Positions 1-64,000 of a DNA stretch of 64,000 bases are shown here, in pieces (within the stretch, counting starts at the first letter, position 1; the number at the start of each line of letters is the position of its first letter). This stretch comes from Bacillota bacterium. GTDB lineage: Bacteria > Bacillota > Dethiobacteria > Dethiobacterales > Dethiobacteraceae. The stretch covers positions 10,072 to 74,071 of the forward strand of contig JAAYSO010000105.1 in NCBI GenBank assembly GCA_012523945.1, read 5' to 3'. The notes beneath the pieces were generated by a model. That model ran no database searches. It saw nothing but the letters and a program-made list of their open reading frames with translations, and was not told the origin of the DNA. The translations under genes and the position numbers were made by a program.

Positions 1-1396
1 TGGCCAAATTAAAATAAGTATCCACGCCAATGCCGCCGCAGGCCGGCCATTCATTACCGCAGCCGCCGGGTTCAACACAACCGATAAGTACATAATTTCT
101 GGCATCTTCCAAAGACATGCCCCTGCTCAACAGCGCCGGAATGATGACATCATCATTTTCAAATGTAGGCACACCACCTGCAAGCTTTGTGGTTTCAATG
201 GCTGCTTCCCACAACTCAGGGGGCGTATTTTTATGGATGCGCAGCGCCTGGGGAGGATCATGCAGCAGCAGCCGTCCTGCAGATTGCAGCATCATGAAAG
301 TAACCTCATTGGTGGCGTCTGTGCCGTCAGCCTTGACTCCGCCCAGGGTCATCAACTGGCCGCTGGTATAGCCGGGATTGGCCATGGTAGGACCATAACC
401 CCAAGGTTTATTCATTTCCGCCACTTTCAAATAAAATAAATCCATTAACTCCTGGGCATATTCCGGCGTGATGCGACCGGCTTTAAGATCTGCTTCATAA
501 AAATCACCCAGGTACTGATCGATACGGCCGAAACTAATGCCATGCATATTGGCATCAAGGCACATGCAAGTCTGGTAAAGGAAAATTGTTTGCAAAGCAT
601 CATGGAAAGTGCGGCACGGCTTTTCCATCACCCAATTTAAGGTATCTGCCATGGCTTCCAGTTCTTTTTTGCGTTCCGGGTTCTTTTCTCTTGCCGCCAA
701 TTCAGCCGCCAGTTTAGCATAACGTTTCGTGTAGATTATCATGCCTTCGCAGACAATGGCGATGGCACGGTAGAAATTATACTGCTCGATGGAATCGCCG
801 AAAATCCCTCTTTCTTCAATTTCAGCAATTTTTGCTTCCGCCTCCGCTTTAATGGCGGCAAAGCCTTTGCGGATGGCAGTGTTATAATCAGCACAAAAAT
901 GCCCCACGGGAGCCTGGGCCCAACCCTTTTCATTAAGCATAATCACATTGTTATGCATATGCTTAAAATAACCTTCAGGAATATAAGGAGTCATCTTGGC
1001 ACTCATACATTCTTTCAGCCAGAAATCGCCTGTGCTGAGAATATACTCCTTATCTTCTTCAGAAACTATATAGGGGTCAATATCCCTGGTGGAAATAAAA
1101 CCACTTTTTAGTTCATCAAGGAGCCACTCTATGGAGTTTTCCGGGTAAAGGGCGCAGGCACGGTATTTGGAAGACTGCGCGCCAACAATTACTTCCCCCT
1201 CATCAATTCGAATAGCAATATTTTCACAAATATTCTTAAAATTTTGCGCCCTTTTCAGGATGCCCGTCAGCTCTGGGTGCTGCATATAAAATTCTGTCAC
1301 TAATCTGTAACGTGAAATACAAATCTCCGGCTGCGTTGTGCGATATTTTTCCCGCATTTTCTGCACACGTTCAGTAACAGGTTTTAAAGTATACAT
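1..1396 (-). CDS. Glycyl radical enzyme, PFL2/glycerol-dehydratase-like family (GRE-1); N-terminal ~465 codons only, C-terminus lies beyond the window start
   Basis: Own minus-strand translation (open-ended, so not in the ORF track). ATG at 1396 follows AGGAGGTG. Begins MYTLKPVTERVQKMREKYRTTQPEI. Cys loop LIGCVEPGGCGNEWPACGG is encoded at about 32-88. Alignable by eye with 55093-57546. Confidence 0.85.
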   Translation of the reverse strand, partial: MYTLKPVTERVQKMREKYRTTQPEICISRYRLVTEFYMQHPELTGILKRAQNFKNICENIAIRIDEGEVIVGAQSSKYRACALYPENSIEWLLDELKSGFISTRDIDPYIVSEEDKEYILSTGDFWLKECMSAKMTPYIPEGYFKHMHNNVIMLNEKGWAQAPVGHFCADYNTAIRKGFAAIKAEAEAKIAEIEERGIFGDSIEQYNFYRAIAIVCEGMIIYTKRYAKLAAELAAREKNPERKKELEAMADTLNWVMEKPCRTFHDALQTIFLYQTCMCLDANMHGISFGRIDQYLGDFYEADLKAGRITPEYAQELMDLFYLKVAEMNKPWGYGPTMANPGYTSGQLMTLGGVKADGTDATNEVTFMMLQSAGRLLLHDPPQALRIHKNTPPELWEAAIETTKLAGGVPTFENDDVIIPALLSRGMSLEDARNYVLIGCVEPGGCGNEWPACGGIGVDTYFNLA

Positions 1397-1482
1397 AATC
1401 CACCTCCTGCACAATTAAATCTATACTTTTTCCCTAACTTATACTACAATTAAAACATAACATATACGAAAATATTTGTAAA

Positions 1483-1498
1483 TGTGCACCTTTTCACA
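1483..1498. promoter_or_regulatory. CRP/FNR-family-like binding site TGTGC-N6-TCACA in the divergent GRE-1/activase intergenic region
   Basis: Sequence tgtgcaccttttcaca matches 9 of 10 positions of the TGTGA-N6-TCACA consensus half-sites. It lies between divergent starts at 1396 and 1609. Confidence 0.4.
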
Positions 1499-1537
1499 GA
1501 TTGCCCCGCCAGGTACTCGTGAAAAAAATATCTTAGT

Positions 1538-1555
1538 CATTTACTGCAGTAAATG
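1538..1555. promoter_or_regulatory. Perfect 18-bp palindrome, candidate operator upstream of the activase gene
   Basis: catttactgcagtaaatg is fully self-complementary. It lies 54-71 nt upstream of the ATG at 1609. Confidence 0.35.
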
Positions 1556-1608
1556 CAAAGTTTTGCGGTAAGAAACATGCTATTACAACAAAATCGGGGA
1601 GGAGAAAA

Positions 1609-2562
1609 ATGTCGGAACTTACGGGGAAAATTTTTGATATTCAAGGTTTTTCTGTTCATGACGGACCGGGTATACGTCTCACCATCTTTATGAAAGGCTG
1701 TCCCTTACGCTGTCCCTGGTGTCACAGTCCTGAATCTGTAGCTTTTCACACAGAACTTAACTGGATGGAGATTAAATGTGAGGGCATTGAAAAGTGCGGT
1801 AAATGTCTAAATGTCTGCCCGCATGACGCCATTAAACCGGGTAAAATGAAAAAATCGCTGCAGGATGATACAGAAATTCAACTGGTCACTGTTGATCGCA
1901 GTAAGTGTGATAACTGCGGGGAATGTGCAAAGGCCTGCCCGCCCCAGGCTCTATATCTTTGTGGCACCGATTATACTGTGGATGAAATTATGAAGTATAT
2001 TCGCCGCGATGTGCCCTTTTACCAGCAATCAGGCGGCGGTGTTACTTTTTCCGGCGGGGAATGTCTCCATCAGTATGAGTTTGTACGGGAAGTCTTAAAA
2101 CGCTGTAAAGAGGAAGGCATCCATACCGCCATCGATACTTCCGGTTATGTAGACTGGAAAAATATCGAAGCCATTCTGCCTTATACAGATTTATTTCTGT
2201 ATGATTTAAAAAATCTGAACAGCAAGCTGCATAAAATGGTTATAGGCGTCCCCAATGAAAGGATTTTAGAAAATGCCAGAAAAATAGCGGCTGCCGGCGG
2301 TAAATTTCAGATCCGCATTCCCATTATCCCTAAATTTAATGATTCCGTGAAAAGTTTCAAAGATGCCGGTGAATTTATTTGTGAGCTGGGGGATGCGGTA
2401 GAAGTAGTACAGCTTTTACCTTATCACAATCTGGGCGTAGTTAAATATGAGCGACTGCACCGGGAAGCACCTATCCTGGTAGCAGAACCGCCTGCTGATG
2501 AATTAGTGCAAGCCAGAAAGAAACTGCTGGAAGACATGGGGCTAAAAGTTATTATTCACTAA
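1609..2562 (+). CDS. Glycyl radical enzyme activating enzyme (radical SAM, with two auxiliary ferredoxin-like 4Fe-4S motifs)
   Basis: 317 aa. RBS GGGGAGGAG. Radical SAM motif CPLRCPWC after GFSVHDGPGIRLTIFMKGC. Auxiliary motifs CEGIEKCGKCLNVCP and CDNCGECAKACP. Divergent from GRE-1. Confidence 0.9.
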   Translation: MSELTGKIFDIQGFSVHDGPGIRLTIFMKGCPLRCPWCHSPESVAFHTELNWMEIKCEGIEKCGKCLNVCPHDAIKPGKMKKSLQDDTEIQLVTVDRSKCDNCGECAKACPPQALYLCGTDYTVDEIMKYIRRDVPFYQQSGGGVTFSGGECLHQYEFVREVLKRCKEEGIHTAIDTSGYVDWKNIEAILPYTDLFLYDLKNLNSKLHKMVIGVPNERILENARKIAAAGGKFQIRIPIIPKFNDSVKSFKDAGEFICELGDAVEVVQLLPYHNLGVVKYERLHREAPILVAEPPADELVQARKKLLEDMGLKVIIH

Positions 2563-2591
2563 AAAAGCCCCTAAACCAGGAATAGCAAAAC

Positions 2592-2620
2592 AGCGTGGTG
2601 TATTAGCATCACGCTTTTTT
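2592..2620 (+). terminator. Rho-independent terminator after the activase gene
   Basis: agcgtggtg / catcacgct stem (one G-U pair), 6-nt loop, then TTTTTT. Confidence 0.55.
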
Positions 2621-2713
2621 AAACCAATCGCCTTGGCAAGAGGGTCAAGGCAAAGAGGAGTTGTGCTAAAACTAGGGAAATAATGAGCAAAGCAAGAAAA
2701 TTGCAGAAAGGTA

Positions 2714-4924
2714 ATGAAAGTGCAAAAAATTATCAGCCGGTTAAAAGAAAAAAATAAAACTTCTACCGTTTATGATACACGCTTTTGGCAAATCATGCGC
2801 AAAGGGTGTTGGCTGGCAGCAGGGGCAGCAAGTATTGTGGGCGGCTTGGGGGTGCCCACAGGGCTTGGCCTTTTTTGGGATCTTGTCTTCTATTTTACCC
2901 TTCACCTGGTCCTGTTTTCAGTGGTTACCAAACTTTTCACCCTTTTGCTTTCCTTTCTTCCTTTGCCTGTTCCCCGCTTATTTCTTGGCAGTATGCTTTA
3001 TACAGGTATTTTGGTTTGTTTTTTGCTCCGGTTTGCCCACACCACAATCTTATTTGCCGCTCTCATTGCCGTAGCTTATATGCTTTTAAGTTTTGTTTTT
3101 GGGCTGGTTTTAAACTTTTTTGCCGCGAAAAACATCAGTTTCAAATTTAAGCTTGTCTTTGCCGTCCTTTTGGTAGTGCTTTTAGTTTTCTCTGCCGGTA
3201 AAAATAAGCACAGCCACCTGCCTGGGTTGGATATGGGTGAGCCTTCTCACTATATTTGTGCCGATCCCGGCAGTAATCCCGGCCTGCCGGGGCCCTATAA
3301 ATTCCAGAATTTTACTTACGGCAGCGGTAAAGATAAACACCGCAGGGAATTTGGCCCTGACGTCCAGGTGCTTACTCCTTCCGTAAATGCCTCATTATAT
3401 ATTAAAGCAGAAGAATGGCCGCGCCTCAGGACTTGTTTTTGGGGTTTTACGGAAACTAACCTGCCCCTTAACGGCCGCGTCTGGATGCCGGAAGGAGAAG
3501 GTCCTTTCCCTTTAATGCTGATCGTCCATGGCAATCATACCATGGAGTACTTTTCTGACGCCGGCTACGCTTACCTGGGGGAATTATTGGCAAGTCGCGG
3601 CTACATTGCTGTTTCCGTTGATGAAAACTTTCTCAATTATTCCCACTGGTCAGGTATCCCGGATAATGATATGAAAGTAAGGGCATGGCTTTTAATCCGG
3701 CACCTTTTGCAGTTGCAAACATTCAGCGCTACCCCCGGCAACCCGTTTTACCAAAAAGTTGACTGGCAAAAAGTTGCTTTGGCAGGGCACTCCCGGGGCG
3801 GGCAGGCCGCTGCCATGGCTGCAGACTATAAACGCTGGTTTGCCGATGACCCTTCTCTTGCCGGCTTTGAAAAGGTCAAAGTGCAGGCAGTAATTGCGCT
3901 GGCTCCCACCGATACCACCATTGACGGCAAAAAAGCCAGGCTGCATGATACTTATTACCTGGTGTTGCACGGAGGTCACGATGCAGACGTCAATACTTTT
4001 GCCGGCGATAAACAGTATACACGCTGTGCCTTTTCCCCAGGCTCGGAAAAATTTAAAGCTTCCCTCTATATCGGCCAGGCTAATCACAGCCATTTTAATA
4101 CCGACTGGGGCAGCATGGACAACTCCTTGCCGCAAGGCTTGTTTTTAAATCGCAAAACCATCTTGGCGGCAAAGGCACAAAGGGAAATTACTCAAGTTTA
4201 TGTTTCTGCTTTTTTGGAGCTGGCCCTTAAGGGACAAAAACAGTACCTGCCCCTTTTTCTTGACTGGCGCTGCGGCCAGGACTGGCTGCCTCAAGCCTAT
4301 TATGTCAACCGCTATGAAAGCGGAAAGTTTATTCCTCTAATTACTTTTACAAGCAAGAGCAGTAAAGAAAAATTTAGTTATGGCGTTGTTGCGGAAACAG
4401 ACGGTTTCTCGTATTGCGAAATTGAAGAAGCCCGGGATCGCCGCGGCAAAAGCAAGGGCTTTTCCGGACTGACTCTTGCCTGGGAACAAAATGCTGCCTA
4501 TACGATTCACCTTTCGGAAACTTACCGCCGGCACCGTCTGGCGGAAACACCAAAATTCTTTGTCCTCTCCCTGGCTAATTTGGAAAAAGATCTGGCTACA
4601 GAGCAAAACCGGAAACATACTCCACAGATCGAGTTGGAGCTAACCGGAAATGTAAGTGTCCGGCTGCCACTCTCTGAATTCATGCCTGTTCCGCCACAGT
4701 TTTATACTCAATATACAATTTTGCCTTATTTCGATCAGGTCATAAAAAAAGACAAATATCAAGAAGCGGCAGAAGCAGTTTTTCAAACTTATACCTTGCC
4801 CCTGTTTGCCTTACAAAAAATTAATCCGGATTTCAATCCGGACAGTATAACAGAGATAACATTCCATTGCTACGGGGGCCCCGGCAAAATCATGCTGGAA
4901 AAAGCCGGTTTCAGCTCTCCTTAG
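2714..4924 (+). CDS. Membrane-anchored alpha/beta hydrolase family protein
   Basis: 736 aa. The N-terminal ~170 aa contain several hydrophobic helices. Nucleophile elbow is GHSRGG in VALAGHSRGGQAAA. LMLIVHGNH is a preceding strand typical of the fold. Specific function not recognised. Confidence 0.7.
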   Translation: MKVQKIISRLKEKNKTSTVYDTRFWQIMRKGCWLAAGAASIVGGLGVPTGLGLFWDLVFYFTLHLVLFSVVTKLFTLLLSFLPLPVPRLFLGSMLYTGILVCFLLRFAHTTILFAALIAVAYMLLSFVFGLVLNFFAAKNISFKFKLVFAVLLVVLLVFSAGKNKHSHLPGLDMGEPSHYICADPGSNPGLPGPYKFQNFTYGSGKDKHRREFGPDVQVLTPSVNASLYIKAEEWPRLRTCFWGFTETNLPLNGRVWMPEGEGPFPLMLIVHGNHTMEYFSDAGYAYLGELLASRGYIAVSVDENFLNYSHWSGIPDNDMKVRAWLLIRHLLQLQTFSATPGNPFYQKVDWQKVALAGHSRGGQAAAMAADYKRWFADDPSLAGFEKVKVQAVIALAPTDTTIDGKKARLHDTYYLVLHGGHDADVNTFAGDKQYTRCAFSPGSEKFKASLYIGQANHSHFNTDWGSMDNSLPQGLFLNRKTILAAKAQREITQVYVSAFLELALKGQKQYLPLFLDWRCGQDWLPQAYYVNRYESGKFIPLITFTSKSSKEKFSYGVVAETDGFSYCEIEEARDRRGKSKGFSGLTLAWEQNAAYTIHLSETYRRHRLAETPKFFVLSLANLEKDLATEQNRKHTPQIELELTGNVSVRLPLSEFMPVPPQFYTQYTILPYFDQVIKKDKYQEAAEAVFQTYTLPLFALQKINPDFNPDSITEITFHCYGGPGKIMLEKAGFSSP

Positions 4925-4959
4925 AGAGCGAAACCGGCTTTATTTTGTTTCGTTTGTTT

Positions 4960-6747
4960 CTAAGCTCCGGCACCCAGGAAACGGTATTGTGCCATGTACA
5001 ACTGGTAATAAAGGCCTTTTTGGGCCAAAAGCTGCCTGTGATTGCCCACTTCTTTAATTTCACCGTCATCAATGACAAAAATACGGTCAGCATTACGGAT
5101 GGTGGACAACCTGTGGGCAATGACAAAGGAAGTTCTGCCTTTAAATAATGTATTTAAAGCTTCCTGCACCAGTATTTCCGTTTGTGTATCAATACTGGAG
5201 GTGGCCTCATCCAAAATGAGGATTTTAGGATCAGCCAAAAGCGCTCTGGCCAGGGCAATTAACTGTCTTTGCCCGGCAGATAGTCTGGCCCCGCGTTCAT
5301 TGGCATCCGTCTGGTAACCTTTATCCAGTTTCATGATAAAGTCATGAGCTTTGACGGCTTTAGCCGCCGCAATCACTTCTTCATCTGTGGCATCCAAGCG
5401 GCCGTAACGGATATTATCCATGATACTGCCGGAAAACATGAATGTATCTTGCGTCATAACTCCCATCTGGCTACGCAGGGACTCCAAAGTAACATCCCTG
5501 ACATCATAGCCGTCAATGAGTACCCGGCCATGGATAGTATCATAAAAGCGGCTGATAAGGTTAACAATGGTGGTTTTGCCGGAGCCGGTATGTCCCACCA
5601 GGGCAATTGTTTCCCCGGGTTTAATCCGAAAATTAATATCTTTAAGGACATATTCATCGCCTTCATAAGCAAAAGTCACATGCTCAAAAACAACTTCTCC
5701 CTTGATGGGCGGCAATTCCACGGCATCGGGACTGTTAACTATATCAGGTTCAATATCCATAATTTCAAAAATCCGTTCGGCGCCGGCCAAGTTGGTAATA
5801 AGGTTATTGTAAAAGTTGGTTAAGTTCATAATAGGCTGCCAAAACATACCAATATAGCCGGTAAAGGCCACCAAATCACCAATTAAGATTTCACCGGCAA
5901 TTAACAACCTGGTACCGTACCAAAACACAATAACTGTGCCGATTCCCCAGCAGAGTTCAGCCGTCATACCAAAAGTATTGGCCACTTTAATGGCTGAAAT
6001 AAAAGCATTGGCCACACTATGTGAAAGTTCAGCAAAAATTCCTTCAGTTTTATTTTCCCGGGCAAAACTCTGTACAACCCGAATGCCTGAATAATCTTCA
6101 TGTACATAGGCGCTCAAGTTTGACCTTTTTTTGCGGAAATCCTGCCATCTTTTACGTGATGCCGTTCTGATGATAAAAATGGCAATAGATAAAAACGGCA
6201 GCATAATTAATGCCATCAGGCCCAGTTGCCAGTTAAGCCACATCATTATGGTCACTACGGCAATAAGCATTACTGCTTCCGGAATCAAGTTGGTCACACT
6301 ATTGGTAAAAAGCTCGCCCAGGGAGTTGACATCTCCCATAATACGCGCCAGGATTTTTCCCACAGGGCGGGAATCAAAAAATGTGAAGGAAAGTTTTTGG
6401 ATATGATTAAACAAATCTTGCCTGATTTTCATTAAAATTTTGCTGGACACCACAGACATAGTCATAATGCGATAACGGGAACAAATCATGGAAGCTGCAT
6501 AAATACCTGTCATAACCAGCCCTAAAATAGCTAAACCACGCAGGTTGGCATTGGCAATAAAATCGTTAATTGCCTTCCGCATCAGTAAAGGGCTGACGAG
6601 AGAAACAGTGACAACAACTGCCATTAAGGCCATGACTTTAACAACTTCCATTTTATACGGTTTTAAATAACTAAAGAGGCGAATGACTGTGGTTATATTT
6701 AGCGTCTCCTGCAGCTCTTCATCCTGCCGGAAAGTGTTTCTTGCCAT
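4960..6747 (-). CDS. ABC exporter permease/ATPase fusion, subunit with consensus Walker B (heterodimer partner 2)
   Basis: 595 aa, six-helix TMD plus NBD. Walker A GHTGSGKTT, Walker B ILILDEATS, signature variant LSAGQRQ. Its start abuts the upstream stop (6747/6748). RBS AAGAGGTGA. Confidence 0.9.
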   Translation of the reverse strand: MARNTFRQDEELQETLNITTVIRLFSYLKPYKMEVVKVMALMAVVVTVSLVSPLLMRKAINDFIANANLRGLAILGLVMTGIYAASMICSRYRIMTMSVVSSKILMKIRQDLFNHIQKLSFTFFDSRPVGKILARIMGDVNSLGELFTNSVTNLIPEAVMLIAVVTIMMWLNWQLGLMALIMLPFLSIAIFIIRTASRKRWQDFRKKRSNLSAYVHEDYSGIRVVQSFARENKTEGIFAELSHSVANAFISAIKVANTFGMTAELCWGIGTVIVFWYGTRLLIAGEILIGDLVAFTGYIGMFWQPIMNLTNFYNNLITNLAGAERIFEIMDIEPDIVNSPDAVELPPIKGEVVFEHVTFAYEGDEYVLKDINFRIKPGETIALVGHTGSGKTTIVNLISRFYDTIHGRVLIDGYDVRDVTLESLRSQMGVMTQDTFMFSGSIMDNIRYGRLDATDEEVIAAAKAVKAHDFIMKLDKGYQTDANERGARLSAGQRQLIALARALLADPKILILDEATSSIDTQTEILVQEALNTLFKGRTSFVIAHRLSTIRNADRIFVIDDGEIKEVGNHRQLLAQKGLYYQLYMAQYRFLGAGA

Positions 6748-8478
6748 CTAAATCACCTCTTTCTGCAGGTCATCAAAATCTTTGAACTGCTCGCTGTAAA
6801 TCCTGTAATATTTTCCTTTGCGGCGCAATAGTGACTCATGGGTACCGCGTTCGGCAATGCGGCCGTTATCAATAATTAAAATCTCATCAGCATTTTTCAC
6901 GGCGGAAATCCGGTGTGCAATAATAAATTTAGTTACTTTACGTTTTTCCAATGCCTGCTGGATTAGATACTCCGTTTCCATATCCAGTGCTGAAGTGGCA
7001 TCGTCTAAAATCAGCACTTTACTTTTTTTCAGCAGTGCCCTGGCAATGGAGACCCGCTGTTTTTGCCCGCCGGACAGACCTACCCCCCGCTCACCCACAA
7101 TAGTTTCATAACCGTCTTCCAGTTCCCGGACAAATTCTTCCACCTGGGCATCTGCCACAGCTTCCCGGAAATCTTCTTCCGTAAAACCATCCACCCCAAA
7201 AGTAATATTCTCATAAAGTGTATCGGAAAATAAAAATGTATCCTGCATCACCACGGCAATATTATTCCGCAAGGCATTTAAATCCATTTTTCTGACGTCA
7301 ATACCGTCAACCAGGATTCTGCCTTCAGTGCAATCATAATACCTGCCAATCAAGTTAATTATAGAACTTTTGCCGGAACCGGTGGTCCCCATAATGGCAA
7401 TGGTAGATCCCGGCGGCGCATCAATACTTATGTCTTGCAGCACATATTCATCATGGTACTTAAAAGAAACATCCTCAAAAATAACATGACCTTTAAATTC
7501 TTCCGGGACAATGGCGTCTTCCGGATTAGTGATGGTAGGTTCAATTGCCATAATTTTAGCGATCTTTTTCGCCGAAGCATTACACCTGGCCAGCATATTG
7601 GTTAAAAAGCCTAACAACCGCATGGGCCAGACTAACATCATTACATAGCCGTTAAATTTGACTAGTTCCCCCAAAGTAAGCTGACTATTAACTACAAACA
7701 TGCCGCCCACGGAAATTACCAGCACCAGGACAAAGTTTGAAATAAATTCAATAACCGGGTGATATTTTGACCATATTTTCGCTACATCAATATTGCGTTC
7801 ACAGTAACCTGTATTTTCTTTTAAAAACTTTTTAATTTCATGCTGCTCGCGTCCAAAAGCTTTAACCACGCGTACCCCGGCCAGGTTTTCCTGGGCACAA
7901 GTGTTAAGATCGGCATTTTGATCACTTAAAGCACCAAAGGCGGCACTGATTTTCTTTTCCAGTTTAAAAGCCAGGTACAAAAGCAGTGGCATAATTAAAA
8001 AAGTAACCAGGGCAAGTTTCCATTCCGTGGTAAAAAGCAAAACTGTGGCGACAATTAAATACAAAATTTGTTCGGAGAAAGCGCGCAAGGCAAAAGCCAG
8101 TGTGGTCCAGATTATATGGACGTCTTCTGTGGTTCTGGACATGATTTCACCGGTATTGACGCTGTCAAAGTAAGCAAAGGGCAGCTTTTGTATATGGTTA
8201 AACAAATCCGTCCTGATCTCTACGGAAATTTTTGAACCTGCATAATCAAATAAATAATTCCTCAAATAGCCAAAGACTGCTCTGCCTGCCGTAATGCCCA
8301 AAAAGGCAAAAAGCAGTGCCGTCAATTTTTCATGCATCCCGCCTAAAATCACATCATCAATGATTTTTTGCGAAACAATGGGGTTAAACATATCTAACCC
8401 TACAGCCAAAAACATTGCCAGGACAGGTATAATATACAAAAACTTATACCGCCAAATATACTTAAACAATCGCTTCAT
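6748..8478 (-). CDS. ABC exporter permease/ATPase fusion, subunit with degenerate catalytic site (heterodimer partner 1)
   Basis: 576 aa. Walker A GTTGSGKSS, canonical signature LSGGQKQ. Walker B is LILDDATS, with Asp in place of the catalytic Glu. RBS AGAGAGGAG. Confidence 0.9.
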   Translation of the reverse strand: MKRLFKYIWRYKFLYIIPVLAMFLAVGLDMFNPIVSQKIIDDVILGGMHEKLTALLFAFLGITAGRAVFGYLRNYLFDYAGSKISVEIRTDLFNHIQKLPFAYFDSVNTGEIMSRTTEDVHIIWTTLAFALRAFSEQILYLIVATVLLFTTEWKLALVTFLIMPLLLYLAFKLEKKISAAFGALSDQNADLNTCAQENLAGVRVVKAFGREQHEIKKFLKENTGYCERNIDVAKIWSKYHPVIEFISNFVLVLVISVGGMFVVNSQLTLGELVKFNGYVMMLVWPMRLLGFLTNMLARCNASAKKIAKIMAIEPTITNPEDAIVPEEFKGHVIFEDVSFKYHDEYVLQDISIDAPPGSTIAIMGTTGSGKSSIINLIGRYYDCTEGRILVDGIDVRKMDLNALRNNIAVVMQDTFLFSDTLYENITFGVDGFTEEDFREAVADAQVEEFVRELEDGYETIVGERGVGLSGGQKQRVSIARALLKKSKVLILDDATSALDMETEYLIQQALEKRKVTKFIIAHRISAVKNADEILIIDNGRIAERGTHESLLRRKGKYYRIYSEQFKDFDDLQKEVI

Positions 8479-8493
8479 GTAAATACTCCTCTC

Positions 8494-8604
8494 TTACATG
8501 TGGGGATAAGCTCTTACATACGTAAGAAAACACAAGAAAACCATGGTAACTCCATGGCTTTCCCCAAAGAGTACAAAAGAAGCCAGAGGACCCAACAAAC
8601 CCAT
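8494..8604 (-). CDS. Candidate 36-aa leader peptide upstream of the ABC exporter operon (speculative)
   Basis: Own translation: MGLLGPLASFVLFGESHGVTMVFLCFLTYVRAYPHM. The ATG is embedded in a CCATGG repeat. The stop lies 13 nt before the exporter ATG and overlaps its RBS. The ORF reads through the hairpin at 8538-8562. Its own RBS is weak. Confidence 0.3.
   Translation of the reverse strand: MGLLGPLASFVLFGESHGVTMVFLCFLTYVRAYPHM
8524..8562 (-). terminator. Attenuator-like hairpin plus U-rich tract in the exporter 5' leader
   Basis: Minus strand reads aaagccatgg-agtta-ccatggtttt, followed by cttgtgttttctt. A third aaagccatgg copy upstream (about 8598-8607) could form an alternative pairing. 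Confidence 0.4.
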
Positions 8605-8678
8605 GGCTTTGCTTACTACTGTAAAATTAATTAAACTCCAAGCCTAATGTGTTCTGAATTTTTTTTATCTTCCTTATT

Positions 8679-8707
8679 ATTCTATTTCAGCTAAAGATTT
8701 GTGTCAA
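8679..8707 (-). promoter_or_regulatory. Sigma-A-type promoter for the ABC exporter leader
   Basis: Minus strand TTGACA, 17 nt, TAGAAT. Predicts a leader of about 190 nt. Confidence 0.5.
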
Positions 8708-8872
8708 CTGCAAGTTGCCTGTTACGGTGCAAACTTAACCATATTAAATATTTATGAGTGCCGGGCGGCAAATATGAAAAACGCCTCCGGTTTTTTCAAT
8801 GGTGCAGGCAGATAAAAACAAGATTTACGCAATTTCCCTTCCGGCGAAAATGCCCAGGCCTTAAGCCCGGAT

Positions 8873-9499
8873 TTAAGCATGCTTAAGATTTTTGTAATAA
8901 AAGATTGCCAACTGGGTGCGATCACGCAACTGCAACTTTTCCAGGATCACACTAATATAATTGCGCACTGTGCCCTCACTTAAATATAAAGCTTGGGCAA
9001 TTTCTTTATTAGACAAACCGTTTGCCACCTGTGTTATTATTGCCAATTCTTTTTCATTTAAGTCGTACTCTACTGTGCTTGTTTTATCTGTGCCTAAAGC
9101 TAAAGGCATTTTTGTAATGATCTGATCGCCAAAAACACGCAGCCCCATCTGCACCGCTTTTAAGGAAGGAATTATGCTTTCATAATTTTGTTTTAAAAGA
9201 TAGCCTTTGGCCCCCAAGCGCAAAGCACTGACGATGTAATCATCATCGGAAAATGTGGTAAGAAAAAGAATTTTTGCCTCCGGGTCTGCGGCCAGAATTT
9301 TCTCCGCCGCCTTTATGCCTGTCATCCCTTCCATTCTGATATCCATCAATAAAACATCAGGTTTTGTTTTATGATACAATTCAATAGCCTGCCGCCCGCT
9401 GGTACCGGTGCCCACCACCTGAATTTCAGCGTCAGCTTCTAAAATTGTTTTCAGTGAAGTTACCACCAGCCTGTCATCATCAATAACCAAGACCCTCAT
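8873..9499 (-). CDS. NarL/LuxR-family response regulator
   Basis: Receiver domain MRVLVIDDD...LLMDIRMEGMTG plus C-terminal LuxR HTH (LSNKEIAQALYLSEGTVRNYIS). I prefer the ATG at 9499, which has RBS GGAAGGGATGGAG, over the ORF-track start at 9538. It overlaps the kinase 3' end. Confidence 0.9.
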   Translation of the reverse strand: MRVLVIDDDRLVVTSLKTILEADAEIQVVGTGTSGRQAIELYHKTKPDVLLMDIRMEGMTGIKAAEKILAADPEAKILFLTTFSDDDYIVSALRLGAKGYLLKQNYESIIPSLKAVQMGLRVFGDQIITKMPLALGTDKTSTVEYDLNEKELAIITQVANGLSNKEIAQALYLSEGTVRNYISVILEKLQLRDRTQLAIFYYKNLKHA

Positions 9500-10577
9500 A
9501 CTCCATCCCTTCCTTTGGTATGGAAATAAAAATTTCAAATCCGTCTTCTGTGAAAATATTGATATTACCGTTTAACGCATGTACCCGGTCCTCCATATTT
9601 TTCAGCCCCAGACCGGCGCCCGGATCAAAGTTTGACACTTTACCGTTATCTCTGATCATTAACTGATACAGCGCCGGATGTTCCCTTAAAATCACCTCGG
9701 CCCGCGTTGCCTTGGAATGTTTAATTAAATTAGAGAGGGCTTCTTTAATAATGGCAATAAAAGCATATTTTAACTTTTGCGGTGGATTACTGATAAAACC
9801 GTATTCATAATAAAGCCGGCAAAAGGTAAAATTTTTCACCAAGTTTTCTATCTGCAGATTAAGGTCAATTGATTCTGCATATAAGGCATGGACACTTTTT
9901 CTGGTACTGTCCATGGCTTCAGATAAAGTGGTATGCAGCGCCTCTAAATGCTGCTTATTTTTTTCATCACAGTTAATTGTCAGCAAGGCACCTACCTGCA
10001 AGATGGCGCTGGAAAGCAAATGACCTACATTATCGTGAATTTCACGGGCAATACGGCTACGTTCGTTCAACATAGCCAAATTTAGCTCATTATCCTGTTT
10101 CTCTATTAAATCCCTGTTTTGTTGCTGCAGTTGCAGCGACATTTCCCGGGCTTCATCACTAAGTTTAAAATATTTAGCTTGTAAGTTTTGCAAATTTTCC
10201 GCCCTTACCCTGATTAACCCTCCCAGCACCAGCAGAACCAAGTTACCCATAACAATTTGTCCGGAAGCATGGGAAGCAAAATGCAGCCAGGGAATAATTG
10301 CCAGCAAACCAAGGGGACGATAACGGCAAAAGATAAGGTCAAAGAGAATAACAGGCAAAAAAATCACAAGTGCCGGGAAGAAAAAAGCCAAAAGGATGAA
10401 AACTCCCGCCAGTACAGCAAGTACGCTTTCATCATCCAGGTAGCTAAATAAACCACTAAATATAAGCACTATTAGCACTGTGGCCACATTAACCGCAAAA
10501 TCAGGCTGGAAAAAATAAAACAGCAGACAACAAAGAAAAATAACCAGTTTGTCAAAAAGTGCGGAAAGATTAAACAT
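9480..10577 (-). CDS. Membrane sensor histidine kinase, HisKA_3 (LiaS/DesK/YvfT-like)
   Basis: 365 aa. Polytopic N-terminus, coiled linker, H-box REIHDNVGHLLSS, G-box DNGKV...GLGLKNM. RBS GGGAGAGGA. Confidence 0.85.
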   Translation of the reverse strand: MFNLSALFDKLVIFLCCLLFYFFQPDFAVNVATVLIVLIFSGLFSYLDDESVLAVLAGVFILLAFFFPALVIFLPVILFDLIFCRYRPLGLLAIIPWLHFASHASGQIVMGNLVLLVLGGLIRVRAENLQNLQAKYFKLSDEAREMSLQLQQQNRDLIEKQDNELNLAMLNERSRIAREIHDNVGHLLSSAILQVGALLTINCDEKNKQHLEALHTTLSEAMDSTRKSVHALYAESIDLNLQIENLVKNFTFCRLYYEYGFISNPPQKLKYAFIAIIKEALSNLIKHSKATRAEVILREHPALYQLMIRDNGKVSNFDPGAGLGLKNMEDRVHALNGNINIFTEDGFEIFISIPKEGMEYEGLGY

Positions 10578-10658
10578 GCCTTATCCTCTCCCGCAGTTGA
10601 TCTTTCTAAAGGCATCATATCATTTCTTTAACCGGAATTACCAGCTGAAGTGATTAAA

Positions 10659-10678
10659 AAGATGACATTTGTCATCTT
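10659..10678. promoter_or_regulatory. 20-bp inverted repeat, candidate operator between the divergent TCS and ABC-2 operons
   Basis: aagatgaca-tt-tgtcatctt, perfect 9-bp arms. It lies 72 nt upstream of the ATG at 10750. Confidence 0.35.
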
Positions 10679-10749
10679 AGAAAGTGAAATTTTGCACTTA
10701 CATTTGCCTGGCAGGCAGAGTATGATGAAATTGCAAAGGGGGTTAAGAA

Positions 10750-11682
10750 ATGATTGTACATGTAAAAAACCTGGTAAAGCGCTATAGGGAGTTATTGGCT
10801 TTAGACCATCTTTCCTTTACGGTAGATGATAGGGAGGTATTCGGACTTTTAGGGCCTAATGGCAGCGGCAAAACAACCGCCATTAACTGCCTGCTGGCTT
10901 TACTTGCATATGATAAAGGTGAAATTAAAATATTTGGACGGCCTATGACGCCGGAGTCTTACGAACTCAAGCGCCAAATTGGCATTGTACCGCAAAATGT
11001 GGCTGTCTATAACGAGCTTACCGTCTACGAAAATATTGATTATTTTTGCGGACTCTATGTGGAGGACAAAAAATTAAGAAAAGAGTTTGTTGCCGAAGCC
11101 ATTGAGTTTGTGGGATTAAATGATTTTACAGACTATTACCCGAAAAAATTGAGCGGCGGCTTGTTACGAAGATTAAATATTGCCTGCGGCATTGCCCACA
11201 AGCCCAAACTTATAATTCTAGATGAACCTACAGTGGCCGTGGACCCCCAAAGCCGCAACAAAATCCTGGAAGGTATTTTAGAATTAAACCGGCAAGGGGC
11301 AACCATCATCTACACCTCCCATTATATGGAGGAAGTTGAGCAAATCTGCAGCCGTATCATGATTATAGATAAAGGCAGGGCCATTGCCACCGGCACCAAA
11401 GAAGAACTTAAAGCCATGATTACCTTGGGAGAAAAAATCACCATCGAATCTCAATATATTACAGAAACACAATTAAGTGAATTAAGGGCTCTGCCCAATG
11501 TAATCTCCGCCGATTATAAAAATAAGCAACTCATCATTAAATCAGGCAAAGGCAGCAATAATTTGGAAATAGTCCTTGACGCCATTAAAAGGGAAAAAAT
11601 TCAATTTGGCAAAATTTATTCGGAATTACCTACACTGAATGATGTTTTCCTGGAAATCACGGGAAAACAGTTAAGGGATTGA
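10750..11682 (+). CDS. ABC-2-type transporter ATP-binding protein
   Basis: 310 aa. Walker A GPNGSGKTT, signature LSGGLLRRL, Walker B LIILDEPT. RBS AAGGGGG. Confidence 0.9.
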   Translation: MIVHVKNLVKRYRELLALDHLSFTVDDREVFGLLGPNGSGKTTAINCLLALLAYDKGEIKIFGRPMTPESYELKRQIGIVPQNVAVYNELTVYENIDYFCGLYVEDKKLRKEFVAEAIEFVGLNDFTDYYPKKLSGGLLRRLNIACGIAHKPKLIILDEPTVAVDPQSRNKILEGILELNRQGATIIYTSHYMEEVEQICSRIMIIDKGRAIATGTKEELKAMITLGEKITIESQYITETQLSELRALPNVISADYKNKQLIIKSGKGSNNLEIVLDAIKREKIQFGKIYSELPTLNDVFLEITGKQLRD

Positions 11683-11697
11683 GGGGGGGGAACTCCT

Positions 11698-12831
11698 ATG
11701 CATATTTTTGTTAACCGCTTAAAATGCTTGCTGCGGGAAAAAGAAAACATCTTTTGGACCATGGCTTTTCCGCTCATCTTGGCCATAATGTTCAATCTTG
11801 CTTTTTCCAATTTAAACAAGGGCGAAACTTTCCAAACTATTGAACTGGCCGTTGTCAACAATGCAGACTGGCAACAGGAGTCGTACTTAAAAACAGCACT
11901 GGAAGAGGCTTCCGCCGGCAATACTAAACTTTTTAACTTAACTTTTACTTCACAAAGTGAGGCAGAAAATTTGCTGCAGCAAAATGCTGTTGACGGCTAC
12001 CTAGAGGTGACGGCAAAGCAGCTGAAACTCATTGTCAATGACTCGGGAATTAAACAAAGTATCATTAAAAGTTTTCTTGACAGCTACCTGCAGACTGCCG
12101 CGACTGTTAACACCATTTTAGAAAACAAGCCGCAAAAACCGGAGCAATTACTGCATAGCACCGGTGAGCGCCGGCAATATGTGAGGGAAGTTTCCGGCAC
12201 AGCGGCAGAACCTAACAGTATCCTCAACTACTTTTATTCTCTTATTGCCATGGCTTGTTTTTTTGGCGGTTTCCTTGGCTTAAACGAGATTACCCGCATT
12301 GAAGCAAACCTTTCCCCACTGGCTGCCAGAATTAATATTGCCCCGGTGCATAAACTTAAAGCTTTTTTTTCCAGCTTCAGTGCTTCTTTGCTACTACATC
12401 TTGCGGAAATGTTTATTCTCCTTCTTTTCTTGCGCTATGTACTCAAAATTGATTTTGGCCCTAAAAGTTTCTATGTGGTTTTAACCACAATTGTAGGCTC
12501 TATTACCGGTCTTTCCTTTGGCGCTTTTATTAGTGTCCTGGTAAAAAAAGCAGAAAACATGAAAATTGCCATCCTTGTTGCTGCTACCATGACAGGCTCA
12601 TTTCTGGCCGGAATGATGTATGCGGAAATGAAATATCTTGTTGCCAAGCATCTTCCCCTGCTTGCTTATTTAAACCCGCTAAATTTACTGACAGACGCTT
12701 ATTATAGCCTTTACTATTATGATACTCTTACCAGGTACCTGCAAAATTTGGGTATTCTCATTAGTTTTGCTTTGCTCTTTTGTCTCGGCACCTACTTTAT
12801 GATTAGGAGGCGTAAATATGCAAGTCTTTAA
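11698..12831 (+). CDS. ABC-2 family permease
   Basis: 377 aa. One N-terminal TM helix, a large extracytoplasmic loop, then a C-terminal cluster of TM helices. RBS is a GAGGGGGGGG run. Confidence 0.8.
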   Translation: MHIFVNRLKCLLREKENIFWTMAFPLILAIMFNLAFSNLNKGETFQTIELAVVNNADWQQESYLKTALEEASAGNTKLFNLTFTSQSEAENLLQQNAVDGYLEVTAKQLKLIVNDSGIKQSIIKSFLDSYLQTAATVNTILENKPQKPEQLLHSTGERRQYVREVSGTAAEPNSILNYFYSLIAMACFFGGFLGLNEITRIEANLSPLAARINIAPVHKLKAFFSSFSASLLLHLAEMFILLLFLRYVLKIDFGPKSFYVVLTTIVGSITGLSFGAFISVLVKKAENMKIAILVAATMTGSFLAGMMYAEMKYLVAKHLPLLAYLNPLNLLTDAYYSLYYYDTLTRYLQNLGILISFALLFCLGTYFMIRRRKYASL

Positions 12832-13978
12832 ACTCTGCCTGAAAATCCTGAAAAAAAACATTCCAACCCTGCTCATTTACGTCATCATCTTTATCGGCAT
12901 TGCCACCATGATGTCTGCGGACGCAGCAAAGGAGCAAAGCGATCTTTTGTTTACAGGCAGTAAAGTTAATCTTGCTTTCCTCGCTGAAGAAGATACACCC
13001 CTGGTCCAAGGTTTAAAGACCGAATTGGCCAAAAAGGCAAACTTTGTCCTGCTGCCGGATGAAAAGGAAGCTCTGCAAGACGCTCTTTATTTTCGTAAAG
13101 TGTCCTATATCTTACGTATACCCGAGGGTTTTAGCCAAAGTTTCATGGAAGGCGGCAATGTACAACTGGAAAAGACGGTTGTACCCAATGCTTTCAGCAC
13201 TGCCTATTTCGATTTAAGTATTAATCAATATTTTAATACTGCCAAATTATACGTAGAGCAATTTGAGAATCTTTCTCAGGAAGAGCTGGTCCAATATCTA
13301 AAGTCGGATTTGAACCAAACTACTGTGGTTGAACTGGCAGACGGGGCGCACCCCAGAAAGCGTATCTTTGCCAATAACTTTTTTAATTATCTTGCTTATT
13401 CTTTAATGGCCATTCTCATTTTAGGCATGTCATCTTTAATGCTTGTTTTTAATGACAAAAACCTCAGGCAAAGAAACGCCTGCTCACCTTTAAGCAACGC
13501 CAGTTTTAATCAGCAGCTTATCCTTTTTGTCTTGCTTTTTACCGGCTTTACCTGGGCCGTGATGGTAACTATTTGTCTCTTTTTCAGCTTTAACCACGGC
13601 CTCGATACAAATGCAATTTATTTTCTCATCAATTCTTTAGTTTTTTCCGTCTGTGCCGCCAGTATCAGCTATCTTATCGGCCTGGTGGTGAAAAATGCCA
13701 ATGTTATTCCCGCCGTTTGCAATGTTGTTACTTTAGGTCTTTCTTTTTTCAGCGGTGTCTTCGTACCCATGGAGCTATTGGGCGATTCAGTGTTAAAAAT
13801 CGCCAGTTTTACTCCAACCTATTGGTATGTGGCCGCAAACAATCATATTGCCGCCCTGAGGCAATTTAACCTTACTTCCCTGCAGCCTATTCTTAACTGT
13901 CTGCTCATGCAACTGGGATTTGCTTTAGCTTTCTTCACCATAGCACTGGTTCTGAGTAAAAAACGTAAATATGAGTAA
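12818..13978 (+). CDS. ABC-2 family permease (second subunit)
   Basis: 386 aa with the same topology as the preceding gene. RBS AGGAGG. 14-nt overlap with the upstream gene. Confidence 0.8.
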   Translation: MQVFKLCLKILKKNIPTLLIYVIIFIGIATMMSADAAKEQSDLLFTGSKVNLAFLAEEDTPLVQGLKTELAKKANFVLLPDEKEALQDALYFRKVSYILRIPEGFSQSFMEGGNVQLEKTVVPNAFSTAYFDLSINQYFNTAKLYVEQFENLSQEELVQYLKSDLNQTTVVELADGAHPRKRIFANNFFNYLAYSLMAILILGMSSLMLVFNDKNLRQRNACSPLSNASFNQQLILFVLLFTGFTWAVMVTICLFFSFNHGLDTNAIYFLINSLVFSVCAASISYLIGLVVKNANVIPAVCNVVTLGLSFFSGVFVPMELLGDSVLKIASFTPTYWYVAANNHIAALRQFNLTSLQPILNCLLMQLGFALAFFTIALVLSKKRKYE

Positions 13979-13983
13979 ATTCT

Positions 13984-14013
13984 AATCCCCCTGCAAACAG
14001 CAAGGGGATTTTT
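13984..14013 (+). terminator. Rho-independent terminator between convergent genes
   Basis: aatccccctgc / gcaaggggatt stem (one mismatch), followed by TTTTT. Confidence 0.5.
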
Positions 14014-14020
14014 AGTAGCT

Positions 14021-14962
14021 TTATTCTTTGACAATTGTAACCGGAATCTGCAGTTCATGCAGCCTTGATCCGTCTTTGGCACTTTCCTCATATAGAATAA
14101 TTGTGCCAATATTACCGGCAACATCATCAACCTCAATAACGATCTCAAATTCTCCCCATTCAGGAGCACCTTTGGCGGCCATTACACAGCCTTTGTCCAG
14201 AATATTATGCCCGTCTTCAAATTCATATTGAAAAGCTGCCTCAAATACCCGGGCCAATCCACGGACAACAATTTTATCTTTTACTTCTGTACCGGGTGCC
14301 GGCTCATAGATCCGGAAAGCAACATTTTGCAATACAAATTCACGTGTGTCTTTTTCTTCAACCCACAGGTAGCTATCGGGATCTTTGGCTGTCAGCGGTT
14401 CTTTCGTATAAAGATGTCCCAGCAAAGTATCAACTACTTCACCTTCCAAAAGCAGTTGCGTCTGTTCATAACCAAATTGTTGCATAATCATGGCGATTTG
14501 TTCTGCAAACATCAACTCACCACCGGAACCTAAACTTACATCCTGAATTTCCTGTGAAAAACTAACATGAGCGATGCCGGCAACATCTTCCACATATTCA
14601 ATCACTACATTGGCATCAGAATTAATGAGTCCGGTAAGTTCCTTATGCTCCGGTCCGGCAAGCCACGCTTCCAGCGCAGCTTTTGCCAGTTCATCTTCCT
14701 GCGCCAAAATTTCCGTTTTTATACGGTAAGTAGCCAGTAAATCGCTGTCAGGAAAATAGAGCACCACTTCATATTTTTGCTCATTTTTATCTGGAGTGGG
14801 AGAAAGATCATCCTCATCAGGCGGATCTACCACCTCATTATCCGGATTTTGCGAGGGATTTTCTTTCTTGGGCGGCTCTATGGCACTATCGTTGGGATCA
14901 CAGCCCACAAATAAAGTCAGCGCCAGTAGTACCACCATCAAGGCAGTAAACATTTTTTTCAT
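14021..14962 (-). CDS. Lipoprotein with GerMN-like and Ig-like (Gmad2-type) domains
   Basis: 313 aa. Lipobox LTLFVGC after a signal peptide, an acidic low-complexity linker, then sequence resembling GerM-type germination/sporulation domains. RBS GAGGAGG. Confidence 0.7.
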   Translation of the reverse strand: MKKMFTALMVVLLALTLFVGCDPNDSAIEPPKKENPSQNPDNEVVDPPDEDDLSPTPDKNEQKYEVVLYFPDSDLLATYRIKTEILAQEDELAKAALEAWLAGPEHKELTGLINSDANVVIEYVEDVAGIAHVSFSQEIQDVSLGSGGELMFAEQIAMIMQQFGYEQTQLLLEGEVVDTLLGHLYTKEPLTAKDPDSYLWVEEKDTREFVLQNVAFRIYEPAPGTEVKDKIVVRGLARVFEAAFQYEFEDGHNILDKGCVMAAKGAPEWGEFEIVIEVDDVAGNIGTIILYEESAKDGSRLHELQIPVTIVKE

Positions 14963-15047
14963 GGCTGAACCTCCTCTGTGTGATCTTGCGTAACTTTACT
15001 ATAATTGTTGTTTGTATCATGATGATTGATAAAGTGTAACATTTTTG

Positions 15048-16409
15048 TTACTTTACTCTCGGCAGTCGCAAATAGAAACAAGTACCTTTTTGCCAAACAG
15101 TATCTACTGTTAATTCCCCCTGATGCAGTTCAGCAATCTGTTTAGCAATTGCCAGCCCTAACCCGCTGCCTTCCTGGTTCCAGGCTGTTGCATCGTCAGC
15201 CCGGTAAAAAGGAGAAAAAATATGGGGGAGGTCTTTAGGGGCAATGCCGATTCCCCGGTCGCAAATACTAAAGAGATGATAATTATCAACAGTTTTTAAC
15301 ATGATTTTTACGCGCTTTCCCGGTGGAGAGTAGCGTATAGCATTGGCCACCAGGTTGTCCAGTGCCTGGAACAATAACAACCTATCGGCAAAAAATGTGG
15401 TCTGCTCTAAATCGATTTCCAGCGGCACCTGCTTTTCCTCAGCTAAATGCTGGAAAGATTGTAAGAGATGTTCCCGCACTTCTTCAGCGGAAATAGCTTG
15501 TCTTTGCAGCGCAATACTATGAATTTTTGTCATTAACAGTAATTGCTCTACCATCTGCTTCATTTTTGTTATTTGAAACAAAAGATCAGCCGTAAATTCC
15601 CGAAACTTTTCTTCATCTTGCCGCACATAGGGGAGGTTTTCCAAAATTAACTGCATCGTCGCCAACGGCGTCTTTAATTCATGGGAAGATGTACTTAAAA
15701 AACGCTTCTGGTTCTCATCATAAAAATTTAGTTCAGCCACCATTTTTTTTAGGGCCTCTATTAGCTCCTTAATCTCATCCCGGCGCCGGTAGGACAAAGT
15801 AAAGGAACGTTTACGCGGGGTAATTTGTTTCAGCGCAAAAATTATTTTCCGGATCGGTTGCGTTAACCAGGTAGAAACTACATATGAGAGCAGAAAGCAT
15901 AGTAAAAGCGAAATTAATAAAGTCTGCAGCATCCAAAGACGAAAAGAATGCAGTTGGGCCTCCAGGGAAGCCGCCGGCTGTATCATTAATATATATCCAC
16001 TGCCCTCAGTTTTAGTAAAAGGCAGAAGGGTATACTGAAGATAACCGAATGATGTCCGGATAAAGCGAGAAGCCTGTCTTTCTTCCTGCAGCACAGCCAG
16101 ATTTAAGGCTGTATTTATAGCCAGTTCATTGAAGCTATCTGCAAACACTTTTTTTTCTTCAGTCAGCAGAAGGAGACGGCATTGCAGGTGCTCACCGTAT
16201 TTTTGCAGATACCCGCTACTGCGTTTCGGTGAGGCGGGATATGCTTTTGTTAGCTCGCCCATGATGGCCAAGCCTTGGGTCACGGCAATTTGTTCATAAC
16301 CGCTCTGCAGCCGCTCCTGGTAAGCACTGCCTACTACTGCGTAAATACTTATGGACAGGACAAAAAAGAGGGCGGAAAGTATTAGCCAAAGTTGGTACTG
16401 GATTTTCAT
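15048..16409 (-). CDS. Sensor histidine kinase (HAMP, HisKA, HATPase_c)
   Basis: 453 aa with two TM segments. H-box SSHELKTPLATM, N-box NLVANAIRYS, G-box DRGIGI...GSGLGLAIAK. 4-nt overlap with the upstream response regulator. Confidence 0.9.
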   Translation of the reverse strand: MKIQYQLWLILSALFFVLSISIYAVVGSAYQERLQSGYEQIAVTQGLAIMGELTKAYPASPKRSSGYLQKYGEHLQCRLLLLTEEKKVFADSFNELAINTALNLAVLQEERQASRFIRTSFGYLQYTLLPFTKTEGSGYILMIQPAASLEAQLHSFRLWMLQTLLISLLLCFLLSYVVSTWLTQPIRKIIFALKQITPRKRSFTLSYRRRDEIKELIEALKKMVAELNFYDENQKRFLSTSSHELKTPLATMQLILENLPYVRQDEEKFREFTADLLFQITKMKQMVEQLLLMTKIHSIALQRQAISAEEVREHLLQSFQHLAEEKQVPLEIDLEQTTFFADRLLLFQALDNLVANAIRYSPPGKRVKIMLKTVDNYHLFSICDRGIGIAPKDLPHIFSPFYRADDATAWNQEGSGLGLAIAKQIAELHQGELTVDTVWQKGTCFYLRLPRVK

Positions 16410-17095
16410 GGCTGCCCCCCTAAACGGTATCCAATACCTCTGACGGCATGAAAATATTTTTTTCCGGAAAGCTCCAGGATCTTTTTGCGTAAGCGGCTGA
16501 TGGTCACATCCACCGTGCGGTCGTTATATGCCGGTGTTCCTTCCCAAACTTGTTCATATAAAAATTCCCGGGAAAAAACATTTTCCGGTTTTTTCATCAT
16601 GATTTCCAATAATTTATACTCATTAGCCGTTAGCGCCATTTTTTTGCCATGGCAGAAAAGAAGCAGTTTTTCGCGATCCAGCAGGAGGTCCTCGTACTGC
16701 AACCAGGCATTGTCGGCAGATTCATCGCTTACTGTTTCCAACCGGCGCATTAAGGCATGAATGCGCGCTAAAAGTTCCCGCAAATCAAAAGGTTTGACAA
16801 GATAATCATCAGCCCCTACCTCCAAGCCGATGATTTTATCCAGGGTTTCACCTTTAGCGGTCAGCATAATAATAGGCACGGAAGATTCCCGGCGTATACT
16901 CTTGCAGACTGCCAAGCCGTCCATTTTGGGCAGCGTCCAATCTAAAAGCAGCAAATCATAAGGACGGGCTGCAAATAATTCTAAAGCTGCTTTGCCGTCA
17001 TAAGCAATATCAACCTGATACCCTTCCCGCTCCAGAAAAAAAGCAATATTTTTAGCCATAATCTGTTCATCTTCAACCAGCAGCACTCTTTTCAT
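16406..17095 (-). CDS. OmpR/PhoB-family response regulator
   Basis: 229 aa. Receiver MKRVLLVEDE...LLLDWTLPKMDG and a winged-helix C-terminus ...TVDVTISRLRKK...VRGIGYRL. Confidence 0.9.
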   Translation of the reverse strand: MKRVLLVEDEQIMAKNIAFFLEREGYQVDIAYDGKAALELFAARPYDLLLLDWTLPKMDGLAVCKSIRRESSVPIIMLTAKGETLDKIIGLEVGADDYLVKPFDLRELLARIHALMRRLETVSDESADNAWLQYEDLLLDREKLLLFCHGKKMALTANEYKLLEIMMKKPENVFSREFLYEQVWEGTPAYNDRTVDVTISRLRKKILELSGKKYFHAVRGIGYRLGGQP

Positions 17096-17202
17096 CTAAT
17101 CTCCCCTTGAGTTTATGGTTTCCTAAACCGGTCCCCGGCAAACTCTTAAATTACAATCTCAAGGGAAAAGGGTGAATCAAGCAAGATATAATTTTCTACC
17201 GC

Positions 17203-17258
17203 TACAAGAAAGAAAAGACACCGCCGCCTAACCTTAAAACAGGCTGGCAGCAATGTCT
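17203..17258 (-). terminator. Terminator after the xdhC-like gene
   Basis: Minus-strand stem aagacattgctgcc / ggcggcggtgtctt (uses G-U pairs), followed by TTCTTTCTT. Confidence 0.4.
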
Positions 17259-17268
17259 TTTTAGTTAC

Positions 17269-18333
17269 TTATGGCGTCACATCTAAAGGCCAGGATTCAA
17301 TTAAAACCTGCATAGTTCCGCCGCAGACCATACCCATATCTTCAGCTATTTCTCCGGTTAAGTCCACAGTCACAAGTTTACAGCCACCGTCATCCATCAG
17401 CATGCGGGCTTCCCTGATGACATCGCTTTCACTGCAGCCGCCGCCAATACTGCCCACAATCCTCCCATCAGGCCAGACAATCATTTTGGCGCCGGCTTTT
17501 CTCGGCACGGAACCCCTGGTGGCAACAATAGTAACGACGGCTTTTTTCTCACCATTTTCCTGTGCCAACTCTTCCAGGACCTGCCGGTCAAATTCCGTGC
17601 GCGTCAAAACTTTAGAGTCTTTGCCTAATTTAGGTTCTGCCAAACGGCGATAGCTGATCAGCTCCGCCAAAATAGAAACAGCTATTTCTTCCGGTGTTAC
17701 CGCCCCAATGGCCAGACCAATGGGGGTATTGATTTTGGCCAGAAGGTGCGGGTTAAAACCTTCCTCCTGCAGTTGTGACAAAATGCCGGCAACTCTGCGT
17801 TTAGAGCCGATCATGCCAACATAGGCCCAGCGTTTAGGTAAGACTGCACGTAAACATTCCCGGTCATGGCGGTGACCTCTGGTTACAATCACAACATAAG
17901 TAAATGGAGTAAAATGAAACTCCTCAATGGCCTCGGCAAAAGAAGCACAAACCACCTCATCAGCTTCAGGAAAGCGATGACGGTTAGCAAAGGCGGGCCG
18001 GTCGTCTACCACAGTAACGGCAAAGCCGACACCGGCGGCATACCGGCATAAAGGTTTGGCTATATGGCCTCCCCCTAAAATTAACAGCCTGGGTTCTGGA
18101 TAAAAAGGTTCTATAATGGTGGTAAGATTACCATTTTCCCTGATCTCAACCTGACCGTCTTGGAGCGCTTTTTTTAGCATCTGTTGCAGCTCAGGGGAAA
18201 CAGTCTCACCCTTTTGCTTATCTACATAAAAATTCTTTTGTACACAAGTTTGTCTTGCCGTATCAACAGAAGTGATGATGGCAGCCTGTTCTCCCCGGTT
18301 TAGTTCGGCATACAATTCTTTGTATAAATTCAT
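17269..18333 (-). CDS. xdhC: XdhC/CoxI-family molybdenum-hydroxylase maturation factor
   Basis: Rossmann segment LLILGGGHIAKPLCRYAAGVGFAVTVVDDR and XdhC_CoxI signature ATRGSVPRKAGAKMIV...GSIGGGCSE. I prefer the ATG at 18333, which has RBS AAAGGAGAG, over the ORF-track start at 18378. Confidence 0.8.
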   Translation of the reverse strand: MNLYKELYAELNRGEQAAIITSVDTARQTCVQKNFYVDKQKGETVSPELQQMLKKALQDGQVEIRENGNLTTIIEPFYPEPRLLILGGGHIAKPLCRYAAGVGFAVTVVDDRPAFANRHRFPEADEVVCASFAEAIEEFHFTPFTYVVIVTRGHRHDRECLRAVLPKRWAYVGMIGSKRRVAGILSQLQEEGFNPHLLAKINTPIGLAIGAVTPEEIAVSILAELISYRRLAEPKLGKDSKVLTRTEFDRQVLEELAQENGEKKAVVTIVATRGSVPRKAGAKMIVWPDGRIVGSIGGGCSESDVIREARMLMDDGGCKLVTVDLTGEIAEDMGMVCGGTMQVLIESWPLDVTP

Positions 18334-18465
18334 GTTGCTCTCCTTTCCTGCAGAAAACTTGCCTCTGCAAGTCGGCAAATAATTTTGCCAATATTACACC
18401 AGTATAAATGGGAGCTAATTCTTTGTCAAAAGAAGAAACCGGCTGCTTTAAAAGCTAAAAACAGC

Positions 18466-19356
18466 TTATTTAACTTTGGCGGTACTGAAGCCGAAAATAC
18501 TGCCACCCAGACCTAAAAGTGCACTTAAAATAATCACAAAGAGAAATAAATTGACGGTTATGTTTCCCAGTGGCGGTAAAGGGATAAAAGGAAGCGGGCC
18601 TGCAGTCAGTGCATAGATATATTTGAGGGCAAAAATTGATAAAATAGCTGCCAAAACTCCGCCACCTGCACTTAAAAGCAATCCTACCAGCAAGTACGGT
18701 ACGGCAATAAAACTATCCGGTGCTCCCAGTAAAATCAGTGTCTTGATATGTTCCCTATTATGGTCAATTCCTAATTTGATCAGATGGGCAATTATTATGA
18801 GCGTGGCAATGCCCACCGCAACCACAACCAAGTAGCCTAAAAACTGCATAATACCTGCCAGATGGCGCAGATCTTCCAGTACTTCTCTGTTATCGCGGAC
18901 ATAATTAATCTTATCCAACTGCGCCAGATCAGCCAGTACGCCATCCAAATCTTCCAATTGTATGTTTACTTCAATAAAGGGACTGAAGGGGTTTTCCGTA
19001 AAATAGGTTAAAACCTGCGCTTCTTTGCCCAGAACTTCTTCCATCCGCTCATAAGCTTCTTCGGCGTGGATTAAACGTGCTTCCCTGACTCCGTCAATTA
19101 CCTCTATTTCCTCAAGCAGGGCAGAGATCTCCGTAGCCGTTAAAGTTTCCGGGTAGAAGACATTAATTTCAGCTTCATCCTGTATTGCTTCAATAATATG
19201 GGAACTCACCCACCAACCTGCCACCACCATTGCTAAAAATAAAAAGATCAGGGTCATGCTGAAAAGGGAAGTCAGATTGGAAAGTAAATTAGTACTAAGA
19301 ATAATTTTTGCTTCCTTCATAAAATAATCGGTATTTTTAAATAAATACTTCATCAT
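18466..19356 (-). CDS. ftsX: Cell-division ABC transporter permease FtsX
   Basis: 296 aa. One N-terminal TM helix, an extracellular domain, then three C-terminal TM helices. 1-nt TAATG overlap with ftsE. Confidence 0.85.
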   Translation of the reverse strand: MMKYLFKNTDYFMKEAKIILSTNLLSNLTSLFSMTLIFLFLAMVVAGWWVSSHIIEAIQDEAEINVFYPETLTATEISALLEEIEVIDGVREARLIHAEEAYERMEEVLGKEAQVLTYFTENPFSPFIEVNIQLEDLDGVLADLAQLDKINYVRDNREVLEDLRHLAGIMQFLGYLVVVAVGIATLIIIAHLIKLGIDHNREHIKTLILLGAPDSFIAVPYLLVGLLLSAGGGVLAAILSIFALKYIYALTAGPLPFIPLPPLGNITVNLFLFVIILSALLGLGGSIFGFSTAKVK

Positions 19357-20021
19357 TACTCATCCGCCCTTTCCATGGCACCCTTTTGCAAACGAATAAT
19401 TCTGCCTTTCGTTTCATCTATTAAATGCGTAGCGTGGGTGGTAATGATGACAGATGCATTACTATCCCGGCTGGAAGCAGCTAAAAGCTCCAAAATGTTT
19501 TGCGCATTTTCTTTGTCCAAATTTCCTGTAGGCTCATCAGCCAAAATAATGGCAGGTTTTCTGGCTACAGCGCGGGCAATGGAAACGCGCTGGCCCTCTC
19601 CCCAGGACAAATTCTCCACCGGTGCGTTGGCTTTATGCTGCAGACCTACTTTAAACAAAGCTTCCTGTGCCCTGCTTTTCATCTCCTCAAGGGGAAGGTC
19701 CAGGAAACGCAGGCCTAACATGACATTTTCCAGGGCGGTTCTTCCCTTTACCAGCCTAAAATCCTGAAACACCGGTCCCATCAGTGTACGCAGCCACCTA
19801 ATTTTATCCATTTCATTTTTATGTAAAGTGCGCCCCAAAACTTTTAAAGTGCCGCCGGTAGGGAACTCCATGCCCATGAGGAGTTTTAACAAGCTGGTTT
19901 TGCCGGAACCGCTGGGCCCGGTAATAAAAACAATTTCACGCATTTTCACAGACAAATTAATCTCCCGTAAAGCCACTGTGCCGTCAGGATATTGCAAAGT
20001 TACGTTTTTAGCTTCTATCAT
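19356..20021 (-). CDS. ftsE: Cell-division ATP-binding protein FtsE
   Basis: 221 aa. Walker A GPSGSGKTS, signature LSWGEGQR, Walker B ILADEPTGNLD. RBS GGGAGGA. Confidence 0.9.
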   Translation of the reverse strand: MIEAKNVTLQYPDGTVALREINLSVKMREIVFITGPSGSGKTSLLKLLMGMEFPTGGTLKVLGRTLHKNEMDKIRWLRTLMGPVFQDFRLVKGRTALENVMLGLRFLDLPLEEMKSRAQEALFKVGLQHKANAPVENLSWGEGQRVSIARAVARKPAIILADEPTGNLDKENAQNILELLAASSRDSNASVIITTHATHLIDETKGRIIRLQKGAMERADE

Positions 20022-20050
20022 CCTTGATCCTCCCGCTGTGGTTTAACTGA

Positions 20051-21157
20051 TTAAGTTAGCGGAACAACCGTTAATTCAAGTTGCCCTTCCCCTATTTCCA
20101 AAGCCAGTATTCGCATTTCTCCCACAAGTTGATTTAAATCTAACCGCAATTCTGCGGCAAATAATTCTTCCAGTTTACCGGGTCCGAGGGCCATCCCAAA
20201 AAAAGTGCCCTCCTGAACTTGAAAAGTTAAGATATTGTCTTCAACCAGAAACATACCGGATAAAACTAAATTATTTTCCGGCATTTCAATTTGTACTCTG
20301 CCGGGAGTAAAAGTAAAGGCCAGTTCATCATAACCTTGCTCGGCAAAAATATTGTTAAGCGTTGTGTCAGCAAGGGCTGCCTTTAAGCCCACCGGAGTTA
20401 ACCTGACCTTTATTGCCTCCGGCGGCAACTTTGCTTCAGCAACTATCCGGGCAAGATCAGCTGTAAGTTGCGGGAAAAACTGTGTCAGCTCCTGCCAGGC
20501 CTCTTCTATCATTGCTAGCTGTTCTTCAAAAAATTCCCTCTCCTCGGCTAAAGACGTCAGGTAAGCTTCCAACTCTGCTTTCAACTCGTTTGTTTTGTCA
20601 ATTGACTCTGTAAGCTGTTTTTCGGTTACCTGCAAGGAATTTACAATGGGCTCCAATTCTTCCTTTTGTGCCACCAGATTCTCCTTGCTCTCATCCAGCA
20701 GCTCCAGGAGATTACCTGTATTGCGGGCCAAATCCCGCAAGGTGCCGATTCTGCGCAAAAAATCTGAAAAACTTTTTGCTTTCAGCAACCTTTCCAGATA
20801 ATTGGACGGCCCTGTTCTTTGATAACTTCTTAAGACCTGCTTCAGGGCTTCCCGGTTTTCATTGTATTTATGCTCTTCCGCTCCAATTTCCGCTTCCAAT
20901 TGGCTGATCCGGAGTTTTAACCCCTCCATCTCACTACTTGTTCTTTGTTTTTCTCTTTCCATTTCCTCAATGGATTGGGTTAAAGCAAATAATTCTTCCA
21001 GAATTTCTTTTTCTTCAGCCGTTAATAGGGAGAGTTTTTCTTCTATTTGGGCAGGGCTGTCCTGTTGTCCGAAAGCCGTACCTAAAAAAACAGAGATCAG
21101 AAAAATAAAGACAAACAGAAAGAAAAAAGCAACTCTTTTCGTCCCGATTTTTTGCAT
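20051..21157 (-). CDS. Secreted coiled-coil protein encoded immediately upstream of ftsEX (no peptidase domain recognised)
   Basis: 368 aa. Signal/anchor segment VAFFFLFVFIFLISVFLGTAFG, about 200 aa of heptad-rich E/K/L/Q sequence, then a ~130-aa C-terminal domain with no HxxxD or HxH M23 motifs. RBS AGGAGG. Confidence 0.6.
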   Translation of the reverse strand: MQKIGTKRVAFFFLFVFIFLISVFLGTAFGQQDSPAQIEEKLSLLTAEEKEILEELFALTQSIEEMEREKQRTSSEMEGLKLRISQLEAEIGAEEHKYNENREALKQVLRSYQRTGPSNYLERLLKAKSFSDFLRRIGTLRDLARNTGNLLELLDESKENLVAQKEELEPIVNSLQVTEKQLTESIDKTNELKAELEAYLTSLAEEREFFEEQLAMIEEAWQELTQFFPQLTADLARIVAEAKLPPEAIKVRLTPVGLKAALADTTLNNIFAEQGYDELAFTFTPGRVQIEMPENNLVLSGMFLVEDNILTFQVQEGTFFGMALGPGKLEELFAAELRLDLNQLVGEMRILALEIGEGQLELTVVPLT

Positions 21158-21338
21158 TTTGTTGCCTCCTGGCTTAGCCTACTGTCATTTGTCTGAATTT
21201 AGCAAAAATAAGTTGTTATTATAGTTACACATTGGTGCAGAAATTCCTGCCTGCTCCTTAACGGCAAAGAAGTTTCTTGCTTTCCGGCGGCAAACAAATT
21301 ATACTTGGTACTGAAATCTAAAGGGCAGGGAAAGTAAA

Positions 21339-22229
21339 TTGAAAACATTGCTGAAAGAGTTTTGTAAAACAATAAATCTTGAATCTGTGGGGATTGCTCC
21401 GGCAAAACCTTATCTGGATTTTGCCCGGATCTGGCAGCAACAAATTGAAAGGAAATATAATAGTGGCTTTGAAGAAAAAAATTTTAGCAAAAGAGTTTAT
21501 CCTCACCTGACACTGCCGGCTGCAAAATCTGTGATTGTCTGTCTTTTCCCTTATTTCGCCGGTACAGATCCTGAAGCCAATCTGGCCAAATTTGCCTATA
21601 GTCTTGATTATCACCTGCTCATTAAGGACAAACTGGAAACCATCGGTATGTTTTTGCAAAAGCAGATCACAGGTTTTCAATATCAAAGTTTTGTTGACAA
21701 CGGGCCCTTTAGCGACCGTTATCTTGCTTTTCTGGCCGGTCTTGGCTTTTGGGGCGTAAATAATCATCTTATTTGTGATAAATACGGCTCATACTTTTTT
21801 ATCGGCTACATCCTTAATAATTATCCTTTCCCGCCGGACAGTCCCCAGGAAAAAACCTGCCTGCAATGCGGTAAATGTATAGAAGCATGCCCGGGACAGT
21901 GTATTTTAGGCGATTTCACCATTAACGCCCGGCGCTGTAAGTCCTACCTGACACAAAAAAAAGACCCGCTTACCGCAACGGAAGTTGAGATTATACAAAA
22001 AACTGCTTTAATCTGGGGCTGTGATGTCTGCCAGGATGTTTGCCCCCACAACCAAAACGCCGTCAAATCAAATCTTTTAGAATTCACCACTAACCTGGTT
22101 ACACGCCTGGATTACCAGGAACTAAAGGGGCTTTCTAATCGCGCTTTTAAGGAAAAATATAAAAACCGCTCCTTTAGCTGGAGGGGGAAAAAAATATTGT
22201 TGCGCAATCTGGAAATCATAGGCAGTTAA
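21339..22229 (+). CDS. queG: Epoxyqueuosine reductase QueG-like
   Basis: 296 aa with a TTG start. Motifs DYH...FVDNGPFSDRYLAFLAGLGFWG, CLQCGKCIEACP, RRCKSYLTQ, GCDVCQDVCPHN. Confidence 0.8.
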   Translation: MKTLLKEFCKTINLESVGIAPAKPYLDFARIWQQQIERKYNSGFEEKNFSKRVYPHLTLPAAKSVIVCLFPYFAGTDPEANLAKFAYSLDYHLLIKDKLETIGMFLQKQITGFQYQSFVDNGPFSDRYLAFLAGLGFWGVNNHLICDKYGSYFFIGYILNNYPFPPDSPQEKTCLQCGKCIEACPGQCILGDFTINARRCKSYLTQKKDPLTATEVEIIQKTALIWGCDVCQDVCPHNQNAVKSNLLEFTTNLVTRLDYQELKGLSNRAFKEKYKNRSFSWRGKKILLRNLEIIGS

Positions 22230-22278
22230 GCCTTTCCCCGGTCTGGCCCTGGTACTGCCAAAAGTTTGACTGCCCGGC

Positions 22279-22318
22279 AAAAAGCTGTGCAAATTGCATG
22301 TGCAGCTTTTTATTTTTA
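22279..22318 (+). terminator. Terminator after queG
   Basis: aaaaagctg / cagcttttt stem with a 15-nt loop, followed by a T-rich run. Confidence 0.45.
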
Positions 22319-22535
22319 TGATATAATTTGCAGTAGACGGATGAGAGCAATTAATGGATTTTACCCGTTTGGCTTTATTAGCGACAGAACTTTTAGAAAA
22401 CTCGGATCAAGCAAAGCTTTCCGTCGCAACTTTATGTTATAATGTAAATAAGCCGGTATTATTTTCTGTAAACTTACAGGTTTTTCTCCGTCAACCTGTG
22501 CGTAATATATAATTTTCAGAAAGGAGTCTGATCGT

Positions 22536-24893
22536 ATGGCTGATTTAGCCGGTGCAAACGGACAAAGAGAACATTTCAGAGTCGTGGGCAAGCCCAATCT
22601 ACCCGGCAAACTTTCCTATGCCATGGCTACGGGCATTGCCAAATTTGGCATAGACTATGTACTTCCCAATATGTTGCACGCAAAATTCCTGCGCAGCCCT
22701 TACGCCCATGCCAGGGTTGTTTCTGTGGACACAACTAAAGCCAGAGCTATTCCTGGTGTTGTTGATATACTTACCTGGGAAGACGAGGATATTAAAAACC
22801 TGACAAGTTTTGGTGAAAGCTTCGGTACAGCCAAACCTTGGCTTGATAATGTGGCAGAACATGAGGGGCAAGAAGTGGCTGTCATTGTTGTGGCAGAAAG
22901 CGAAGATATCTGCGAAGAAGCATTAAGGCAACTGGACGTTGAGTGGGAAGTATTGCCGCATGTTGTGGATGTTCTTGAGGGTAAAGAGCCGGATGCTCCG
23001 GTAATTAGGCCTGAGGCACCACCGGCACAAGCCTTTGGTCCTCCAGGCGTTAAGCCGCCCGAGAAAAAAGGTAATGTCACCACTGTCACCACGGTGCAGG
23101 GAGACGTTGAAGCAGGTTTTAAAGAAGCAGACCATGTGATTGAATATGACTTAAAACTGCCGGCCTTTGCTTCCCATATGCCTAACCCCTCCGGCTCGGT
23201 GGCCTGGTGGGAAGAAGATCCTTATCTGGGAGAAGGCAAAGCTTTACACATTGAAGGTGCCGTTAGGGAAAGACAGGCCATTAGCGCCATGTACAAAGTG
23301 CCTTTGGAAAAGACTATCCAGAAAGGCTTATTTATGGGTGGGAAATACTGCGACTGGGGTTTAAGAAAATCTCAGGAAATCACACCGCTTTTAGCCAAAA
23401 GAACCGGCAGACCGGTACGTTGTGTCAATAAACGCGAAGACCACTATGACTTTTTAATGAAAGAACGTTACATGTACCTTAAAGTAGGCTTCAAAGAGAA
23501 CGGCTTAATTACCGCCGTAGACGATTATTCCATTGCTGATGGCGGCGTCACAGGCAGTTCTTCCTTCGGCACGACCGGTGACCATAGATACGGCCCCTAC
23601 TTTACTTTAAGATGTAAAAACATCAGGCAGACCATGGACATTATTGACACCAACCGCGGTAAAATGTATGTGAGCGGTCAGCACTGTCCCTTTAACTGGG
23701 ATGCCGGCACCATGGCCGTCTACTTAATTGCGGAAAAGCTGGGGAAAGACCCCATTGAAATTGCCAGAATCAATTTACACGGTCCCACCTCTCAAGATGA
23801 TCCCAACCCGGTGCCCAGTTTTGAAGCTTGTATTGAAGCCGGCAAAAAACTGATGAACTGGAACTGGCACCCGGCCGGCACGAAAAAACTGCCGGACGGC
23901 AGAATGCACGGCGCCAGCTTCCGCTATCAAATGTGTCCGCGACACGCATTTTCCGGTTATGAAGCCAAATTGGAACTGCGTGACGGTAAGGTACACATGC
24001 CGACACAGGGCCCGGTCTTTGGCGTTTTTGCCGTTGAAGCTAATGCCATGGTAGTGGCGGAAGAGCTAGGTTTAGAATATGACGATGTCAGTATTGATTT
24101 TGACTACAGGGAAAAATTTACTCCTGTGGGCGGCGGTTCTGACGGCACTACGGCTTCAGCCTGGGTCATGAAAGAATGTGCCAATAAATTAAAGCGGATG
24201 ATTCTTGAAGCCGCCATTGAAGAGGCAGAAAATCCGCCTCAACCTATTTCCATGTTTGCTCCGCCCAGACCCCCCAGCCCCTTTAAAGGCAAAGGGCTCA
24301 AACCGGAAGATTTAGATTTACAGGACGGCAAAGTTGTCCTTAAGTCTGATCCCAGCATCGGGGTTCCCCTTGCTCAAGCCGTAACCCAAAACCTGGTGGC
24401 CACTTATGCCGGCAGACCTCCCAATGCATTATGGTCAATTGGCATGGGCAGAATGCTGGATACCATGAATACAGCTTATTGCGAAGTAGCAGTAGATACG
24501 GAAACCGGTGAAGTGGAAATCCTCCGTTTCGGCGTCGTGGCAGATCCCGGGAAAATCATGCGTCTGACCTCGCTGGAAAGCCAAATCGACCAGGTCATGT
24601 ACTTCAGTCAGGGCTGCCAGTTGCTTGAGGATTATGTGTATGATAAAAAGACCGGCGTTAAGCTTAATAATAATATGATTGATTACAAAAAACCGACTAT
24701 GGTTGATGTCCCCCATGTGGACCGTAAATTCCTGGAAACACGCGCCGGTAACGCAGCTTACGGCGCCAATGGCATCAGCCATTCTTTGGCCAACACACAC
24801 TTGGTCATTATTGCTATCCATAACGCCATTGGCGTCTGGGTAGATCCGCCGGCAACACCTGATAAAGTACTGAAAGCTTTAGGTAAAATCTAA
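22536..24893 (+). CDS. Xanthine dehydrogenase/aldehyde oxidase-family molybdopterin-binding large subunit
   Basis: 785 aa. N-terminus RVVGKPNLPGKLSYAMATGIAKFGIDYVLPNMLHAKFLRSPYAHARVVSVD is typical of the a/b-hammerhead domain of this family. RBS AAAGGAG. Confidence 0.85.
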   Translation: MADLAGANGQREHFRVVGKPNLPGKLSYAMATGIAKFGIDYVLPNMLHAKFLRSPYAHARVVSVDTTKARAIPGVVDILTWEDEDIKNLTSFGESFGTAKPWLDNVAEHEGQEVAVIVVAESEDICEEALRQLDVEWEVLPHVVDVLEGKEPDAPVIRPEAPPAQAFGPPGVKPPEKKGNVTTVTTVQGDVEAGFKEADHVIEYDLKLPAFASHMPNPSGSVAWWEEDPYLGEGKALHIEGAVRERQAISAMYKVPLEKTIQKGLFMGGKYCDWGLRKSQEITPLLAKRTGRPVRCVNKREDHYDFLMKERYMYLKVGFKENGLITAVDDYSIADGGVTGSSSFGTTGDHRYGPYFTLRCKNIRQTMDIIDTNRGKMYVSGQHCPFNWDAGTMAVYLIAEKLGKDPIEIARINLHGPTSQDDPNPVPSFEACIEAGKKLMNWNWHPAGTKKLPDGRMHGASFRYQMCPRHAFSGYEAKLELRDGKVHMPTQGPVFGVFAVEANAMVVAEELGLEYDDVSIDFDYREKFTPVGGGSDGTTASAWVMKECANKLKRMILEAAIEEAENPPQPISMFAPPRPPSPFKGKGLKPEDLDLQDGKVVLKSDPSIGVPLAQAVTQNLVATYAGRPPNALWSIGMGRMLDTMNTAYCEVAVDTETGEVEILRFGVVADPGKIMRLTSLESQIDQVMYFSQGCQLLEDYVYDKKTGVKLNNNMIDYKKPTMVDVPHVDRKFLETRAGNAAYGANGISHSLANTHLVIIAIHNAIGVWVDPPATPDKVLKALGKI

Positions 24894-24905
24894 ACAAGTA
24901 AAAAA

Positions 24906-24938
24906 GGACTTGAGGCGAATTTGCCTTGAGTCCTTTTT
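24906..24938 (+). terminator. Rho-independent terminator after the Mo-enzyme gene
   Basis: ggacttgaggc / gccttgagtcc stem (two G-U pairs on the plus strand), then TTTTT. Confidence 0.6.
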
Positions 24939-24953
24939 GCTTGCAGAAATTTC

Positions 24954-26486
24954 TTAACTGAAAAGATTTTGGGTATTGCCGTTTTCTATAATATTAAGCA
25001 TTTTGACGGTGGCTTTAATGGCAGCCGCAGTCTGGTCAGAATCAAGCCCCCTGGTTTTAAACTCCTTGTCCCCCTGCCAGGTAATGACTGTTTCCACCAG
25101 CGCGTCTGTGTCACCGCCGGGCGGGATGGTAACAGTGTAATCAGCCAGCCGCGGCAAGCGCTTTTTGCGTTTTTGATAAATTTTGGTGATGGCTTTAAAG
25201 AAAGCATCATATTGTCCGCTGCCGGTTGCTGTTTCCTCATAGATTTTGCCGCAAATGTCGGCACTAATTGTGGCCACAGGCTTTAAGTTTTTGGCATGAC
25301 AGATATAATAGTTTTCTATTTTTACCTTATTGCTAATTAATTTGCTGCCTAAAACATCTGAAATAATATAGGGCAGATCCTCTGTGGTGATATTTTGTTT
25401 TTTGTCACCCAGTTCCACAACTTTTTCCGTAATCTTTTCAATGGAACTCTGATCCAGCTGGATTCCCAGTTCTTCCAGATTTTTAATAATACTGGCCTTG
25501 CCAGAGGTTTTGCCTAAAGCATATTTGCGCAGCCGGCCAAAGCGGGCCGGATTAAGCAGGTTCTGGTAGAGATTACCCTTACTGTCGCCATCAGCATGAA
25601 CACCGCAGGTTTGTGTAAATACGTTCTCCCCAATAATAGGCTTGTTTCCCGGGATGCGAATGCCGGAAAAAGATTCCACAATCCGGCTTACTTTATTTAA
25701 TTTTGATTCATCAATGAAAATTTCCGTTTTCCCGTAATGATCATTAAGTACACCCACAATACTGGAAAGCACGGTGTTGCCTGCCCTTTCACCCAGTCCG
25801 TTCACTGTGGTGTGAATACCTTTGACGCCTGCTTTAACCGCCATATAAGTATTGGCCACAGCCAGGTCATAATCATTATGGGCATGGAAATCAAAATGCA
25901 CATCAGGATACTTTTCCACCATGAGCCGGCAGTACTTGTAGGCTGATTCAGGATCTAAAATACCTAAAGTATCGGCCAGCATAAAACGATTGACATCTTT
26001 TTTCAGAACCTCAATCAGCTGAAAGACATACTGGGGAGAGCTTTGCACACCGTTGGACCAATCTTCCAGGTACAAATTTACTTTAATCCCATGGCTGCGG
26101 GCATATTTTAAGACTGCCTGAATGTCAGCCAGATGCTCGGCAGGAGTCTTCTGCAGCTGCCCTTCCACATGCCGCCGGGAGCCTTTACAGAGCAAATTCA
26201 ATACTTTGGCCCCTGCCTCTACCAACCAGTCAACTGACTTGGTGCCGTCAACAAAGCCGAGAATCTCAACTTTTTCCGACAGGCCGTTATTTTTACACCA
26301 TTGTGTTATTTTTTTAGTTGCTTCCAGTTCACCTGTTGAAACACGGGCAGACGCCACTTCAATACGGTCAACTTTAACTTCTTCAAGTAACATTTTTGCC
26401 ACCGTGAATTTTTCATCCACAGTAAAAGCCACACCGGGTGTCTGCTCCCCGTCCCTCAGGGTTGTGTCCATAATTTCGACTCTCAT
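24954..26486 (-). CDS. cimA: (R)-citramalate synthase, Leptospira CimA-type (LeuA/HCS family)
   Basis: Motifs IMDTTLRDGEQTPGV, HFDFHAHNDYDLAVAN, GLGERAGN, VFTQTCGVHADGDSKGNLY, plus a C-terminal regulatory domain IPPGGDTDALVET. It matches the remembered L. interrogans CimA closely. ATG at 26486 has RBS AAAGGAG; the ORF-track start at 26537 lies inside the leader terminator. Confidence 0.8.
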   Translation of the reverse strand: MRVEIMDTTLRDGEQTPGVAFTVDEKFTVAKMLLEEVKVDRIEVASARVSTGELEATKKITQWCKNNGLSEKVEILGFVDGTKSVDWLVEAGAKVLNLLCKGSRRHVEGQLQKTPAEHLADIQAVLKYARSHGIKVNLYLEDWSNGVQSSPQYVFQLIEVLKKDVNRFMLADTLGILDPESAYKYCRLMVEKYPDVHFDFHAHNDYDLAVANTYMAVKAGVKGIHTTVNGLGERAGNTVLSSIVGVLNDHYGKTEIFIDESKLNKVSRIVESFSGIRIPGNKPIIGENVFTQTCGVHADGDSKGNLYQNLLNPARFGRLRKYALGKTSGKASIIKNLEELGIQLDQSSIEKITEKVVELGDKKQNITTEDLPYIISDVLGSKLISNKVKIENYYICHAKNLKPVATISADICGKIYEETATGSGQYDAFFKAITKIYQKRKKRLPRLADYTVTIPPGGDTDALVETVITWQGDKEFKTRGLDSDQTAAAIKATVKMLNIIENGNTQNLFS

Positions 26487-26513
26487 TTTCTGCTCCTTTC
26501 TGCAAATGTTTGT

Positions 26514-26757
26514 GATAAAATAAAAACTTTCGCCCATAACAGGACGAAAGTTATTTTCGTTCTACCACCTATTACGACATACCATCATATGCGTTCCCTG
26601 TAACGGGGGAAAGCCGTCAGAACTTACTCCAGCCAACTGTTTCAGCCGCTGCAACTCGAGAGTGATGTTCACTGCTTTTCTACTGGTACCGGGTTTCCAC
26701 CGTCTCCGGCTCACTGTAACGTTCAAAAAACAGCTACTGTCTCCGTCATCGTTTTTA
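26514..26757 (-). promoter_or_regulatory. T-box leader (probable Ile specifier AUC) controlling cimA
   Basis: On the minus strand: GATGACGGAGACAGTAG (GA motif/AGTA), GAGCCGGAGACGGTGGAAA (AGAGA-like plus GGTGNNA), and candidate specifier GAAC-ATC-A. T-box sequence is AATAGGTGGTAGAACG. Terminator is aactttcgtcc-tgttat-gggcgaaagtt plus TTTTTATTTT. Confidence 0.75.
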
Positions 26758-26772
26758 GCTATATGTTTCTAT

Positions 26773-26801
26773 ATTCTACACAAAACAAAAGCATTTGTAA
26801 A
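26773..26801 (-). promoter_or_regulatory. Sigma-A-type promoter for the cimA T-box leader
   Basis: Minus strand TTTACA, 17 nt, TAGAAT. It lies directly downstream of the gshF stop. Confidence 0.5.
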
Positions 26802-26822
26802 TACCTATTTTATTAATAATTT

Positions 26823-29168
26823 CTAAACTCCAAACAACAAATTTAAAACTTTGTCACCGGCTTTACGGTTTGTACCCCGATAGGGATAACAGTGAATATG
26901 AATGGCCGGATTGAAATTGAGTTCAATGATGGTGGCGTTATGTTCATTTTGCGGCACATTGATATCTTCTATCATCATATCAATACCGGTGATAACTGCA
27001 CCGACACTTCTGGCTGCTTTAAGAGCCAGTTCTTTATAGCTCTCATGAATCAGGTCAGTGTAATCCAGACTGTCGCCGCCGGTACTGATATTTGAATTTT
27101 CCCTTAAATAAACAATTTCATTTTCCCTGGGGATATAATTAAAATCTTTGCCCTGCGCTTTCAGGAAATCTGCTTCCGTTGTGCCCAGGTTTATTTTTTC
27201 CAGCGGAGTACGGTGCCCCTTTCCACGTAAGGGATCTTTATTTTTTTCCGCCACCAGTTGGCGGATGGTGCTTTTACCGTCCCCCACCACATTGGCCGGT
27301 ACCCTTAACAGTACACCCACCACTTCAGCGCCCATGACCAAAAAGCGATATTCCTTCCCCTGGACAAATTCTTCAACCAGGATGGTATCATCATGAGAAA
27401 AAGCAAATTCTACGGCTTTGCGGTAGTCTTCTTCCGTAAAGAAGGGTTCCTTGAAAATAGTAATGCCAAGACCAAAATTAGTGGATTTCGGTTTAATGAC
27501 AATTTTTTGGTCCCGGAATTGCTTATATGCCGCCAATGCCGCTTCCGGCTGTTCATAAACTTCTCCCCGGGGAACTTTAATCCCGTTTTCTTTCAGGACT
27601 TCTTTTGTCACTACTTTGTTTTCCATTACTAAAACAGTACTATAATTATCCAGGGAAGTTTTTGTGGCTTGTTTAACATACTCAACTTTTTGCCCTCTAC
27701 TTAAACGCAAAAAGTTTTCCTTCCGGTCAAGAACGGTAAACTGTACTCCCTTTTTGACAGCAGAAGCCATTAAGATTTGTGTTGACAATTCCATGTCTTC
27801 ATAGCCCAGCATCCTGCCGCCCAAAGCTTGGCTTTGGGCCAGGTATGCTTTGGCTTTTTCCAGATGAAAGCCAATATAAGTCTTTTCTTTGGCTTCCCGG
27901 ATAATGGCGGCGGCATATGTTTTTTCCGGATTTAAAACTTTCTCTTTCGCCGCAGCAATAATACCGGAATAAAAATCTTTCTCATAACCCAGCATTTGAA
28001 TCAGATTTTCAATTTCCTCTAAAACAGAAATTGCATGCTGGCGGAAAGGTACCAGTTCACCGTCATCATTAAAAATGCTGCCGGATTTATGCATACCGCA
28101 GACATTGGCCAGGTTATGGTTTATATCAGCCAGTTCCTGCAGTTCTTTCGTAAAAACAAAATCTTTTTTAAATAAAGCGTAAAGAAGAAAAAGATGAATC
28201 AGGTAGAGATCTTTCATGGCAATGCCATATTGATCAAAGGGGTTAAGATCAAAAATACGCAGCTCAATATAGCTTACGCCTTCTGTTTTTAATAAATCAA
28301 GCTTGCCGGGCCTCCTCCCTACTTTTAAACGTACAGGGCAGTAGAATTCCCGGGCGTCATATATTTTCCCCTGCTCAATTAAGGCTTCAATGCCCTGAAT
28401 ATAGGCCTCAATACTTTCATAATTAACATAGAAATCTTCTGTATTTTTGTAACCGGCTCTGCTGTTTCTAATTGAGATTAGGCGGGGACAATAATAACTT
28501 TCCGCATCGACTTTTTTGCAAAAACCCTTGTAATCGTCAGTAAAAGTTTCATGAATAACAGGACCGGCTCCCGTGAGATAGAGCAAAAGCCAGCGGTGCT
28601 TTAAATAATTTTTGGCTACTTTTAAATAAATCTCATTTTTAAATTCAGTAAAGGATTGCCCCTGGTTAAACTTTGCATACAAAATTTCCAGGAATTTTTC
28701 ACTAAAAGAGAAATTATAATGGATGCCGGAGAGCAATTGTTTCTTTTTCCCGTATTTTTTTGCCAGTATTGCCCGGTACTGATTCTGATCGGCGCCTTCC
28801 GGGCCGAAATCTGCCACTTTGATTTCCTCTTCCGAGGGCAGAATAGGGGGATTACTTTGCGGCCACAAATACTCCCCCTTTAAGGACACAGCAATAATAG
28901 TCTGCAAATTACCTAAAAAATTATATACTTCAGGGATACTGCTGCAAACAGGTGTAATCATTTCGATTTGGCTTTCGGCAAAATCAGTAGTTATGTACGG
29001 ATGATTCAACTTATGGCCCAGTTCTTCAGGATGCGGCGTTAACGCCAGTTTGCCTTCCGCATCAACCCTTAAATTTTCTTTTTCCAGACCGAATTCTCCC
29101 TGAAAAACATGATGTGCGAGCCGGTTTGTCCTTATATATGCAAGCAGTTTTTCATCAAATCTCTTCAC
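26823..29168 (-). CDS. gshF: Bifunctional glutamate-cysteine ligase / glutathione synthetase (GshF/GshAB)
   Basis: 781 aa with a GTG start. N-terminal GCL part is FGLEKENLRVD...HPYITTDFAESQIEMITP. The C-terminus is an ATP-grasp domain (...VIKPKSTNFGLGI...IELNFNPAI). Confidence 0.9.
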   Translation of the reverse strand: MKRFDEKLLAYIRTNRLAHHVFQGEFGLEKENLRVDAEGKLALTPHPEELGHKLNHPYITTDFAESQIEMITPVCSSIPEVYNFLGNLQTIIAVSLKGEYLWPQSNPPILPSEEEIKVADFGPEGADQNQYRAILAKKYGKKKQLLSGIHYNFSFSEKFLEILYAKFNQGQSFTEFKNEIYLKVAKNYLKHRWLLLYLTGAGPVIHETFTDDYKGFCKKVDAESYYCPRLISIRNSRAGYKNTEDFYVNYESIEAYIQGIEALIEQGKIYDAREFYCPVRLKVGRRPGKLDLLKTEGVSYIELRIFDLNPFDQYGIAMKDLYLIHLFLLYALFKKDFVFTKELQELADINHNLANVCGMHKSGSIFNDDGELVPFRQHAISVLEEIENLIQMLGYEKDFYSGIIAAAKEKVLNPEKTYAAAIIREAKEKTYIGFHLEKAKAYLAQSQALGGRMLGYEDMELSTQILMASAVKKGVQFTVLDRKENFLRLSRGQKVEYVKQATKTSLDNYSTVLVMENKVVTKEVLKENGIKVPRGEVYEQPEAALAAYKQFRDQKIVIKPKSTNFGLGITIFKEPFFTEEDYRKAVEFAFSHDDTILVEEFVQGKEYRFLVMGAEVVGVLLRVPANVVGDGKSTIRQLVAEKNKDPLRGKGHRTPLEKINLGTTEADFLKAQGKDFNYIPRENEIVYLRENSNISTGGDSLDYTDLIHESYKELALKAARSVGAVITGIDMMIEDINVPQNEHNATIIELNFNPAIHIHCYPYRGTNRKAGDKVLNLLFGV

Positions 29169-29252
29169 ATAAACACCTCGGCATAAGTTTTCTGCAAATT
29201 ACTATCTTTTATCGTATCACACATAAAATAACTATGCCATATGCAAAAAGCT

Positions 29253-29987
29253 TTAAGGCTGCCATTCCAGGACTTTATTGAGAAAAGCTTGCAGAGCTTT
29301 AGTTTGCGGCTCGGTAAAAATTTGCCTGCTGTCTCCGCTTTCCACAACTGTGCCGTCAGCAACAAAAACAACTTTTTCACAGGCTTTTTTGGCAAAACCC
29401 ATTTCGTGGGTGACAATAATTGTCTTTAACCCCCCAGCCTGTAGTTCACCCAGCATATCCAAAACCTCGGCCGTCAGCTCCGGATCTAAAGCGGAGGTGG
29501 GTTCATCCAAGAGGAGCAATTTCGGTTTAATAGCCATGGCCCGGGCGATTTGTATGCGTTGCTGTTGCCCGCCGGACAATTGATGCGGGTATTTATGGCC
29601 TTCCTCTTCCAAGCCAAAACGTGCAAACAATTCCCTTGCTCTTTCCGCCGCTTCAGCTTTATCCAGCTGAAAACTATGAATCAGAGGTAGCATCACATTC
29701 TCCAGAGCGGTGAGATGCTCAAAAAGCCCTTTTGTCTGAAACACAAAACCGATTGTGCGGCGGTGAGCCAGGAGCTCTTTTTCACTAAAACTTACTTTTA
29801 TGCCGTCAAGGTAAAGATCTCCGGACGTAGGCGGTAAAAGCCCGCCGATGATACGCAGTAAAGTTGATTTACCGGCACCGGAAGGACCGATCACAGCCAA
29901 AGCGTTAAAGTCGTCCTCATAACAAACATTTTTTAATACGGTTTTCCCGGCAAAACTTTTACAAATCTTATCCAGCACTATTTTCAT
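29253..29987 (-). CDS. Polar amino-acid ABC transporter ATP-binding protein
   Basis: 244 aa. Walker A GPSGAGKST, signature LSGGQQQR, Walker B LLLDEPTSALD. Its start overlaps the permease 3' end. Confidence 0.9.
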   Translation of the reverse strand: MKIVLDKICKSFAGKTVLKNVCYEDDFNALAVIGPSGAGKSTLLRIIGGLLPPTSGDLYLDGIKVSFSEKELLAHRRTIGFVFQTKGLFEHLTALENVMLPLIHSFQLDKAEAAERARELFARFGLEEEGHKYPHQLSGGQQQRIQIARAMAIKPKLLLLDEPTSALDPELTAEVLDMLGELQAGGLKTIIVTHEMGFAKKACEKVVFVADGTVVESGDSRQIFTEPQTKALQAFLNKVLEWQP

Positions 29988-30732
29988 GTTTGTACATCCT
30001 CTCTAGGTGGCGGGTAATGAGGGAAACGGCAAAAGTCATGACAAAGTATAACAGACCTAAAAAGAAATAATTTTCAAACAGCCGGTAATTATCTGCCGAA
30101 ATTTCCTGGGTAATTTGCGTTAATTCCGGGATGGCAATGACAGATAAAAGCGAAGAATCTTTAATGATGGAAGCAAACTGGCCCGTTAGTGCCGGCAGGA
30201 TCCTGGCCATCAACAGCGGAAATGTCACCAAACGAAATGTCTTAGCCGGGGTTAAACCTACTGCCTTGGCCAGCTCAAACTGGCTCTCATCAATACTTTC
30301 CAGGCCTCCACGGATTATTTCCGCAATATAGGCGCCTTCAAAAAGCGAAAGAATTAAAACTCCGGCCAGATAACGGTTATCTACGCCCCAGGCTGTACCG
30401 ATAATATAAAAGAAAAAGAAAATCTGTACCAAGAGCGGCGTGCCGCGAATAATTTGAATATATATTTTTGCCAGGTAGGATAACACTAAAAATCTGGATT
30501 TCTGCGCCATGGCGGCTACAGAGCCTAGCAACAGGCTCACCAAAAGACTGGCAAAAGCCATGATTAACGTCATTTTAAAGCCTTGCCATAAACGATACTT
30601 GTACGCCCACAGCGTGCTAAAATCCAGGCGGTGATTGATCCGTACCAAAGAAATCCAGACAAAACCCACCAGGATCACCGTAACCAACACAACGCTGATG
30701 CTTTTGTAAAAAAGTGCAGGTGATTTTTTCAT
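29968..30732 (-). CDS. Polar amino-acid ABC transporter permease (HisMQ family)
   Basis: 254 aa with multiple TM helices. Carries the EAA-like loop ESIDESQFELAKAVGLTPAKTFRLVTFP. Confidence 0.85.
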   Translation of the reverse strand: MKKSPALFYKSISVVLVTVILVGFVWISLVRINHRLDFSTLWAYKYRLWQGFKMTLIMAFASLLVSLLLGSVAAMAQKSRFLVLSYLAKIYIQIIRGTPLLVQIFFFFYIIGTAWGVDNRYLAGVLILSLFEGAYIAEIIRGGLESIDESQFELAKAVGLTPAKTFRLVTFPLLMARILPALTGQFASIIKDSSLLSVIAIPELTQITQEISADNYRLFENYFFLGLLYFVMTFAVSLITRHLERMYKHENSAG

Positions 30733-30743
30733 CTTTTCCTCAT

Positions 30744-31532
30744 CTATTCAAAAAACCAGGGAAAACCTAAAGCATCAAATGTTTTCTTTTCCTCGGCCAA
30801 AAATTGCTCCGTCAGTTTTTCAAAACCACCAGCCGCTCGGAAATCCTTGATAAAGGCGTTTATTTGTTCAAGCAACTCTTTGTTGCCTTTTTTTATCGCC
30901 ATGCCCCATTTTTCACTTTCCTGAAAGGGAATCAGTACTGCCCTGGTGGTCTCGGGATTGGCTTGATTTTGCCGGTAAATAGTCAGTTGGTCGTAAATAA
31001 AGGCATCAGCCTTGCCCTGGATAACTTCCGTCACACAGGCACTTTCCGAAGACAAAGCGTTTATGGTGGCATTTGTCAGGTGGTTTTGGGCATAAACGTG
31101 TCCGGTGGTACCTTTTTTCACGGCAATAATTCTTTCCGGTTGATTTAAATCTTCTGCTTTTTCCACAGGCGATTCTCTATTAACCAGCAAAGCCAGGTAA
31201 GCATGGGCATAGGGCTCGGAAAAATCAACGGTTTTTGCCCGCTCCTCCGTAATAGTCATGGAGGAAATCACCACATCTACACGCTCTGTTTCCAAAGAAG
31301 GGATCAAACCGTCCCAGTTAATATTTTCAATACGCACAGGTTTACCCAGGTATTCTCCCAACGCTTCGGCCAAAGCCACACTGACTCCATAAGGCTCACC
31401 CCGCTCGTCCTTTGTTTCAAAGGGCGGATAAGCAAGTTCCATTCCCACCACCAGTTCATCTTTTTCTGCAGAACAACCGCTAAACACTGCTGCCAACAGC
31501 ACTACAAGCAGCACAGCAAGGATTTTTTTCAT
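30744..31532 (-). CDS. Amino-acid ABC transporter substrate-binding lipoprotein
   Basis: 262 aa. Lipobox AAVFSGC. SBP_bac_3-like sequence LVVGMELAYPPFE...DVVISSMTITEERAK. RBS GGGAGGAG. Confidence 0.85.
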   Translation of the reverse strand: MKKILAVLLVVLLAAVFSGCSAEKDELVVGMELAYPPFETKDERGEPYGVSVALAEALGEYLGKPVRIENINWDGLIPSLETERVDVVISSMTITEERAKTVDFSEPYAHAYLALLVNRESPVEKAEDLNQPERIIAVKKGTTGHVYAQNHLTNATINALSSESACVTEVIQGKADAFIYDQLTIYRQNQANPETTRAVLIPFQESEKWGMAIKKGNKELLEQINAFIKDFRAAGGFEKLTEQFLAEEKKTFDALGFPWFFE

Positions 31533-31623
31533 GACGCTCCTCCCATCAATAATTTGTCAAAAAGGTTTAACTTTAATATTTTGGCAAAACCTCTTTTATT
31601 TCCTGCTTTTTTTGCTTCATTCA

Positions 31624-31652
31624 TTGGCCTTACCACAAATTTACGTTATAAT
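31624..31652 (+). promoter_or_regulatory. Sigma-A-type promoter upstream of the moxR-like operon
   Basis: TTGGCC, 17 nt, TATAAT. It ends 60 nt before the ATG at 31712. Confidence 0.45.
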
Positions 31653-31711
31653 CATTACATACGCAAGACAGATCTTGATGCAGGAATAACGAAAAGCTTG
31701 GAGGTAGCCGG

Positions 31712-32653
31712 ATGGACAAAATTGCGAATATTCTCAAACATACAAAAAAAGCTTTTATCGGCAAAGAGGAAATTATCGCCAAATTACTGACGGGAATTTT
31801 TAGCGGCGGACATATTTTAATTGAAGATGTTCCGGGCGTAGGTAAAACCACTTTGGCACAGGCAATTGCCAAAACATTAGGCTGTACCTTTGCCCGGATT
31901 CAGTTTACACCTGATTTAATGCCTGCCGATGTCATTGGTATATCCGTGTATGAGCAGCAAACAGGACAGTTTGTTTACCGCCCCGGGCCCATTATGCATC
32001 AAGTTATACTGGCTGATGAAATCAACAGAACTTCCCCCCGGACACAAGCCAGTTTGCTGGAAGCCATGGCTGAAGGCCAGGTGACGGTGGACGGTAAGAC
32101 CTACTCTTTACCATCGCCTTTTATCGTTTTGGCCACACAGAACCCGGTGGAGTATGAAGGAACCTACCCCCTGCCGGAAGCCCAACTTGACCGTTTTATG
32201 TTGCGCATTTCCCTGGGCTACCCGGACTTTGAGGCGGAAAAAACCATTCTTAAAATACCGGCTGACAAAAAAGAACTCCTCAATTTGGAAGCTGTGATTA
32301 CCCCGCAGGAGCTTTTGGAGATGCAAAAAGCAGCAGCAACAATTTATATGACTGACTCCCTGGAGGATTATATTGTGCAACTAACCAGGGCTACAAGGGA
32401 GCACGGCGATATCATGCTGGGTGTCAGTCCCCGCGGTGCCCAGCATCTCTACCGGGCTGCCAAAGCTTTAGCCTATATTAAGCAAAGAGATTATGTACTG
32501 CCGGATGATATCAAAGATATTGTAGTCCCTGTTTTTGCCCACAGGCTTGTTATCAGACCTGAAGCCCTGTTAAGAGGTAGGAATGCAGAAGAAATACTGC
32601 AGGAAATCCTTAACGATACATATGTACCGGTGGTTCCAGATGGTAAAGCATAA
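31712..32653 (+). CDS. MoxR-family AAA+ ATPase
   Basis: 313 aa. Walker A DVPGVGKTT, Walker B ILADEINR, and LATQNPVEYEGTYPLPEAQLDRF, which is typical of MoxR. RBS GGAGG. Confidence 0.9.
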   Translation: MDKIANILKHTKKAFIGKEEIIAKLLTGIFSGGHILIEDVPGVGKTTLAQAIAKTLGCTFARIQFTPDLMPADVIGISVYEQQTGQFVYRPGPIMHQVILADEINRTSPRTQASLLEAMAEGQVTVDGKTYSLPSPFIVLATQNPVEYEGTYPLPEAQLDRFMLRISLGYPDFEAEKTILKIPADKKELLNLEAVITPQELLEMQKAAATIYMTDSLEDYIVQLTRATREHGDIMLGVSPRGAQHLYRAAKALAYIKQRDYVLPDDIKDIVVPVFAHRLVIRPEALLRGRNAEEILQEILNDTYVPVVPDGKA

Positions 32654-33806
32654 GCACGGAAAACTGTTATTGGCTGCCCTGATTTTTACCTTTTTAGCTG
32701 CTTTACTGGCCGGCGGCCGCTTTCCCTATATGTTTTTATACCTTCTTTTCTTTGCCGTTGCCGTTCCTTATTGGCGCCTGAAAAGAAGCCTGGCGTCACT
32801 TACCGGCGAAATCACAGTCTCTGAGCGTACGCGGGAAGTGGGCCAGTCCTTTTCCGTCACTTATAGGATCATTAATTCAGAAAAGGGCCATTTCCCCTAC
32901 CTGGAATTGGCCAATACCCTGGAGGAATTTACGGAAGATACCCGCTACGTTTATGTACGCCCCGGGGGTGTAAAAGAAGTCAGCAAAAAAATTGTCTGTA
33001 AACGCCGGGGTGTTTATGATCTTAAAGCACTGACGGTAAAAACAGGCGATCCTTTTGGTTTTTTTCAACTGGAAAAACCATTGGCAGACGGCGGAGAAGT
33101 AAAAGTTTATCCCCGCATCCGTACTTTTTCAGAAATTATCTTGCCCACTTATCAACAGCTGGGGGATCAAAGAAGAAAAAATGCAATTTTTGCAGATTAC
33201 AGCCGGCTGGAAAAACTGCGTGAGTGGCAAACAGGCGACAGCCTGAAAAAAATTCATTGGAAACAGACTGCCAAACAAAATAAAATCATAGTTAAAGATT
33301 TTACTAGAACGGCAGACGCCAATTTAACTATTTTTATTGATATGCACCGGGAGAGTTACCTGCATGACAGGCAGCACCAATTGGAGGATTTGGCGGTGGA
33401 ATTGGCTGCTTCCATCATTTTTTACCGTCTCCAGGCCAACCATTCCCTGCAAGTATTCACCGGACCCAAGCAGTCCTCTCCCCTTTTGGGAAAAAAGCCC
33501 TCCGATTATGAACCGCTAATGGATCATATTATCAGGCTTGAACCAAAAGCAAAAGGCTCTTTTTTCCGCAGCCTGCGCACCCAAAGTTATTTCCTGCTTC
33601 CCAATACTTCCATTTATGTGCTCACACCTTCCCTGACACTGACTGATGCAGATGTGCTTTTATATTTAAAGCGCAAAGGGTATTCTCTGGTGTTATTTTA
33701 CTTAAGCAGAAGTCACATCCAGGCTGATATTGAACAGATCTTAAAGCGTATCAGGGAAGCAGGCATCAACGTAAACATTTTGCACGCCGAAAGGGAAGAT
33801 GAATAA
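32640..33806 (+). CDS. DUF58-family protein (MoxR partner)
   Basis: Two N-terminal TM helices. The conserved segment REWQTGDSLKKIHWKQTAK is typical of DUF58. I prefer the ATG at 32640 over the ORF-track start at 32583, which would overlap moxR by 71 nt. The start remains uncertain. Confidence 0.75.
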   Translation: MVKHKHGKLLLAALIFTFLAALLAGGRFPYMFLYLLFFAVAVPYWRLKRSLASLTGEITVSERTREVGQSFSVTYRIINSEKGHFPYLELANTLEEFTEDTRYVYVRPGGVKEVSKKIVCKRRGVYDLKALTVKTGDPFGFFQLEKPLADGGEVKVYPRIRTFSEIILPTYQQLGDQRRKNAIFADYSRLEKLREWQTGDSLKKIHWKQTAKQNKIIVKDFTRTADANLTIFIDMHRESYLHDRQHQLEDLAVELAASIIFYRLQANHSLQVFTGPKQSSPLLGKKPSDYEPLMDHIIRLEPKAKGSFFRSLRTQSYFLLPNTSIYVLTPSLTLTDADVLLYLKRKGYSLVLFYLSRSHIQADIEQILKRIREAGINVNILHAEREDE

Positions 33807-36058
33807 TGCCTGTAATGGATTACCGGCGCAAATTTATCTATTTGGCTGTCATCTGGTTAAGCATGTCCTTTAGCACTCCTTTAACTCATGCCTTCGGTTT
33901 TACTGCGCAAAGTTTTTTCCTGCGCTTATTAATTACTACGGGCTTTTTGGCTTTGCTTCATTTCTACGAAGCCTACCCCCTGTTACCCAGCATCTTTTTA
34001 GGCACACTGGCGGCGGCAGCAGTTTTGCTCCGGTTATTTTTTCCCGTCCTTTTTATAAAAATTAAAACAGCATTACTTTTATATACGGCAGAACATGGTA
34101 CCATTCTTTTCCTGCTCATGGTGGCAGCTATAACTTTACTTTTTTGGTTTTTACTCACAAAAGTAAAAAAACATTTGTTTTGGCTGTTTTTACTGGGAAT
34201 TGGTGCTTTTATTCCCCTCTGGTACATGTATATTGATTCGGCCTATTCAGGTGCTGTTTCCTATGCTTTATGCTGGTTTTTATTATTAAGTTATCAAACA
34301 GGGGGCAAATATTGGCATAAGTTGTCCGGTTTTGAGCTGCAGGAACTGCGCAACGGCTGGATCAACTACACCACCTGGATACTTTTCTACATGCTGGTCT
34401 TTGCCCTGATCCTGCCTAAAAAACTGCCGCCCTTACACTGGGAAGCTTTACAAAACTGGGCCGACAGTACTTTCCCTTTTCTGGCTGAGCTAAGGGGCGG
34501 GGAAGTCCGCAATCTCAGAGGAACAGGCAGCATGTTTGAAATTTTTTCCCTGGGCTTTGGTGATGAGGAAAGCCTGGGCGGCCCGCTCAAACAGGATAAA
34601 ACCGTCTTAATGGAAATTACCGGCCGGGCAGCCGGACAATATTTGCGGGGCAGCGTGAAAAAAATCTATACCGGCACTAGCTGGCTCACAGCCCCGGAGG
34701 AAGAAATCTGGGAACCGGATGTAATAACTGCTACAGTTAAGCCTTATCTCAGACCTGTCACCCTGGAAATTACCCATAAACGCCTGAAAACTAATACAGT
34801 CTTTTCCCCACTTTATACTACAAACCTGAAAAACTTTACCGTACCTGTTTACCAGACAGACGGCAATGCCGTTTTCATCCGCGAAGAAATTCCTTTAAAC
34901 AGAACTTATGTGGTTGAGGGGATGGTTTACCGCTCCCGTGGTGATTTTTCCGCCATGGAAAAAGGTCAACACGGGTCTGAACTTGATTCATTTTTGCTTT
35001 TACCGGAAAACCTGCCGGAAAGGATAAGGGAAGTGGCAGAGGAAGTAACGGCAAATAAAGACGGGTATTATGCCAAAATGAAAGCTTTGGAAAATTATTT
35101 GCGCACTTCCTTAACCTACGATCTTAACCCCTCCCCGCTACCGGAAGGACAGGATTTTGTTGATTACTTTCTTTTTGCAGATAAACGCGGGTATTGTACA
35201 GCTTTTGCCTCCGCCCTGGCAGTCATGGGCAGGGCTGTAGGAGTACCCACACGTTATGTGCAAGGTTTTAAAATGCCGGAAGCTACAGATACTAAAGGTA
35301 TCTTTCACATTGCCGGTACCAATGCCCACGCCTGGGTAGAAGCTTATATCCCCAATATCGGCTGGATGATCTTTGAGGCTACACCCGTATTTCCCACCAT
35401 GGATTCCCTGCCGGCAGCCGCACCCATCTATTCCGGTGATGTAACACAAGATCTTACTCCCACACCAAAAGAGCCCGGTTTCAGCACAAATGATATGCCG
35501 CCTGAACCCGGCAGACAGGCTGCGCCGTATTTGCGCTATTTTGGCATTTTCTTTTCTGCTTTGCTAGTCTCTTTCCTGCTGTTCTTTACCTTTATTATTT
35601 TCCGGCGCCGCCGGCAGCTGAAACAGATGTTTGCCGATTTGGAAAAACAGCCACCGCGCCTGCAGGCTGCTGCTTACTATAACTTAACCCTGCCTCTTTT
35701 GGCGGCCATCAATCTAGGCAAAATCCCCGGCGAAACGCCGCTGGAATACAGCCGGCGTATCAACCGGCAGGTTTCCGACTGGAAGCAGGATTTCCAAGAA
35801 TTATCACAAGCATTAAACCAAACTCTCTACAGCAGGGAAGGAGAAACACCTGCAGAGTTGGTGCACGAAATGAAAGCATTCTTTGACGTGATCTTAAGGA
35901 AATATATTGTGTCTGCAGGCAAATTTGCCGCCTTTTGGGCAATTTATGTACAGAAAAAATATTTGTTTCATCCCTTTGCAAGTCCTCACTATGAGACTTT
36001 TTTTGCCCGACTTAAAAAATTTTGGCACAGGCTCTCCGGCCGGTTTTTGACTTTTTAA
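33806..36058 (+). CDS. Polytopic membrane transglutaminase-like protein
   Basis: 750 aa. About 6 N-terminal TM helices. Transglutaminase core GYCTAFASALAVMGRAVGVPTRYVQGF...GTNAHAWVEAY...FEATP (Cys-His-Asp/Glu arrangement). One more TM helix, then a C-terminal tail. TAATG overlap with the DUF58 gene. Confidence 0.8.
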   Translation: MPVMDYRRKFIYLAVIWLSMSFSTPLTHAFGFTAQSFFLRLLITTGFLALLHFYEAYPLLPSIFLGTLAAAAVLLRLFFPVLFIKIKTALLLYTAEHGTILFLLMVAAITLLFWFLLTKVKKHLFWLFLLGIGAFIPLWYMYIDSAYSGAVSYALCWFLLLSYQTGGKYWHKLSGFELQELRNGWINYTTWILFYMLVFALILPKKLPPLHWEALQNWADSTFPFLAELRGGEVRNLRGTGSMFEIFSLGFGDEESLGGPLKQDKTVLMEITGRAAGQYLRGSVKKIYTGTSWLTAPEEEIWEPDVITATVKPYLRPVTLEITHKRLKTNTVFSPLYTTNLKNFTVPVYQTDGNAVFIREEIPLNRTYVVEGMVYRSRGDFSAMEKGQHGSELDSFLLLPENLPERIREVAEEVTANKDGYYAKMKALENYLRTSLTYDLNPSPLPEGQDFVDYFLFADKRGYCTAFASALAVMGRAVGVPTRYVQGFKMPEATDTKGIFHIAGTNAHAWVEAYIPNIGWMIFEATPVFPTMDSLPAAAPIYSGDVTQDLTPTPKEPGFSTNDMPPEPGRQAAPYLRYFGIFFSALLVSFLLFFTFIIFRRRRQLKQMFADLEKQPPRLQAAAYYNLTLPLLAAINLGKIPGETPLEYSRRINRQVSDWKQDFQELSQALNQTLYSREGETPAELVHEMKAFFDVILRKYIVSAGKFAAFWAIYVQKKYLFHPFASPHYETFFARLKKFWHRLSGRFLTF

Positions 36059-36160
36059 TCATCTTTTCCTATATTCCAACGCTATTTTCTTATATAATGT
36101 AATGGATAAATACGGAGGCATTACCAAAGCGGGAACAAAAGTGGCAGAAAAACGTCAAAA

Positions 36161-36340
36161 CCAAGAAAGACGCTAAGACGCTTTGTTAATTGTTAATTTT
36201 TTAATATTGCGTCTTTCTTGTCCTTTAGGGGTTGCCACCCCTTCGGCGGACCGGCGGTCCTGACCACCCCGCAAGCTTAAGGGGAGAATCCCCCTTAAAA
36301 GCCCCCAGCGGATAAAGTTCCGCTAAAAAAGACGCTTTGC
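36161..36340 (+). other. Unclassified GC-rich hairpin cluster flanked by AGACGC-containing repeats (candidate structured RNA or small inserted element)
   Basis: 12-bp stem caagaaagacgc (36161-36172) / gcgtctttcttg (36208-36219). Hairpins aggggt-tgcc-acccct, ggacc-ggc-ggtcc, gggga-gaa-tcccc, gcgga-taaagt-tccgc. 11-bp direct repeat aagacgctttg at 36174 and 36328. Confidence 0.3.
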
Positions 36341-36400
36341 GTTCTTTATTTCCTGGAAAGGGACAAACTATGCTTTTAGTAGCAACTGGGAGGGAGCAAG

Positions 36401-39211
36401 TTGAGAAAAAAAATCTTCTTAGTAGTAGCAATTCTTTTCTGCATGCTGTTGCTGCAGGCTTCCGTCTTTGCCCAAAGCACGGCCATCATTCATGAAGAGA
36501 TTGAAGAAACAAATCTTGCCAAGGACGTAGTTTATAAGTGTATTACACGTTTTACCGATTTGGGCTGGTACAAAATCCATGTTATTGAGGGCAATCTGAC
36601 TGATGAGTTTATTGAATTGGAAGCATTAACTTCTCCCGCAGGTATTGGCACAGGCAGCACCCTGCCGCAGATGGCCATTAATCCTAAAATTATTGCCGCC
36701 ATTAACGGTGACTTCTTTATCTCCGGGGAAAGCTATTCTCCCATCGGTCCTGTAGTCAGAAACGGCGTTATGCATAGCAGTCCTACATACAGAAGGGATG
36801 AACTGGCAGTCCTGGCCCTGGATTATTATAATACGCCCCTACTGGATTACTGGCAGTGGCAGATATCTTTGCAAGCAAAAGATAAAACTTTTGCCCTTTC
36901 CGCCATTAATAAAACCAGTTCTAAATTTGACTACCCTGTTGTGTATACAAAAGCTTGGGGGCAGCTGGCACCCCAACCGAATATTGCAGATATTGTCTAC
37001 ATAGTAGCGGAAAACAACCGTGTAAGCGATATTATCCAGGGACCCGGCCGCCAGGTGGAGATCCCGGAAAACGGCATGGTCATCATGGCCAGGGGTAACC
37101 TGGCTGCACAGATGCTGCAGGTATTGGAGATTGGCAGTGACGTAGAACTTGACATCCACAGCACTCCCGATTATGCCGCCCTGAAACTGGCCCTGGGCGG
37201 CGGCACCATCCTGGTAAAAAATGGTTCTATTTATCCCTTTACCCATAATGTCAGCGGAAACCATCCCCGCACAGCCATCGGCTTTTCCTATGACGGCAGT
37301 AAAGTGATGATGGTGACGGTGGAAGGCAGGATTGCGGCCTCCCGCGGCATGAGTCAGGCGGAACTGGCACAACTGATGCTGGAGCTGGGCGCTTATCATG
37401 CCATTAATTTGGATGGCGGCGGTTCCACAACCATGCTGGCCCGCAAACCTGGCGCTATCAATCTGACCCTGGTAAACACTCCGTCTGACGGCAGTCTCAG
37501 GCGCATTGCCAACGGTATTTCCCTGACCAATAATGCTCCCCTGGGCGAACTTAAACATATTATACTGGAAGTGGAAGATAAAAATCTCTTTTTAGGTTTC
37601 AGCCGCACCATTACCGTCAGAGGTTTTGACGAACATTATAATCCCGTTACCATTAACCCCGAATTAATCTCGTGGGAACTTACAGGCGTTGCCGGCCACA
37701 TCAGCAACCAGGTTTTTTACCCGGCAGCCGCCGGCACGGCTGAAATTACCGCCCACTACCTGGGTTTAAGCGCCAAGTCAACGTTGAAAGTCCTGGAACC
37801 ACCTGTGGCATTAATTTTACCGGATCCAATCAGAACAAATACAGAGCGCACATTGCCTTTTACCGTTTACGGCAAAAATTTAGCCGGATTTACGGCACTG
37901 ATTGAAAACAGAGATCTTAATCTCACCACCACAATTGGTTATCTCGACAAACAAAATTACCATAGCGGCAGCCGGGAAGGAGCCGGCGAAATTAAGCTTA
38001 CCTTTAACGGTTTAGATTACATTGTGCCCGTCTCCGTGGGCTCTAAACGGGTTGTTCTGGACAATTTTGAACGACTGACAGCCGGTTTTTCTGCCTATCC
38101 TGCAGCAGTAACGGGAAGTTACGAACTTGATTTTACAAACCTTTATAACGGAGTAGCCGGCGGCAAATTAACTTATGATTTTACAGCCACCGAGGCCACC
38201 GCCGCTGCCTACGTGCAATTTGACGGCGACGGTATCATCCTGGAAACACTGCCGGAAAAAATCGGTGTCTATGCTTACAGCCCCACTGTGTCTTCCCATT
38301 GGGTCAGATTGACGGTGGAGGATGCAACAGGCAAAAGTTTAAATCTTGATCTCGCCCGGGAAATTAACTGGACAGGTTATAAGTTTATCGAGACACAGGT
38401 TCCGCAAGGCCTTACCGCTCCCCTTTACCTTAAACGCCTGTATGTGGTGGAAACCAACCCGGCGGCCCATGATGTGGGAGAAATTTATTTTGATGATCTG
38501 ACAGCCATTTATCCCCATGAGCTTACCGGCACCGTCTATCCGGCACGACAGGTACTTTATGATCCCCACAGAATTGAGACGCCGCCTGCAAACTATACTT
38601 TTAGTTTTTCCGTCTTTGGCAGCACCTACCGGAAAAAATTAATTGATAAGCTGGTAGTGAACAAAATGACGGACTTGGCGGTGGCTGCGGGACAACCGGC
38701 AATCTTTACCGGTAAGGTAGATAAAAACGTCTTAAAGGATTTAGACATACCTGTCATTACCTCCGGTGAAGGTTATACGGCAGCAAAATTCGCTGAGAAT
38801 ATCTTTTTGCAGCTGGATAATTCCTCCGGCGGATTAAGATCTTATTCACCACAGCAGTGGCACTGGTTTAAAGAACAACTGGCAAATATGGAGTCCGGTA
38901 ATCTCTTTATTATCATGCCGCGGCCGGTTTGGGGCAAAAAAGGCTTTACAGACAAACTGGAGGCAGAACTTTTTAACAGTTATCTCTCCGAACTGTTCAC
39001 CGCTAAAAAAATAAATGTCTACGTACTTACCGGCGGGGAGGATAAAATAACTTATGAAGTCCGCAGCGGCGTAAAATATCTAACCGTTAGCGGCACAGAC
39101 GTCAACTTGACAGCCACCTCCGGTTTAGAAAATTATAATTATCTCCGCTTTTATGTCACAGAAACCGGACAAGTTCACTATCAAGTCTTGCCTCTTTTCC
39201 CGCTACAATAA
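36401..39211 (+). CDS. Large secreted protein with a phosphodiester glycosidase (DUF2233/NAGPA-like) domain
   Basis: 936 aa. TTG start behind GGGAGGGAG. Signal peptide ...LLLQASVFAQS. DUF2233-like motifs AAINGDFF...PIGPVVRNG...RTAIGF...HAINLDGGGSTTM. The C-terminal ~550 aa are not assigned. Confidence 0.7.
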   Translation: MRKKIFLVVAILFCMLLLQASVFAQSTAIIHEEIEETNLAKDVVYKCITRFTDLGWYKIHVIEGNLTDEFIELEALTSPAGIGTGSTLPQMAINPKIIAAINGDFFISGESYSPIGPVVRNGVMHSSPTYRRDELAVLALDYYNTPLLDYWQWQISLQAKDKTFALSAINKTSSKFDYPVVYTKAWGQLAPQPNIADIVYIVAENNRVSDIIQGPGRQVEIPENGMVIMARGNLAAQMLQVLEIGSDVELDIHSTPDYAALKLALGGGTILVKNGSIYPFTHNVSGNHPRTAIGFSYDGSKVMMVTVEGRIAASRGMSQAELAQLMLELGAYHAINLDGGGSTTMLARKPGAINLTLVNTPSDGSLRRIANGISLTNNAPLGELKHIILEVEDKNLFLGFSRTITVRGFDEHYNPVTINPELISWELTGVAGHISNQVFYPAAAGTAEITAHYLGLSAKSTLKVLEPPVALILPDPIRTNTERTLPFTVYGKNLAGFTALIENRDLNLTTTIGYLDKQNYHSGSREGAGEIKLTFNGLDYIVPVSVGSKRVVLDNFERLTAGFSAYPAAVTGSYELDFTNLYNGVAGGKLTYDFTATEATAAAYVQFDGDGIILETLPEKIGVYAYSPTVSSHWVRLTVEDATGKSLNLDLAREINWTGYKFIETQVPQGLTAPLYLKRLYVVETNPAAHDVGEIYFDDLTAIYPHELTGTVYPARQVLYDPHRIETPPANYTFSFSVFGSTYRKKLIDKLVVNKMTDLAVAAGQPAIFTGKVDKNVLKDLDIPVITSGEGYTAAKFAENIFLQLDNSSGGLRSYSPQQWHWFKEQLANMESGNLFIIMPRPVWGKKGFTDKLEAELFNSYLSELFTAKKINVYVLTGGEDKITYEVRSGVKYLTVSGTDVNLTATSGLENYNYLRFYVTETGQVHYQVLPLFPLQ

Positions 39212-39273
39212 AGATGCTTCGCTTTCCCGAAAAGAAAGGAATTAGGATTGATACATTTTTCCAGAAAATAAGC

Positions 39274-39299
39274 AAAAGGACAGGTACGCCTGTCCTTTT
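39274..39299. terminator. Bidirectional rho-independent terminator
   Basis: aaaaggacagg-tacg-cctgtcctttt. It lies between the convergent 36401-39211 gene and the small ORF. Confidence 0.6.
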
Positions 39300-39325
39300 G
39301 CACTGAGTTTAACTTTATAAGCACT

Positions 39326-39490
39326 TTATTCATCTATTACCTGATCAATATCTTTTTCAATCTGTCCCACACAAAGCTCCCTTGCTATTTCCGTGTCCAC
39401 CATCTCATAACCCAGCTCTTTTTGTTTTTCCTCCCTCTTTTTTGCCGCCATTTTTTTAAATTCTGCGAAAGTATATTTATTTTTTTGCAA
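39326..39490 (-). CDS. Small hypothetical protein, 54 aa (below the ORF-track cutoff)
   Basis: Own translation: MQKNKYTFAEFKKMAAKKREEKQKELGYEMVDTEIARELCVGQIEKDIDQVIDE. TTG start 10 nt after AAAGGAAAGGAGG. Bracketed by terminators at 39274-39299 and 39558-39600. Confidence 0.35.
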   Translation of the reverse strand: MQKNKYTFAEFKKMAAKKREEKQKELGYEMVDTEIARELCVGQIEKDIDQVIDE

Positions 39491-39557
39491 AAAGTTTTCG
39501 CCTCCTTTCCTTTTTAGTGTCTGAATTTTACTGTAAAGTATGCTCCTTATTTTTGCA

Positions 39558-39600
39558 CAAAAAACACCGACAGCACCAAAATCTTTGGTACTATCGGTGT
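39558..39600 (-). terminator. Terminator after the SDR gene
   Basis: 17-bp minus-strand stem acaccgatagtaccaaa / tttggtgctgtcggtgt (G-U pairs work only on the minus strand), followed by TTTTTT. Confidence 0.6.
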
Positions 39601-39686
39601 TTTAGGCGGACAGGGAGACATCAAGGCCTGATTTGTATTTTCCTATCCGGTGGCATCTAGATAAAAAAGAAGCGACTTCCTGTTTG

Positions 39687-40469
39687 CTACAGGGTGGTGG
39701 TAAAACCGCCGTCAACATTGATCACCCAGCCGTTAATATAGTCAGAAGCACTGCTGGCTAAAAAGACGGCTGTACCCATTAAATCATATACTTGTCCCCA
39801 GCGGCCTAAAGGGATGCGGTTAGTGATTTTTTCATAAAACTCCTGATCGGAGCTTATGGCTATATTTACATCTGTTTGAAAGAAACCGGGGGCAATGGCA
39901 TTAGTCTGGATATTGTACTGCCCTAACTCGTTGGCAAAAGTTCTGGTGATGCCGACCACTGCATGTTTAGCCGCCACATAGGACGGGCACATTTTATCGG
40001 CGGTAAAGGAAAGCGCCGATGCAATGTTAATGATTTTGCCTGCTTTTTGTTTCACCATTACTTTGGCCACTCTATGACTTAAATAGTAAACTGCATTCAT
40101 ATTAATTTTAATTACCCGGTCAAATTCAGCGTCGGGGAAATCAAGGAAATCGCAGAAATAATTGGTACCGGCATTATTAATTAAAATATCGATGCGGCCA
40201 AATTTCTCCAGGCACTTTTCCACAATTTCATCCAGATGTTTTTTCTCAGCCAGATCACCTTGTAGAAATTCCACCCGGCGCCCAAGGCCTTCAATCATTT
40301 CCTTAACTTCGGAGATATTATCCGTCAAATGTGGAATAAAGATATCGGCTCCGGCCTTGGCTAAAGCATAAGCATAACCCATGCCCAGCCCCTGGTTGGC
40401 ACCGGTAATAATGGCAACTTTACCCTCCAACGAAAAGATATCCATGGAAAAATCTTGGATTTTTTTCAT
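39687..40469 (-). CDS. SDR-family oxidoreductase (KduD/FabG-like)
   Basis: 260 aa. Cofactor motif TGANQGLG, NNAG, catalytic YVAAKHAV. RBS AGGAGG. Confidence 0.85.
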   Translation of the reverse strand: MKKIQDFSMDIFSLEGKVAIITGANQGLGMGYAYALAKAGADIFIPHLTDNISEVKEMIEGLGRRVEFLQGDLAEKKHLDEIVEKCLEKFGRIDILINNAGTNYFCDFLDFPDAEFDRVIKINMNAVYYLSHRVAKVMVKQKAGKIINIASALSFTADKMCPSYVAAKHAVVGITRTFANELGQYNIQTNAIAPGFFQTDVNIAISSDQEFYEKITNRIPLGRWGQVYDLMGTAVFLASSASDYINGWVINVDGGFTTTL

Positions 40470-40481
40470 TTTCCCCGCCTC

Positions 40482-41843
40482 CTATCTTTGATCTAACGGA
40501 ATGTATGGGCGTATTTCAGATACAGCCTTGTAAGCAGGCCGGATAATTTTACTGGGGTTTGCCAGCTCTTCAATGCGGTGAGCAGCCCAGCCGGCAATAC
40601 GCGCGATGGCAAAAATTGGTGTATATAGTTGTAACGGCAAATCCAGCATATTGTAAACAAAGCCACTGTAAAAATCAACATTGGCGCTGACACCTTTATA
40701 AATAGATCTTCTCTCGCTGATAATTTGCGGGGCCAGCCTCTCCACCAGCGCATATAATTCGTATTCTTCCGTACGGTCCTTTTCTTTCGACAGTTTTTCT
40801 ACAAAGCTTTTGAAAATTTTCGCCCGCGGGTCAGAAAGTGAATAAACGGCATGTCCCATCCCGTAAATGAGACCGGAGTGGTCAAAAGCTTTTTTATCCA
40901 GGACACGTATGAGGTAATCGGCTACCTGGCCTTCATCTGTCCAGTCGGAAACATTTTTCTTTAAATCTTCCACCATCTGTACAACTTTAATATTGGCACC
41001 GCCATGCTTTGGTCCTTTAAGGGAACCGATGGCAGCAGCAATGGTGGAATAAGTGTCTGTTCCGGAAGATGTAACAACGTGGGTGGTAAAAGTAGAGTTA
41101 TTGCCACCCCCGTGTTCAGCATGAAGGACAAGGGCTAAATCAAGTATTTTAGCTTCAAGTTCTGTATACTGACTGTCCGGTCGCAAAATATGTAAGAAAT
41201 TCTCAGCTGTGGACAGTTCCGGTTTAGGTACATGAATGTACAAACTTTTTCTGTCATGGTAATGACAGTAAGCCTGGTAGCCATAAACGCATAATAGCGG
41301 GAATAAGGCTAATAATTGCAAAAGCTGGCGTAAAACATTAGGCAGGGAAATATCATCGGCATAATCATCGTAAGCATACATAGTTAAGACACTGCGTGCC
41401 AGGGTATTCATCATGTCCTGGCTGGGAGCTTTCATGATGATATCACGGACAAAATTTGTCGGCAGTGACCGGTACTTGGCAATAATCCGGCAGAATTCTT
41501 CCAGCTCCCCGGCAGCTGGCAGTTCACCAAATAAAAGCAAGTAAGCTACTTCTTCATAACCAAAGCGATTTTCATTAATAAAACCGGCCACAATTTCTTC
41601 AATATCAATACCTCTGTAATAGAGTTTACCTTCACAAGGTACTCTTTTCCCATCCTCAATTTTAAAGGAAACAATATCGGAAATTTTCGTCAGCCCGGTC
41701 AGGACGCCTTGTCCATCCAGATCGCGAAGCCCTCTTTTCACATCGTACTTCTTATAAAGAGTCGGATCAATGGCACTGTTGGCTTGGCAACGCTCTGCCA
41801 ACCTGGCAATTTCCGGAGTTATCTGCGAGAAAGGATTGCTCAC
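40482..41843 (-). CDS. Citrate synthase family protein
   Basis: 453 aa with a GTG start. Motifs LHAEHGGGNNSTF, GPKHGGAN, GMGHAVY, NVDFYSG are typical of citrate/2-methylcitrate synthases. Confidence 0.85.
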   Translation of the reverse strand: MSNPFSQITPEIARLAERCQANSAIDPTLYKKYDVKRGLRDLDGQGVLTGLTKISDIVSFKIEDGKRVPCEGKLYYRGIDIEEIVAGFINENRFGYEEVAYLLLFGELPAAGELEEFCRIIAKYRSLPTNFVRDIIMKAPSQDMMNTLARSVLTMYAYDDYADDISLPNVLRQLLQLLALFPLLCVYGYQAYCHYHDRKSLYIHVPKPELSTAENFLHILRPDSQYTELEAKILDLALVLHAEHGGGNNSTFTTHVVTSSGTDTYSTIAAAIGSLKGPKHGGANIKVVQMVEDLKKNVSDWTDEGQVADYLIRVLDKKAFDHSGLIYGMGHAVYSLSDPRAKIFKSFVEKLSKEKDRTEEYELYALVERLAPQIISERRSIYKGVSANVDFYSGFVYNMLDLPLQLYTPIFAIARIAGWAAHRIEELANPSKIIRPAYKAVSEIRPYIPLDQR

Positions 41844-41998
41844 GTTGACATCACACCTTTCTTAAGAGAATTTGCCAAAAAAGAAATGGCAGCAAGAAAG
41901 ACAACAATTTTTGTGACAATTTAACGCTATTATATCATAATCAGGCTGCCCTGTCTTGCCGCAGTAACGTGACTTTTGCAACTTTATTTTATTTTTCA

Positions 41999-42025
41999 GA
42001 AAAGAAAAAAGGCACCACAAGTGCC
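41999..42025 (-). terminator. Terminator after selO
   Basis: Minus strand ggcac-ttgtg-gtgcc, followed by TTTTTTCTTTTC. Confidence 0.5.
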
Positions 42026-42032
42026 CGAATTT

Positions 42033-43505
42033 TTAGGTGCCGCAAAATGTCCGGTACGGGACTTCTGAAGGTAGAGGGGGCGCTGCATATTTTTCCTGTT
42101 CCGCTGTATAGGCAAAAGGTGCCGCCAGGATTTGGAGCAAGTTCTTCATGACGCTGTAATCCTCCCTTTCCACAGCCGCAGCCAAGGCCTCCTCCACCAG
42201 GTAGTTGCGGGGTATTACTGCCGGATTGCTGCGTTTCATTAATGACAGCACTTCTTCTGCAGTTTCCCGTTGCTGCTGTAACCTTTTTTGCCACAGTTTC
42301 CGCCAGGCGGCAAATTCCCTGCTGCAAAACAACTTGCCGCTATTTGTTTCGCCTAAAGTCAAAGCCCGAAAAGTATTAGTGTAATCAACCTGATATTGCT
42401 CCATTAAATTTAGCAACTCTACGACTAGAGTTTCATCATCTTCATGGGTATTAAACAAACCTAGTTTTGCCCTCATGCCGGCAAGCCAGTATTTTTTATA
42501 CAGGAGTTCATACTGATCCAGCGCCTCCTGGGCCAACTCTACAGCCTGCTCTTGATTTGTATGGAAAAGCGGCAGCAATGCTTCAGCGAAGCGGGCCAGA
42601 TTCCAGCCGCCAATCTCCGGCTGGTTACCATAAGCATAGCGGCCCTCATGGTCAATGGAGCTAAAGACTGTGGCCGGATCATAAGTATCCATAAAAGCAC
42701 AAGGCCCATAATCTATCGTTTCGCCGCTGATGGTCATATTGTCTGTATTCATCACGCCGTGAATAAAACCGACGAGCTGCCACTTGGCAATCAGTTTTGC
42801 TTGTCTGTCAACTACCTGCTCATACAGTTTTAAGTAGCAGTCTGCCTCATTTTTATATTCAGGAAAATGTCTTTGCAGTGTATAATCCGCCAATGCTTTC
42901 AGTTCAGCAAATTTACCCCAGGTGGCAGCAAATTGAAAAGTACCCACACGCAAATGACCGGCTGCCACACGGCATAAAACTGCTCCCGGTAAAACTTTTT
43001 CCCTCCGCACCCCTTCACCTGTTCTTACTACCGCCAGGCTGCGAGTAGTGGGAACACCAAGGGCATACATGGCTTCACTTATAATATATTCCCGCAACAT
43101 AGGCCCTAAAGTGGCCCGGCCGTCACCACTGCGGGAATACGGGGTGCGACCCGAGCCTTTGAGTTGCAGATCGAAACGCCTGCCGTCCGGTGTGATCTGC
43201 TCTCCCAATAAATGTGCCCGGCCGTCTCCCAACATGGTAAAATACCCGAACTGGTGGCCGCCGTAAGCTTGAGCCAAAGGCTTGGCCCCGGCAGGAAGGC
43301 GGTTGCCGGCAAAAACTTCTGCGCCTGCTTCTCCTTGCAATACATCAGGATTCAAACCTAATGACACGGCCAGGGAGCGATTAAAAATAACCATTTCCGG
43401 TGCCCGGACAGGTATCGGTTTAATTTGCGTAAAAAATATTTCCGGCAACCGGAGATAACTATTGTCAAAATTCCAACCAGCCTTTATTTGTGCAACTTTT
43501 GCCAT
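42033..43505 (-). CDS. selO: Protein adenylyltransferase SelO (YdiU/UPF0061)
   Basis: 490 aa. Motifs [39 protein letters not shown]-terminal ...TFCGT tail. RBS AAGGAG. Confidence 0.9.
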
Positions 43506-43618
43506 TTTTAGCTCCTTATCATTTCGCGTTTTTTTTATTTTTTGCTTCTCTACAGTCCACTATTAAAGTGTAATCTGGGAAAGCGGGAAAAAAATTATAA
43601 AAAGATAAAAAGTTTTTT

Positions 43619-43644
43619 GAACTAATTTACCTTTCATGCCGACT
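43619..43644 (+). promoter_or_regulatory. ECF-type promoter candidate (TGAAC-N17-CGAC) upstream of the ECF sigma gene
   Basis: tgaac at 43619-43623 and cgac at 43641-43644. This resembles the GAAC...CGTC architecture of autoregulated ECF promoters. Confidence 0.4.
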
Positions 43645-43671
43645 CTATAAGTGAAAGGGTTGAGGGAAAAG

Positions 43672-44148
43672 ATGAATTTTAAAAAGTTTTATACCCTTTA
43701 TGCCGATACTGTTTATTCCTTTATTTATTTTAAAGTTAAAGACAGGTTCCTGGCAGAAGATCTTTTGCAGGAAACTTTCCTGGCTGTATACAAAAATCAC
43801 GGCAATTTAGCCACGATCCGATCCCCTAAAGCCTGGGTCCTCTCCATTGCCCAACGCAAAATTGTCGATAAATTACGCAAAGAAAAGCATCAACCCTTTT
43901 CCACTGACTCCTTGGCGGAACAACCTTTTACCGAAATAAGCCCAATGGAAACAAACCTTTTTCTGGAGGAACTTCTCAACCGTTTAGACGAAACTTCACG
44001 ACAAATTATTTATGGCATCTATGTGGAGCAGCTTTCTTATAAAGAGTTGGCGGAAATCTTAAACCTACCCGAGGGTACGGTAAAAAGTAAAGCATATTAT
44101 GCCAGGGCAAAGTTAAAACGCTGGCTGGAGGCAGATAAAAATGATTGA
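43672..44148 (+). CDS. ECF-family RNA polymerase sigma factor
   Basis: Region 2 is DLLQETFLAVYKN...AWVLSIAQRKIVDKLR. Region 4 is LSYKELAEILNLPEGTVKSKAYYARAKLK. I prefer the ATG at 43672 (RBS GAGGGAAAAG, downstream of the ECF promoter) over the GTG at 43651. Confidence 0.85.
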   Translation: MNFKKFYTLYADTVYSFIYFKVKDRFLAEDLLQETFLAVYKNHGNLATIRSPKAWVLSIAQRKIVDKLRKEKHQPFSTDSLAEQPFTEISPMETNLFLEELLNRLDETSRQIIYGIYVEQLSYKELAEILNLPEGTVKSKAYYARAKLKRWLEADKND

Positions 44149-44488
44149 AAGCGAAGAAAAAAAATTGGATATAATCCTGCAATACCTGCACAATCAACTT
44201 AATAACCAGGAAAAATTAGTTTTTTTTAACCTCCTTAAAACCGAAACCGCTTTCCGGGCTCTGTTTGCGGCTGAATGGAGATTGTATAAGGAACTGCAAC
44301 CAGTTAAAAGAAAAATGTCTGCAGCACAAAAAGAGCATATTCTAAAAGAGGTTTTGGAGCAGGCCAATCCTTATTCCGCCGGCGAAAAAGTAATCACTAA
44401 ATTTATACAAGAACTTTTGTCACTGATCTTACCGGTTCCGGTAATGCCGTTTATTAAAATTGCAAAGGAGTTGAGTGTAAGTGACTGA
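44141..44488 (+). CDS. Hypothetical protein, possible anti-sigma factor (position-based)
   Basis: 115 aa. Overlaps the sigma gene by 8 nt. RBS GGAGG. N-terminal helical region, but no HxxxCxxC zinc motif. Hydrophobic segment LLSLILPVPVMPFIKIA near the C-terminus. Confidence 0.45.
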   Translation: MIESEEKKLDIILQYLHNQLNNQEKLVFFNLLKTETAFRALFAAEWRLYKELQPVKRKMSAAQKEHILKEVLEQANPYSAGEKVITKFIQELLSLILPVPVMPFIKIAKELSVSD

Positions 44489-44729
44489 TCAGGTAAAAGA
44501 AGTCACGGAAATGCTTGAAATGGTAACAGAAAAATTGCCTAAATTACTCAATGCCATCCTTCAATCCCTCTATTCCCAGGAGACAGGTGCAGAAATGGGC
44601 AAAGCAGCGGGAACATTTTACAACGAATTAATCGCCGCCGGTGTCCCGAAGGAAGACGCACTGGATATGACAAAAGATTATCTGAAGACTTTAATGAATT
44701 TAGCACCTTCCGCCATAAAAGCAGATTAG
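44481..44729 (+). CDS. Hypothetical small acidic protein
   Basis: 82 aa. GTG start 10 nt after AAGGAG. 8-nt overlap with the upstream ORF. No recognisable family. Confidence 0.4.
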   Translation: MTDQVKEVTEMLEMVTEKLPKLLNAILQSLYSQETGAEMGKAAGTFYNELIAAGVPKEDALDMTKDYLKTLMNLAPSAIKAD

Positions 44730-44962
44730 TGATGGCAGGTTTTGCCATGAGAGTCATTCGGCTGTTTTCTCTCGCTGCCCTTTTACTTGGTAAATTAATG
44801 GTGTTAATTCCTCAAGGCCTCTATGTCAGGAACAATGGGGTCAAAGCATTTGCAGAGCAGCTGCGTCTTTTGCAGATCGAGCCAGAGATTATTCAAGAAT
44901 TATCCCGTACCTATAAAGAACTGGGCCAGATAAAAAGTTGGTATAGTCAAAGCAAAAGTTAA
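44729..44962 (+). CDS. Hypothetical small membrane protein
   Basis: 77 aa, starting at GTG 44729 or ATG 44732. One TM segment, VIRLFSLAALLLGKLMVLIP. No clear RBS. A strong terminator follows directly. Confidence 0.35.
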   Translation: MMAGFAMRVIRLFSLAALLLGKLMVLIPQGLYVRNNGVKAFAEQLRLLQIEPEIIQELSRTYKELGQIKSWYSQSKS

Positions 44963-44964
44963 GC

Positions 44965-44999
44965 AAAAGTGTCCGTCGCTATCCGGCGGACACTTTTTT
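44965..44999 (+). terminator. Terminator of the ECF sigma cassette
   Basis: aaaagtgtccg ... cggacactttt stem, followed by TTTTTT. Confidence 0.65.
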
Positions 45000-45112
45000 G
45001 CACTTTTGCTGGTAACACTTGGTTTTACGGAAAAATTATGTGCGTATATCAATATTTACATTTGAAATAATAAAATTAGGTCTTGATAACATTGTGAAAG
45101 AAGGAGTGTATT

Positions 45113-47053
45113 ATGCCAACATTATTTGAGGAAGTAAAAATAGGTAATTTAGAGTTAAAAAACCGTGTTGTCATGGCGCCCATGGGCTTTGCCCATACAG
45201 ATCCTGACGGCGGCTATTCTGAACGTCAAATTGAGTATTATGTAGAGCGGGCCCGGGGCGGTTTTGGCCTCATATACCCCACGGCCACCATGGTAACAAC
45301 AGAGTTTGAACCTGCCCCCATGCCCAACGTTTTGGAAAACTATTCACAAGCAACACGTCTTGCCATTCTTTGTGAAAAAGTCCACCACTACGGAGCAAAA
45401 GTTTGTTCTCAACTGTCGCTGGGTTTAGGGCGTGTCTCCTTTATTGACCCGTATACAGCACCAAAATCAGCCAGTGAAGTCCCCTCCTTTTTCTTCCCTA
45501 ATTTAATGTGCACCCCATATACTAAAGAAGAAATTAAATTTTTAGTGGAGAAATTCGGCAATGCGGCCAGGCTGGCCAAAAACGCCGGTGTTGACGCCAT
45601 TGAAATTCATGCCTACGGCGGCTATTTAATTGACCAGTTTCTCACACCTCTGTGGAATAAGCGTACAGACGAATATGGCGGTAGTTTAGAAAACAGGCTG
45701 CGCATCGTTTACGAGCTGCGTGACGCTGTCTGGAACAATTGCGGCAAAGATTTCCCCCTCTTAATTAAATTGACGCCGGACCATAAAATTGAAGGCGGCA
45801 GGACCCTGGAGGAAGGCATTGAGATGCTGAAAGCTTTGGATGATGCCGGCTTTGCGGCTTTTCATTTGGACCTGGGTACATATGAATGCTGGTATAATGC
45901 CGTAACAACAGTGTACCAGGAAGAAGGCGTGCAGCTCTACCTGGCAGAAGCAGCCAAAAAAGCCGGCATTAAAACACCACTTTTTGTACAAGGCAAACTG
46001 GGCGATCCTGTTCTGGCAGAAAAAGTCGTCAGCACCGGCCTTGCTGAACTGATAGGGTTGGGGCACCCGTCTTTAACGGATCCTCATTGGCCTGCCAAAG
46101 TACAACAGGGGCGTTTTGAAGATATTGTTCCTTGTATTGGCTGTAATGAATGTATTTATACTAATCTGATGAACCAGAGATTTGCCTGCGCCGTTAATCC
46201 GCGCATGGGTATGGAGCGAGATTACAATTTATCACCTGCCAACGAAAAGCTGTCCGTCCTGGTTGTGGGAGCGGGTCCGGGGGGAATTACAGCTGCCATT
46301 ACTGCGGCCGAGCGCGGTTTTGAAGTGGAACTGTGGGAAAAATCAAATCGCCTGGGAGGTACTCTGGTAGCAGCCGGTGTGCCTAAATTCAAAGAAGCAG
46401 TGGCCAAATATGTAGAATATTTAAGGACACAGTTATATAAAAGAAATGTTAAGGTACGCCTCAACAAAACTGCAACTACTGAAGAAATCTTAAAGAAAAA
46501 CCCGGATGCAGTAATCATTGCCGGCGGGGCCAAACCTATTATCCCGCAAATTCCCGGCAGGGAAAAAATGCATGTGGTAGAAGCCACACAGATGCTGTTG
46601 CAAGGCGACTGCCCGGGAGAAAAAATTGTGGTTTTAGGCGGTGGTCTGGTTGGCTGTGAGGCTGCTCTACATCTGGAGAATTTAGGTAAGAAGGTCACCA
46701 TTGTAGAAAAACTGGATGATATCCTGCAGACGGTAAAACATGCAACGAATAATGACCAGGCTTTAAGACATTTACTCTCTGAATCAAATATTACCATTCA
46801 TACCGGGGCACTTTTGTCAGCCATTGATACCGGTAAAGTCACTATCGAAAAAGACGGACAAAAAACCGATCTGCCCTGTGATACATTAATTATTGCCATC
46901 GGTTATCATGCTGATAAAAGTCTGGCACAATCTCTGAAAGGGAAAATAGATAAAGTCTTTACCATCGGTGATAATTTAAGACCGGCCAAAGTCATTGATG
47001 CCGTCCATGAGGGCTTCCATACAGCAAGACTTCTGGAAGAGCTGACAACATAA
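45113..47053 (+). CDS. 2-enoate reductase / 2,4-dienoyl-CoA reductase-like flavoenzyme (OYE FMN domain, 4Fe-4S, FAD/NAD(P) domain)
   Basis: 646 aa. OYE-like N-terminus LKNRVVMAPM...HAYGGYLIDQF, Cys cluster CIGCNECI...C, dinucleotide motifs VVGAGPGG and VLGGGLVGCE. RBS AAGGAG. Confidence 0.85.
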   Translation: MPTLFEEVKIGNLELKNRVVMAPMGFAHTDPDGGYSERQIEYYVERARGGFGLIYPTATMVTTEFEPAPMPNVLENYSQATRLAILCEKVHHYGAKVCSQLSLGLGRVSFIDPYTAPKSASEVPSFFFPNLMCTPYTKEEIKFLVEKFGNAARLAKNAGVDAIEIHAYGGYLIDQFLTPLWNKRTDEYGGSLENRLRIVYELRDAVWNNCGKDFPLLIKLTPDHKIEGGRTLEEGIEMLKALDDAGFAAFHLDLGTYECWYNAVTTVYQEEGVQLYLAEAAKKAGIKTPLFVQGKLGDPVLAEKVVSTGLAELIGLGHPSLTDPHWPAKVQQGRFEDIVPCIGCNECIYTNLMNQRFACAVNPRMGMERDYNLSPANEKLSVLVVGAGPGGITAAITAAERGFEVELWEKSNRLGGTLVAAGVPKFKEAVAKYVEYLRTQLYKRNVKVRLNKTATTEEILKKNPDAVIIAGGAKPIIPQIPGREKMHVVEATQMLLQGDCPGEKIVVLGGGLVGCEAALHLENLGKKVTIVEKLDDILQTVKHATNNDQALRHLLSESNITIHTGALLSAIDTGKVTIEKDGQKTDLPCDTLIIAIGYHADKSLAQSLKGKIDKVFTIGDNLRPAKVIDAVHEGFHTARLLEELTT

Positions 47054-47057
47054 AATA

Positions 47058-47090
47058 AAGAGTGCCTGCCATTTCGGCAGGCACTTTTGT
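47058..47090. terminator. Bidirectional terminator between convergent genes
   Basis: aaagagtgcctgcc-atttc-ggcaggcactttt. Confidence 0.6.
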
Positions 47091-47091
47091 T

Positions 47092-48783
47092 TTAGCTAAA
47101 CCAAAAGCCATGATAATAAACATTGTTATAAGTATTGACATAAACGTAAACAAAGGGAAAATAAACCAGCCAGGTATTATTTCCGATATACGTAATTGGG
47201 CTTAAATTTAATTCGGCCAAAATGTCGTTTTCATCAAAGGCGTAAGGATAGCGGGACGTTTCCGTCAGCAGCGACAGCTGTAAAAAGACATTGGCACTTA
47301 AATCCTTACTAAAACTATAAGCCAGCTGCGAAAAATCAGCCAAAAGGCTGTCCCTGCCCACCACTTCCGCTTCTAAATATGCTTCCAGGTCACGTTCAAA
47401 CATAAAAAACTCAATGAAAACAATACCGCTTTCCCCTGCACTGACATGAATATCCTCAAGGCCAATCTTTTTGCCGTTAAGAGTAATTGCCTGGTATTGG
47501 CGCAATAAGCGCTCCTTAAATTGTTTGAGATCAGGAGTTTCCTTGGCTAAAAATTCCGCCACAGTTAAGTTTAAATCTGTGTTAACTTCAAAAATTTTCT
47601 CAATGGGAATGGCAAAACCAAGATTCTCTCCCCCATGCATGGCGGCATAAGTGATCCCGATAACTTCACCATTTTTATTAATGAGGGCACCGCCGCTGCT
47701 TCCGGGGCTGATGGGAGCAGTGATTTGGATCCCGGTGGTTCTAATGCCACTAATAATGCCCTCCGAAACAGTGTTGGCAAGCCCCAAGGGACTGCCGATG
47801 GCATAGATGGGTTGTCCCACTTTAATACTGCTACTGTCACCAAGGGGTAAAAATGCCCCATTTTTTTTCTCTATGGATAAAATGGCAATATCCAAATCTT
47901 TATCATATCCTTTAATAGTAACCTCGCCGGTATAAGCACTGCCATTACTGTTGATAATTCTGATTTTTTGTGCCTTGTCTATGACATGGTAATTGGTAAC
48001 AATGGTACCACGCTGATCAATATAAAAACCGCTGCCGCTTTTAGAGCCGCCCTTTGTTTCAACTTCCAGGTAAACACAAGCTTGCATTAAACTTTCAAAA
48101 TCAAGCTCCCCGGCATCATCTTTGCGGTTCCCGCCGGCAAATACGGCCTGTGCCTTGATGGGATCGATGCTTCCCTTTTGTACCAAGTAATCAATTAATC
48201 TGTTCTCAGAACCTTTACGGTACGCATTTAAAGCATCATAGGACGTTTTTGCCATATGGTCCCGCAAAAATGTTTGTGAACTTAATTCAAAATACAGACT
48301 TTCACTGATAATGCCTTTTTCCAAGGCAAACTCAGTGGCTTCTTTCCAGGAGAAATCTCCATGCTGGTCACTGTATCCCAGTGCCCGCAGTAAAAAGGTT
48401 AAATACGATTTGGCGTCAATTAAATTATTTGAACCAAATTTAGTTTTACTGACTCCCTTGGTCAGACCGTTCTCATAAGCATATTGAACATATCCTTTGC
48501 CCCAGTTAGGAACATCTTCAAAAGGAAAAGTAAAGACAGTAATACGACTTGCTTCTTCTTCCGCCCCTAAAAGCCTGATGAGCATAACCAGCCCTTCGAG
48601 CCGGGTAGGTTCCCGCTCCAAATCGAAACTTCCACCTGTGCCGCGGAAAACATTAATTTTTGCCAGTCTTTCAGCATAATCCTGATACTTGGCGGCAAAA
48701 GCAGGAGCAGATAAAAAATTACTGCATAGAAACACAGCAATTAACAAAAAAATCATGCCCACAAATTTTCTCTTTCTGTACAT
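47092..48783 (-). CDS. Secreted SLH-repeat protein with a trypsin-like (S1C/HtrA-type) serine protease domain
   Basis: 563 aa. Signal peptide. SLH-like repeats (FEDVPNWGKGYVQYAYENGLTKG...). Protease motifs TNYHV...DIAIL...GSSGGALINKNGEVIGI. The C-terminal ~170 aa are unassigned. Confidence 0.75.
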   Translation of the reverse strand: MYRKRKFVGMIFLLIAVFLCSNFLSAPAFAAKYQDYAERLAKINVFRGTGGSFDLEREPTRLEGLVMLIRLLGAEEEASRITVFTFPFEDVPNWGKGYVQYAYENGLTKGVSKTKFGSNNLIDAKSYLTFLLRALGYSDQHGDFSWKEATEFALEKGIISESLYFELSSQTFLRDHMAKTSYDALNAYRKGSENRLIDYLVQKGSIDPIKAQAVFAGGNRKDDAGELDFESLMQACVYLEVETKGGSKSGSGFYIDQRGTIVTNYHVIDKAQKIRIINSNGSAYTGEVTIKGYDKDLDIAILSIEKKNGAFLPLGDSSSIKVGQPIYAIGSPLGLANTVSEGIISGIRTTGIQITAPISPGSSGGALINKNGEVIGITYAAMHGGENLGFAIPIEKIFEVNTDLNLTVAEFLAKETPDLKQFKERLLRQYQAITLNGKKIGLEDIHVSAGESGIVFIEFFMFERDLEAYLEAEVVGRDSLLADFSQLAYSFSKDLSANVFLQLSLLTETSRYPYAFDENDILAELNLSPITYIGNNTWLVYFPFVYVYVNTYNNVYYHGFWFS

Positions 48784-48885
48784 AAAAATTTCCCCTCATT
48801 AATCTTGCAAAATAAAGTAAATACTATAATTTCAGTATACCATTATTTTTCCAAACTTGCCAAAAGATTTTACCGTATAAAAACG

Positions 48886-48912
48886 AAAAGCTCCCCTACC
48901 CGGGAGCCCCTG
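48886..48912 (-). terminator. Probable terminator after apt
   Basis: gctccc/gggagc stem, followed on the minus strand by TTTTCGTTTTT. Confidence 0.4.
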
Positions 48913-48918
48913 CTATAG

Positions 48919-49437
48919 TTATTCCTGGAACTTAACAATGGAGTGTACATGGTAACCCTTTAATTTTTCCCTGCCATGCAGGTACTCCAACTCGATCAGA
49001 TAAATAATGCCGGTAACAATTCCGCCCAACTGTTCTACCAGCTTAATATTTGAAATTGTGGTGCCGCCTGTAGCCAGCAAATCATCGACAATAAGTACTT
49101 TTTGCCCCTCTTTAATTGCATCTGCGTGCATTTCCATAATATCTGTACCATATTCCAATTCATATTCAACTTCTATGGTTTTATAAGGTAATTTGCCTCT
49201 TTTGCGGATGGGGACAAAACCTTTATTTAATAAATAAGCCATGGGAGCACCGAAAATAAAGCCTCTGGACTCAGGACCCACAATAATATCAAAATCAATA
49301 TCTTTTGCTGCTGCCAACAATTGATCCATGGCATATTTAAAGGCATCTTTATCCTGTAAAACAGTAGTAATATCAATAAAGTCCACGCCTTTTTTCGGGA
49401 AATCCATCACATGTCTTAATTTTGCTTTTAAGTCCAT
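48919..49437 (-). CDS. apt: Adenine phosphoribosyltransferase
   Basis: Motifs MDLKAKLRHVMDFPKKGVDFIDIT and PRPP loop VLIVDDLLATGGT. I prefer the ATG at 49437 (RBS GAGAGG) over the TTG at 49446. Confidence 0.9.
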   Translation of the reverse strand: MDLKAKLRHVMDFPKKGVDFIDITTVLQDKDAFKYAMDQLLAAAKDIDFDIIVGPESRGFIFGAPMAYLLNKGFVPIRKRGKLPYKTIEVEYELEYGTDIMEMHADAIKEGQKVLIVDDLLATGGTTISNIKLVEQLGGIVTGIIYLIELEYLHGREKLKGYHVHSIVKFQE

Positions 49438-49575
49438 AGAAAGCAACCTCTCTTCTTTATAAAATTATCAATTTTTGTCCTCATGCCTGCTTAATGTCTG
49501 CAGTATTGATCCTAATAATCCATTTTTAGCATAAACAACAATCTTACTAATGTCAAATCAAAGCGACGGCAAAAT

Positions 49576-50856
49576 TTACTTTTCTTTAAGTATGTAGGCG
49601 CCATAATGCTCTAATTTTTCACTGACGGCTCCGGCGGCACCTGTAAACATAACACCGGCCCTGCCCGGATAATATCTTAAAAACTCCGTTAAAACTTGTG
49701 GCTGTTGAGACTTTATTACTACAGGTACCTTCACGGAAAAGCTAAAGCTGCTGACAAATTCCCATAAATCAAGTTCACCGTAAGCACCAAAATCAAGCAA
49801 GAGATAATCTATTTCCCCCGTCTCATAGCCTTGAGCAATTTCAATCAGGTTATTAAGACCGCCTGGTTTTGCTATAAAATCTTCTACAGCAAGTTTTTGC
49901 ACGGCAGGATCTGGGCTTTGGGAGAAATCAAAATAGCTGTATGCTGAAGCAATCAACGGGCGGTTGTTTGGTTTTAGAGGCGGTACCTGCATTTTTACCA
50001 GTTCATTTTTTAAAGCCCGGATAAATTCGGGAGTAGTCCCACAACAGCCGCCAATTAACCTGACGCCATTCTCAACAAATACTTTTGTATAGGCGGCAAA
50101 TTCTTCCGGTGTTTGCTGGTAAATTGTCTGTCCCTGTACCATTGCCGGCAGACCGGCATTGGGCTTCACCACCAGGGGAACATCAGCAACAGCAGACATT
50201 TTTTGAATAGGTGCCAATAAACTATCCGGTCCCCCGGAACAGTTTGCACCTACTACTACCGGCCCCAGCGCTTGACAAACAAGGGCACACACTTCCGGCG
50301 GATTACCGGACAGGGTGCTGCCTTTTCCGGTAAAGGTGCAAGAAGCAATTATGGGCAGATTAGTGTTTTCTTTGGCTGCCAGGATAGCTGCCCTTAATTC
50401 ACTTAAATCAGTAAAAGTTTCAAAATTAATCAGATCGGCACCGGCATCAGCGAAGGCTTTAACCTGCTCCTGAAAAATATTGTAGGCTTGATTAAATGTC
50501 AGCTCGCCCACAGGGGCAAAAAACAGGCCGGTTGGACCTACGGAAGCGGCTACAAACAAATCTTCTCCTGCAATTTCTTTAGCCAGCTTTACCCCGGCAT
50601 AATTTAGCTCGTAAACTTTTTCCGCTAAACCGTGCCCCTGCAGCGTGATCCTGTTGCCGGGGAAAGTGTTTGTTTGAATAACATCTGATCCCGCCTCCCG
50701 GTACTGACGGTAAACACTTTTTACTACCTCCGGTTTCAACAAATTCCAGGATTCGGCGGCTTCTGCTCCTTTCAGCCCCTGGGCCTGAAGCACCACACCC
50801 TTTGAACCGTCATATAACAAAACTCCCTCCTGCAGGGAGCGCGAAAATTCCTTCAT
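49576..50856 (-). CDS. Homocysteine S-methyltransferase-domain protein with an extra C-terminal region
   Basis: 426 aa. Hcy-binding domain motifs VIQTNTF...IIASCTF...IGGCCGTTP (zinc Cys ligands). The C-terminal ~130 aa are not assigned. RBS GGAGG. Confidence 0.75.
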   Translation of the reverse strand: MKEFSRSLQEGVLLYDGSKGVVLQAQGLKGAEAAESWNLLKPEVVKSVYRQYREAGSDVIQTNTFPGNRITLQGHGLAEKVYELNYAGVKLAKEIAGEDLFVAASVGPTGLFFAPVGELTFNQAYNIFQEQVKAFADAGADLINFETFTDLSELRAAILAAKENTNLPIIASCTFTGKGSTLSGNPPEVCALVCQALGPVVVGANCSGGPDSLLAPIQKMSAVADVPLVVKPNAGLPAMVQGQTIYQQTPEEFAAYTKVFVENGVRLIGGCCGTTPEFIRALKNELVKMQVPPLKPNNRPLIASAYSYFDFSQSPDPAVQKLAVEDFIAKPGGLNNLIEIAQGYETGEIDYLLLDFGAYGELDLWEFVSSFSFSVKVPVVIKSQQPQVLTEFLRYYPGRAGVMFTGAAGAVSEKLEHYGAYILKEK

Positions 50857-50915
50857 GTTAAACCTCCAAGACTGTTTCTAACTATTGGCGGAATCAAAAC
50901 AGCTTAACATCTGCC

Positions 50916-50944
50916 ATTATATCCAGATTTTGCAACATGCGCAA
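50916..50944 (-). promoter_or_regulatory. Sigma-A-type promoter for the homocysteine methyltransferase gene
   Basis: Minus strand TTGCGC, 17 nt, TATAAT. Confidence 0.45.
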
Positions 50945-51190
50945 TACTCTCTCACTGGCTATAATATAAAGATAGGGGCAGGGATAATTTTCCGGAAGAA
51001 CAGAGCGACAAATTTTGTGAGGAGTGATTCTGCAACCGTTTATGTAGAACAATTGAATAAGATGTAAAATCGAATTCCTTTGCCACAACCTGTGCCAAAC
51101 CGCAGGAAGCTGTAGTGAAATTTTTTTCGTACTAAAGCTGTGGTAAAAACATAATTTTATCTAAGAACATTAGTTAACAGAGGTGGTATT

Positions 51191-52552
51191 TTGGCTGATT
51201 TTCTGGCTGTAGCAGGATTTTTAGGTTTTTTTGCAGGCTGTTTTTTACTGGTCTATAATATGTTGAAAAAGAAAAAGAAAAAAACTGCTGTTCTAATTAT
51301 TTTCTTATCATTATTTGCCTTTGTTTTCGGTATTGCTTTTTCCGAGACGTCAAATAATGATACCGGCACCACTGCCCAACCGGTAGCATCAGAATCGCAG
51401 GAAAACGAAAACAGGATTGAAACCAATAAAGATGAACCGGACCCCGCAGCTCCTGCAGTAAACGGCACAGATCCGGGAAAAGACACAGGCGATCTTACGC
51501 CGTCTGCCCCTACAAGCGGTCTTAAAGTTCATTTTATTGATGTAGGCCAGGGTGACTCTATTTTTGTCCAAACCAAGACAAAAAATATACTTATCGATGC
51601 GGGGGAGCGCGGCAGCACGATAGTTAATTATCTACATAATCTAGGTGTTACGGAAATAGATTTGATCCTAAGTACCCACCCGCATGCTGACCATATCGGC
51701 GGATTAATTGAAGTGCTGCAATCTTTTCCGGTAAAAGAAGTTATTGACCCTGGTGTTCCCCACACGACAAAAACATTTGAAACATATCTGACTCTAATTG
51801 ATGAAAAAGAAATCAAATTTACAGAAGGGCGAGCCGGTCTCTCCCGGACGTTAGAACCCGAAATCTATATGGAAATTCTCCATCCCGCGTCCCCTTCTGA
51901 AACTAATCTTAATGATGCTTCCCTTGTGACCAGAATTATTTGCGGGCAAATTGCTTTTTTATTAACGGGAGATATTGAAATTGAGGCGGAAAAAGAAATT
52001 TTAGGCCGCAAAAGCACTCTGGGCAGCACAGTTTTAAAAATTGCCCACCACGGCAGTCGCACAAGCACATCATATGCTTTTCTGCAGGCCGTTAATCCCG
52101 AAGTTGCTGTGATCATGGCGGGCAGTAGCAATACTTATGGTCATCCACATGCAGAAATTTTGCAAAGACTCACAGAGGCCAAGGTAAAAATCTACCGTAC
52201 AGATCTCCACGGCACCATTGTCATCACCACAGACGGACAAGATTATGACATCAATATTAAGGAGCCGTACAGCTACGTTCTCCCCAAGGAACCTGCCGGA
52301 CAGGTTTCAACAACAAAACCAAAACCAACACCTGCCCCGGAAACAAAACCTGCTCCCACACCTGAAACCGAACCGGCGACTGAACCTGAACCAACCAAAA
52401 AGCTGTATGTGGGTAGCAGCAAAGCTGATAAATACCATTATCCAACCTGCAGACATGCAAAGAGAATTCTACCGGAAAATGAAGTCTGGTTTGCATCAAT
52501 ACAAGAAGCAAAAACTCAAGGTTATGTCCCCTGCGGCGTCTGCAAACCATAA
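51191..52552 (+). CDS. Membrane-anchored ComEC-C-terminal-like MBL-fold hydrolase with a Pro/Thr-rich linker and a C-terminal Cys motif domain
   Basis: 453 aa with a TTG start. TM anchor. VHFIDVGQGDS...STHPHADHIGG (MBL HxHxDH). PTPAPETKPAPTPETEP linker. C-terminal YHYPTCRHAKRI...GYVPCGVCKP. Confidence 0.8.
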   Translation: MADFLAVAGFLGFFAGCFLLVYNMLKKKKKKTAVLIIFLSLFAFVFGIAFSETSNNDTGTTAQPVASESQENENRIETNKDEPDPAAPAVNGTDPGKDTGDLTPSAPTSGLKVHFIDVGQGDSIFVQTKTKNILIDAGERGSTIVNYLHNLGVTEIDLILSTHPHADHIGGLIEVLQSFPVKEVIDPGVPHTTKTFETYLTLIDEKEIKFTEGRAGLSRTLEPEIYMEILHPASPSETNLNDASLVTRIICGQIAFLLTGDIEIEAEKEILGRKSTLGSTVLKIAHHGSRTSTSYAFLQAVNPEVAVIMAGSSNTYGHPHAEILQRLTEAKVKIYRTDLHGTIVITTDGQDYDINIKEPYSYVLPKEPAGQVSTTKPKPTPAPETKPAPTPETEPATEPEPTKKLYVGSSKADKYHYPTCRHAKRILPENEVWFASIQEAKTQGYVPCGVCKP

Positions 52553-52585
52553 CAAAACAGACAAAAAAGTAAAGGAGGCAAAAAG

Positions 52586-52807
52586 ATGAAAGCTGTAATT
52601 GATCGTTTTGAAGAAGATTATGCGGTGGTACTCTTTGGTGATGAGGAAATCAAAATAAATATTCCGCAAAAACTGCTTCCGCCCGGTGCTCAAGAAGGCA
52701 GTTGGCTGCAGGTCTCCTTTACCCTGGATCCGGAAGGAACACAAAAACAAAAAGAGAAAATCACTAATTTATTAAACAAACTGAAAAACAAAAATTTTAA
52801 TCAGTAA
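52586..52807 (+). CDS. DUF3006-family small protein
   Basis: 73 aa. MKAVIDRFEEDYAVVLFGDEE...GSWL pattern. RBS AAAGGAGG. A typical neighbour of ComEC-like MBL genes. Confidence 0.7.
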   Translation: MKAVIDRFEEDYAVVLFGDEEIKINIPQKLLPPGAQEGSWLQVSFTLDPEGTQKQKEKITNLLNKLKNKNFNQ

Positions 52808-53453
52808 GCTCCCAGACAAAAGTAACCGCATCACTGACATTAATCTCATCCGGTTCAATCTCCGGCACAGAAGCTTCTGCCAAAACATAAGGGTTATCTT
52901 CCATAATATATCTTGTGGATGAATAAAGCTGGATTTCACTCCAGTTATAGTCGATACTTAGCAGTTTACCCAGGGAAACCCCCGCCGCTTTGGTCAGGAT
53001 TTCTGCCTTTTGCCGGGCATTCTCCGTTGCCTTAACAAGCAGCTTTTCCTGTACGGCAGTTTTGTCTTTAACGGTAAACTTAAGCTCTAATTGCGGGTTC
53101 ACAGGCGCCTGGGCAATGGCGGCAAGCACTGCCGGCAAAAGCGTCAGATCATAAGCAAACTCAAGTTTTAATTCCTGCTCACAGAGATACCCGACGAATT
53201 TACTTTTATAATTACCGGCATGATCATAAGCTTTTTCATAATGTATGTCCAGGGAAAAGTTTGTTGTTTTTAAATCCTCCTTGGTAAAACCTACTGCCTG
53301 GATTGCTTCCTGCAAAGCTTTCACGGATTGCGCAGCAAGTTCCATTGTTTCCTGATAATCCGGTCGCAAAGAAGAAAGCTCCATCTTTACCACAATTAAA
53401 TCCGGCTTAACACTAATCTTACCTACACCTTTAACCGTAAGCTTACGTTTCAT
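52797..53453 (-). CDS. SIMPL-domain (DUF541) protein
   Basis: 218 aa. LTVKGVGKISVKPDLIVVKMEL... pattern. RBS GAAGGGAG. 11-nt convergent overlap with the DUF3006 gene. Confidence 0.75.
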   Translation of the reverse strand: MKRKLTVKGVGKISVKPDLIVVKMELSSLRPDYQETMELAAQSVKALQEAIQAVGFTKEDLKTTNFSLDIHYEKAYDHAGNYKSKFVGYLCEQELKLEFAYDLTLLPAVLAAIAQAPVNPQLELKFTVKDKTAVQEKLLVKATENARQKAEILTKAAGVSLGKLLSIDYNWSEIQLYSSTRYIMEDNPYVLAEASVPEIEPDEINVSDAVTFVWELTD

Positions 53454-53491
53454 GGCATCTCCCTTCTAGTTTACCCGGTGGTAATTTTTTG

Positions 53492-53530
53492 AAAGAACCA
53501 GCCAAAGGATGTTCCCTTGGCTGGTTCTTT
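53492..53530 (-). terminator. Hairpin terminator after tyrS
   Basis: aaagaaccagccaa / ttggctggttcttt 14-bp stem that touches the tyrS stop codon. The U tract on the minus strand is short. Confidence 0.5.
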
Positions 53531-54753
53531 TATTGCAAGATAGCCTTATGATAAGTTTTTTTACCTTTGCGCAGTTTCACACCTGCTTGCAGCTGTTCTG
53601 CCGTAACGAGAGTATCTACGGAAGCCACTTTGACATCATCAACAGAGACGCCCCCCTGCTGCACCAGGCGTCTGGCTTCACTTTTTGATTTCGTCAACCC
53701 GGTTGCTACCAACAAATCAATAATACTGATGGCCCCGTCAGTAAGATCAGTCCCTGCGATTTCTGTTGTGGGCATGGTAGCACTGTCAGCACCGCTGACA
53801 AAAAGGGCATAAGCTGCATCTTTTGCTTTTTGGGCTTCTTCCTCACCGTGTACCATTTTTGTCAGCTCAAAAGCCAGAATGGTTTTAGCCTCATTTAATT
53901 GGCTACCTTCCCATGCCGCCATTTCTTCAATTTGTTCAAGAGGTAAGAAAGTCAGCATCCGCAGGCAGTTAATCACATCGGCATCATCCACATTGCGCCA
54001 GTACTGGTAAAAATCATAAGGAGATGTTTTTTCCGGATCAAGCCAGACGGCACCTTTGGCTGTTTTGCCCATTTTTTGACCTTCTGCAGTCATTAAAAGC
54101 GGCACCGTCATAGCATAAGCGTCTTTGCCCAGTTTGCGGCGGATCAGCTCTGTCCCCGCCAGCATATTGGACCACTGATCATCGCCGCCAAACTGCATAT
54201 TGCAGCCATAATGCCGGAACAGGTAGTAGAAATCGTAAGCCTGCATAATCATATAGTTAAACTCCAAAAAGGAGAGACCTTTTTCCATCCGCTGTTTATA
54301 GCATTCGGCGCGCAGCATGGTATTCACGGAAAAATGGGGACCCACTTCCCGCAAAAATTCAATATAATTGAGTTTTAAAAGCCAATCGGCGTTATTGACC
54401 ATAATGGCTTTGCCCTCGCCAAACTCAATGAATTTTTCCATCTGCTTTTTAAAACATTGACAGTTATATTCTATGTCTTTCGGTGTCATTAATTGACGCA
54501 GATCGGTACGTCCGGAAGGATCACCAATATAGCCGGTTCCACCCCCGATCAGGACCACAGGTGTGTTACCTGCCATTTGCAAACGTTTCATCAGGCTCAA
54601 CTGCAGAAAATGCCCTACGTGCAAAGAGTCGGCAGTAGGATCAAAACCAATATAAAAAGTTGCTTTGCCCTCATTAACAAGACTTTTAATTTCCTCCTCA
54701 TCTGTCACCTGGGCTATTAAACCGCGAGCCGCCAGTTCTTCATAGACTTGCAT
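53530..54753 (-). CDS. tyrS: Tyrosine-tRNA ligase
   Basis: 407 aa. HIGH motif (DSLHVGH), KMSKS-type KMGKT, C-terminal S4-like domain. RBS GGAGGG. Preceded by a Tyr T-box. Confidence 0.95.
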
Positions 54754-54774
54754 TTAAACACCCTCCTACTATAA

Positions 54775-55030
54775 GTTAAGCCCTCTGTTCCGGACGGAAC
54801 AGAGGGCAAAGATTGCGGTACCACCTCTGTGACGGAAATTCCTCACGAAATTTCCCTCAGTGAGTGTAAGTAAATACACTCTGACGCTGTAGCGGGCGCA
54901 CCCGGCAAACCCTACTGTTATTTCAGGCTGCAGCTCCGGGATGTATTCGTTTCAGTACATCTGTATCCTTACACCTGCCGGATACTCTCTGTGAAGATGT
55001 TAACTGAACTACTTCTTCCCTTCATTACTT
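54775..55030 (-). promoter_or_regulatory. T-box leader with Tyr (UAC) specifier controlling tyrS
   Basis: On the minus strand: ATGAAGGGAAGAAGTAG, CAGAGAGT...GGTGTAA, and specifier GAA-TAC-A. T-box sequence is AGAGGTGGTACCGCAATC. A 12-bp GC-rich hairpin gccctctgttcc/ggaacagagggc follows. Confidence 0.85.
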
Positions 55031-55061
55031 GCCAGAATTAATTTTTTTCATGTTAGCCTTT

Positions 55062-55090
55062 ATTATACTTTTTTCTTGTTAAAGATGCAA
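55062..55090 (-). promoter_or_regulatory. Sigma-A-type promoter for the tyrS T-box leader
   Basis: Minus strand TTGCAT, 17 nt, TATAAT. It starts 3 nt after the GRE-2 stop codon. Confidence 0.5.
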
Positions 55091-55092
55091 GT

Positions 55093-57546
55093 TTACATTT
55101 CCAAAACGGTCCGGGAAATTAATTCATTTTGACTTGTCACATGCAACTCAACAAAGTAGGCGGAAAAGCCTGCTATCCTGACCACCAGGTCCCTATATTC
55201 ATCCGGATTCTTTTGTGCCTCCCGCAGGGTATCGGCGGAATGCACATTAATCTGCACTTCCATACCACCCAAATTAAAGTATGTTTGTATCAATTGGCTT
55301 AATTTCTTGATCCCGTCTTCGCCCCTCAGACAGGAGGGACTAAATTTCATATTGAGCAGGGTCCCGTTGGCAAAAGCGTCCTGTTTTAAGGTGGCAACAG
55401 ATCTGATAATGGCAGTGGGGCCGTTTTTATCCATCTGCTGCACCGGAGAAATGCCGTCGGAAAGCGGCACACCGGCATTACGCCCGTCCGGGGTGGCGGC
55501 AGTCATCATGCCAAACATCACATGGGCCGTGACAGGGAACAGGGCTGCAGTGTAACGTCCCCTGGGACCGGTAAAAGAGGTGACAATTTCCGCATATTTT
55601 TCCGCGGCCCAGGCAGCCCACTTGTCAACTTCAGGGTTGCCGTTGCCATAATGCAATTCAGAGCCTTTAATATACTGCTGCAGCTCCTCGTAACCTTCCC
55701 AGTTATTAAGCAGGGCATCATACAATTCACGGGTGGTGCATTTTTTTGTATCAAAGCAAAGATGTTTGATCATAAAGAGCGAATCGGCAATATTGCCAAT
55801 GCCTATGCCGGGAATACCTGTACCGTTATATTTGGCTCCGCCGTACATGACATCTTTGCCTTTTTCCATACAGCCTTCCATGGTGGCGGAAACTACCGGC
55901 AACGGTAAAACTTCACGCAGCACATATTCGGCATTATTATTGATAATCGCATGCCACCTGAGGAAGAATTCCATCTGTTTATGGAAAGCATCCAGAACAT
56001 CTTCAAAAGTTTCCATCTCATAGAGATAACCTGTAGGCAGACCAACCCGCTGCTTAATCATTTCGGGTTCCTTGTCCCCTTCTTTCGGGGCACCGAAACG
56101 CAGCGGTACAGGTAAGTGGCCGTCATTAATAGCCAGCCACAACGCATTAGGCAGGTTAATATAAGAGACACTGCCGGTACCGCCGCAGGCAGGCCAGTCA
56201 TTACCAGTGCCACCCGGTTCCACACAGCCTATCAGGGAATAGTCGCGGGCGTCTTCCAGGGTAAAACCTCTTTTTTGCATGGCCGGGATAATGACATCGT
56301 CATTTTCAAAGGTGGGAATACCGCCGCAAATTTTACTGGTCTCAATGGCTGCTTCCCACAGTTCAGGCGGTGTGTTTTTATGCACCCTGAGTGCCAGCGG
56401 TGTATGCAATTTGAGGCGGCTGCTGCTTTGCAGCATCATATAACTTACCTTATTAGAGGCGTCATTGCCGTCCTTATCGACGCCGCCCAATGTCATTAAC
56501 TGTCCCGTTGTATAACCGGGAGCCGATTGGGTGGCACCATAACTCCAGGGTTTATTCATTTCTACTACTTTCAGGAAAAAGAGATCCAGCAGTTCCTGTG
56601 CATATTCTTCAGTGATGGTGCCGTCTTGTAAATCTTTTTCTAAAAATTCTCCCAGGTACTGATCCACACGGCCGAAGCTAATTCCATGCAGATTTGCTTC
56701 CAGGCACAAGCAAGTCTGGTACATATACAAGCATTGCAGTGCTTCCACAAAATTGCGGGCCGGGTTTTCCATAACCCAATTCAGTGTTTCCACCATCATT
56801 GCCAGTTCTTTTTTACGTTTCGGGTTTGTTTCCACTGCCAGTTTTTCTGCAGCCAGCGCTGCATAGCGTTTCGTCAAGGTAATCATGCCGTCACAGACAA
56901 TGGCAACAGCACGGTAAAAATTATACTGTTCATTAGTATTGCCGGGCATGGTTTGGGTTAAAATTTCCGCCATTTTCCGTTCCGCTTCTTCTTTAATGGC
57001 TTTAAAACCAACTTTGATGGCTTTCTCATAACCGGCCACAAAATGGCCTACGGGGGTATCACTGATACACATGCGCCCAATCATGGTTACACCGTTAAAA
57101 TCATGCGGTGCATACTCTTCAGGGTAGTAGGCCTGTGTTTTGGCATGCGTACTTTCCCCCTGCAGCCAGTAATCAATGGTGTCTTTGATATATTCAATAT
57201 CTTCGTCGGCTACATCATAAGGATCTATGTCCCGGGTACGGATGGAGCCGCTGCAAATTTCATCCTTAATAAAAGTAACACAATTTTCCGGGTACAGTGC
57301 CCCTGCTTTAAATTTAGCCGATTGGGCGCCTACAATTACTTCATCATCATCTATGCGCACAGGAATTTTAGAAAAGATTTCATGCATTGCTTTGGCCCGG
57401 CGCAGAATACCGTTAAGTTCAGGATGATTCATGTAAAATTCGGTGAGGATTTTATAACGCGCGATACAAACTTCCGGTTTTGTCTTGCGCCAACGTTCAC
57501 GCAGTCTTGCCACTCGATCAGTAACAGGTTTTAGTTTCCAAGTCAT
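55093..57546 (-). CDS. Glycyl radical enzyme, PFL2/glycerol-dehydratase-like family (GRE-2)
   Basis: 817 aa from the ATG at 57546 (RBS GGAGG). The ORF-track start at 57618 adds 24 aa with no RBS. Cys loop LIGCVEPGGTGNDWPACGG. Glycyl radical motif VVRIAGFSAYFVEL near the C-terminus. Confidence 0.9.
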   Translation of the reverse strand: MTWKLKPVTDRVARLRERWRKTKPEVCIARYKILTEFYMNHPELNGILRRAKAMHEIFSKIPVRIDDDEVIVGAQSAKFKAGALYPENCVTFIKDEICSGSIRTRDIDPYDVADEDIEYIKDTIDYWLQGESTHAKTQAYYPEEYAPHDFNGVTMIGRMCISDTPVGHFVAGYEKAIKVGFKAIKEEAERKMAEILTQTMPGNTNEQYNFYRAVAIVCDGMITLTKRYAALAAEKLAVETNPKRKKELAMMVETLNWVMENPARNFVEALQCLYMYQTCLCLEANLHGISFGRVDQYLGEFLEKDLQDGTITEEYAQELLDLFFLKVVEMNKPWSYGATQSAPGYTTGQLMTLGGVDKDGNDASNKVSYMMLQSSSRLKLHTPLALRVHKNTPPELWEAAIETSKICGGIPTFENDDVIIPAMQKRGFTLEDARDYSLIGCVEPGGTGNDWPACGGTGSVSYINLPNALWLAINDGHLPVPLRFGAPKEGDKEPEMIKQRVGLPTGYLYEMETFEDVLDAFHKQMEFFLRWHAIINNNAEYVLREVLPLPVVSATMEGCMEKGKDVMYGGAKYNGTGIPGIGIGNIADSLFMIKHLCFDTKKCTTRELYDALLNNWEGYEELQQYIKGSELHYGNGNPEVDKWAAWAAEKYAEIVTSFTGPRGRYTAALFPVTAHVMFGMMTAATPDGRNAGVPLSDGISPVQQMDKNGPTAIIRSVATLKQDAFANGTLLNMKFSPSCLRGEDGIKKLSQLIQTYFNLGGMEVQINVHSADTLREAQKNPDEYRDLVVRIAGFSAYFVELHVTSQNELISRTVLEM

Positions 57547-57662
57547 CTTGCCTCCAATCTTTTTGCAACGAAAACAGTTCTGCTCCTGTTTTTGTGCAGC
57601 AGCCGCTTTTTCTAGCAAGCAGCAAGCTATTTTTCTCTTGTTTGAAAGGGAAAGGAGAATGT

Positions 57663-57689
57663 TGCCTCAAAACAGTCCGTTTTGAGGCA
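57663..57689 (-). other. Inter-GRE hairpin (possible weak terminator or processing site)
   Basis: Minus strand tgcctcaaaac-ggact-gttttgaggca, an 11-bp stem 8 nt after the GRE-3 stop. No clean U tract. Confidence 0.35.
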
Positions 57690-57696
57690 GCACTCT

Positions 57697-60150
57697 CTAA
57701 AGTGAATTCTCCGTCCTTCTGATCAGGTCGTCCTGACCGTCACGGCCCAGCTCCACAAAGTAAGCTGAATAACCGGCAATGCGCACCACCAGGTCACGGT
57801 AGGATTCAGGATCTTTTTGCGCGGCACGCATTGTTTCAGCATCAACAATATTGTACTGGATCTCAAGACCGCCGCGGTTAAAATAAGCTTGCGTCAACTG
57901 GCGCAGTTTCTGCTTGCCGTCCTCGCCATTGAGGGCGGAAGGATGAATACGCAGGTTGAGACAGACGCCGTTGACAAATTTTTTGTGATCATAACAGGTA
58001 GCGGAAATACAGACTGCAGTGGGACCGTTACGATCTCTGCCCTGTACCGGAGAGGCAGCGTCAGCAATAGGTTCGCCTGTGCGCCTGCCGTCCGGTGTGG
58101 CCCAAGTTGTGTAGCCTTGTGCGATATGGTCGGCAGCACTGTATAGTCCCGCTTTATAAACGGAAGCTCTTTCACTATAGCACTTTTTACAGATCTCATA
58201 ATAGGTATCACATACCCATTTCATCATTTCGTCGGCATAAGGATCAGCATTGCCAAAATGAGGGACTTCATTAATAATTGTCTGCCGCAGCTCTTCATAA
58301 CCTTCCCAGTTGGCCATAATAGCGTCATACATTTCCCGTGCCGTGCACAGTTTTTTCTCAAAGACCATGTACTTAATGGCAGTGAGGGAATCGGCAATGG
58401 TAGCCAGGCCGCTGGCAGTACCACCGTATGAATTGTACTTGGCGCCGCCCCAGGTGCAGTCCATACCTTTTTCCATACAGCCTTCAAGGGAAATGGAAAG
58501 ACCGGCTTCGGGGGCATAATGCTGAATTATATGCTCCACATAGTTATCAAAAGTAACTTGCAGTTTAGTCACATAATCAAGAATTTCTTTATAGGCACTC
58601 TTTACCTGTTCAAAATCAGTCATCTCATAGAGATAACCGCGCTGGATTTTACACTGTTCGCCGTTATAAGGGTTGATGCCGTTATTAATGGCCATGCCCA
58701 GTACCACACCATGGTGGATGCTGGCATATGGCGGTGAGACACCGTTACAGGCTGGATAGTCATTACCGCTGCCTACAATTTCCTGACAACCGATAATGCA
58801 GTAATCCCGTGCATCCTCCAGCGTAAAGCCAAGCTCCCGCCTGAGAGCCGGAATTATGACATCGTCATTTTGGAATAAGGGGATACCGCCACAAACTTTT
58901 GTAGTTTCAATGGCCAAATCCCATAATTCCACCGGTGTATTTTTATTAATGCGCAGGGAAATGGTAGGATCATGCAGGCGCAGCCGTCTCATGGTATCCA
59001 GCACCATATAAGTAACAGGGTTGGTAGCATCTGCACCTGTTTTAGGATCTACCCCGCCAATAGTAGTGTGCTGGTAAGTATTGCCGATACCGGTGGTTTC
59101 CGCCAGTTTGCCGGTGCCGCCGGCATAGAAACAGTTTGCTTTCAGGAAAAAGGCATCCAGATATTCCTGGGCCGTATCCAGATCAATGCGGCCTGCTTCC
59201 AGGTCCGCCTTTAGAAACGGCCAGGTATACTGGTCAATGCGTCCAAAAGCAGGCCCCGGGAAACTGGTCTCGGAAAATAAGTAAAGCTGGTACATAATAG
59301 TCAGCTGCAAAGCTTCCCAGAAAGTGCGGGCAGGATTTTCTGAAATCCACATTAAGCCGTCACCCATCATTTTCAGCTCTGCTTTGCGTTTTTCATCCTG
59401 ACACTCTTCCAGCTTACGGTAGCATTCTTCACCGTACCGTTTAATCATGATGGAAATGGCATCACAGGTGATAACCACAGACTTATAGAAAAGATACTTT
59501 TTAACTTTATCGCCCATGAGGTTACCGTTATGCTCGTCAATCCAGTCCTGGGCTTGCTTTCTGATGGCACCGATACCGGTGTTAATAATTTTTTTGTAGC
59601 CGGGAGAGATGTGGCCGGACTGCATCATAATCAGCGGTGAGCCCGGAACATTTTTACAGACATTTAGCCTGCACAGCTCATCATAGCCGTCAGGCTGCCA
59701 GGCATCGGCAATCCTTGTCAGTACATTCTCATCCCAGTAATCTTTAATGCTTTTTAGTTTCTCCACATCTTCGGGAGAAATGGTCAGCCGTACCATATCA
59801 GATTCCGGGTTATGGTACAGGCCGTCTTCCCCTAAATGCCAGGCTCCGGGAAAATCAGGATTGGTAAAAGGTTCAAGAAAAACACCATGCCATTCAACCA
59901 GATAAGTATTACCGAGAAAATGTTCTCCCCGGTTACCCACAATTACTTCAAAATCTTCTACGCGTACTTTCTTTTTCTTACAGTACTCCAACATTGCCAG
60001 CGGTTTTTTAATCACAGGAAGCACATGCTGGTACTTTTTATATGCTTCCGTAATAATCACGGCGCGTTCAGCATCATTACGAATAACTCTGTCGCGGATT
60101 AAATCCCGCATGTACTGAATGCGCTCCGTTACAGGTCTTGACTTGTGCAT
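57697..60150 (-). CDS. Glycyl radical enzyme, PFL2/glycerol-dehydratase-like family, divergent paralog (GRE-3)
   Basis: 817 aa. RBS AAGGAGGA. Cys loop IIGCQEIVGSGNDYPACNG. Glycyl radical motif VVRIAGYSAYFVEL. Confidence 0.9.
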   Translation of the reverse strand: MHKSRPVTERIQYMRDLIRDRVIRNDAERAVIITEAYKKYQHVLPVIKKPLAMLEYCKKKKVRVEDFEVIVGNRGEHFLGNTYLVEWHGVFLEPFTNPDFPGAWHLGEDGLYHNPESDMVRLTISPEDVEKLKSIKDYWDENVLTRIADAWQPDGYDELCRLNVCKNVPGSPLIMMQSGHISPGYKKIINTGIGAIRKQAQDWIDEHNGNLMGDKVKKYLFYKSVVITCDAISIMIKRYGEECYRKLEECQDEKRKAELKMMGDGLMWISENPARTFWEALQLTIMYQLYLFSETSFPGPAFGRIDQYTWPFLKADLEAGRIDLDTAQEYLDAFFLKANCFYAGGTGKLAETTGIGNTYQHTTIGGVDPKTGADATNPVTYMVLDTMRRLRLHDPTISLRINKNTPVELWDLAIETTKVCGGIPLFQNDDVIIPALRRELGFTLEDARDYCIIGCQEIVGSGNDYPACNGVSPPYASIHHGVVLGMAINNGINPYNGEQCKIQRGYLYEMTDFEQVKSAYKEILDYVTKLQVTFDNYVEHIIQHYAPEAGLSISLEGCMEKGMDCTWGGAKYNSYGGTASGLATIADSLTAIKYMVFEKKLCTAREMYDAIMANWEGYEELRQTIINEVPHFGNADPYADEMMKWVCDTYYEICKKCYSERASVYKAGLYSAADHIAQGYTTWATPDGRRTGEPIADAASPVQGRDRNGPTAVCISATCYDHKKFVNGVCLNLRIHPSALNGEDGKQKLRQLTQAYFNRGGLEIQYNIVDAETMRAAQKDPESYRDLVVRIAGYSAYFVELGRDGQDDLIRRTENSL

Positions 60151-60401
60151 CTGCTGCTCCTCCTTGTGGTAATAATTCCGGAACCTTTTACAGAAGCTGG
60201 CCAGGCACAGGGCAAAGACATTCTTTATCTCTTAATAATTGATTGTATCATATTTTTAACATCGTCAATAGTTATAAAAATAACTTAACTGAGCTTATTG
60301 CCACCCCTTTATGTTACAGCCCTGACTATCCTGCAACCCCTTAACAGTCCCCACCGGTTAGGTGAGAAGGCGAATCAAGATTGATATAGTTTTCTAACCG
60401 A

Positions 60402-60428
60402 CAAAAAAATGCCGCCTCAAAGGGCGGC
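60402..60428 (-). terminator. Rho-independent terminator after the MoaF-like gene
   Basis: Minus strand gccgccc-tttg-aggcggc, followed by ATTTTTTT. Confidence 0.65.
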
Positions 60429-60439
60429 AAGAGTTCATG

Positions 60440-62170
60440 TTATTTACGTTTTTTCTCAAAATATTTTAAAATATTGTATCCATAAAGGGGACGCACATAA
60501 GCACCCAGGGTGGTTAGCATTACGCTTAAATCATCCCCTTGTCCGCCTATTCCGAAGAAGAAACCGGAATCCTGCCAGAGCTGCGGATTAAGGATAAAAG
60601 TTCCCTGGTTGCCGTTGCAGGTATCTTCCGTCCAGCTGATAAGATAAGCATCCTCACGCAATTTGATATAAAGACAGGGAGAACTCCACATTACCCCGCC
60701 AGCGTTATTGGGCATCATAATTGTCCAGGAGCAAGATTCGGGAGAACTATAAACATGGACAGACTGCATAAAATCACTATAGACATTAGCTTGTGCTCTG
60801 CCCACCAATTCTGTGGTAAATCCATGGCGTTCCACAGCCGGCGGTGTGGGGCCTCCTTCCATTTCCAGCACACCAAAAATTGCTCTGCGTCCTACTTCCC
60901 AGGCTTTCCGTCCGTTGCCCAGCCGGGCATCCACACAAGTGACAAGAGCTTTGGAAAAGTCAATGGCATGGGTCAGGCAGCGCAGCGGATTGGTACCGGT
61001 ACAGATATGGCTGAAAAGGATAATATCCTTTGCCGGCTCAAAACCCTGGTAAATCTCTTCATGCCAGTTTTCTTCGCCTTCTTCCCTCCATTTTAAAGTG
61101 CTGGTATCAATAATTTCATATTCCCAGGCGGGGCCGTCATCAAAACGGAGAGTAAATTTTTTTCCTACCATGTAATCGGTAACTTCCATGGTATTCATAC
61201 TGGCCATAATGGACCGGCCTTCAAAAACTTTGCAATTATTCTTGATAATTTCCTCCACTTGTTCTGCGGTCAGATCAGGATATAAAAAGCGGGGCCGGTA
61301 GGAGGGACGGGTGCCTTTGGGATCATCAGCTTTCGGTTTTACACCTTCCGGCAGTTCCGTACCGTAGTCAGAAAGGGGTTCCAAATTAGTTACCTTACCT
61401 GTCACTTCACCGCAGCCGCTATACACCTGGTAATCCAGCTCGTCTTCAAGATTGAAACCCAGGCGCACGCCGATATGCTTTACTTCCATCAGATCTATGA
61501 CTTCTAAAACGAAAGTGCCGGAATATTCACAGTCAACACGGGAAAAGATGTAGTATTTATCATTAATTTTAATGAAGTCAGAAGGCCCGGTTATAGTAAT
61601 ACCGCCACGCGGATGACTCAATTCAACATAGGATGACCAGACCACAGAAGGGAAGAAGTAAAGCATTTCTTCACCGTTATCATTGCTCCAGTAAGTACCT
61701 AAACCTTCAAGCCTGTTAGTTAAGGCATGCCGTTTTTCCGGTACTGTTTCCCCGGTATCCACATAACCAAACATATAGTGGCGCCAGACTTCCCGCTTAT
61801 CATGTTCAAAGCCGCAGAACCAAACTTCAAACACTGTAACCAAGTTGGTTTTGCTGTCAATAACGACATTGTAGCCGCGGACGGTGCCGGGAACCATATG
61901 TGTAAACAAAATAATTCCATTATGTTCTTTAGCTGTGTAAGGTGCTTCAATGGCTGCCTGACCGTCTTCTTTTAAGGTCAAACTGTCTTTAGTAAAGGAG
62001 TATTCCAATGTGGGGCCGTCATCCAGTATAATTTTCAGTGTTTTTCCGGCCAGGACTTCAGATGTTCCGGAAAAAGCAATGGCTTTCGGGACAGGTGTCA
62101 GCTTTGCCTTAATCTGCTCCTCCGTGAGCCGGGTATACCGGTCATAGAAAGTTGCACGAAAATAATTCAT
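60440..62170 (-). CDS. Tandem-duplicated MoaF-like (calycin/PAD-like fold) protein
   Basis: 576 aa from the ATG at 62170 (RBS AAAGGAG); the ORF-track start at 62257 has no RBS. Two repeats each carry a MoaF_N-like part (GKTLKIILDDGPTLEY / GKKFTLRFDDGPAWEY). Each also carries a MoaF_C-like part (KRHALTNRLEG... / ERHGFTTELVG...). Confidence 0.65.
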   Translation of the reverse strand: MNYFRATFYDRYTRLTEEQIKAKLTPVPKAIAFSGTSEVLAGKTLKIILDDGPTLEYSFTKDSLTLKEDGQAAIEAPYTAKEHNGIILFTHMVPGTVRGYNVVIDSKTNLVTVFEVWFCGFEHDKREVWRHYMFGYVDTGETVPEKRHALTNRLEGLGTYWSNDNGEEMLYFFPSVVWSSYVELSHPRGGITITGPSDFIKINDKYYIFSRVDCEYSGTFVLEVIDLMEVKHIGVRLGFNLEDELDYQVYSGCGEVTGKVTNLEPLSDYGTELPEGVKPKADDPKGTRPSYRPRFLYPDLTAEQVEEIIKNNCKVFEGRSIMASMNTMEVTDYMVGKKFTLRFDDGPAWEYEIIDTSTLKWREEGEENWHEEIYQGFEPAKDIILFSHICTGTNPLRCLTHAIDFSKALVTCVDARLGNGRKAWEVGRRAIFGVLEMEGGPTPPAVERHGFTTELVGRAQANVYSDFMQSVHVYSSPESCSWTIMMPNNAGGVMWSSPCLYIKLREDAYLISWTEDTCNGNQGTFILNPQLWQDSGFFFGIGGQGDDLSVMLTTLGAYVRPLYGYNILKYFEKKRK

Positions 62171-62318
62171 TATTCTGACTCCTTTCAAGATTATGATTTT
62201 TACTGTCATTTCACCGTTTCTTCCCCCTGTAGCGGGGAACAAACGGCAAAAATTCACTTATTAATTTGTCTTTACCATCTTTATTATACAAGCATTCAGT
62301 GTAAATATCTAGCAATAT

Positions 62319-64000
62319 TTACTTATTGTTCTTGTCCAAAGCTTGTTTTACCCGTTTTATATTTTCTTCAGACAGAACATCAAGCAAATTATTTTGCGGT
62401 GCCACCATGTTATCCCGGTATGCCTGCATGATCTTTTCACTGGCAGTTGTAATTTCTTCCTTCAGTTTAGCGGCGGACATGACAGCATTACCTGCGCCTC
62501 TGATAATTATTTGCTGCAGGTTGTCCGAAGTGGCAACAATGATTTTATATTTTTTCCGGTGCTTATGGGAGAATTTTTCTATGAACTGGTCAGCCGTCTG
62601 TGCTTCCCTGGTAAAAACCACAAGCACATTATCATAAGTAAAAATTTCTTCCCGGTGGCGCTGAACCCGGTAAGCATCAAAAACAACCATAAGTTTGCAT
62701 TGGCGAATACTCTGGTATTTATTTAGACAATCAAGCAACTTTAATCTGGCGGCATCAAGACTGTCCTCAGCCAAAGCTTTTAGTTCAGGCCAGGCAAAAA
62801 TAATATTATAGCCGTCCACCAGCAGATATTCCTCTTTGGGCTGAACTTGCAGTTTTGCTTTTATAATATTATCGCTATCTTCCGGTTTTAAACGGTATTG
62901 CTTTAAAGCTTTTTCTTTATGCCTGAACACTTTTGCTTTTTTATTAGCATAAAAAGTTTTATCAAAGATTTTTTTTATTTCCTCCGGATCAATCCAGTTT
63001 CTTTCTTCCTCATTAGTTTTAGGTTTCTTGTTTTTTTGCGGCTTTGCTTTTTGAAAAATACTGGGCACATGCATATAATTTTTAACCTGGTCCCATTTGA
63101 CCGTAAATGTTTCACCGTTTTGATAAAAAACTGAACTTGCAGGGTTTTCCGCATCACTTTCTGCCTCATACCCTATCATGACCAACACTTCGTCTGGATT
63201 GTGGCAAAGTTCGTAGCCTGCCGGACTGTAAAAAAGCCTGCCGTGGCCTTCACTGTAATTTCTCACTTCTGCCTGATATTTGCGTAAATTGACAACAGGT
63301 GCCTTACCAACCAGTACTGCCAGCTCCCCCTCCAGATGCGAAACCTGGCAGGTACCGTGCATTCTCTCAATATCTGTCATGGCTCGTCCAATTAAACTTT
63401 GCGGCAGTTCCAACTCAAAGGAATAGTATGGTTCCAATAATACAGACTTTGCTTCCATTAAACCCTGGCGCAGGGCACGGGAGGCAGCCTCTTTTAAGGC
63501 GGTGCCGTCAGTATATTTGTTGTGACCGCGGCCTGCCGCTAAAGTAATTTTCAGATCGGTAACAGGAGCACCGGCCAGCACTCCTTTAGGCACATTTTGC
63601 TGCAGGCATTTTAAAACTATATTTTTCCAGTCTTGTGCCAGCATCTCCTCACTGCAGGCATCAGCAAACAAAAGACCGCTTCCCGGCTCTGCCGGCTCCA
63701 GTAAAAGATGGATTTCTGCATATTGACTAGCCGTGGCAAAATGGCCTACTCCCTCAACCGGACCGGTAATGGTTTCCTTATAAACAATTTTGCCGAAATC
63801 AAAGGACACATCCAAGTCAAGGCGGTCTTTAAGCAAACTCTGTAAGATTTCCACCTGCATTTCTCCCATCACTTGCACCCTGATTTCCTCTGCCTGTTCG
63901 TCCCAGGTAATTTGCAGTTGCGGATCTTCTTCTTCCAGTTGACGCACTTTGGGCAGTATGGCCCTGGGGCTGTGGCCTGCCGGCGGCAGTAATTGATAAG
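62319..64000 (-). CDS. EF-G/TetM-like translational GTPase (domains III-V visible) fused to a C-terminal Rae1/YacP-type NYN ribonuclease domain; 5' end beyond the window
   Basis: The frame stays open upstream of the ORF-track GTG to position 64000 (...YQLLPPAGHSPRAILPK-VRQLEEEDPQL). EF-G/TetM-like part includes LLEPYYSFELELPQ...GHGRLFYSPAGYE. A Lys-rich linker follows. NYN motifs are LLVDGYNIIFAWPELK, VVFDAY, VVFTREAQTADQFIEK, VATSDNLQQ. Confidence 0.8.
   Translation of the reverse strand, partial: YQLLPPAGHSPRAILPKVRQLEEEDPQLQITWDEQAEEIRVQVMGEMQVEILQSLLKDRLDLDVSFDFGKIVYKETITGPVEGVGHFATASQYAEIHLLLEPAEPGSGLLFADACSEEMLAQDWKNIVLKCLQQNVPKGVLAGAPVTDLKITLAAGRGHNKYTDGTALKEAASRALRQGLMEAKSVLLEPYYSFELELPQSLIGRAMTDIERMHGTCQVSHLEGELAVLVGKAPVVNLRKYQAEVRNYSEGHGRLFYSPAGYELCHNPDEVLVMIGYEAESDAENPASSVFYQNGETFTVKWDQVKNYMHVPSIFQKAKPQKNKKPKTNEEERNWIDPEEIKKIFDKTFYANKKAKVFRHKEKALKQYRLKPEDSDNIIKAKLQVQPKEEYLLVDGYNIIFAWPELKALAEDSLDAARLKLLDCLNKYQSIRQCKLMVVFDAYRVQRHREEIFTYDNVLVVFTREAQTADQFIEKFSHKHRKKYKIIVATSDNLQQIIIRGAGNAVMSAAKLKEEITTASEKIMQAYRDNMVAPQNNLLDVLSEENIKRVKQALDKNNK

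Follow-up and report, generated by a model that had tools for sequence, protein, structure and literature searches.

Tandem eliminase-like glycyl radical enzymes and a distant candidate activase on a Dethiobacteraceae contig

Glycyl radical enzymes (GREs) carry out reactions otherwise closed to anaerobes, and whole clades of them are still without a function (PMC13450708). In glycerol dehydratase, Glu435 deprotonates and His164 protonates, and Cys-x-Glu on the Cys loop is the motif of GRE 1,2-eliminases and isomerases (PMC13450708). Cross-activation has been documented for enzymes with matching glycine loops, such as PFL-AE with TdcE, and paired paralogous GREs for isomeric substrates are represented by YbiW/PflD and HpyG/HpzG (PMC13450708).

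Here we describe two tandem GREs, GRE-2 and GRE-3, in a stretch of 64,000 nucleotides (the window) from a Bacillota bacterium of the family Dethiobacteraceae (GenBank assembly GCA_012523945.1, contig JAAYSO010000105.1, positions 10,072 to 74,071, forward strand). With a probability of about 0.6, we read them as functional eliminase-like enzymes that probably act on different substrates and are activated in trans by the activase of a third paralogue, GRE-1.

Organization of the GRE genes and the activase

The features are as follows (window positions):
1..1396, (-) strand: GRE-1, N-terminal 465 aa of an 808-aa paralogue; gene truncated by the window start and divergent from the activase
1609..2562, (+) strand: GRE-activating radical-SAM enzyme of 317 aa, carrying CX3CX2C and an inserted ferredoxin-like segment; candidate for activating GRE-2 and GRE-3 in trans
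55093..57546, (-) strand: GRE-2, glycyl radical enzyme, 817 aa; Cys441 and Glu443 (GCVE), His168, Gly793 (RIAGFSAYF)
57655..57697, (-) strand: conserved stem-loop in the 150-nt GRE-3/GRE-2 spacer; core 57689-57663, then a C/T-rich tract with no clean T run
57697..60150, (-) strand: GRE-3, glycyl radical enzyme, 817 aa; Cys455 and Glu457 (GCQE), His180, Gly793 (RIAGYSAYF)
60242..60268, (-) strand: promoter-like element 5' of GRE-3, read from the sequence; TTGACG at 60268-60263, extended -10 TGaTACAAT at 60250-60242
60400..60429, (-) strand: intrinsic terminator of the upstream MoaF-domain gene; 7-bp stem with 6 GC pairs, then T7

An ORF check returned the coordinates, common orientation, 817-aa lengths and 150-nt spacing that the first-pass annotation had given for GRE-3 and GRE-2, and the catalytic Cys loop and the RIAG(Y/F)SAYF motif were found in both products. 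GRE-3 starts at an ATG with AGGAGG upstream and GRE-2 at an ATG with GGAGG upstream; a longer, TTG-start GRE-2 ORF (to 57618) was rejected, as a ribosome-binding site is lacking and the orthologue in L003, an orthologous locus of 94% identity, does not use this start. Both enzymes showed the PFL-like barrel (PF02901, E-values 3e-176 and 4e-151 for the two) and the C-terminal glycine radical domain (PF01228, 4e-33 and 9e-29) of the GRE superfamily. Both are under strong purifying selection, with dN/dS values of 0.04 (GRE-3) and 0.046 (GRE-2) against the L003 orthologues, computed at a dS of about 0.75. From intact motifs and purifying selection, GRE-2 and GRE-3 are predicted to be two full-length, functional paralogous glycyl radical enzymes.

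The promoter-like block upstream of GRE-3, which is kept in L003, was missing from the consensus-scan list because its spacing is 15 nt. The GRE-3 transcription unit is set off from the MoaF-domain gene (60440-62170) by the terminator of the latter. The stem in the GRE-3/GRE-2 spacer (fold energy z-score -3.8) is retained in L003 with a different loop and may serve as a partial terminator or stabiliser. One promoter upstream of GRE-3 probably transcribes both GRE genes, and the conserved intergenic hairpin may tune read-through into GRE-2. No riboswitch or known RNA was found upstream of GRE-2 or GRE-3, the sole RNA match being the tyrS T-box. The MoaF-domain gene was considered as an accessory gene and rejected: it has its own strong terminator and no informative PDB match, and outside the same lineage it is conserved only in L059, as a distant copy at a separation of 7 kb.

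The activase gene at 1609-2562 lies 52.5 kb from the GRE pair, and its product scored 345 bits to TIGR02494 (cut-off 174) and matched the Pfam families Radical_SAM and Fer4. The window and the 10 kb past position 64000 were scanned in six frames with phmmer, using an activase query, and for CX3CX2C. This activase was the single match in the window, as had been noted from the sequence, and the scan found no activase gene between position 2563 and 10 kb past the window end, where a gene just outside the window would have changed the picture. The called genes of the outside flank, none of them a radical-SAM gene, encode an EF-G/NYN fusion, a CoA-transferase, a GNAT protein, a CDP-alcohol phosphatidyltransferase, an LPG-synthase and FeoB. 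Altogether, about 78 kb of the 210-kb contig were examined and contained one activase. The reported lack of a nearby small subunit also held, in that an adjacent small-subunit gene is absent and no small ORFs were called beside the GRE genes. An alpha/beta-hydrolase gene (2714-4924) stands beside the activase gene; GRE-1 orthologues do not have it as a conserved neighbour, and its PDB matches are weak.

GRE-1 (ORF at 2-1396; 808 aa at full length in L019; glycine loop RVAGFSAYF) is the closest paralogue of GRE-2, as proposed earlier, with 63-66% identity, against only 41-42% for GRE-3. Over 21 residues round the radical glycine, identity is 76-86% among the three window enzymes and 48-62% between these and glycerol dehydratase, propanediol dehydratase and HypD.

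Family placement and active site

No curated family cut-off was attained by GRE-2 or GRE-3. The scores of GRE-2 and GRE-3, respectively, were 593 and 486 bits for glycerol/propanediol dehydratase (TIGR01774, cut-off 678), 512 and 417 bits for CutC (TIGR04394, cut-off 1050), 518 and 450 bits for HypD (NF043068, cut-off 1100), and 562/523 and 440/415 bits for the C-S lyases and DHPS dehydratase (IslA/IseG, HpsG, HpfG; NF048009/NF048011, cut-off 1000). Pyruvate formate-lyase (TIGR01255, cut-off 994) gave 137 and 133 bits, and the window enzymes have a single Cys in place of the Cys-Cys pair. The arylacetate decarboxylase models (HPAD, IAD, PAD, AAD; NF033715/NF033718, cut-offs 1100-1150) gave 307-382 bits, and no HPAD-type small-subunit gene is adjacent to GRE-2 or GRE-3. 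X-succinate synthases, a class of BSS and MASS alpha subunits with accessory beta/gamma subunits, matched at 202-233 bits (4PKC and 9O8U), with no small ORFs called alongside the window genes. Additionally, no BMC-domain product was found among the called genes of contig positions 21-99.6 kb, so the locus does not have the make-up of a GRE microcompartment locus.

Sequence identity to glycerol dehydratase, propanediol dehydratase, CutC and HypD was 25-37%. GRE-2 and GRE-3 match each other at 607 bits, and every eliminase or isomerase listed in a 2026 review (PMC13450708), each covered by the PDB match list or an NCBIfam model, scores far lower. A neighbour-joining tree with only these four references paired the GRE-3 clade with the GRE-1/2 clade as its sister and set both apart from the references. 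By scores, identity and this four-reference tree, neither enzyme falls in a characterised clade; placement of both in such a clade would have undone the earlier proposal. Literature searches found no published work on these clades. These results suggest that the PFL2/glycerol-dehydratase-like branch includes two sister clades without a characterised member, to which GRE-2 and GRE-3 belong. We regard the pair as real and ordinary in kind, namely as new members of the GRE eliminase-like branch.

Orthologues were found across phyla. Each sister clade accounts for no fewer than 119 protein clusters with identities of 60% or above, over 300 metagenome loci were found for the two clades, and cultured carriers include Sporomusa acidovorans, Acetobacterium paludosum and Sporobacter termitidis.

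In an alignment of 240 homologues from the three orthogroups, the catalytic Cys, Glu and His are 100% conserved and the radical Gly is likewise invariant; residues were mapped by sequence alignment, with ambiguity near two insertions. The Cys-x-Glu motif of GRE 1,2-eliminases and isomerases is present in all three orthogroups, as is the equivalent of the general-acid His164 of glycerol dehydratase (His168 in GRE-2, His180 in GRE-3). Ser282 of glycerol dehydratase corresponds to Gly in the GRE-1/2 clades and to Ala, Ser or Gly among members of the GRE-3 clade, and Asp447 corresponds to Ser/Thr or Pro. In GRE-3, the residue separating Cys from Glu is Gln, and His361, Asp674 and His675 are invariant. 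The position that would correspond to IslA Arg678, as judged solely from a numbering offset, is occupied by Thr or Ala, and the Arg/Gln/Arg sulfonate anchor is presumably absent. A second conserved Cys ('PAC', in the insertion after the Cys loop) was rejected as a functional residue, being variable across the GRE-3 clade.

On these conserved residues, the glycyl radical would generate a thiyl radical on Cys455 (GRE-3) or Cys441 (GRE-2), which would abstract hydrogen from a carbinol carbon of the substrate. The Glu of Cys-x-Glu would deprotonate the hydroxyl of that carbon, and the conserved His would protonate a vicinal oxygen leaving group. The outcome would be C-O cleavage (dehydration, or ether or ring opening) and a carbonyl product. 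Cys-x-Glu is also present in GRE decarboxylases; therefore, the dehydratase/eliminase reaction class of GRE-2 and GRE-3 is not proven by the motif.

Proposed shared activation, substrates and alternative explanations

Gene neighbourhoods were compared across 98 related loci. An activase lies within 1.5 kb of the GRE-3 orthologue in only 4 of 50 loci, and the GRE-2 orthologues of L027-L029 are lone genes; the missing adjacent activase, which the first-pass annotation had implied to be an oddity, is thus the rule for these two clades and not the exception. A GRE-1/2-type paralogue was found within 5 kb of the GRE-3 orthologue in 12 of the 29 loci that had 5 kb or more of flanking sequence on each side. 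In particular, GRE-3-type gene, activase and GRE-1-type gene form one-strand clusters in L074, L075 and L083, a one-strand cluster in L041 has the order GRE-3 type, alcohol dehydrogenase, GRE-1 type and activase, and a GRE-1-type gene with its activase stands beside GRE-3 in L097. The activases of these five loci are 53-80% identical to the window activase.

Because activases are so rarely adjacent, paralogues are often near and one-strand clusters place an activase with GRE-3-type and GRE-1-type genes, trans-activation by one shared activase is the best-supported reading: the Gly793 radical of both GRE-2 and GRE-3 is most likely generated in trans by the enzyme encoded at 1609-2562, the partner of GRE-1. 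The earlier suggestion of one activase for several GREs has gained from the recurrence of the same activase family between GRE-3-type and GRE-1-type genes elsewhere, although this support is indirect. The accompanying idea of a family with diversified substrates agrees with the division into three orthogroups whose pocket residues differ; the analysis assigned no substrate. Since the pocket residues of GRE-2 and GRE-3 differ, their substrates are probably different, perhaps related, and are predicted not to be glycerol, propanediol, choline, hydroxyproline, isethionate or DHPS.

GRE-2 and GRE-3 might instead work in one pathway, converting either a pair of isomers or consecutive intermediates, a reading that we consider possible, if on balance unlikely. 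It would account for the co-occurrence of GRE-3-type and GRE-1/2-type genes: tandem or near-tandem pairs recur in L003/L030, L008, L077, L107, L041, L052, L074, L083 and L097, both GRE types and an aldehyde dehydrogenase share a same-strand cluster in L052, and YbiW/PflD and HpyG/HpzG are precedents. However, of the 29 GRE-3 loci that extend 5 kb or more to each side, 17 lack a nearby second GRE, GRE-2-type genes may stand alone as above, and the paralogue next to GRE-3 varies between the GRE-1 and GRE-2 types.

Activation of GRE-2 and GRE-3 by another activase elsewhere in the genome, and not by that at 1609-2562, is in our view rather unlikely. Activases are described as specific to each GRE (PMC13450708), and our search covered under half of the contig. 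Additionally, activases lie directly upstream of the GRE-3 orthologue in Sporomusa acidovorans (L023) and L009, that of S. acidovorans being a separate, divergent gene whose product is 47% identical to the window activase. Nevertheless, the roughly 78 kb searched around the GRE genes contained no further activase, operons elsewhere have one activase for GRE-3-type and GRE-1-type genes, and the glycine loops of the three window enzymes are nearly identical.

Gene context hints weakly at redox or aromatic catabolism. No conserved accessory gene was found near GRE-3 orthologues, as the 124 immediate neighbours fall into 151 Pfam families, each in five proteins at most; a minority of loci have URO-D-like, ene-reductase, SDR, Fe-ADH or aldehyde-dehydrogenase genes as neighbours. 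The OYE-type ene-reductase of the window (45113-47053) was rejected as a partner, with about 30% identity to the ene-reductases beside orthologues. In L074, a pyrogallol-transhydroxylase-like Mo enzyme is encoded directly upstream of the GRE-3/activase/GRE-1 operon, and Sporobacter termitidis, which to our knowledge grows on methoxylated aromatics only, has several GRE-2-type genes. These neighbours, the transhydroxylase-like enzyme and the S. termitidis genes are weak hints for a broader and quite doubtful reading, in which the GRE-3 and GRE-1/2 clades would form a modular radical C-O-cleaving set with one hub activase for plant-derived hydroxylated or methoxylated compounds in strict anaerobes. 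The hosts may be acetogens, termite-gut Oscillospiraceae, Desulfobacterota and digester Bacillota, and the reactions may be dehydration and de-etherification, with cyclitol or quinate-type polyols and glycol or aryl ethers as candidate substrates. We know of no enzyme in anaerobes for such polyol- or ether-cleaving chemistry.

The same aromatic hints (S. termitidis, the URO-D-like genes and the Mo enzyme of L074) would suit arylacetate-type decarboxylases or other non-eliminase GREs acting on aromatic acids, as would the Cys-x-Glu kept in decarboxylases and an AAD without a small subunit. We find this improbable, as the IAD, HPAD and AAD models and structures score below the dehydratases and far under the cut-offs, and the dehydratase His, as defined by comparison with dehydratases, is invariant in the three orthogroups. 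That one gene or both might be non-functional duplicates in decay, as the lack of a local activase and three paralogues on one contig could suggest, is hardly credible given dN/dS values of 0.04-0.05 at a dS of about 0.75, intact reading frames, the full set of catalytic residues and orthologues across phyla.

Taking GRE-2 and GRE-3 as eliminase-like enzymes with a shared activase, the locus draws attention to two large, multi-phylum sister clades without a characterised member. The comparative evidence for one activase family serving several paralogous GREs bears on the question of activase specificity and identifies a candidate activase (1609-2562) for in vitro work on both enzymes, and the three cultured carriers open the clades to physiology.

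Comparison with known systems

Glycerol dehydratase (Clostridium butyricum DhaB1, 1R8W/1R9D) and the propanediol dehydratases (5I2A and 9RCO, the latter a GRM3 propanediol dehydratase) are the best or near-best solved matches, scoring 495 bits with GRE-2 and 399 bits with GRE-3; identity is only 31-37% over full-length references and 28-31% when the partial 5I2A sequence is used. GRE-2 and GRE-3 share with them the length class, the single subunit, Cys-x-Glu, the His164 equivalent and the glycine loop R(V/I)AG(Y/F)SA. Unlike glycerol dehydratase, they are without the Ser282 and Asp447 pattern and carry an insertion of 4-5 residues after the Cys loop, and unlike glycerol/propanediol dehydratase loci, theirs has no adjacent activase, dha/pdu or microcompartment genes.

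CutC gave the top PDB score for GRE-2 (504 bits, long form, 9F3W) and has Cys-x-Glu in common with it, whereas the His shared by the window enzymes and glycerol dehydratase (His164) aligns in 9F3W with an Asp, which we take to be CutC Asp216; the cut cluster of CutC loci is absent here. HypD is the second-best solved match of GRE-3 and its best equivalog model (450 bits), with 34% identity and a His aligned with GRE-3 His675. The HypD sequence in our alignment begins after the position of His160, the general-acid His that HypD is reported to retain, and its Asp-containing 'WDAF' segment, the Asp of which we take to be Asp278, has no counterpart in the window enzymes.

Like YbiW/PflD and HpyG/HpzG, GRE-2 and GRE-3 are two paralogous Cys-x-Glu GREs in one organism. 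The similarity of those enzymes to the window enzymes is only 300-425 bits, the E. coli YbiW and PflD each have their own adjacent activase, and, unlike in those systems, no sugar-phosphate or hydroxyproline genes were found near the window GRE pair. As for activation, PflB and TdcE are formate-lyases with a Cys-Cys pair, whereas GRE-2 and GRE-3 are eliminase-like and gene neighbourhoods argue for their sharing of an activase. In E. coli, where tdcE is unlinked to its activase gene, one activase, PflA, serves the paralogous PflB and TdcE with their matching glycine loops, as we propose here for the activase of GRE-1.

The paralogue pair and its transcription

Three glycyl radical enzyme (GRE) paralogues and one GRE-activating enzyme (activase) were located in the window:

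57697-60150, minus strand: GRE-3, 817 aa; Cys loop GCQE and glycyl radical motif RIAGYSAYF
55093-57546, minus strand: GRE-2, 817 aa; Cys loop GCVE and glycyl radical motif RIAGFSAYF
2-1396, minus strand: GRE-1, running off the window start; Gly loop RVAGFSAYF
1609-2562, divergent from GRE-1: radical-SAM activase, 317 aa; TIGR02494 345 bits against a cut-off of 174

The coordinates, common strand, equal lengths and 150-nt spacing of GRE-3 and GRE-2 in the first-pass annotation all held on the window ORFs, and the catalytic Cys loop and glycyl radical motif were read in both. A GGAGG-type ribosome-binding site precedes both start codons, and both proteins matched the Pfam PFL-like (E 3e-176 for GRE-2, 4e-151 for GRE-3) and glycine radical domains. 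GRE-1, 808 aa at full length on the source contig, is indeed the nearest paralogue of GRE-2 (63-66% identity); GRE-3 shares 41-42% identity with each of the two. Decay of duplicated genes was ruled out for both members of the pair by low dN/dS values against the orthologues in L003, a close orthologous locus (0.041 for GRE-3 and 0.046 for GRE-2; dS ~0.75).

Several signals surround the pair:

60268-60242, minus strand: promoter-like block of GRE-3, TTGACG plus extended -10 TGaTACAAT, ~90 nt upstream of the start
57689-57663, extending to 57697-57655, minus strand: GC-rich, 11-bp hairpin in the 150-nt spacer between GRE-3 and GRE-2
54799-55034, minus strand: tyrS T-box leader downstream of GRE-2 (107.5 bits)

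A MoaF-domain gene upstream of GRE-3 (60440-62170) is followed by a strong intrinsic terminator (60429-60410, then T7). The promoter-like block is kept in L003, where the proteins are 93-94% identical, though the flanking DNA has diverged. The spacer has a fold energy z-score of -3.8, and its hairpin, whose stem is conserved in L003 (~12460-12500) with a different loop, is followed 3' by a C/T-rich tract rather than a clean T run. GRE-3 and GRE-2 would thus form one putative transcription unit, in which the hairpin may serve as a partial terminator or stabiliser. A TTGCAT-17-TATAAT promoter begins 4 nt past the GRE-2 stop codon, and no terminator was found between GRE-2 and the T-box leader, so that read-through would stop at the T-box terminator.

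Other genes were noticed in this region. The MoaF-domain protein (minus strand, 576 aa) has its MoaF N- and C-terminal domains confined to the C-terminal 250 residues; no Pfam family matched its first ~320 residues, and its sole PDB match, 4Q51, is uncharacterised. The gene at 51191-52552 (plus strand) encodes a metallo-beta-lactamase-fold protein with a C-terminal Ada-type zinc-binding domain and a weak Apyc1-like match.

Family placement and active-site residues

Scores of GRE-2 and GRE-3 against NCBIfam models
TIGR01774 (subfamily): GRE-2 593 bits, GRE-3 486 bits; cut-off 678
HpfG (NF048009): GRE-2 562 bits, GRE-3 440 bits; cut-off 1000
HypD (NF043068): GRE-2 518 bits, GRE-3 450 bits; cut-off 1100
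CutC (TIGR04394): GRE-2 512 bits, GRE-3 417 bits; cut-off 1050

Neither enzyme approached an NCBIfam equivalog cut-off, and the TIGR01774 subfamily cut-off was also missed. Among solved structures, GRE-2 scored best against long-form CutC (504 bits), followed by glycerol dehydratase (495 bits), and GRE-3 scored best against glycerol dehydratase (399 bits); PDB 9RCO, which bears the deposited name 'glycyl radical protein', is a GRM3 propanediol dehydratase. The characterised eliminases (GD, PD, HpfG, HypD, HpyG, HpzG, CutC, IslA/IseG and HpsG) and isomerases (HplG, YbiW and PflD) of a recent review (PMC13450708) were all covered by PDB matches or an NCBIfam model, and every one scored below the 607 bits between GRE-2 and GRE-3. 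A neighbour-joining tree of 48 homologues plus reference sequences taken from HMMER alignments placed the GRE-3 clade as sister to the GRE-1/2 clade, with GRE-1 and GRE-2 in separate subclades. Both enzymes stood apart from the four reference families included (glycerol dehydratase, propanediol dehydratase, CutC and HypD; 25-40% identity), and the earlier concern that they might fall inside a characterised single-function clade was therefore not borne out in this tree. Judged from sequence, GRE-2 and GRE-3 appear to be functional GREs, and they represent two sister clades, both uncharacterised, within the eliminase-like branch.

Across 240 aligned homologues, of which 119 belong to the GRE-3 type, 45 to the GRE-2 type and 76 to the GRE-1 type, three residues were 100% conserved: the catalytic Cys, a Glu at the second position after it and the His equivalent to glycerol dehydratase His164. 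In glycerol dehydratase, Glu435 deprotonates the substrate hydroxyl and His164 protonates the leaving hydroxyl (PMC13450708). In contrast, Ser282 of that enzyme is replaced by Gly in the GRE-1 and GRE-2 clades and corresponds to Ala, Ser or Gly in the GRE-3 clade, whereas Asp447 is replaced by Ser or Thr and by Pro, respectively. All three window enzymes also carry a 4-5 residue insertion past the Cys loop; HMMER and MAFFT disagree on the alignment around the two insertions. In the GRE-3 type, the residue separating Cys from Glu is always Gln, His281 is replaced by Pro, and His361, Asp674 and His675 are invariant. GRE-2 retains His281; at position 645 it carries His, unlike most of its clade, in which this residue is Asn. 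The conserved Cys, Glu and His together with the replaced glycerol-binding residues point to a common C-O-cleaving-type machinery with different pockets, and the Cys-x-Glu motif is found in decarboxylases too. GRE-2 and GRE-3 are most likely C-O-cleaving radical enzymes acting on different, perhaps related, substrates.

Gene neighbourhoods and probable activation in trans

As the first-pass annotation had claimed, no activase lies near the pair. A phmmer search with the window activase as query (filters off) and a CX3CX2C scan, both over six frames of the window and 10 kb past position 64000, where an activase just outside the window had been considered, found only the gene at 1609-2562. On the 210-kb source contig, part of a biogas-type metagenome assembly, the genes annotated at positions 21-99.6 kb included no second radical-SAM activase, no further GRE and no microcompartment shell gene. 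Genes called beyond the window end encode a family III CoA-transferase, an acetyltransferase, two lipid-synthesis proteins, FeoB and an EF-G/NYN fusion. This last gene (minus strand, 62319-64000 and past the window end; L001 5175-7832) encodes an 885-aa EF-G-like translational GTPase with a complete EF-G part (GTP_EFTU, EF-G_D2, EFG_III, IV and C) and, at the C-terminus, a NYN ribonuclease domain of YacP type; both L002 and L003 conserve this protein. Directly downstream of the activase and co-oriented, 2714-4924 (plus strand) encodes a 736-aa alpha/beta-hydrolase (Pfam Chlorophyllase) with weak matches to DLH and PET-hydrolase structures and to the 'protein-asparaginase' 9XG1; it was not found adjoining GRE-1 orthologues at other loci.

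GRE-3 orthologues are common (57-94% identity), with at least 119 protein clusters at >=60% identity and at least 323 confirmed metagenomic loci. Genome matches include Bacillota, Desulfobacterota, Spirochaetota, Coriobacteriia and Acidobacteriota, with Sporomusa acidovorans and Acetobacterium among them. We surveyed 98 loci with a GRE-3 orthologue. An activase lay within 1.5 kb in 4 of the 50 loci in which each flank spanned 1.5 kb or more (8%); among the 29 loci with flanks of 5 kb or more, left and right, five (17%) had an activase and 12 (41%) a second GRE within 5 kb, usually of GRE-1/2 type. The recurrent arrangements were as follows:

GRE-3 then GRE-2: L003/L030, L008, L077
GRE-1-like then GRE-3: L107
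GRE-3, activase, GRE-1-like, same strand: L074, L075, L083
GRE-3, Fe-alcohol dehydrogenase, GRE-1-like, activase: L041
GRE-3 facing GRE-1-like and its activase: L097
GRE-1-like, aldehyde dehydrogenase, URO-D-like, TetR, DUF169, GRE-3, one strand: L052, 1001-10454

Where present, the activase mostly adjoins the GRE-1-type gene, and in two loci, L009 and L023 (Sporomusa acidovorans), it immediately precedes the GRE-3 orthologue. GRE-2 orthologues (73-80% identity) in Sporobacter termitidis and two other genomes stand alone, with no GRE activase within 10 kb. The rarity of the activase and these lone GRE-2 orthologues indicate that a tandem, activase-less layout is normal for both clades, in which the presumed norm of adjacency to a dedicated activase does not apply. 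The activase-less state and the pairing of paralogues are thus a clade-wide pattern. In four Desulfobacterota loci (L006, L007, L013 and L015), a conserved, co-oriented hybrid sensor kinase of ~890 aa (CHASE4-PAS-HisKA-HATPase-receiver) lies directly upstream of a lone GRE-3 orthologue and may be its dedicated regulator.

GRE-2 and GRE-3 most likely rely on an activase gene outside their own locus, probably GRE-1's neighbour. The activases of mixed GRE-3/GRE-1 operons form one family, 53-80% identical to the window activase. The Sporomusa activase stands furthest from it, at 47%. GRE-3 and GRE-1 are 67% identical over the last 73 residues against 40% over the remainder. A 21-residue stretch spanning the radical glycine, with the consensus (K/E/S)YRDLVVR(V/I)AG(F/Y)SAYFVEL, is 76-86% identical among the three window enzymes, compared with 48-62% against glycerol dehydratase, propanediol dehydratase and HypD. 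Cross-activation with matching glycine loops has been described for PFL-AE with TdcE, and IBSS-AE cross-activates BSS, whose loop differs by Tyr/Phe only (PMC13450708). Given the single activase family, the matching glycine regions and this precedent, the reading with the best support is that GRE-2 and GRE-3 are activated by the enzyme encoded at 1609-2562, with a probability of about 60%.

Candidate substrates and relation to known systems

Apart from GRE paralogues and activases, GRE-3 orthologues had no conserved neighbour: the 124 immediate neighbours carried 151 Pfam families, each in at most five proteins. The most frequent were redox proteins (OYE-type ene-reductases, SDRs, Fe-alcohol dehydrogenases, an aldehyde dehydrogenase and nitroreductase-family proteins), which would fit a product with a carbonyl or enone group. 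URO-D-like genes, of a family used in corrinoid O-demethylase systems, occur in a minority of loci. In L074 (4388-7830) and L075, the operon of GRE-3-like, activase and GRE-1-like genes is directly preceded by two genes: one for an 875-aa molybdopterin enzyme that resembles pyrogallol-phloroglucinol transhydroxylase and whose first domain is AhtL-like, the other for its 272-aa Fe-S/CarboxypepD_reg subunit. Sporobacter termitidis, a methoxylated-aromatics specialist, has at least two GRE-2/1-type genes. These anecdotal hints point towards hydroxylated or methoxylated compounds of plant origin as substrates; our literature search found no paper tying the GRE-3 or GRE-1/2 clades to a function. 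For experiments, the activase is now pinpointed (1609-2562) and cultured carrier organisms are named. Many GRE clades are still uncharacterised (PMC13450708), and the enzymes described here belong to a known family rather than a new system, in which shared or unlinked activases have precedent.

What the first reader, a model, noticed from the sequence alone, without database searches (positions are those of the whole stretch)
62319..64000. Ribosomal GTPase (EF-G/TetM-like) covalently fused to a Rae1/YacP A-site endoribonuclease domain
One uninterrupted minus-strand frame runs from EF-G/TetM-like domains III-V into a NYN domain. The EF-G/TetM part includes QVEILQSLLKDRLDLDV, LLEPYYSFELELPQSLIGRAMTDIERMHG and EGHGRLFYSPAGYELC. 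A Lys-rich linker of roughly 90 aa connects the two parts.

The C-terminal ~150 aa match B. subtilis Rae1/YacP motif for motif: LLVDGYNIIFAWPELK, MVVFDAY, VVFTREAQTADQFIEK, IVATSDNLQQ. All the conserved acidic positions are present.

Rae1 is known as a translation-dependent nuclease that cuts mRNA in the ribosomal A site. EF-G/TetM-type factors place their domain IV in that same site. A fusion therefore suggests a GTPase-delivered, ribosome-targeted RNase with a role in quality control, stress response, toxin-like or defence-like activity. I am not aware of a characterised example. The GTPase domain lies off-window.
Basis: partly seen in the sequence, partly recalled or inferred. Interest (0 to 1): 0.75.

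Follow-up and report, generated by a model that had tools for sequence, protein, structure and literature searches.

The report
Tet-like ribosomal GTPase fused to Rae1 nuclease
The window ends inside a real single gene that joins a ribosome-binding GTPase of the EF-G/TetM type to a complete Rae1-type RNA-cutting domain; this fusion is common in Clostridia and was noted in print in 2015 and 2017, but nobody has tested what it does.

Summary
Observation confirmed. One uninterrupted minus-strand frame (63998 down to the TAA at 62319-62321, 559 codons) carries EFG_III, EFG_IV, EFG_C and a full NYN_YacP domain (Pfam E 1.5e-48). The NYN part is 40% identical to B. subtilis Rae1, and all four catalytic Asp and the D-GYN motif are present.

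The off-window N-terminus is a GTPase. A 98.9%-identical contig and a syntenic 882-aa orthologue (75% identity) show it, with G1-G4 invariant in 83 aligned homologues.

The fusion is not new. Atkinson 2015 and Matelska 2017 both recorded TetM-like/NYN_YacP fusions in Clostridia. Here it appears in hundreds of species genomes. It is chromosomal, has no conserved neighbours, and is essentially absent from plasmids, phages and defence models.

It is not a true tetracycline-protection protein. It scores 413-436 bits against a cut-off of 775, is about 30% identical to Tet(O/Q/B(P)), and lacks the Tet YSPVS loop.

New details:
- Lactobacillaceae have NYN-less orthologues.
- A conserved 45-aa extension follows domain V.
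- The tether has a nearly fixed length of about 78 aa.

[quoted passage not shown] Best reading: a GTPase-delivered mRNA surveillance nuclease. Function is untested.

The parts
62319..64000 (-). 3' 1680 nt (559 codons plus stop) of a roughly 880-codon gene for a Tet-like translational GTPase fused to a Rae1-type NYN nuclease. The 5' part, about 320 codons covering the G domain and domain II, lies beyond the window end.
   Evidence: Open frame. Orthologue P0002 is 882 aa and syntenic. L005 extends the same sequence and shows GTPase motifs.
63804..63944 (-). EF-G domain III (aa 19-65)
   Evidence: Pfam EFG_III, E 6e-8.
63447..63794 (-). EF-G domain IV (aa 69-184)
   Evidence: Pfam EFG_IV, E 1.3e-19.
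63489..63533 (-). Domain IV tip loop, GRGHNKYTDGTALKE (aa 156-170). It aligns with the Tet loop-III motif YSPVSTPADFR and the EF-G motif SYHDVDSSEMAF but matches neither. It also departs from the family consensus GRAHNKHTEGGDFRE.
   Evidence: Alignment with Tet(O), Tet(Q), TetB(P) and EF-G. Family conservation.
63198..63443 (-). EF-G domain V (aa 186-267)
   Evidence: Pfam EFG_C, E 1.8e-15.
63069..63206 (-). Family-specific C-terminal extension of the GTPase body (aa 265-310: CHN..EV..GY..E.D..NP..SVF..G..V.W..VK.YMH), predicted as helix, beta-hairpin and short helix.
   Evidence: Invariant or near-invariant columns. pLDDT 79-86 in the AF2 model of P0002, residues 594-634. Also present in the NYN-less Lactobacillaceae orthologues, absent from Tet and EF-G.
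62829..63068 (-). Tether (aa 311-390, 80 aa), predicted disordered or weakly helical. Lys-rich in this lineage (22 K+R, 13 D+E).
   Evidence: pLDDT below 50. Length is nearly fixed in the family: median 78 aa, 5-95% range 77-104, n=177.
62943..62996 (-). Conserved mid-tether motif WIDPEEIKKIFDKTFYAN (aa 335-352)
   Evidence: Found by regex in 120 of 177 homologues, 25-28 aa after the extension and 33-43 aa before the NYN domain. W, EE, I, T, A and N are 90% or more conserved.
62343..62825 (-). Rae1/YacP-type NYN endoribonuclease domain (aa 392-552), followed by the end of the basic C-terminal helices (to aa 559, nt 62322).
   Evidence: Pfam NYN_YacP, E 1.5e-48. PDB 5MQ8/5MQ9, E 2e-21. Foldseek top hits are Rae1 only. 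dN/dS 0.085 against L001.
62814..62816 (-). Catalytic Asp 1 (D395, in LLVDGYN; equals Rae1 D7), followed by the GYN signature.
   Evidence: alignment. Invariant in 83 homologues.
62676..62678 (-). Catalytic Asp 2 (D441, in VVFDAY; equals Rae1 D53)
62589..62591 (-). Catalytic Asp 3 (D470, in QTADQF; equals Rae1 D81)
62523..62525 (-). Catalytic Asp 4 (D492, in ATSDNL; equals Rae1 D104)

Best explanation
The gene encodes a housekeeping-type, chromosomally inherited Clostridial translation factor. Its body is a five-domain GTPase of a distinct clade that is sister to the tetracycline ribosomal-protection proteins. On a fixed-length tether of about 80 aa it carries a complete and catalytically competent Rae1-type NYN endoribonuclease.

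Most likely mechanism:
1. (Inferred) The GTP form binds the ribosomal factor site, with the G domain on the sarcin-ricin loop and domain IV towards the decoding centre. The target is a ribosome that is stalled, either with a vacant A site or blocked in a collision.
2. (Inferred) The tether then lets the Rae1 domain reach mRNA at the edge of that ribosome or at the interface with its neighbour, and cut it.
3. (Inferred by analogy with stand-alone Rae1) The truncated mRNA is degraded and the ribosomes are rescued by tmRNA.
4. (Inferred) GTP hydrolysis releases the factor.

Shown here: the single-ORF architecture, intact GTPase and nuclease motifs, purifying selection on both halves, wide vertical distribution, and the lack of Tet-specific residues. 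Not shown: ribosome binding, the RNA substrate, the cut position and the physiological trigger.
For: - One ORF carries all the domains.
- In the genome scan, 71 of the 80 best loci have the P-loop and the NYN domain in the same ORF, and 6 more are cut by contig ends.
- GTPase motifs G1 AHVDAGKTT, G2 RGITI, G3 DTPGH and G4 NKMD are invariant across 83 homologues.
- The four NYN Asp residues and GYN are invariant.
- dN/dS is 0.10 for domains III-V and 0.085 for the NYN domain, window against its 75% orthologue.
- The NYN part equals a whole Rae1, residues 3-159 plus the C-terminal helices.
- Rae1 is an experimentally established translation-dependent mRNA endonuclease acting at stalled or collided ribosomes and feeding tmRNA (PMC12407103; PMC13622287).
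- The body is structurally EF-G-like (Foldseek E about 1e-50) and its best profile match is tet_protect. These are factors that act only on the ribosome.
- The same GTPase clade, including the extension, exists without the NYN domain in Lactobacillaceae. This suggests a factor with a ribosomal role of its own to which Rae1 was added.
- The tether length and a mid-tether motif are conserved, which argues for a defined geometry.
- The gene has an ordinary sigma-A-type promoter and short UTR, no attenuator and no conserved partners.
Against: - There is no experiment on any member of the family.
- No structure of Rae1 on a ribosome exists, so the geometry cannot be checked.
- If Rae1 cuts at the mRNA exit side of the stalled ribosome, that site is far from the factor-binding site of the same ribosome. 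The model then needs either the trailing ribosome or a long reach.
- The window's own lineage has changed the otherwise conserved domain IV tip, so its decoding-centre contacts may differ.
- Whether fusion-bearing genomes also keep a stand-alone Rae1 could not be tested.
Confidence: 0.55

Rival explanations
1. It is a tetracycline (or other A-site antibiotic) ribosomal-protection protein whose nuclease adds a second resistance mechanism, as Atkinson 2015 suggested.
For: The best NCBIfam match is tet_protect. Some records annotate it as 'TetM/TetW/TetO/TetS family'. The NJ tree places the clade next to Tet(O/Q/B(P)). Atkinson 2015 raised this idea.
Against: - It scores 413-436 bits against the curated cut-off of 775, and far below every specific Tet model.
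- It is only 29-35% identical to Tet(O), Tet(Q) and TetB(P), about the same as to EF-G (30%).
- The Tet-conserved domain IV loop [YF][YF]SP[VA]STPADFR is replaced by GRAHNKHTEGGDF, or GRGHNKYTDGTAL in the window.
- It is chromosomal with varied housekeeping neighbours, has no leader or attenuator, and is not on ordinary plasmids (3 of 72,556 records, all large secondary replicons).
Confidence: 0.1
2. It acts on stable RNA rather than mRNA. In this reading it is a GTPase-gated nuclease for rRNA or tRNA maturation, ribosome-assembly quality control, or degradation of damaged or idle ribosomes.
For: Stand-alone yacP sits in the gltX-cysS-mrnC-yacO operon with rRNA and tRNA processing genes, which led to a 'processome' proposal (Matelska 2017; Atkinson 2015 citing Anantharaman and Aravind). 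A factor bound at the GTPase centre is close to 23S and 16S rRNA elements.
Against: All experimental data on Rae1 show translation-dependent mRNA cleavage and tmRNA coupling. No conserved linkage of the fusion gene to RNA-processing genes was found.
Confidence: 0.2
3. It is a toxin-like or anti-phage abortive-infection effector that shuts down translation when triggered.
For: The PIN/NYN nuclease plus NTPase architecture recurs in defence systems. The 2026 preprint speculates that Rae1 could act against phage mRNAs. One locus (Agathobacter) has a BrnT/CopG pair next door.
Against: No PADLOC model matches. No conserved antitoxin or partner was found: the commonest neighbour family occurs in only 6 of 84 loci. 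Only one partial hit was found in IMG/VR. The family is present across whole clostridial families in single-gene housekeeping contexts with strong purifying selection.
Confidence: 0.05
4. The fusion is an artefact: two adjacent genes merged by an assembly or reading error.
For: Many database 'proteins' from this family are split or truncated (P0001, L096, L097, L098).
Against: Those splits trace to indel-ridden or gapped assemblies. The window frame is intact over 559 codons. Hundreds of independent genomes, including complete ones (Desulfitobacterium, C. thermosuccinogenes), have the same single ORF of about 880 aa.
Confidence: 0.02

Closest known systems
Rae1/YacP of Bacillus subtilis (ribosome-associated endoribonuclease 1; PDB 5MQ8/5MQ9)
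   Same: The C-terminal 170 aa are a full-length homologue. They are 40% identical, with the same D-GYN motif, four Asp and basic C-terminal helices, and Rae1 is the unique structural hit. A shared activity is expected: translation-dependent mRNA cleavage.
   Different: Rae1 is a free 170-aa protein encoded in the cysS-mrnC-yacO-yacP operon. How it is recruited to ribosomes is unknown. Here the domain is covalently tethered to a translational GTPase and the gene stands alone.
Tetracycline ribosomal-protection proteins Tet(M)/Tet(O)/Tet(Q)/TetB(P)
   Same: They share the five-domain layout (G, II, III, IV, V) with a short G' region, give the best profile match, and form the sister clade in a small NJ tree.
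   Different: Identity is about 30%. The scores fall well below all curated cut-offs. The tetracycline-displacing YSPVS loop is absent. A different, longer C-terminal extension is present. The gene is not on mobile elements.
TetM-like/NYN_YacP fusion proteins of Clostridia, as noted by Atkinson 2015 (BMC Genomics) and Matelska et al. 2017 (NAR)
   Same: This is that family, with the same domain order and the same taxonomic group.
   Different: Those papers gave one or two sentences (ten species in 2015) and no function. The extension, the fixed tether, the NYN-less Lactobacillaceae orthologues and the loss of Tet signature residues were not described there.
NYN-less 'translation factor GTPase family protein' of Lactobacillaceae (about 640-660 aa)
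   Same: These are 46-50% identical over domains G to V. They have the same domain IV tip type (..HT.GGDFR) and the same post-domain-V extension.
   Different: They end right after the extension, with no tether and no nuclease.
SmrB (E. coli) and Cue2/NONU-1 (eukaryotes): collision-sensing mRNA endonucleases. Also Ski7/Hbs1-type GTPase-fold adaptors that bring decay machinery to stalled ribosomes (from general knowledge; SmrB and Cue2 are also discussed).
   Same: The functional analogy is a nuclease activity directed to stalled or collided ribosomes. In the Ski7/Hbs1 case this happens through a translational-GTPase-like module at the A-site/factor site.
   Different: The nuclease folds are unrelated (SMR against NYN). 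No covalent GTPase-nuclease fusion is involved. The analogy is inferred, not tested.

Membership tests
NYN_YacP / Rae1 family (PF05991) | Profile match above the curated threshold over the whole domain | tested here: met
   165.4 bits against a cut-off of 24.6, model positions 1-163 of 166.
NYN_YacP / Rae1 family (PF05991) | 'GYN' motif directly after the first catalytic Asp in strand 1 (Matelska 2017) | tested here: met
   LLVD395-GYN is present. D, Y and N are invariant and G is at least 90% conserved in 83 homologues.
NYN_YacP / Rae1 family (PF05991) | Four conserved active-site Asp residues | tested here: met
   D395, D441, D470 and D492 align with Rae1 D7, D53, D81 and D104.
NYN_YacP / Rae1 family (PF05991) | NYN/PIN-like fold with two basic C-terminal helices | tested here: met
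   AF2 model plus Foldseek: 5MQ9/5MQ8 are the only significant hits (E 3e-11, TM-target 0.75). Helices are predicted at the C-terminus.
NYN_YacP / Rae1 family (PF05991) | Translation-dependent endonucleolytic cleavage of mRNA | not testable with these tools
   Needs biochemistry or genetics.
Translational GTPase superfamily, EF-G/EF2 family | Domains III, IV and V with EF-G topology | tested here: met
   Pfam EFG_III, EFG_IV and EFG_C. Foldseek of the orthologue model against EF-G gives E about 1e-51.
Translational GTPase superfamily, EF-G/EF2 family | N-terminal G domain with G1-G4 motifs, including the catalytic His of DxxGH | tested here: met
   Not in the window itself. Shown in the 98.9%-identical contig L005 (broken frames) and in orthologue P0002. 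AHVDAGKTT, RGITI, DTPGH and NKMD are invariant in 83 homologues.
Translational GTPase superfamily, EF-G/EF2 family | Ribosome-dependent GTP hydrolysis | not testable with these tools
   Needs biochemistry.
Tetracycline ribosomal-protection proteins (NCBIfam NF012153 tet_protect and specific Tet models) | Score at or above the curated equivalog cut-off | tested here: not met
   Full-length orthologues score 412.8 and 435.6 bits against a cut-off of 775. They score 268-295 against 1100 for TetM/W/O/S.
Tetracycline ribosomal-protection proteins (NCBIfam NF012153 tet_protect and specific Tet models) | Conserved domain IV loop III, [YF][YF]SP[VA]S, that enters the tetracycline site | tested here: not met
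   The aligned segment is GHNKYTDG in the window and AHNKHTEG in the family. Tet(O), Tet(Q) and TetB(P) all carry (Y/F)(Y/F)SP(V/A)S.
Tetracycline ribosomal-protection proteins (NCBIfam NF012153 tet_protect and specific Tet models) | Confers tetracycline resistance; usually carried on mobile elements | tested here: inconclusive
   The phenotype is not testable here. The context is chromosomal and non-mobile. Only 3 of 72,556 plasmid records carry the fusion, all large secondary replicons.
Elongation factor G proper (TIGR00484) | Score above cut-off, and the EF-G domain IV tip (SYHDVDS) with the GGxGQYG loop | tested here: not met
   305-309 bits against a cut-off of 659. Both loops differ.
Known anti-phage defence systems (PADLOC-DB 2.0) | Match to any defence-protein model | tested here: not met
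   No family at E of 1e-3 or better for the window protein or P0002.

The most novel reading that the evidence does not exclude
The fusion may be a 'Rosetta stone' for how Rae1 finds ribosomes. In this reading, Rae1-type nucleases work from the translation-factor binding site of a stalled or trailing collided ribosome. The conserved tether of about 78 aa, with its mid-tether motif, would act as a ruler from the GTPase-associated centre to the mRNA at the ribosome edge or inter-ribosome gap. In Bacilli and Lactobacilli, the free Rae1 would cooperate with a separate factor: the NYN-less orthologue where present, or EF-G-like factors. GTP hydrolysis would then gate mRNA cleavage, giving bacteria a GTPase-licensed no-go-decay step.
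Probability: 0.2. Interest if true: 0.8.

Novelty: new member of a known kind. Interest (0 to 1): 0.45.

Why it matters
Rae1 has just been recognised as the nuclease that starts rescue of collided ribosomes in Gram-positive bacteria (2025-2026). Its ribosome-binding mode is still unknown because the interaction is too transient to capture.

A natural protein in which a whole Rae1 is covalently tied to a factor that docks at a known ribosomal site could be a ready-made tool. It is inferred, not tested, that a GTPase-dead or GDPNP-locked fusion would trap the nuclease on the ribosome for cryo-EM and show where it sits and what it cuts.

The family is abundant in gut Lachnospiraceae and other Clostridia and is routinely mis-annotated as a tetracycline-resistance gene or as EF-G. 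The sequence evidence here argues against it being a classical Tet determinant. If tests confirm that, it would clean up resistome counts.

Tried and rejected
- **Regulatory leader upstream of the gene, as in tet(M) or ARE-ABCF genes.** Rfam finds nothing upstream in four loci; the only hits are unrelated T-boxes. A terminator-like hairpin within 400 nt upstream occurs in only 13 of 54 loci. Alignment of upstream regions shows an ordinary -35/-10 promoter and a short UTR. Rejected.
- **Conserved operon partners, including the HTH genes mentioned by Matelska 2017.** All-against-all clustering of ORFs in 84 loci finds no neighbour family in more than 6 loci. Rejected.
- **Stand-alone NYN proteins 60-80% identical to the fusion's NYN, as evidence for natural split versions.** The three contexts inspected are frameshifted, gapped or duplicated fusion genes. 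These are artefacts, not evidence. One locus, L065 (extension, tether and NYN without a GTPase within 1.4 kb upstream), remains unexplained.
- **Co-occurrence of the fusion with a canonical stand-alone rae1 in the same genome.** No tool gave whole-genome access, so this was not resolved.
- **Plasmid or phage carriage.** Essentially none.
- **The original Rae1 paper (Leroy 2017) and whether it mentions the fusion.** It is not in the held library.
- **P0001, the closest database protein (96%).** It turned out to be a mis-called fragment from a contig with 0.6x coverage.
Full report

Yes. The minus-strand frame entering the window at 63998 stays open for 559 codons and ends at a TAA at 62319-62321.

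Pfam assigns four domains:
- EFG_III, aa 19-65
- EFG_IV, aa 69-184
- EFG_C, aa 186-267
- NYN_YacP, aa 392-552, E 1.5e-48, covering essentially the whole model

The best NCBIfam matches are the generic tetracycline-protection and EF-G models, all far below their curated cut-offs.

A sequence search of the PDB with the last 179 aa finds only B. subtilis Rae1/YacP (5MQ8/5MQ9, E 2e-21). The alignment is collinear over Rae1 residues 3-159, with 57 of 141 positions identical. The four active-site aspartates of Rae1 (D7, D53, D81, D104 by my count on that alignment) correspond to D395, D441, D470 and D492 of the window protein. The family-specific GYN follows the first Asp (criteria from Matelska 2017). 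An AlphaFold model of the window's own C-terminal 296 aa hits Rae1 alone in Foldseek (E 3e-11, TM 0.75 on the target). The next hit is at E 1e-2.

**2. The part beyond the window**

Two independent sources show that the missing N-terminus is a translational GTPase domain.

Contig L005 is 98.9% identical to window 56001-64000 and continues past the window end. It comes from a 0.6x-coverage assembly full of indels. Even so, MKKL..HVDAGK, RGITIFSKQ, LDTP, EMERTLQVLD and FIFVNK(M/W) are readable across its broken frames.

A MAG contig (L001, GCA_012521405.1) holds the 75%-identical orthologue P0002 in the same gene order as the window: CoA-transferase, fusion gene, MoaF-like gene, two glycyl-radical enzymes, then T-box and tyrS. 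P0002 is a single 882-aa protein with GTP_EFTU, EF-G_D2, EFG_III, EFG_IV, EFG_C and NYN_YacP.

**3. How common is it, and is it already known?**

The protein search returned thousands of relatives. The best 120 are almost all 840-960 aa with the same six Pfam domains. They come from Desulfitobacterium, Thermoclostridium, Lutispora, Cellulosilyticum, Clostridium thermosuccinogenes and many MAGs, and are named 'translation factor GTPase family protein', 'small GTP-binding protein', 'EF-G' or 'TetM/TetW/TetO/TetS family'.

The best 80 are all Clostridia apart from one Haloplasmataceae MAG and one MAG labelled Bacteroides. They include Lachnospiraceae such as Roseburia, Lacrimispora, Enterocloster, Anaerostipes and Blautia; Desulfitobacteriaceae; Clostridiaceae; Peptostreptococcaceae; Anaerovorax; and Fusibacter. 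In 71 of the 80 the P-loop and the NYN domain are in one ORF, and 6 more are cut by contig ends. An exhaustive HMMER search gave 313 clusters (at 50% identity) at E of 1e-30 or better, mostly 840-1150 aa.

The architecture is in the literature:
- Matelska et al. [quoted passage not shown]

I found no paper that tests the function. The window therefore holds a new member of a recorded but uncharacterised family.

**4. Anatomy of the family**

In an 83-sequence alignment the GTPase motifs are invariant: G1 AHVDAGKTT, G2 RGITI, G3 DTPGH with the catalytic His, and G4 NKMD. So are the four NYN aspartates.

Against its 75% orthologue, the window gene shows dN/dS of 0.10 over domains III-V and 0.085 over the NYN domain. 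Both halves are under strong purifying selection.

The AlphaFold model of P0002 (pLDDT 78.6) shows domains G, II, III, IV and V. It also shows a confidently folded 40-45 aa extension after domain V (residues 594-634: helix, hairpin, short helix). A low-confidence segment follows (642-709), and then the NYN domain.

- a conserved extension (window aa 265-310);
- a true tether (aa 311-390).

The tether length is nearly constant across 177 homologues: median 78 aa, 5-95% range 77-104. A conserved motif W-I-D-x-E-E-I-x-x-I-(3-4)-T-Y-x-A-N lies 25-28 aa into it. Lysine richness (net charge +9) is particular to the window lineage; the family median is about 0.

**5. Is it a Tet protein?**

No, by the tests available.
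- Full-length orthologues score 413-436 bits on NF012153, where the cut-off is 775. They score much lower on the specific Tet models.
- Over domains G to V they are 29-35% identical to Tet(O), Tet(Q) and TetB(P), and 30% identical to Klebsiella EF-G. In a small NJ tree they form their own clade, sister to the Tet proteins.
- The domain IV loop that all three Tet references share, (Y/F)(Y/F)SP(V/A)STPADFR, is replaced by GRAHNKHTEGGDFRE in the family and by GRGHNKYTDGTALKE in the window. From general knowledge of the Tet(M)-ribosome structures, this is the loop that reaches the drug site. The EF-G loops (GGxGQYG and SYHDVDS) are also absent.
- The gene is chromosomal with unrelated neighbours in each lineage.
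- Only 3 of 72,556 plasmid records carry the fusion, all large secondary replicons. Only one partial hit was found in IMG/VR. No PADLOC model matches.

**6. A related factor without the nuclease**

The plasmid search turned up 46%-identical proteins in Ligilactobacillus salivarius megaplasmids that stop right after the extension (644 aa). A follow-up search shows this NYN-less form (640-665 aa) in Companilactobacillus, Levilactobacillus, Paucilactobacillus, Pediococcus and Lactiplantibacillus, on contigs of up to 2-3 Mb that are presumably chromosomal.

The GTPase clade, including its special extension, therefore exists on its own in Lactobacillaceae. Clostridia have the version with Rae1 attached. 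This is a classic fusion/non-fusion pattern, and it hints that this factor and Rae1-type nucleases work on the same target. It is not proof.

**7. Regulation and context**

No Rfam family lies upstream. There is no consistent terminator or attenuator (13 of 54 loci). Several genera share a plain -35/extended -10 promoter about 70-80 nt upstream and an AAGGA ribosome-binding site. No neighbouring gene family recurs in more than 6 of 84 loci.

In the window, the gene is followed by a promoter-like site and a MoaF-like gene. The first terminator-like hairpin comes after that gene. The picture is of a constitutively expressed stand-alone gene.

**8. Mechanism**

That premise has changed. Deves et al. 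[quoted passage not shown] Tetreault et al. 2026 show that Rae1 generates tmRNA substrates on collided ribosomes. They note that no ribosome-bound Rae1 structure exists.

The best-supported reading has four steps, all inferred:
1. The GTP-bound factor docks at the factor-binding site of a ribosome that cannot proceed.
2. The tethered Rae1 domain cuts mRNA at the periphery of that ribosome or in the gap to its neighbour.
3. Rescue and decay follow, as for free Rae1.
4. GTP hydrolysis resets the factor.

One geometric point favours a trailing-ribosome model. This is inference from general ribosome architecture. The factor site lies on the mRNA-entry side, and in a disome the entry side of the trailing ribosome faces the exit side of the stalled one, which is where Rae1 cuts.

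Everything beyond architecture, motif integrity, selection and distribution is inferred.

Rival explanations and rough probabilities:
- A Tet-type resistance factor: 0.1. It is disfavoured by section 5.
- A stable-RNA or ribosome-turnover nuclease: 0.2. It is supported only by the yacP operon context in Bacilli.
- A toxin or defence effector: 0.05.
- An assembly artefact: 0.02.

**9. Verdict**

The finding is real and correctly described at the domain level. It is a member of a known but functionally unstudied family, so it is not categorically new.

Its value is as a lead. With Rae1 now central to Gram-positive collision rescue and its ribosome contact unknown, a natural GTPase-tethered Rae1 is an attractive experimental handle. 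The family's frequent annotation as tet(M)-like or EF-G is probably wrong. Interest 0.45.

Noticed in passing
L005 (ENA ERZ2647830 NODE_1477), protein P0001: The closest database 'protein' (P0001, 514 aa, 96% identity) is a mis-called fragment from a 0.6x-coverage, indel-ridden contig of essentially the same organism. Its last 47 aa are the window's NYN region read out of frame, and all neighbouring genes on that contig are also shattered.
   Followed up: yes
window 55093-62257 (-), with 53530-55034 (-): Downstream of the fusion gene lie a 605-aa MoaF-like protein (MoaF N-terminal-type matches plus MoaF_C) and two tandem PFL-like glycyl-radical enzymes (817 and 841 aa). A T-box leader (54799-55034) and tyrS follow. 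The order is the same in the 75% orthologous contig L001. No radical-SAM activase was seen beside the two enzymes.
   Followed up: partly
window 63489-63533 (-); P0002 residues 482-496: The window/P0002 lineage has replaced the domain IV tip H-x-K-H-T-x-G-G-D-F-R, which is at least 90% conserved in the family, with GHNKYTD(G/E)(T/I)AL(K/Q)E. The rest of domain IV stays conserved. This suggests altered decoding-centre contacts in this lineage.
   Followed up: partly
L008 5402-7920 (L. salivarius megaplasmid NZ_CP117984.1): The NYN-less orthologue (644 aa) sits divergently next to an rpsN (ribosomal protein S14) paralogue and a tiny 'putative metal homeostasis protein'. It is flanked by IS elements.
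   Followed up: no
L097 3837-6879; L065 1421-2462: In L097 the extension-plus-tether segment is duplicated in tandem and the gene is split into a 737-aa GTPase ORF and an overlapping 292-aa NYN ORF. In L065 a 347-aa ORF has extension, tether and NYN but no GTPase within the 1.4 kb upstream. These could be assembly artefacts or rare natural variants.
   Followed up: partly
upstream of the fusion gene in L015-L057 (e.g. L021, L024, L025, L016): Across several genera the 5' region shares a TTGTCA..(TG)GTATCATAAT-type promoter and an AAAGGATTTGAAAT ribosome-binding region 8-12 nt before the start codon. This is more conserved than expected for unrelated intergenic DNA.
   Followed up: partly
L009 5310-5818 (Agathobacter rectalis NZ_CP143948.1): A BrnT/CopG toxin-antitoxin pair lies immediately upstream (divergent) of the fusion gene in this one species. 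It is not seen in other loci.
   Followed up: no
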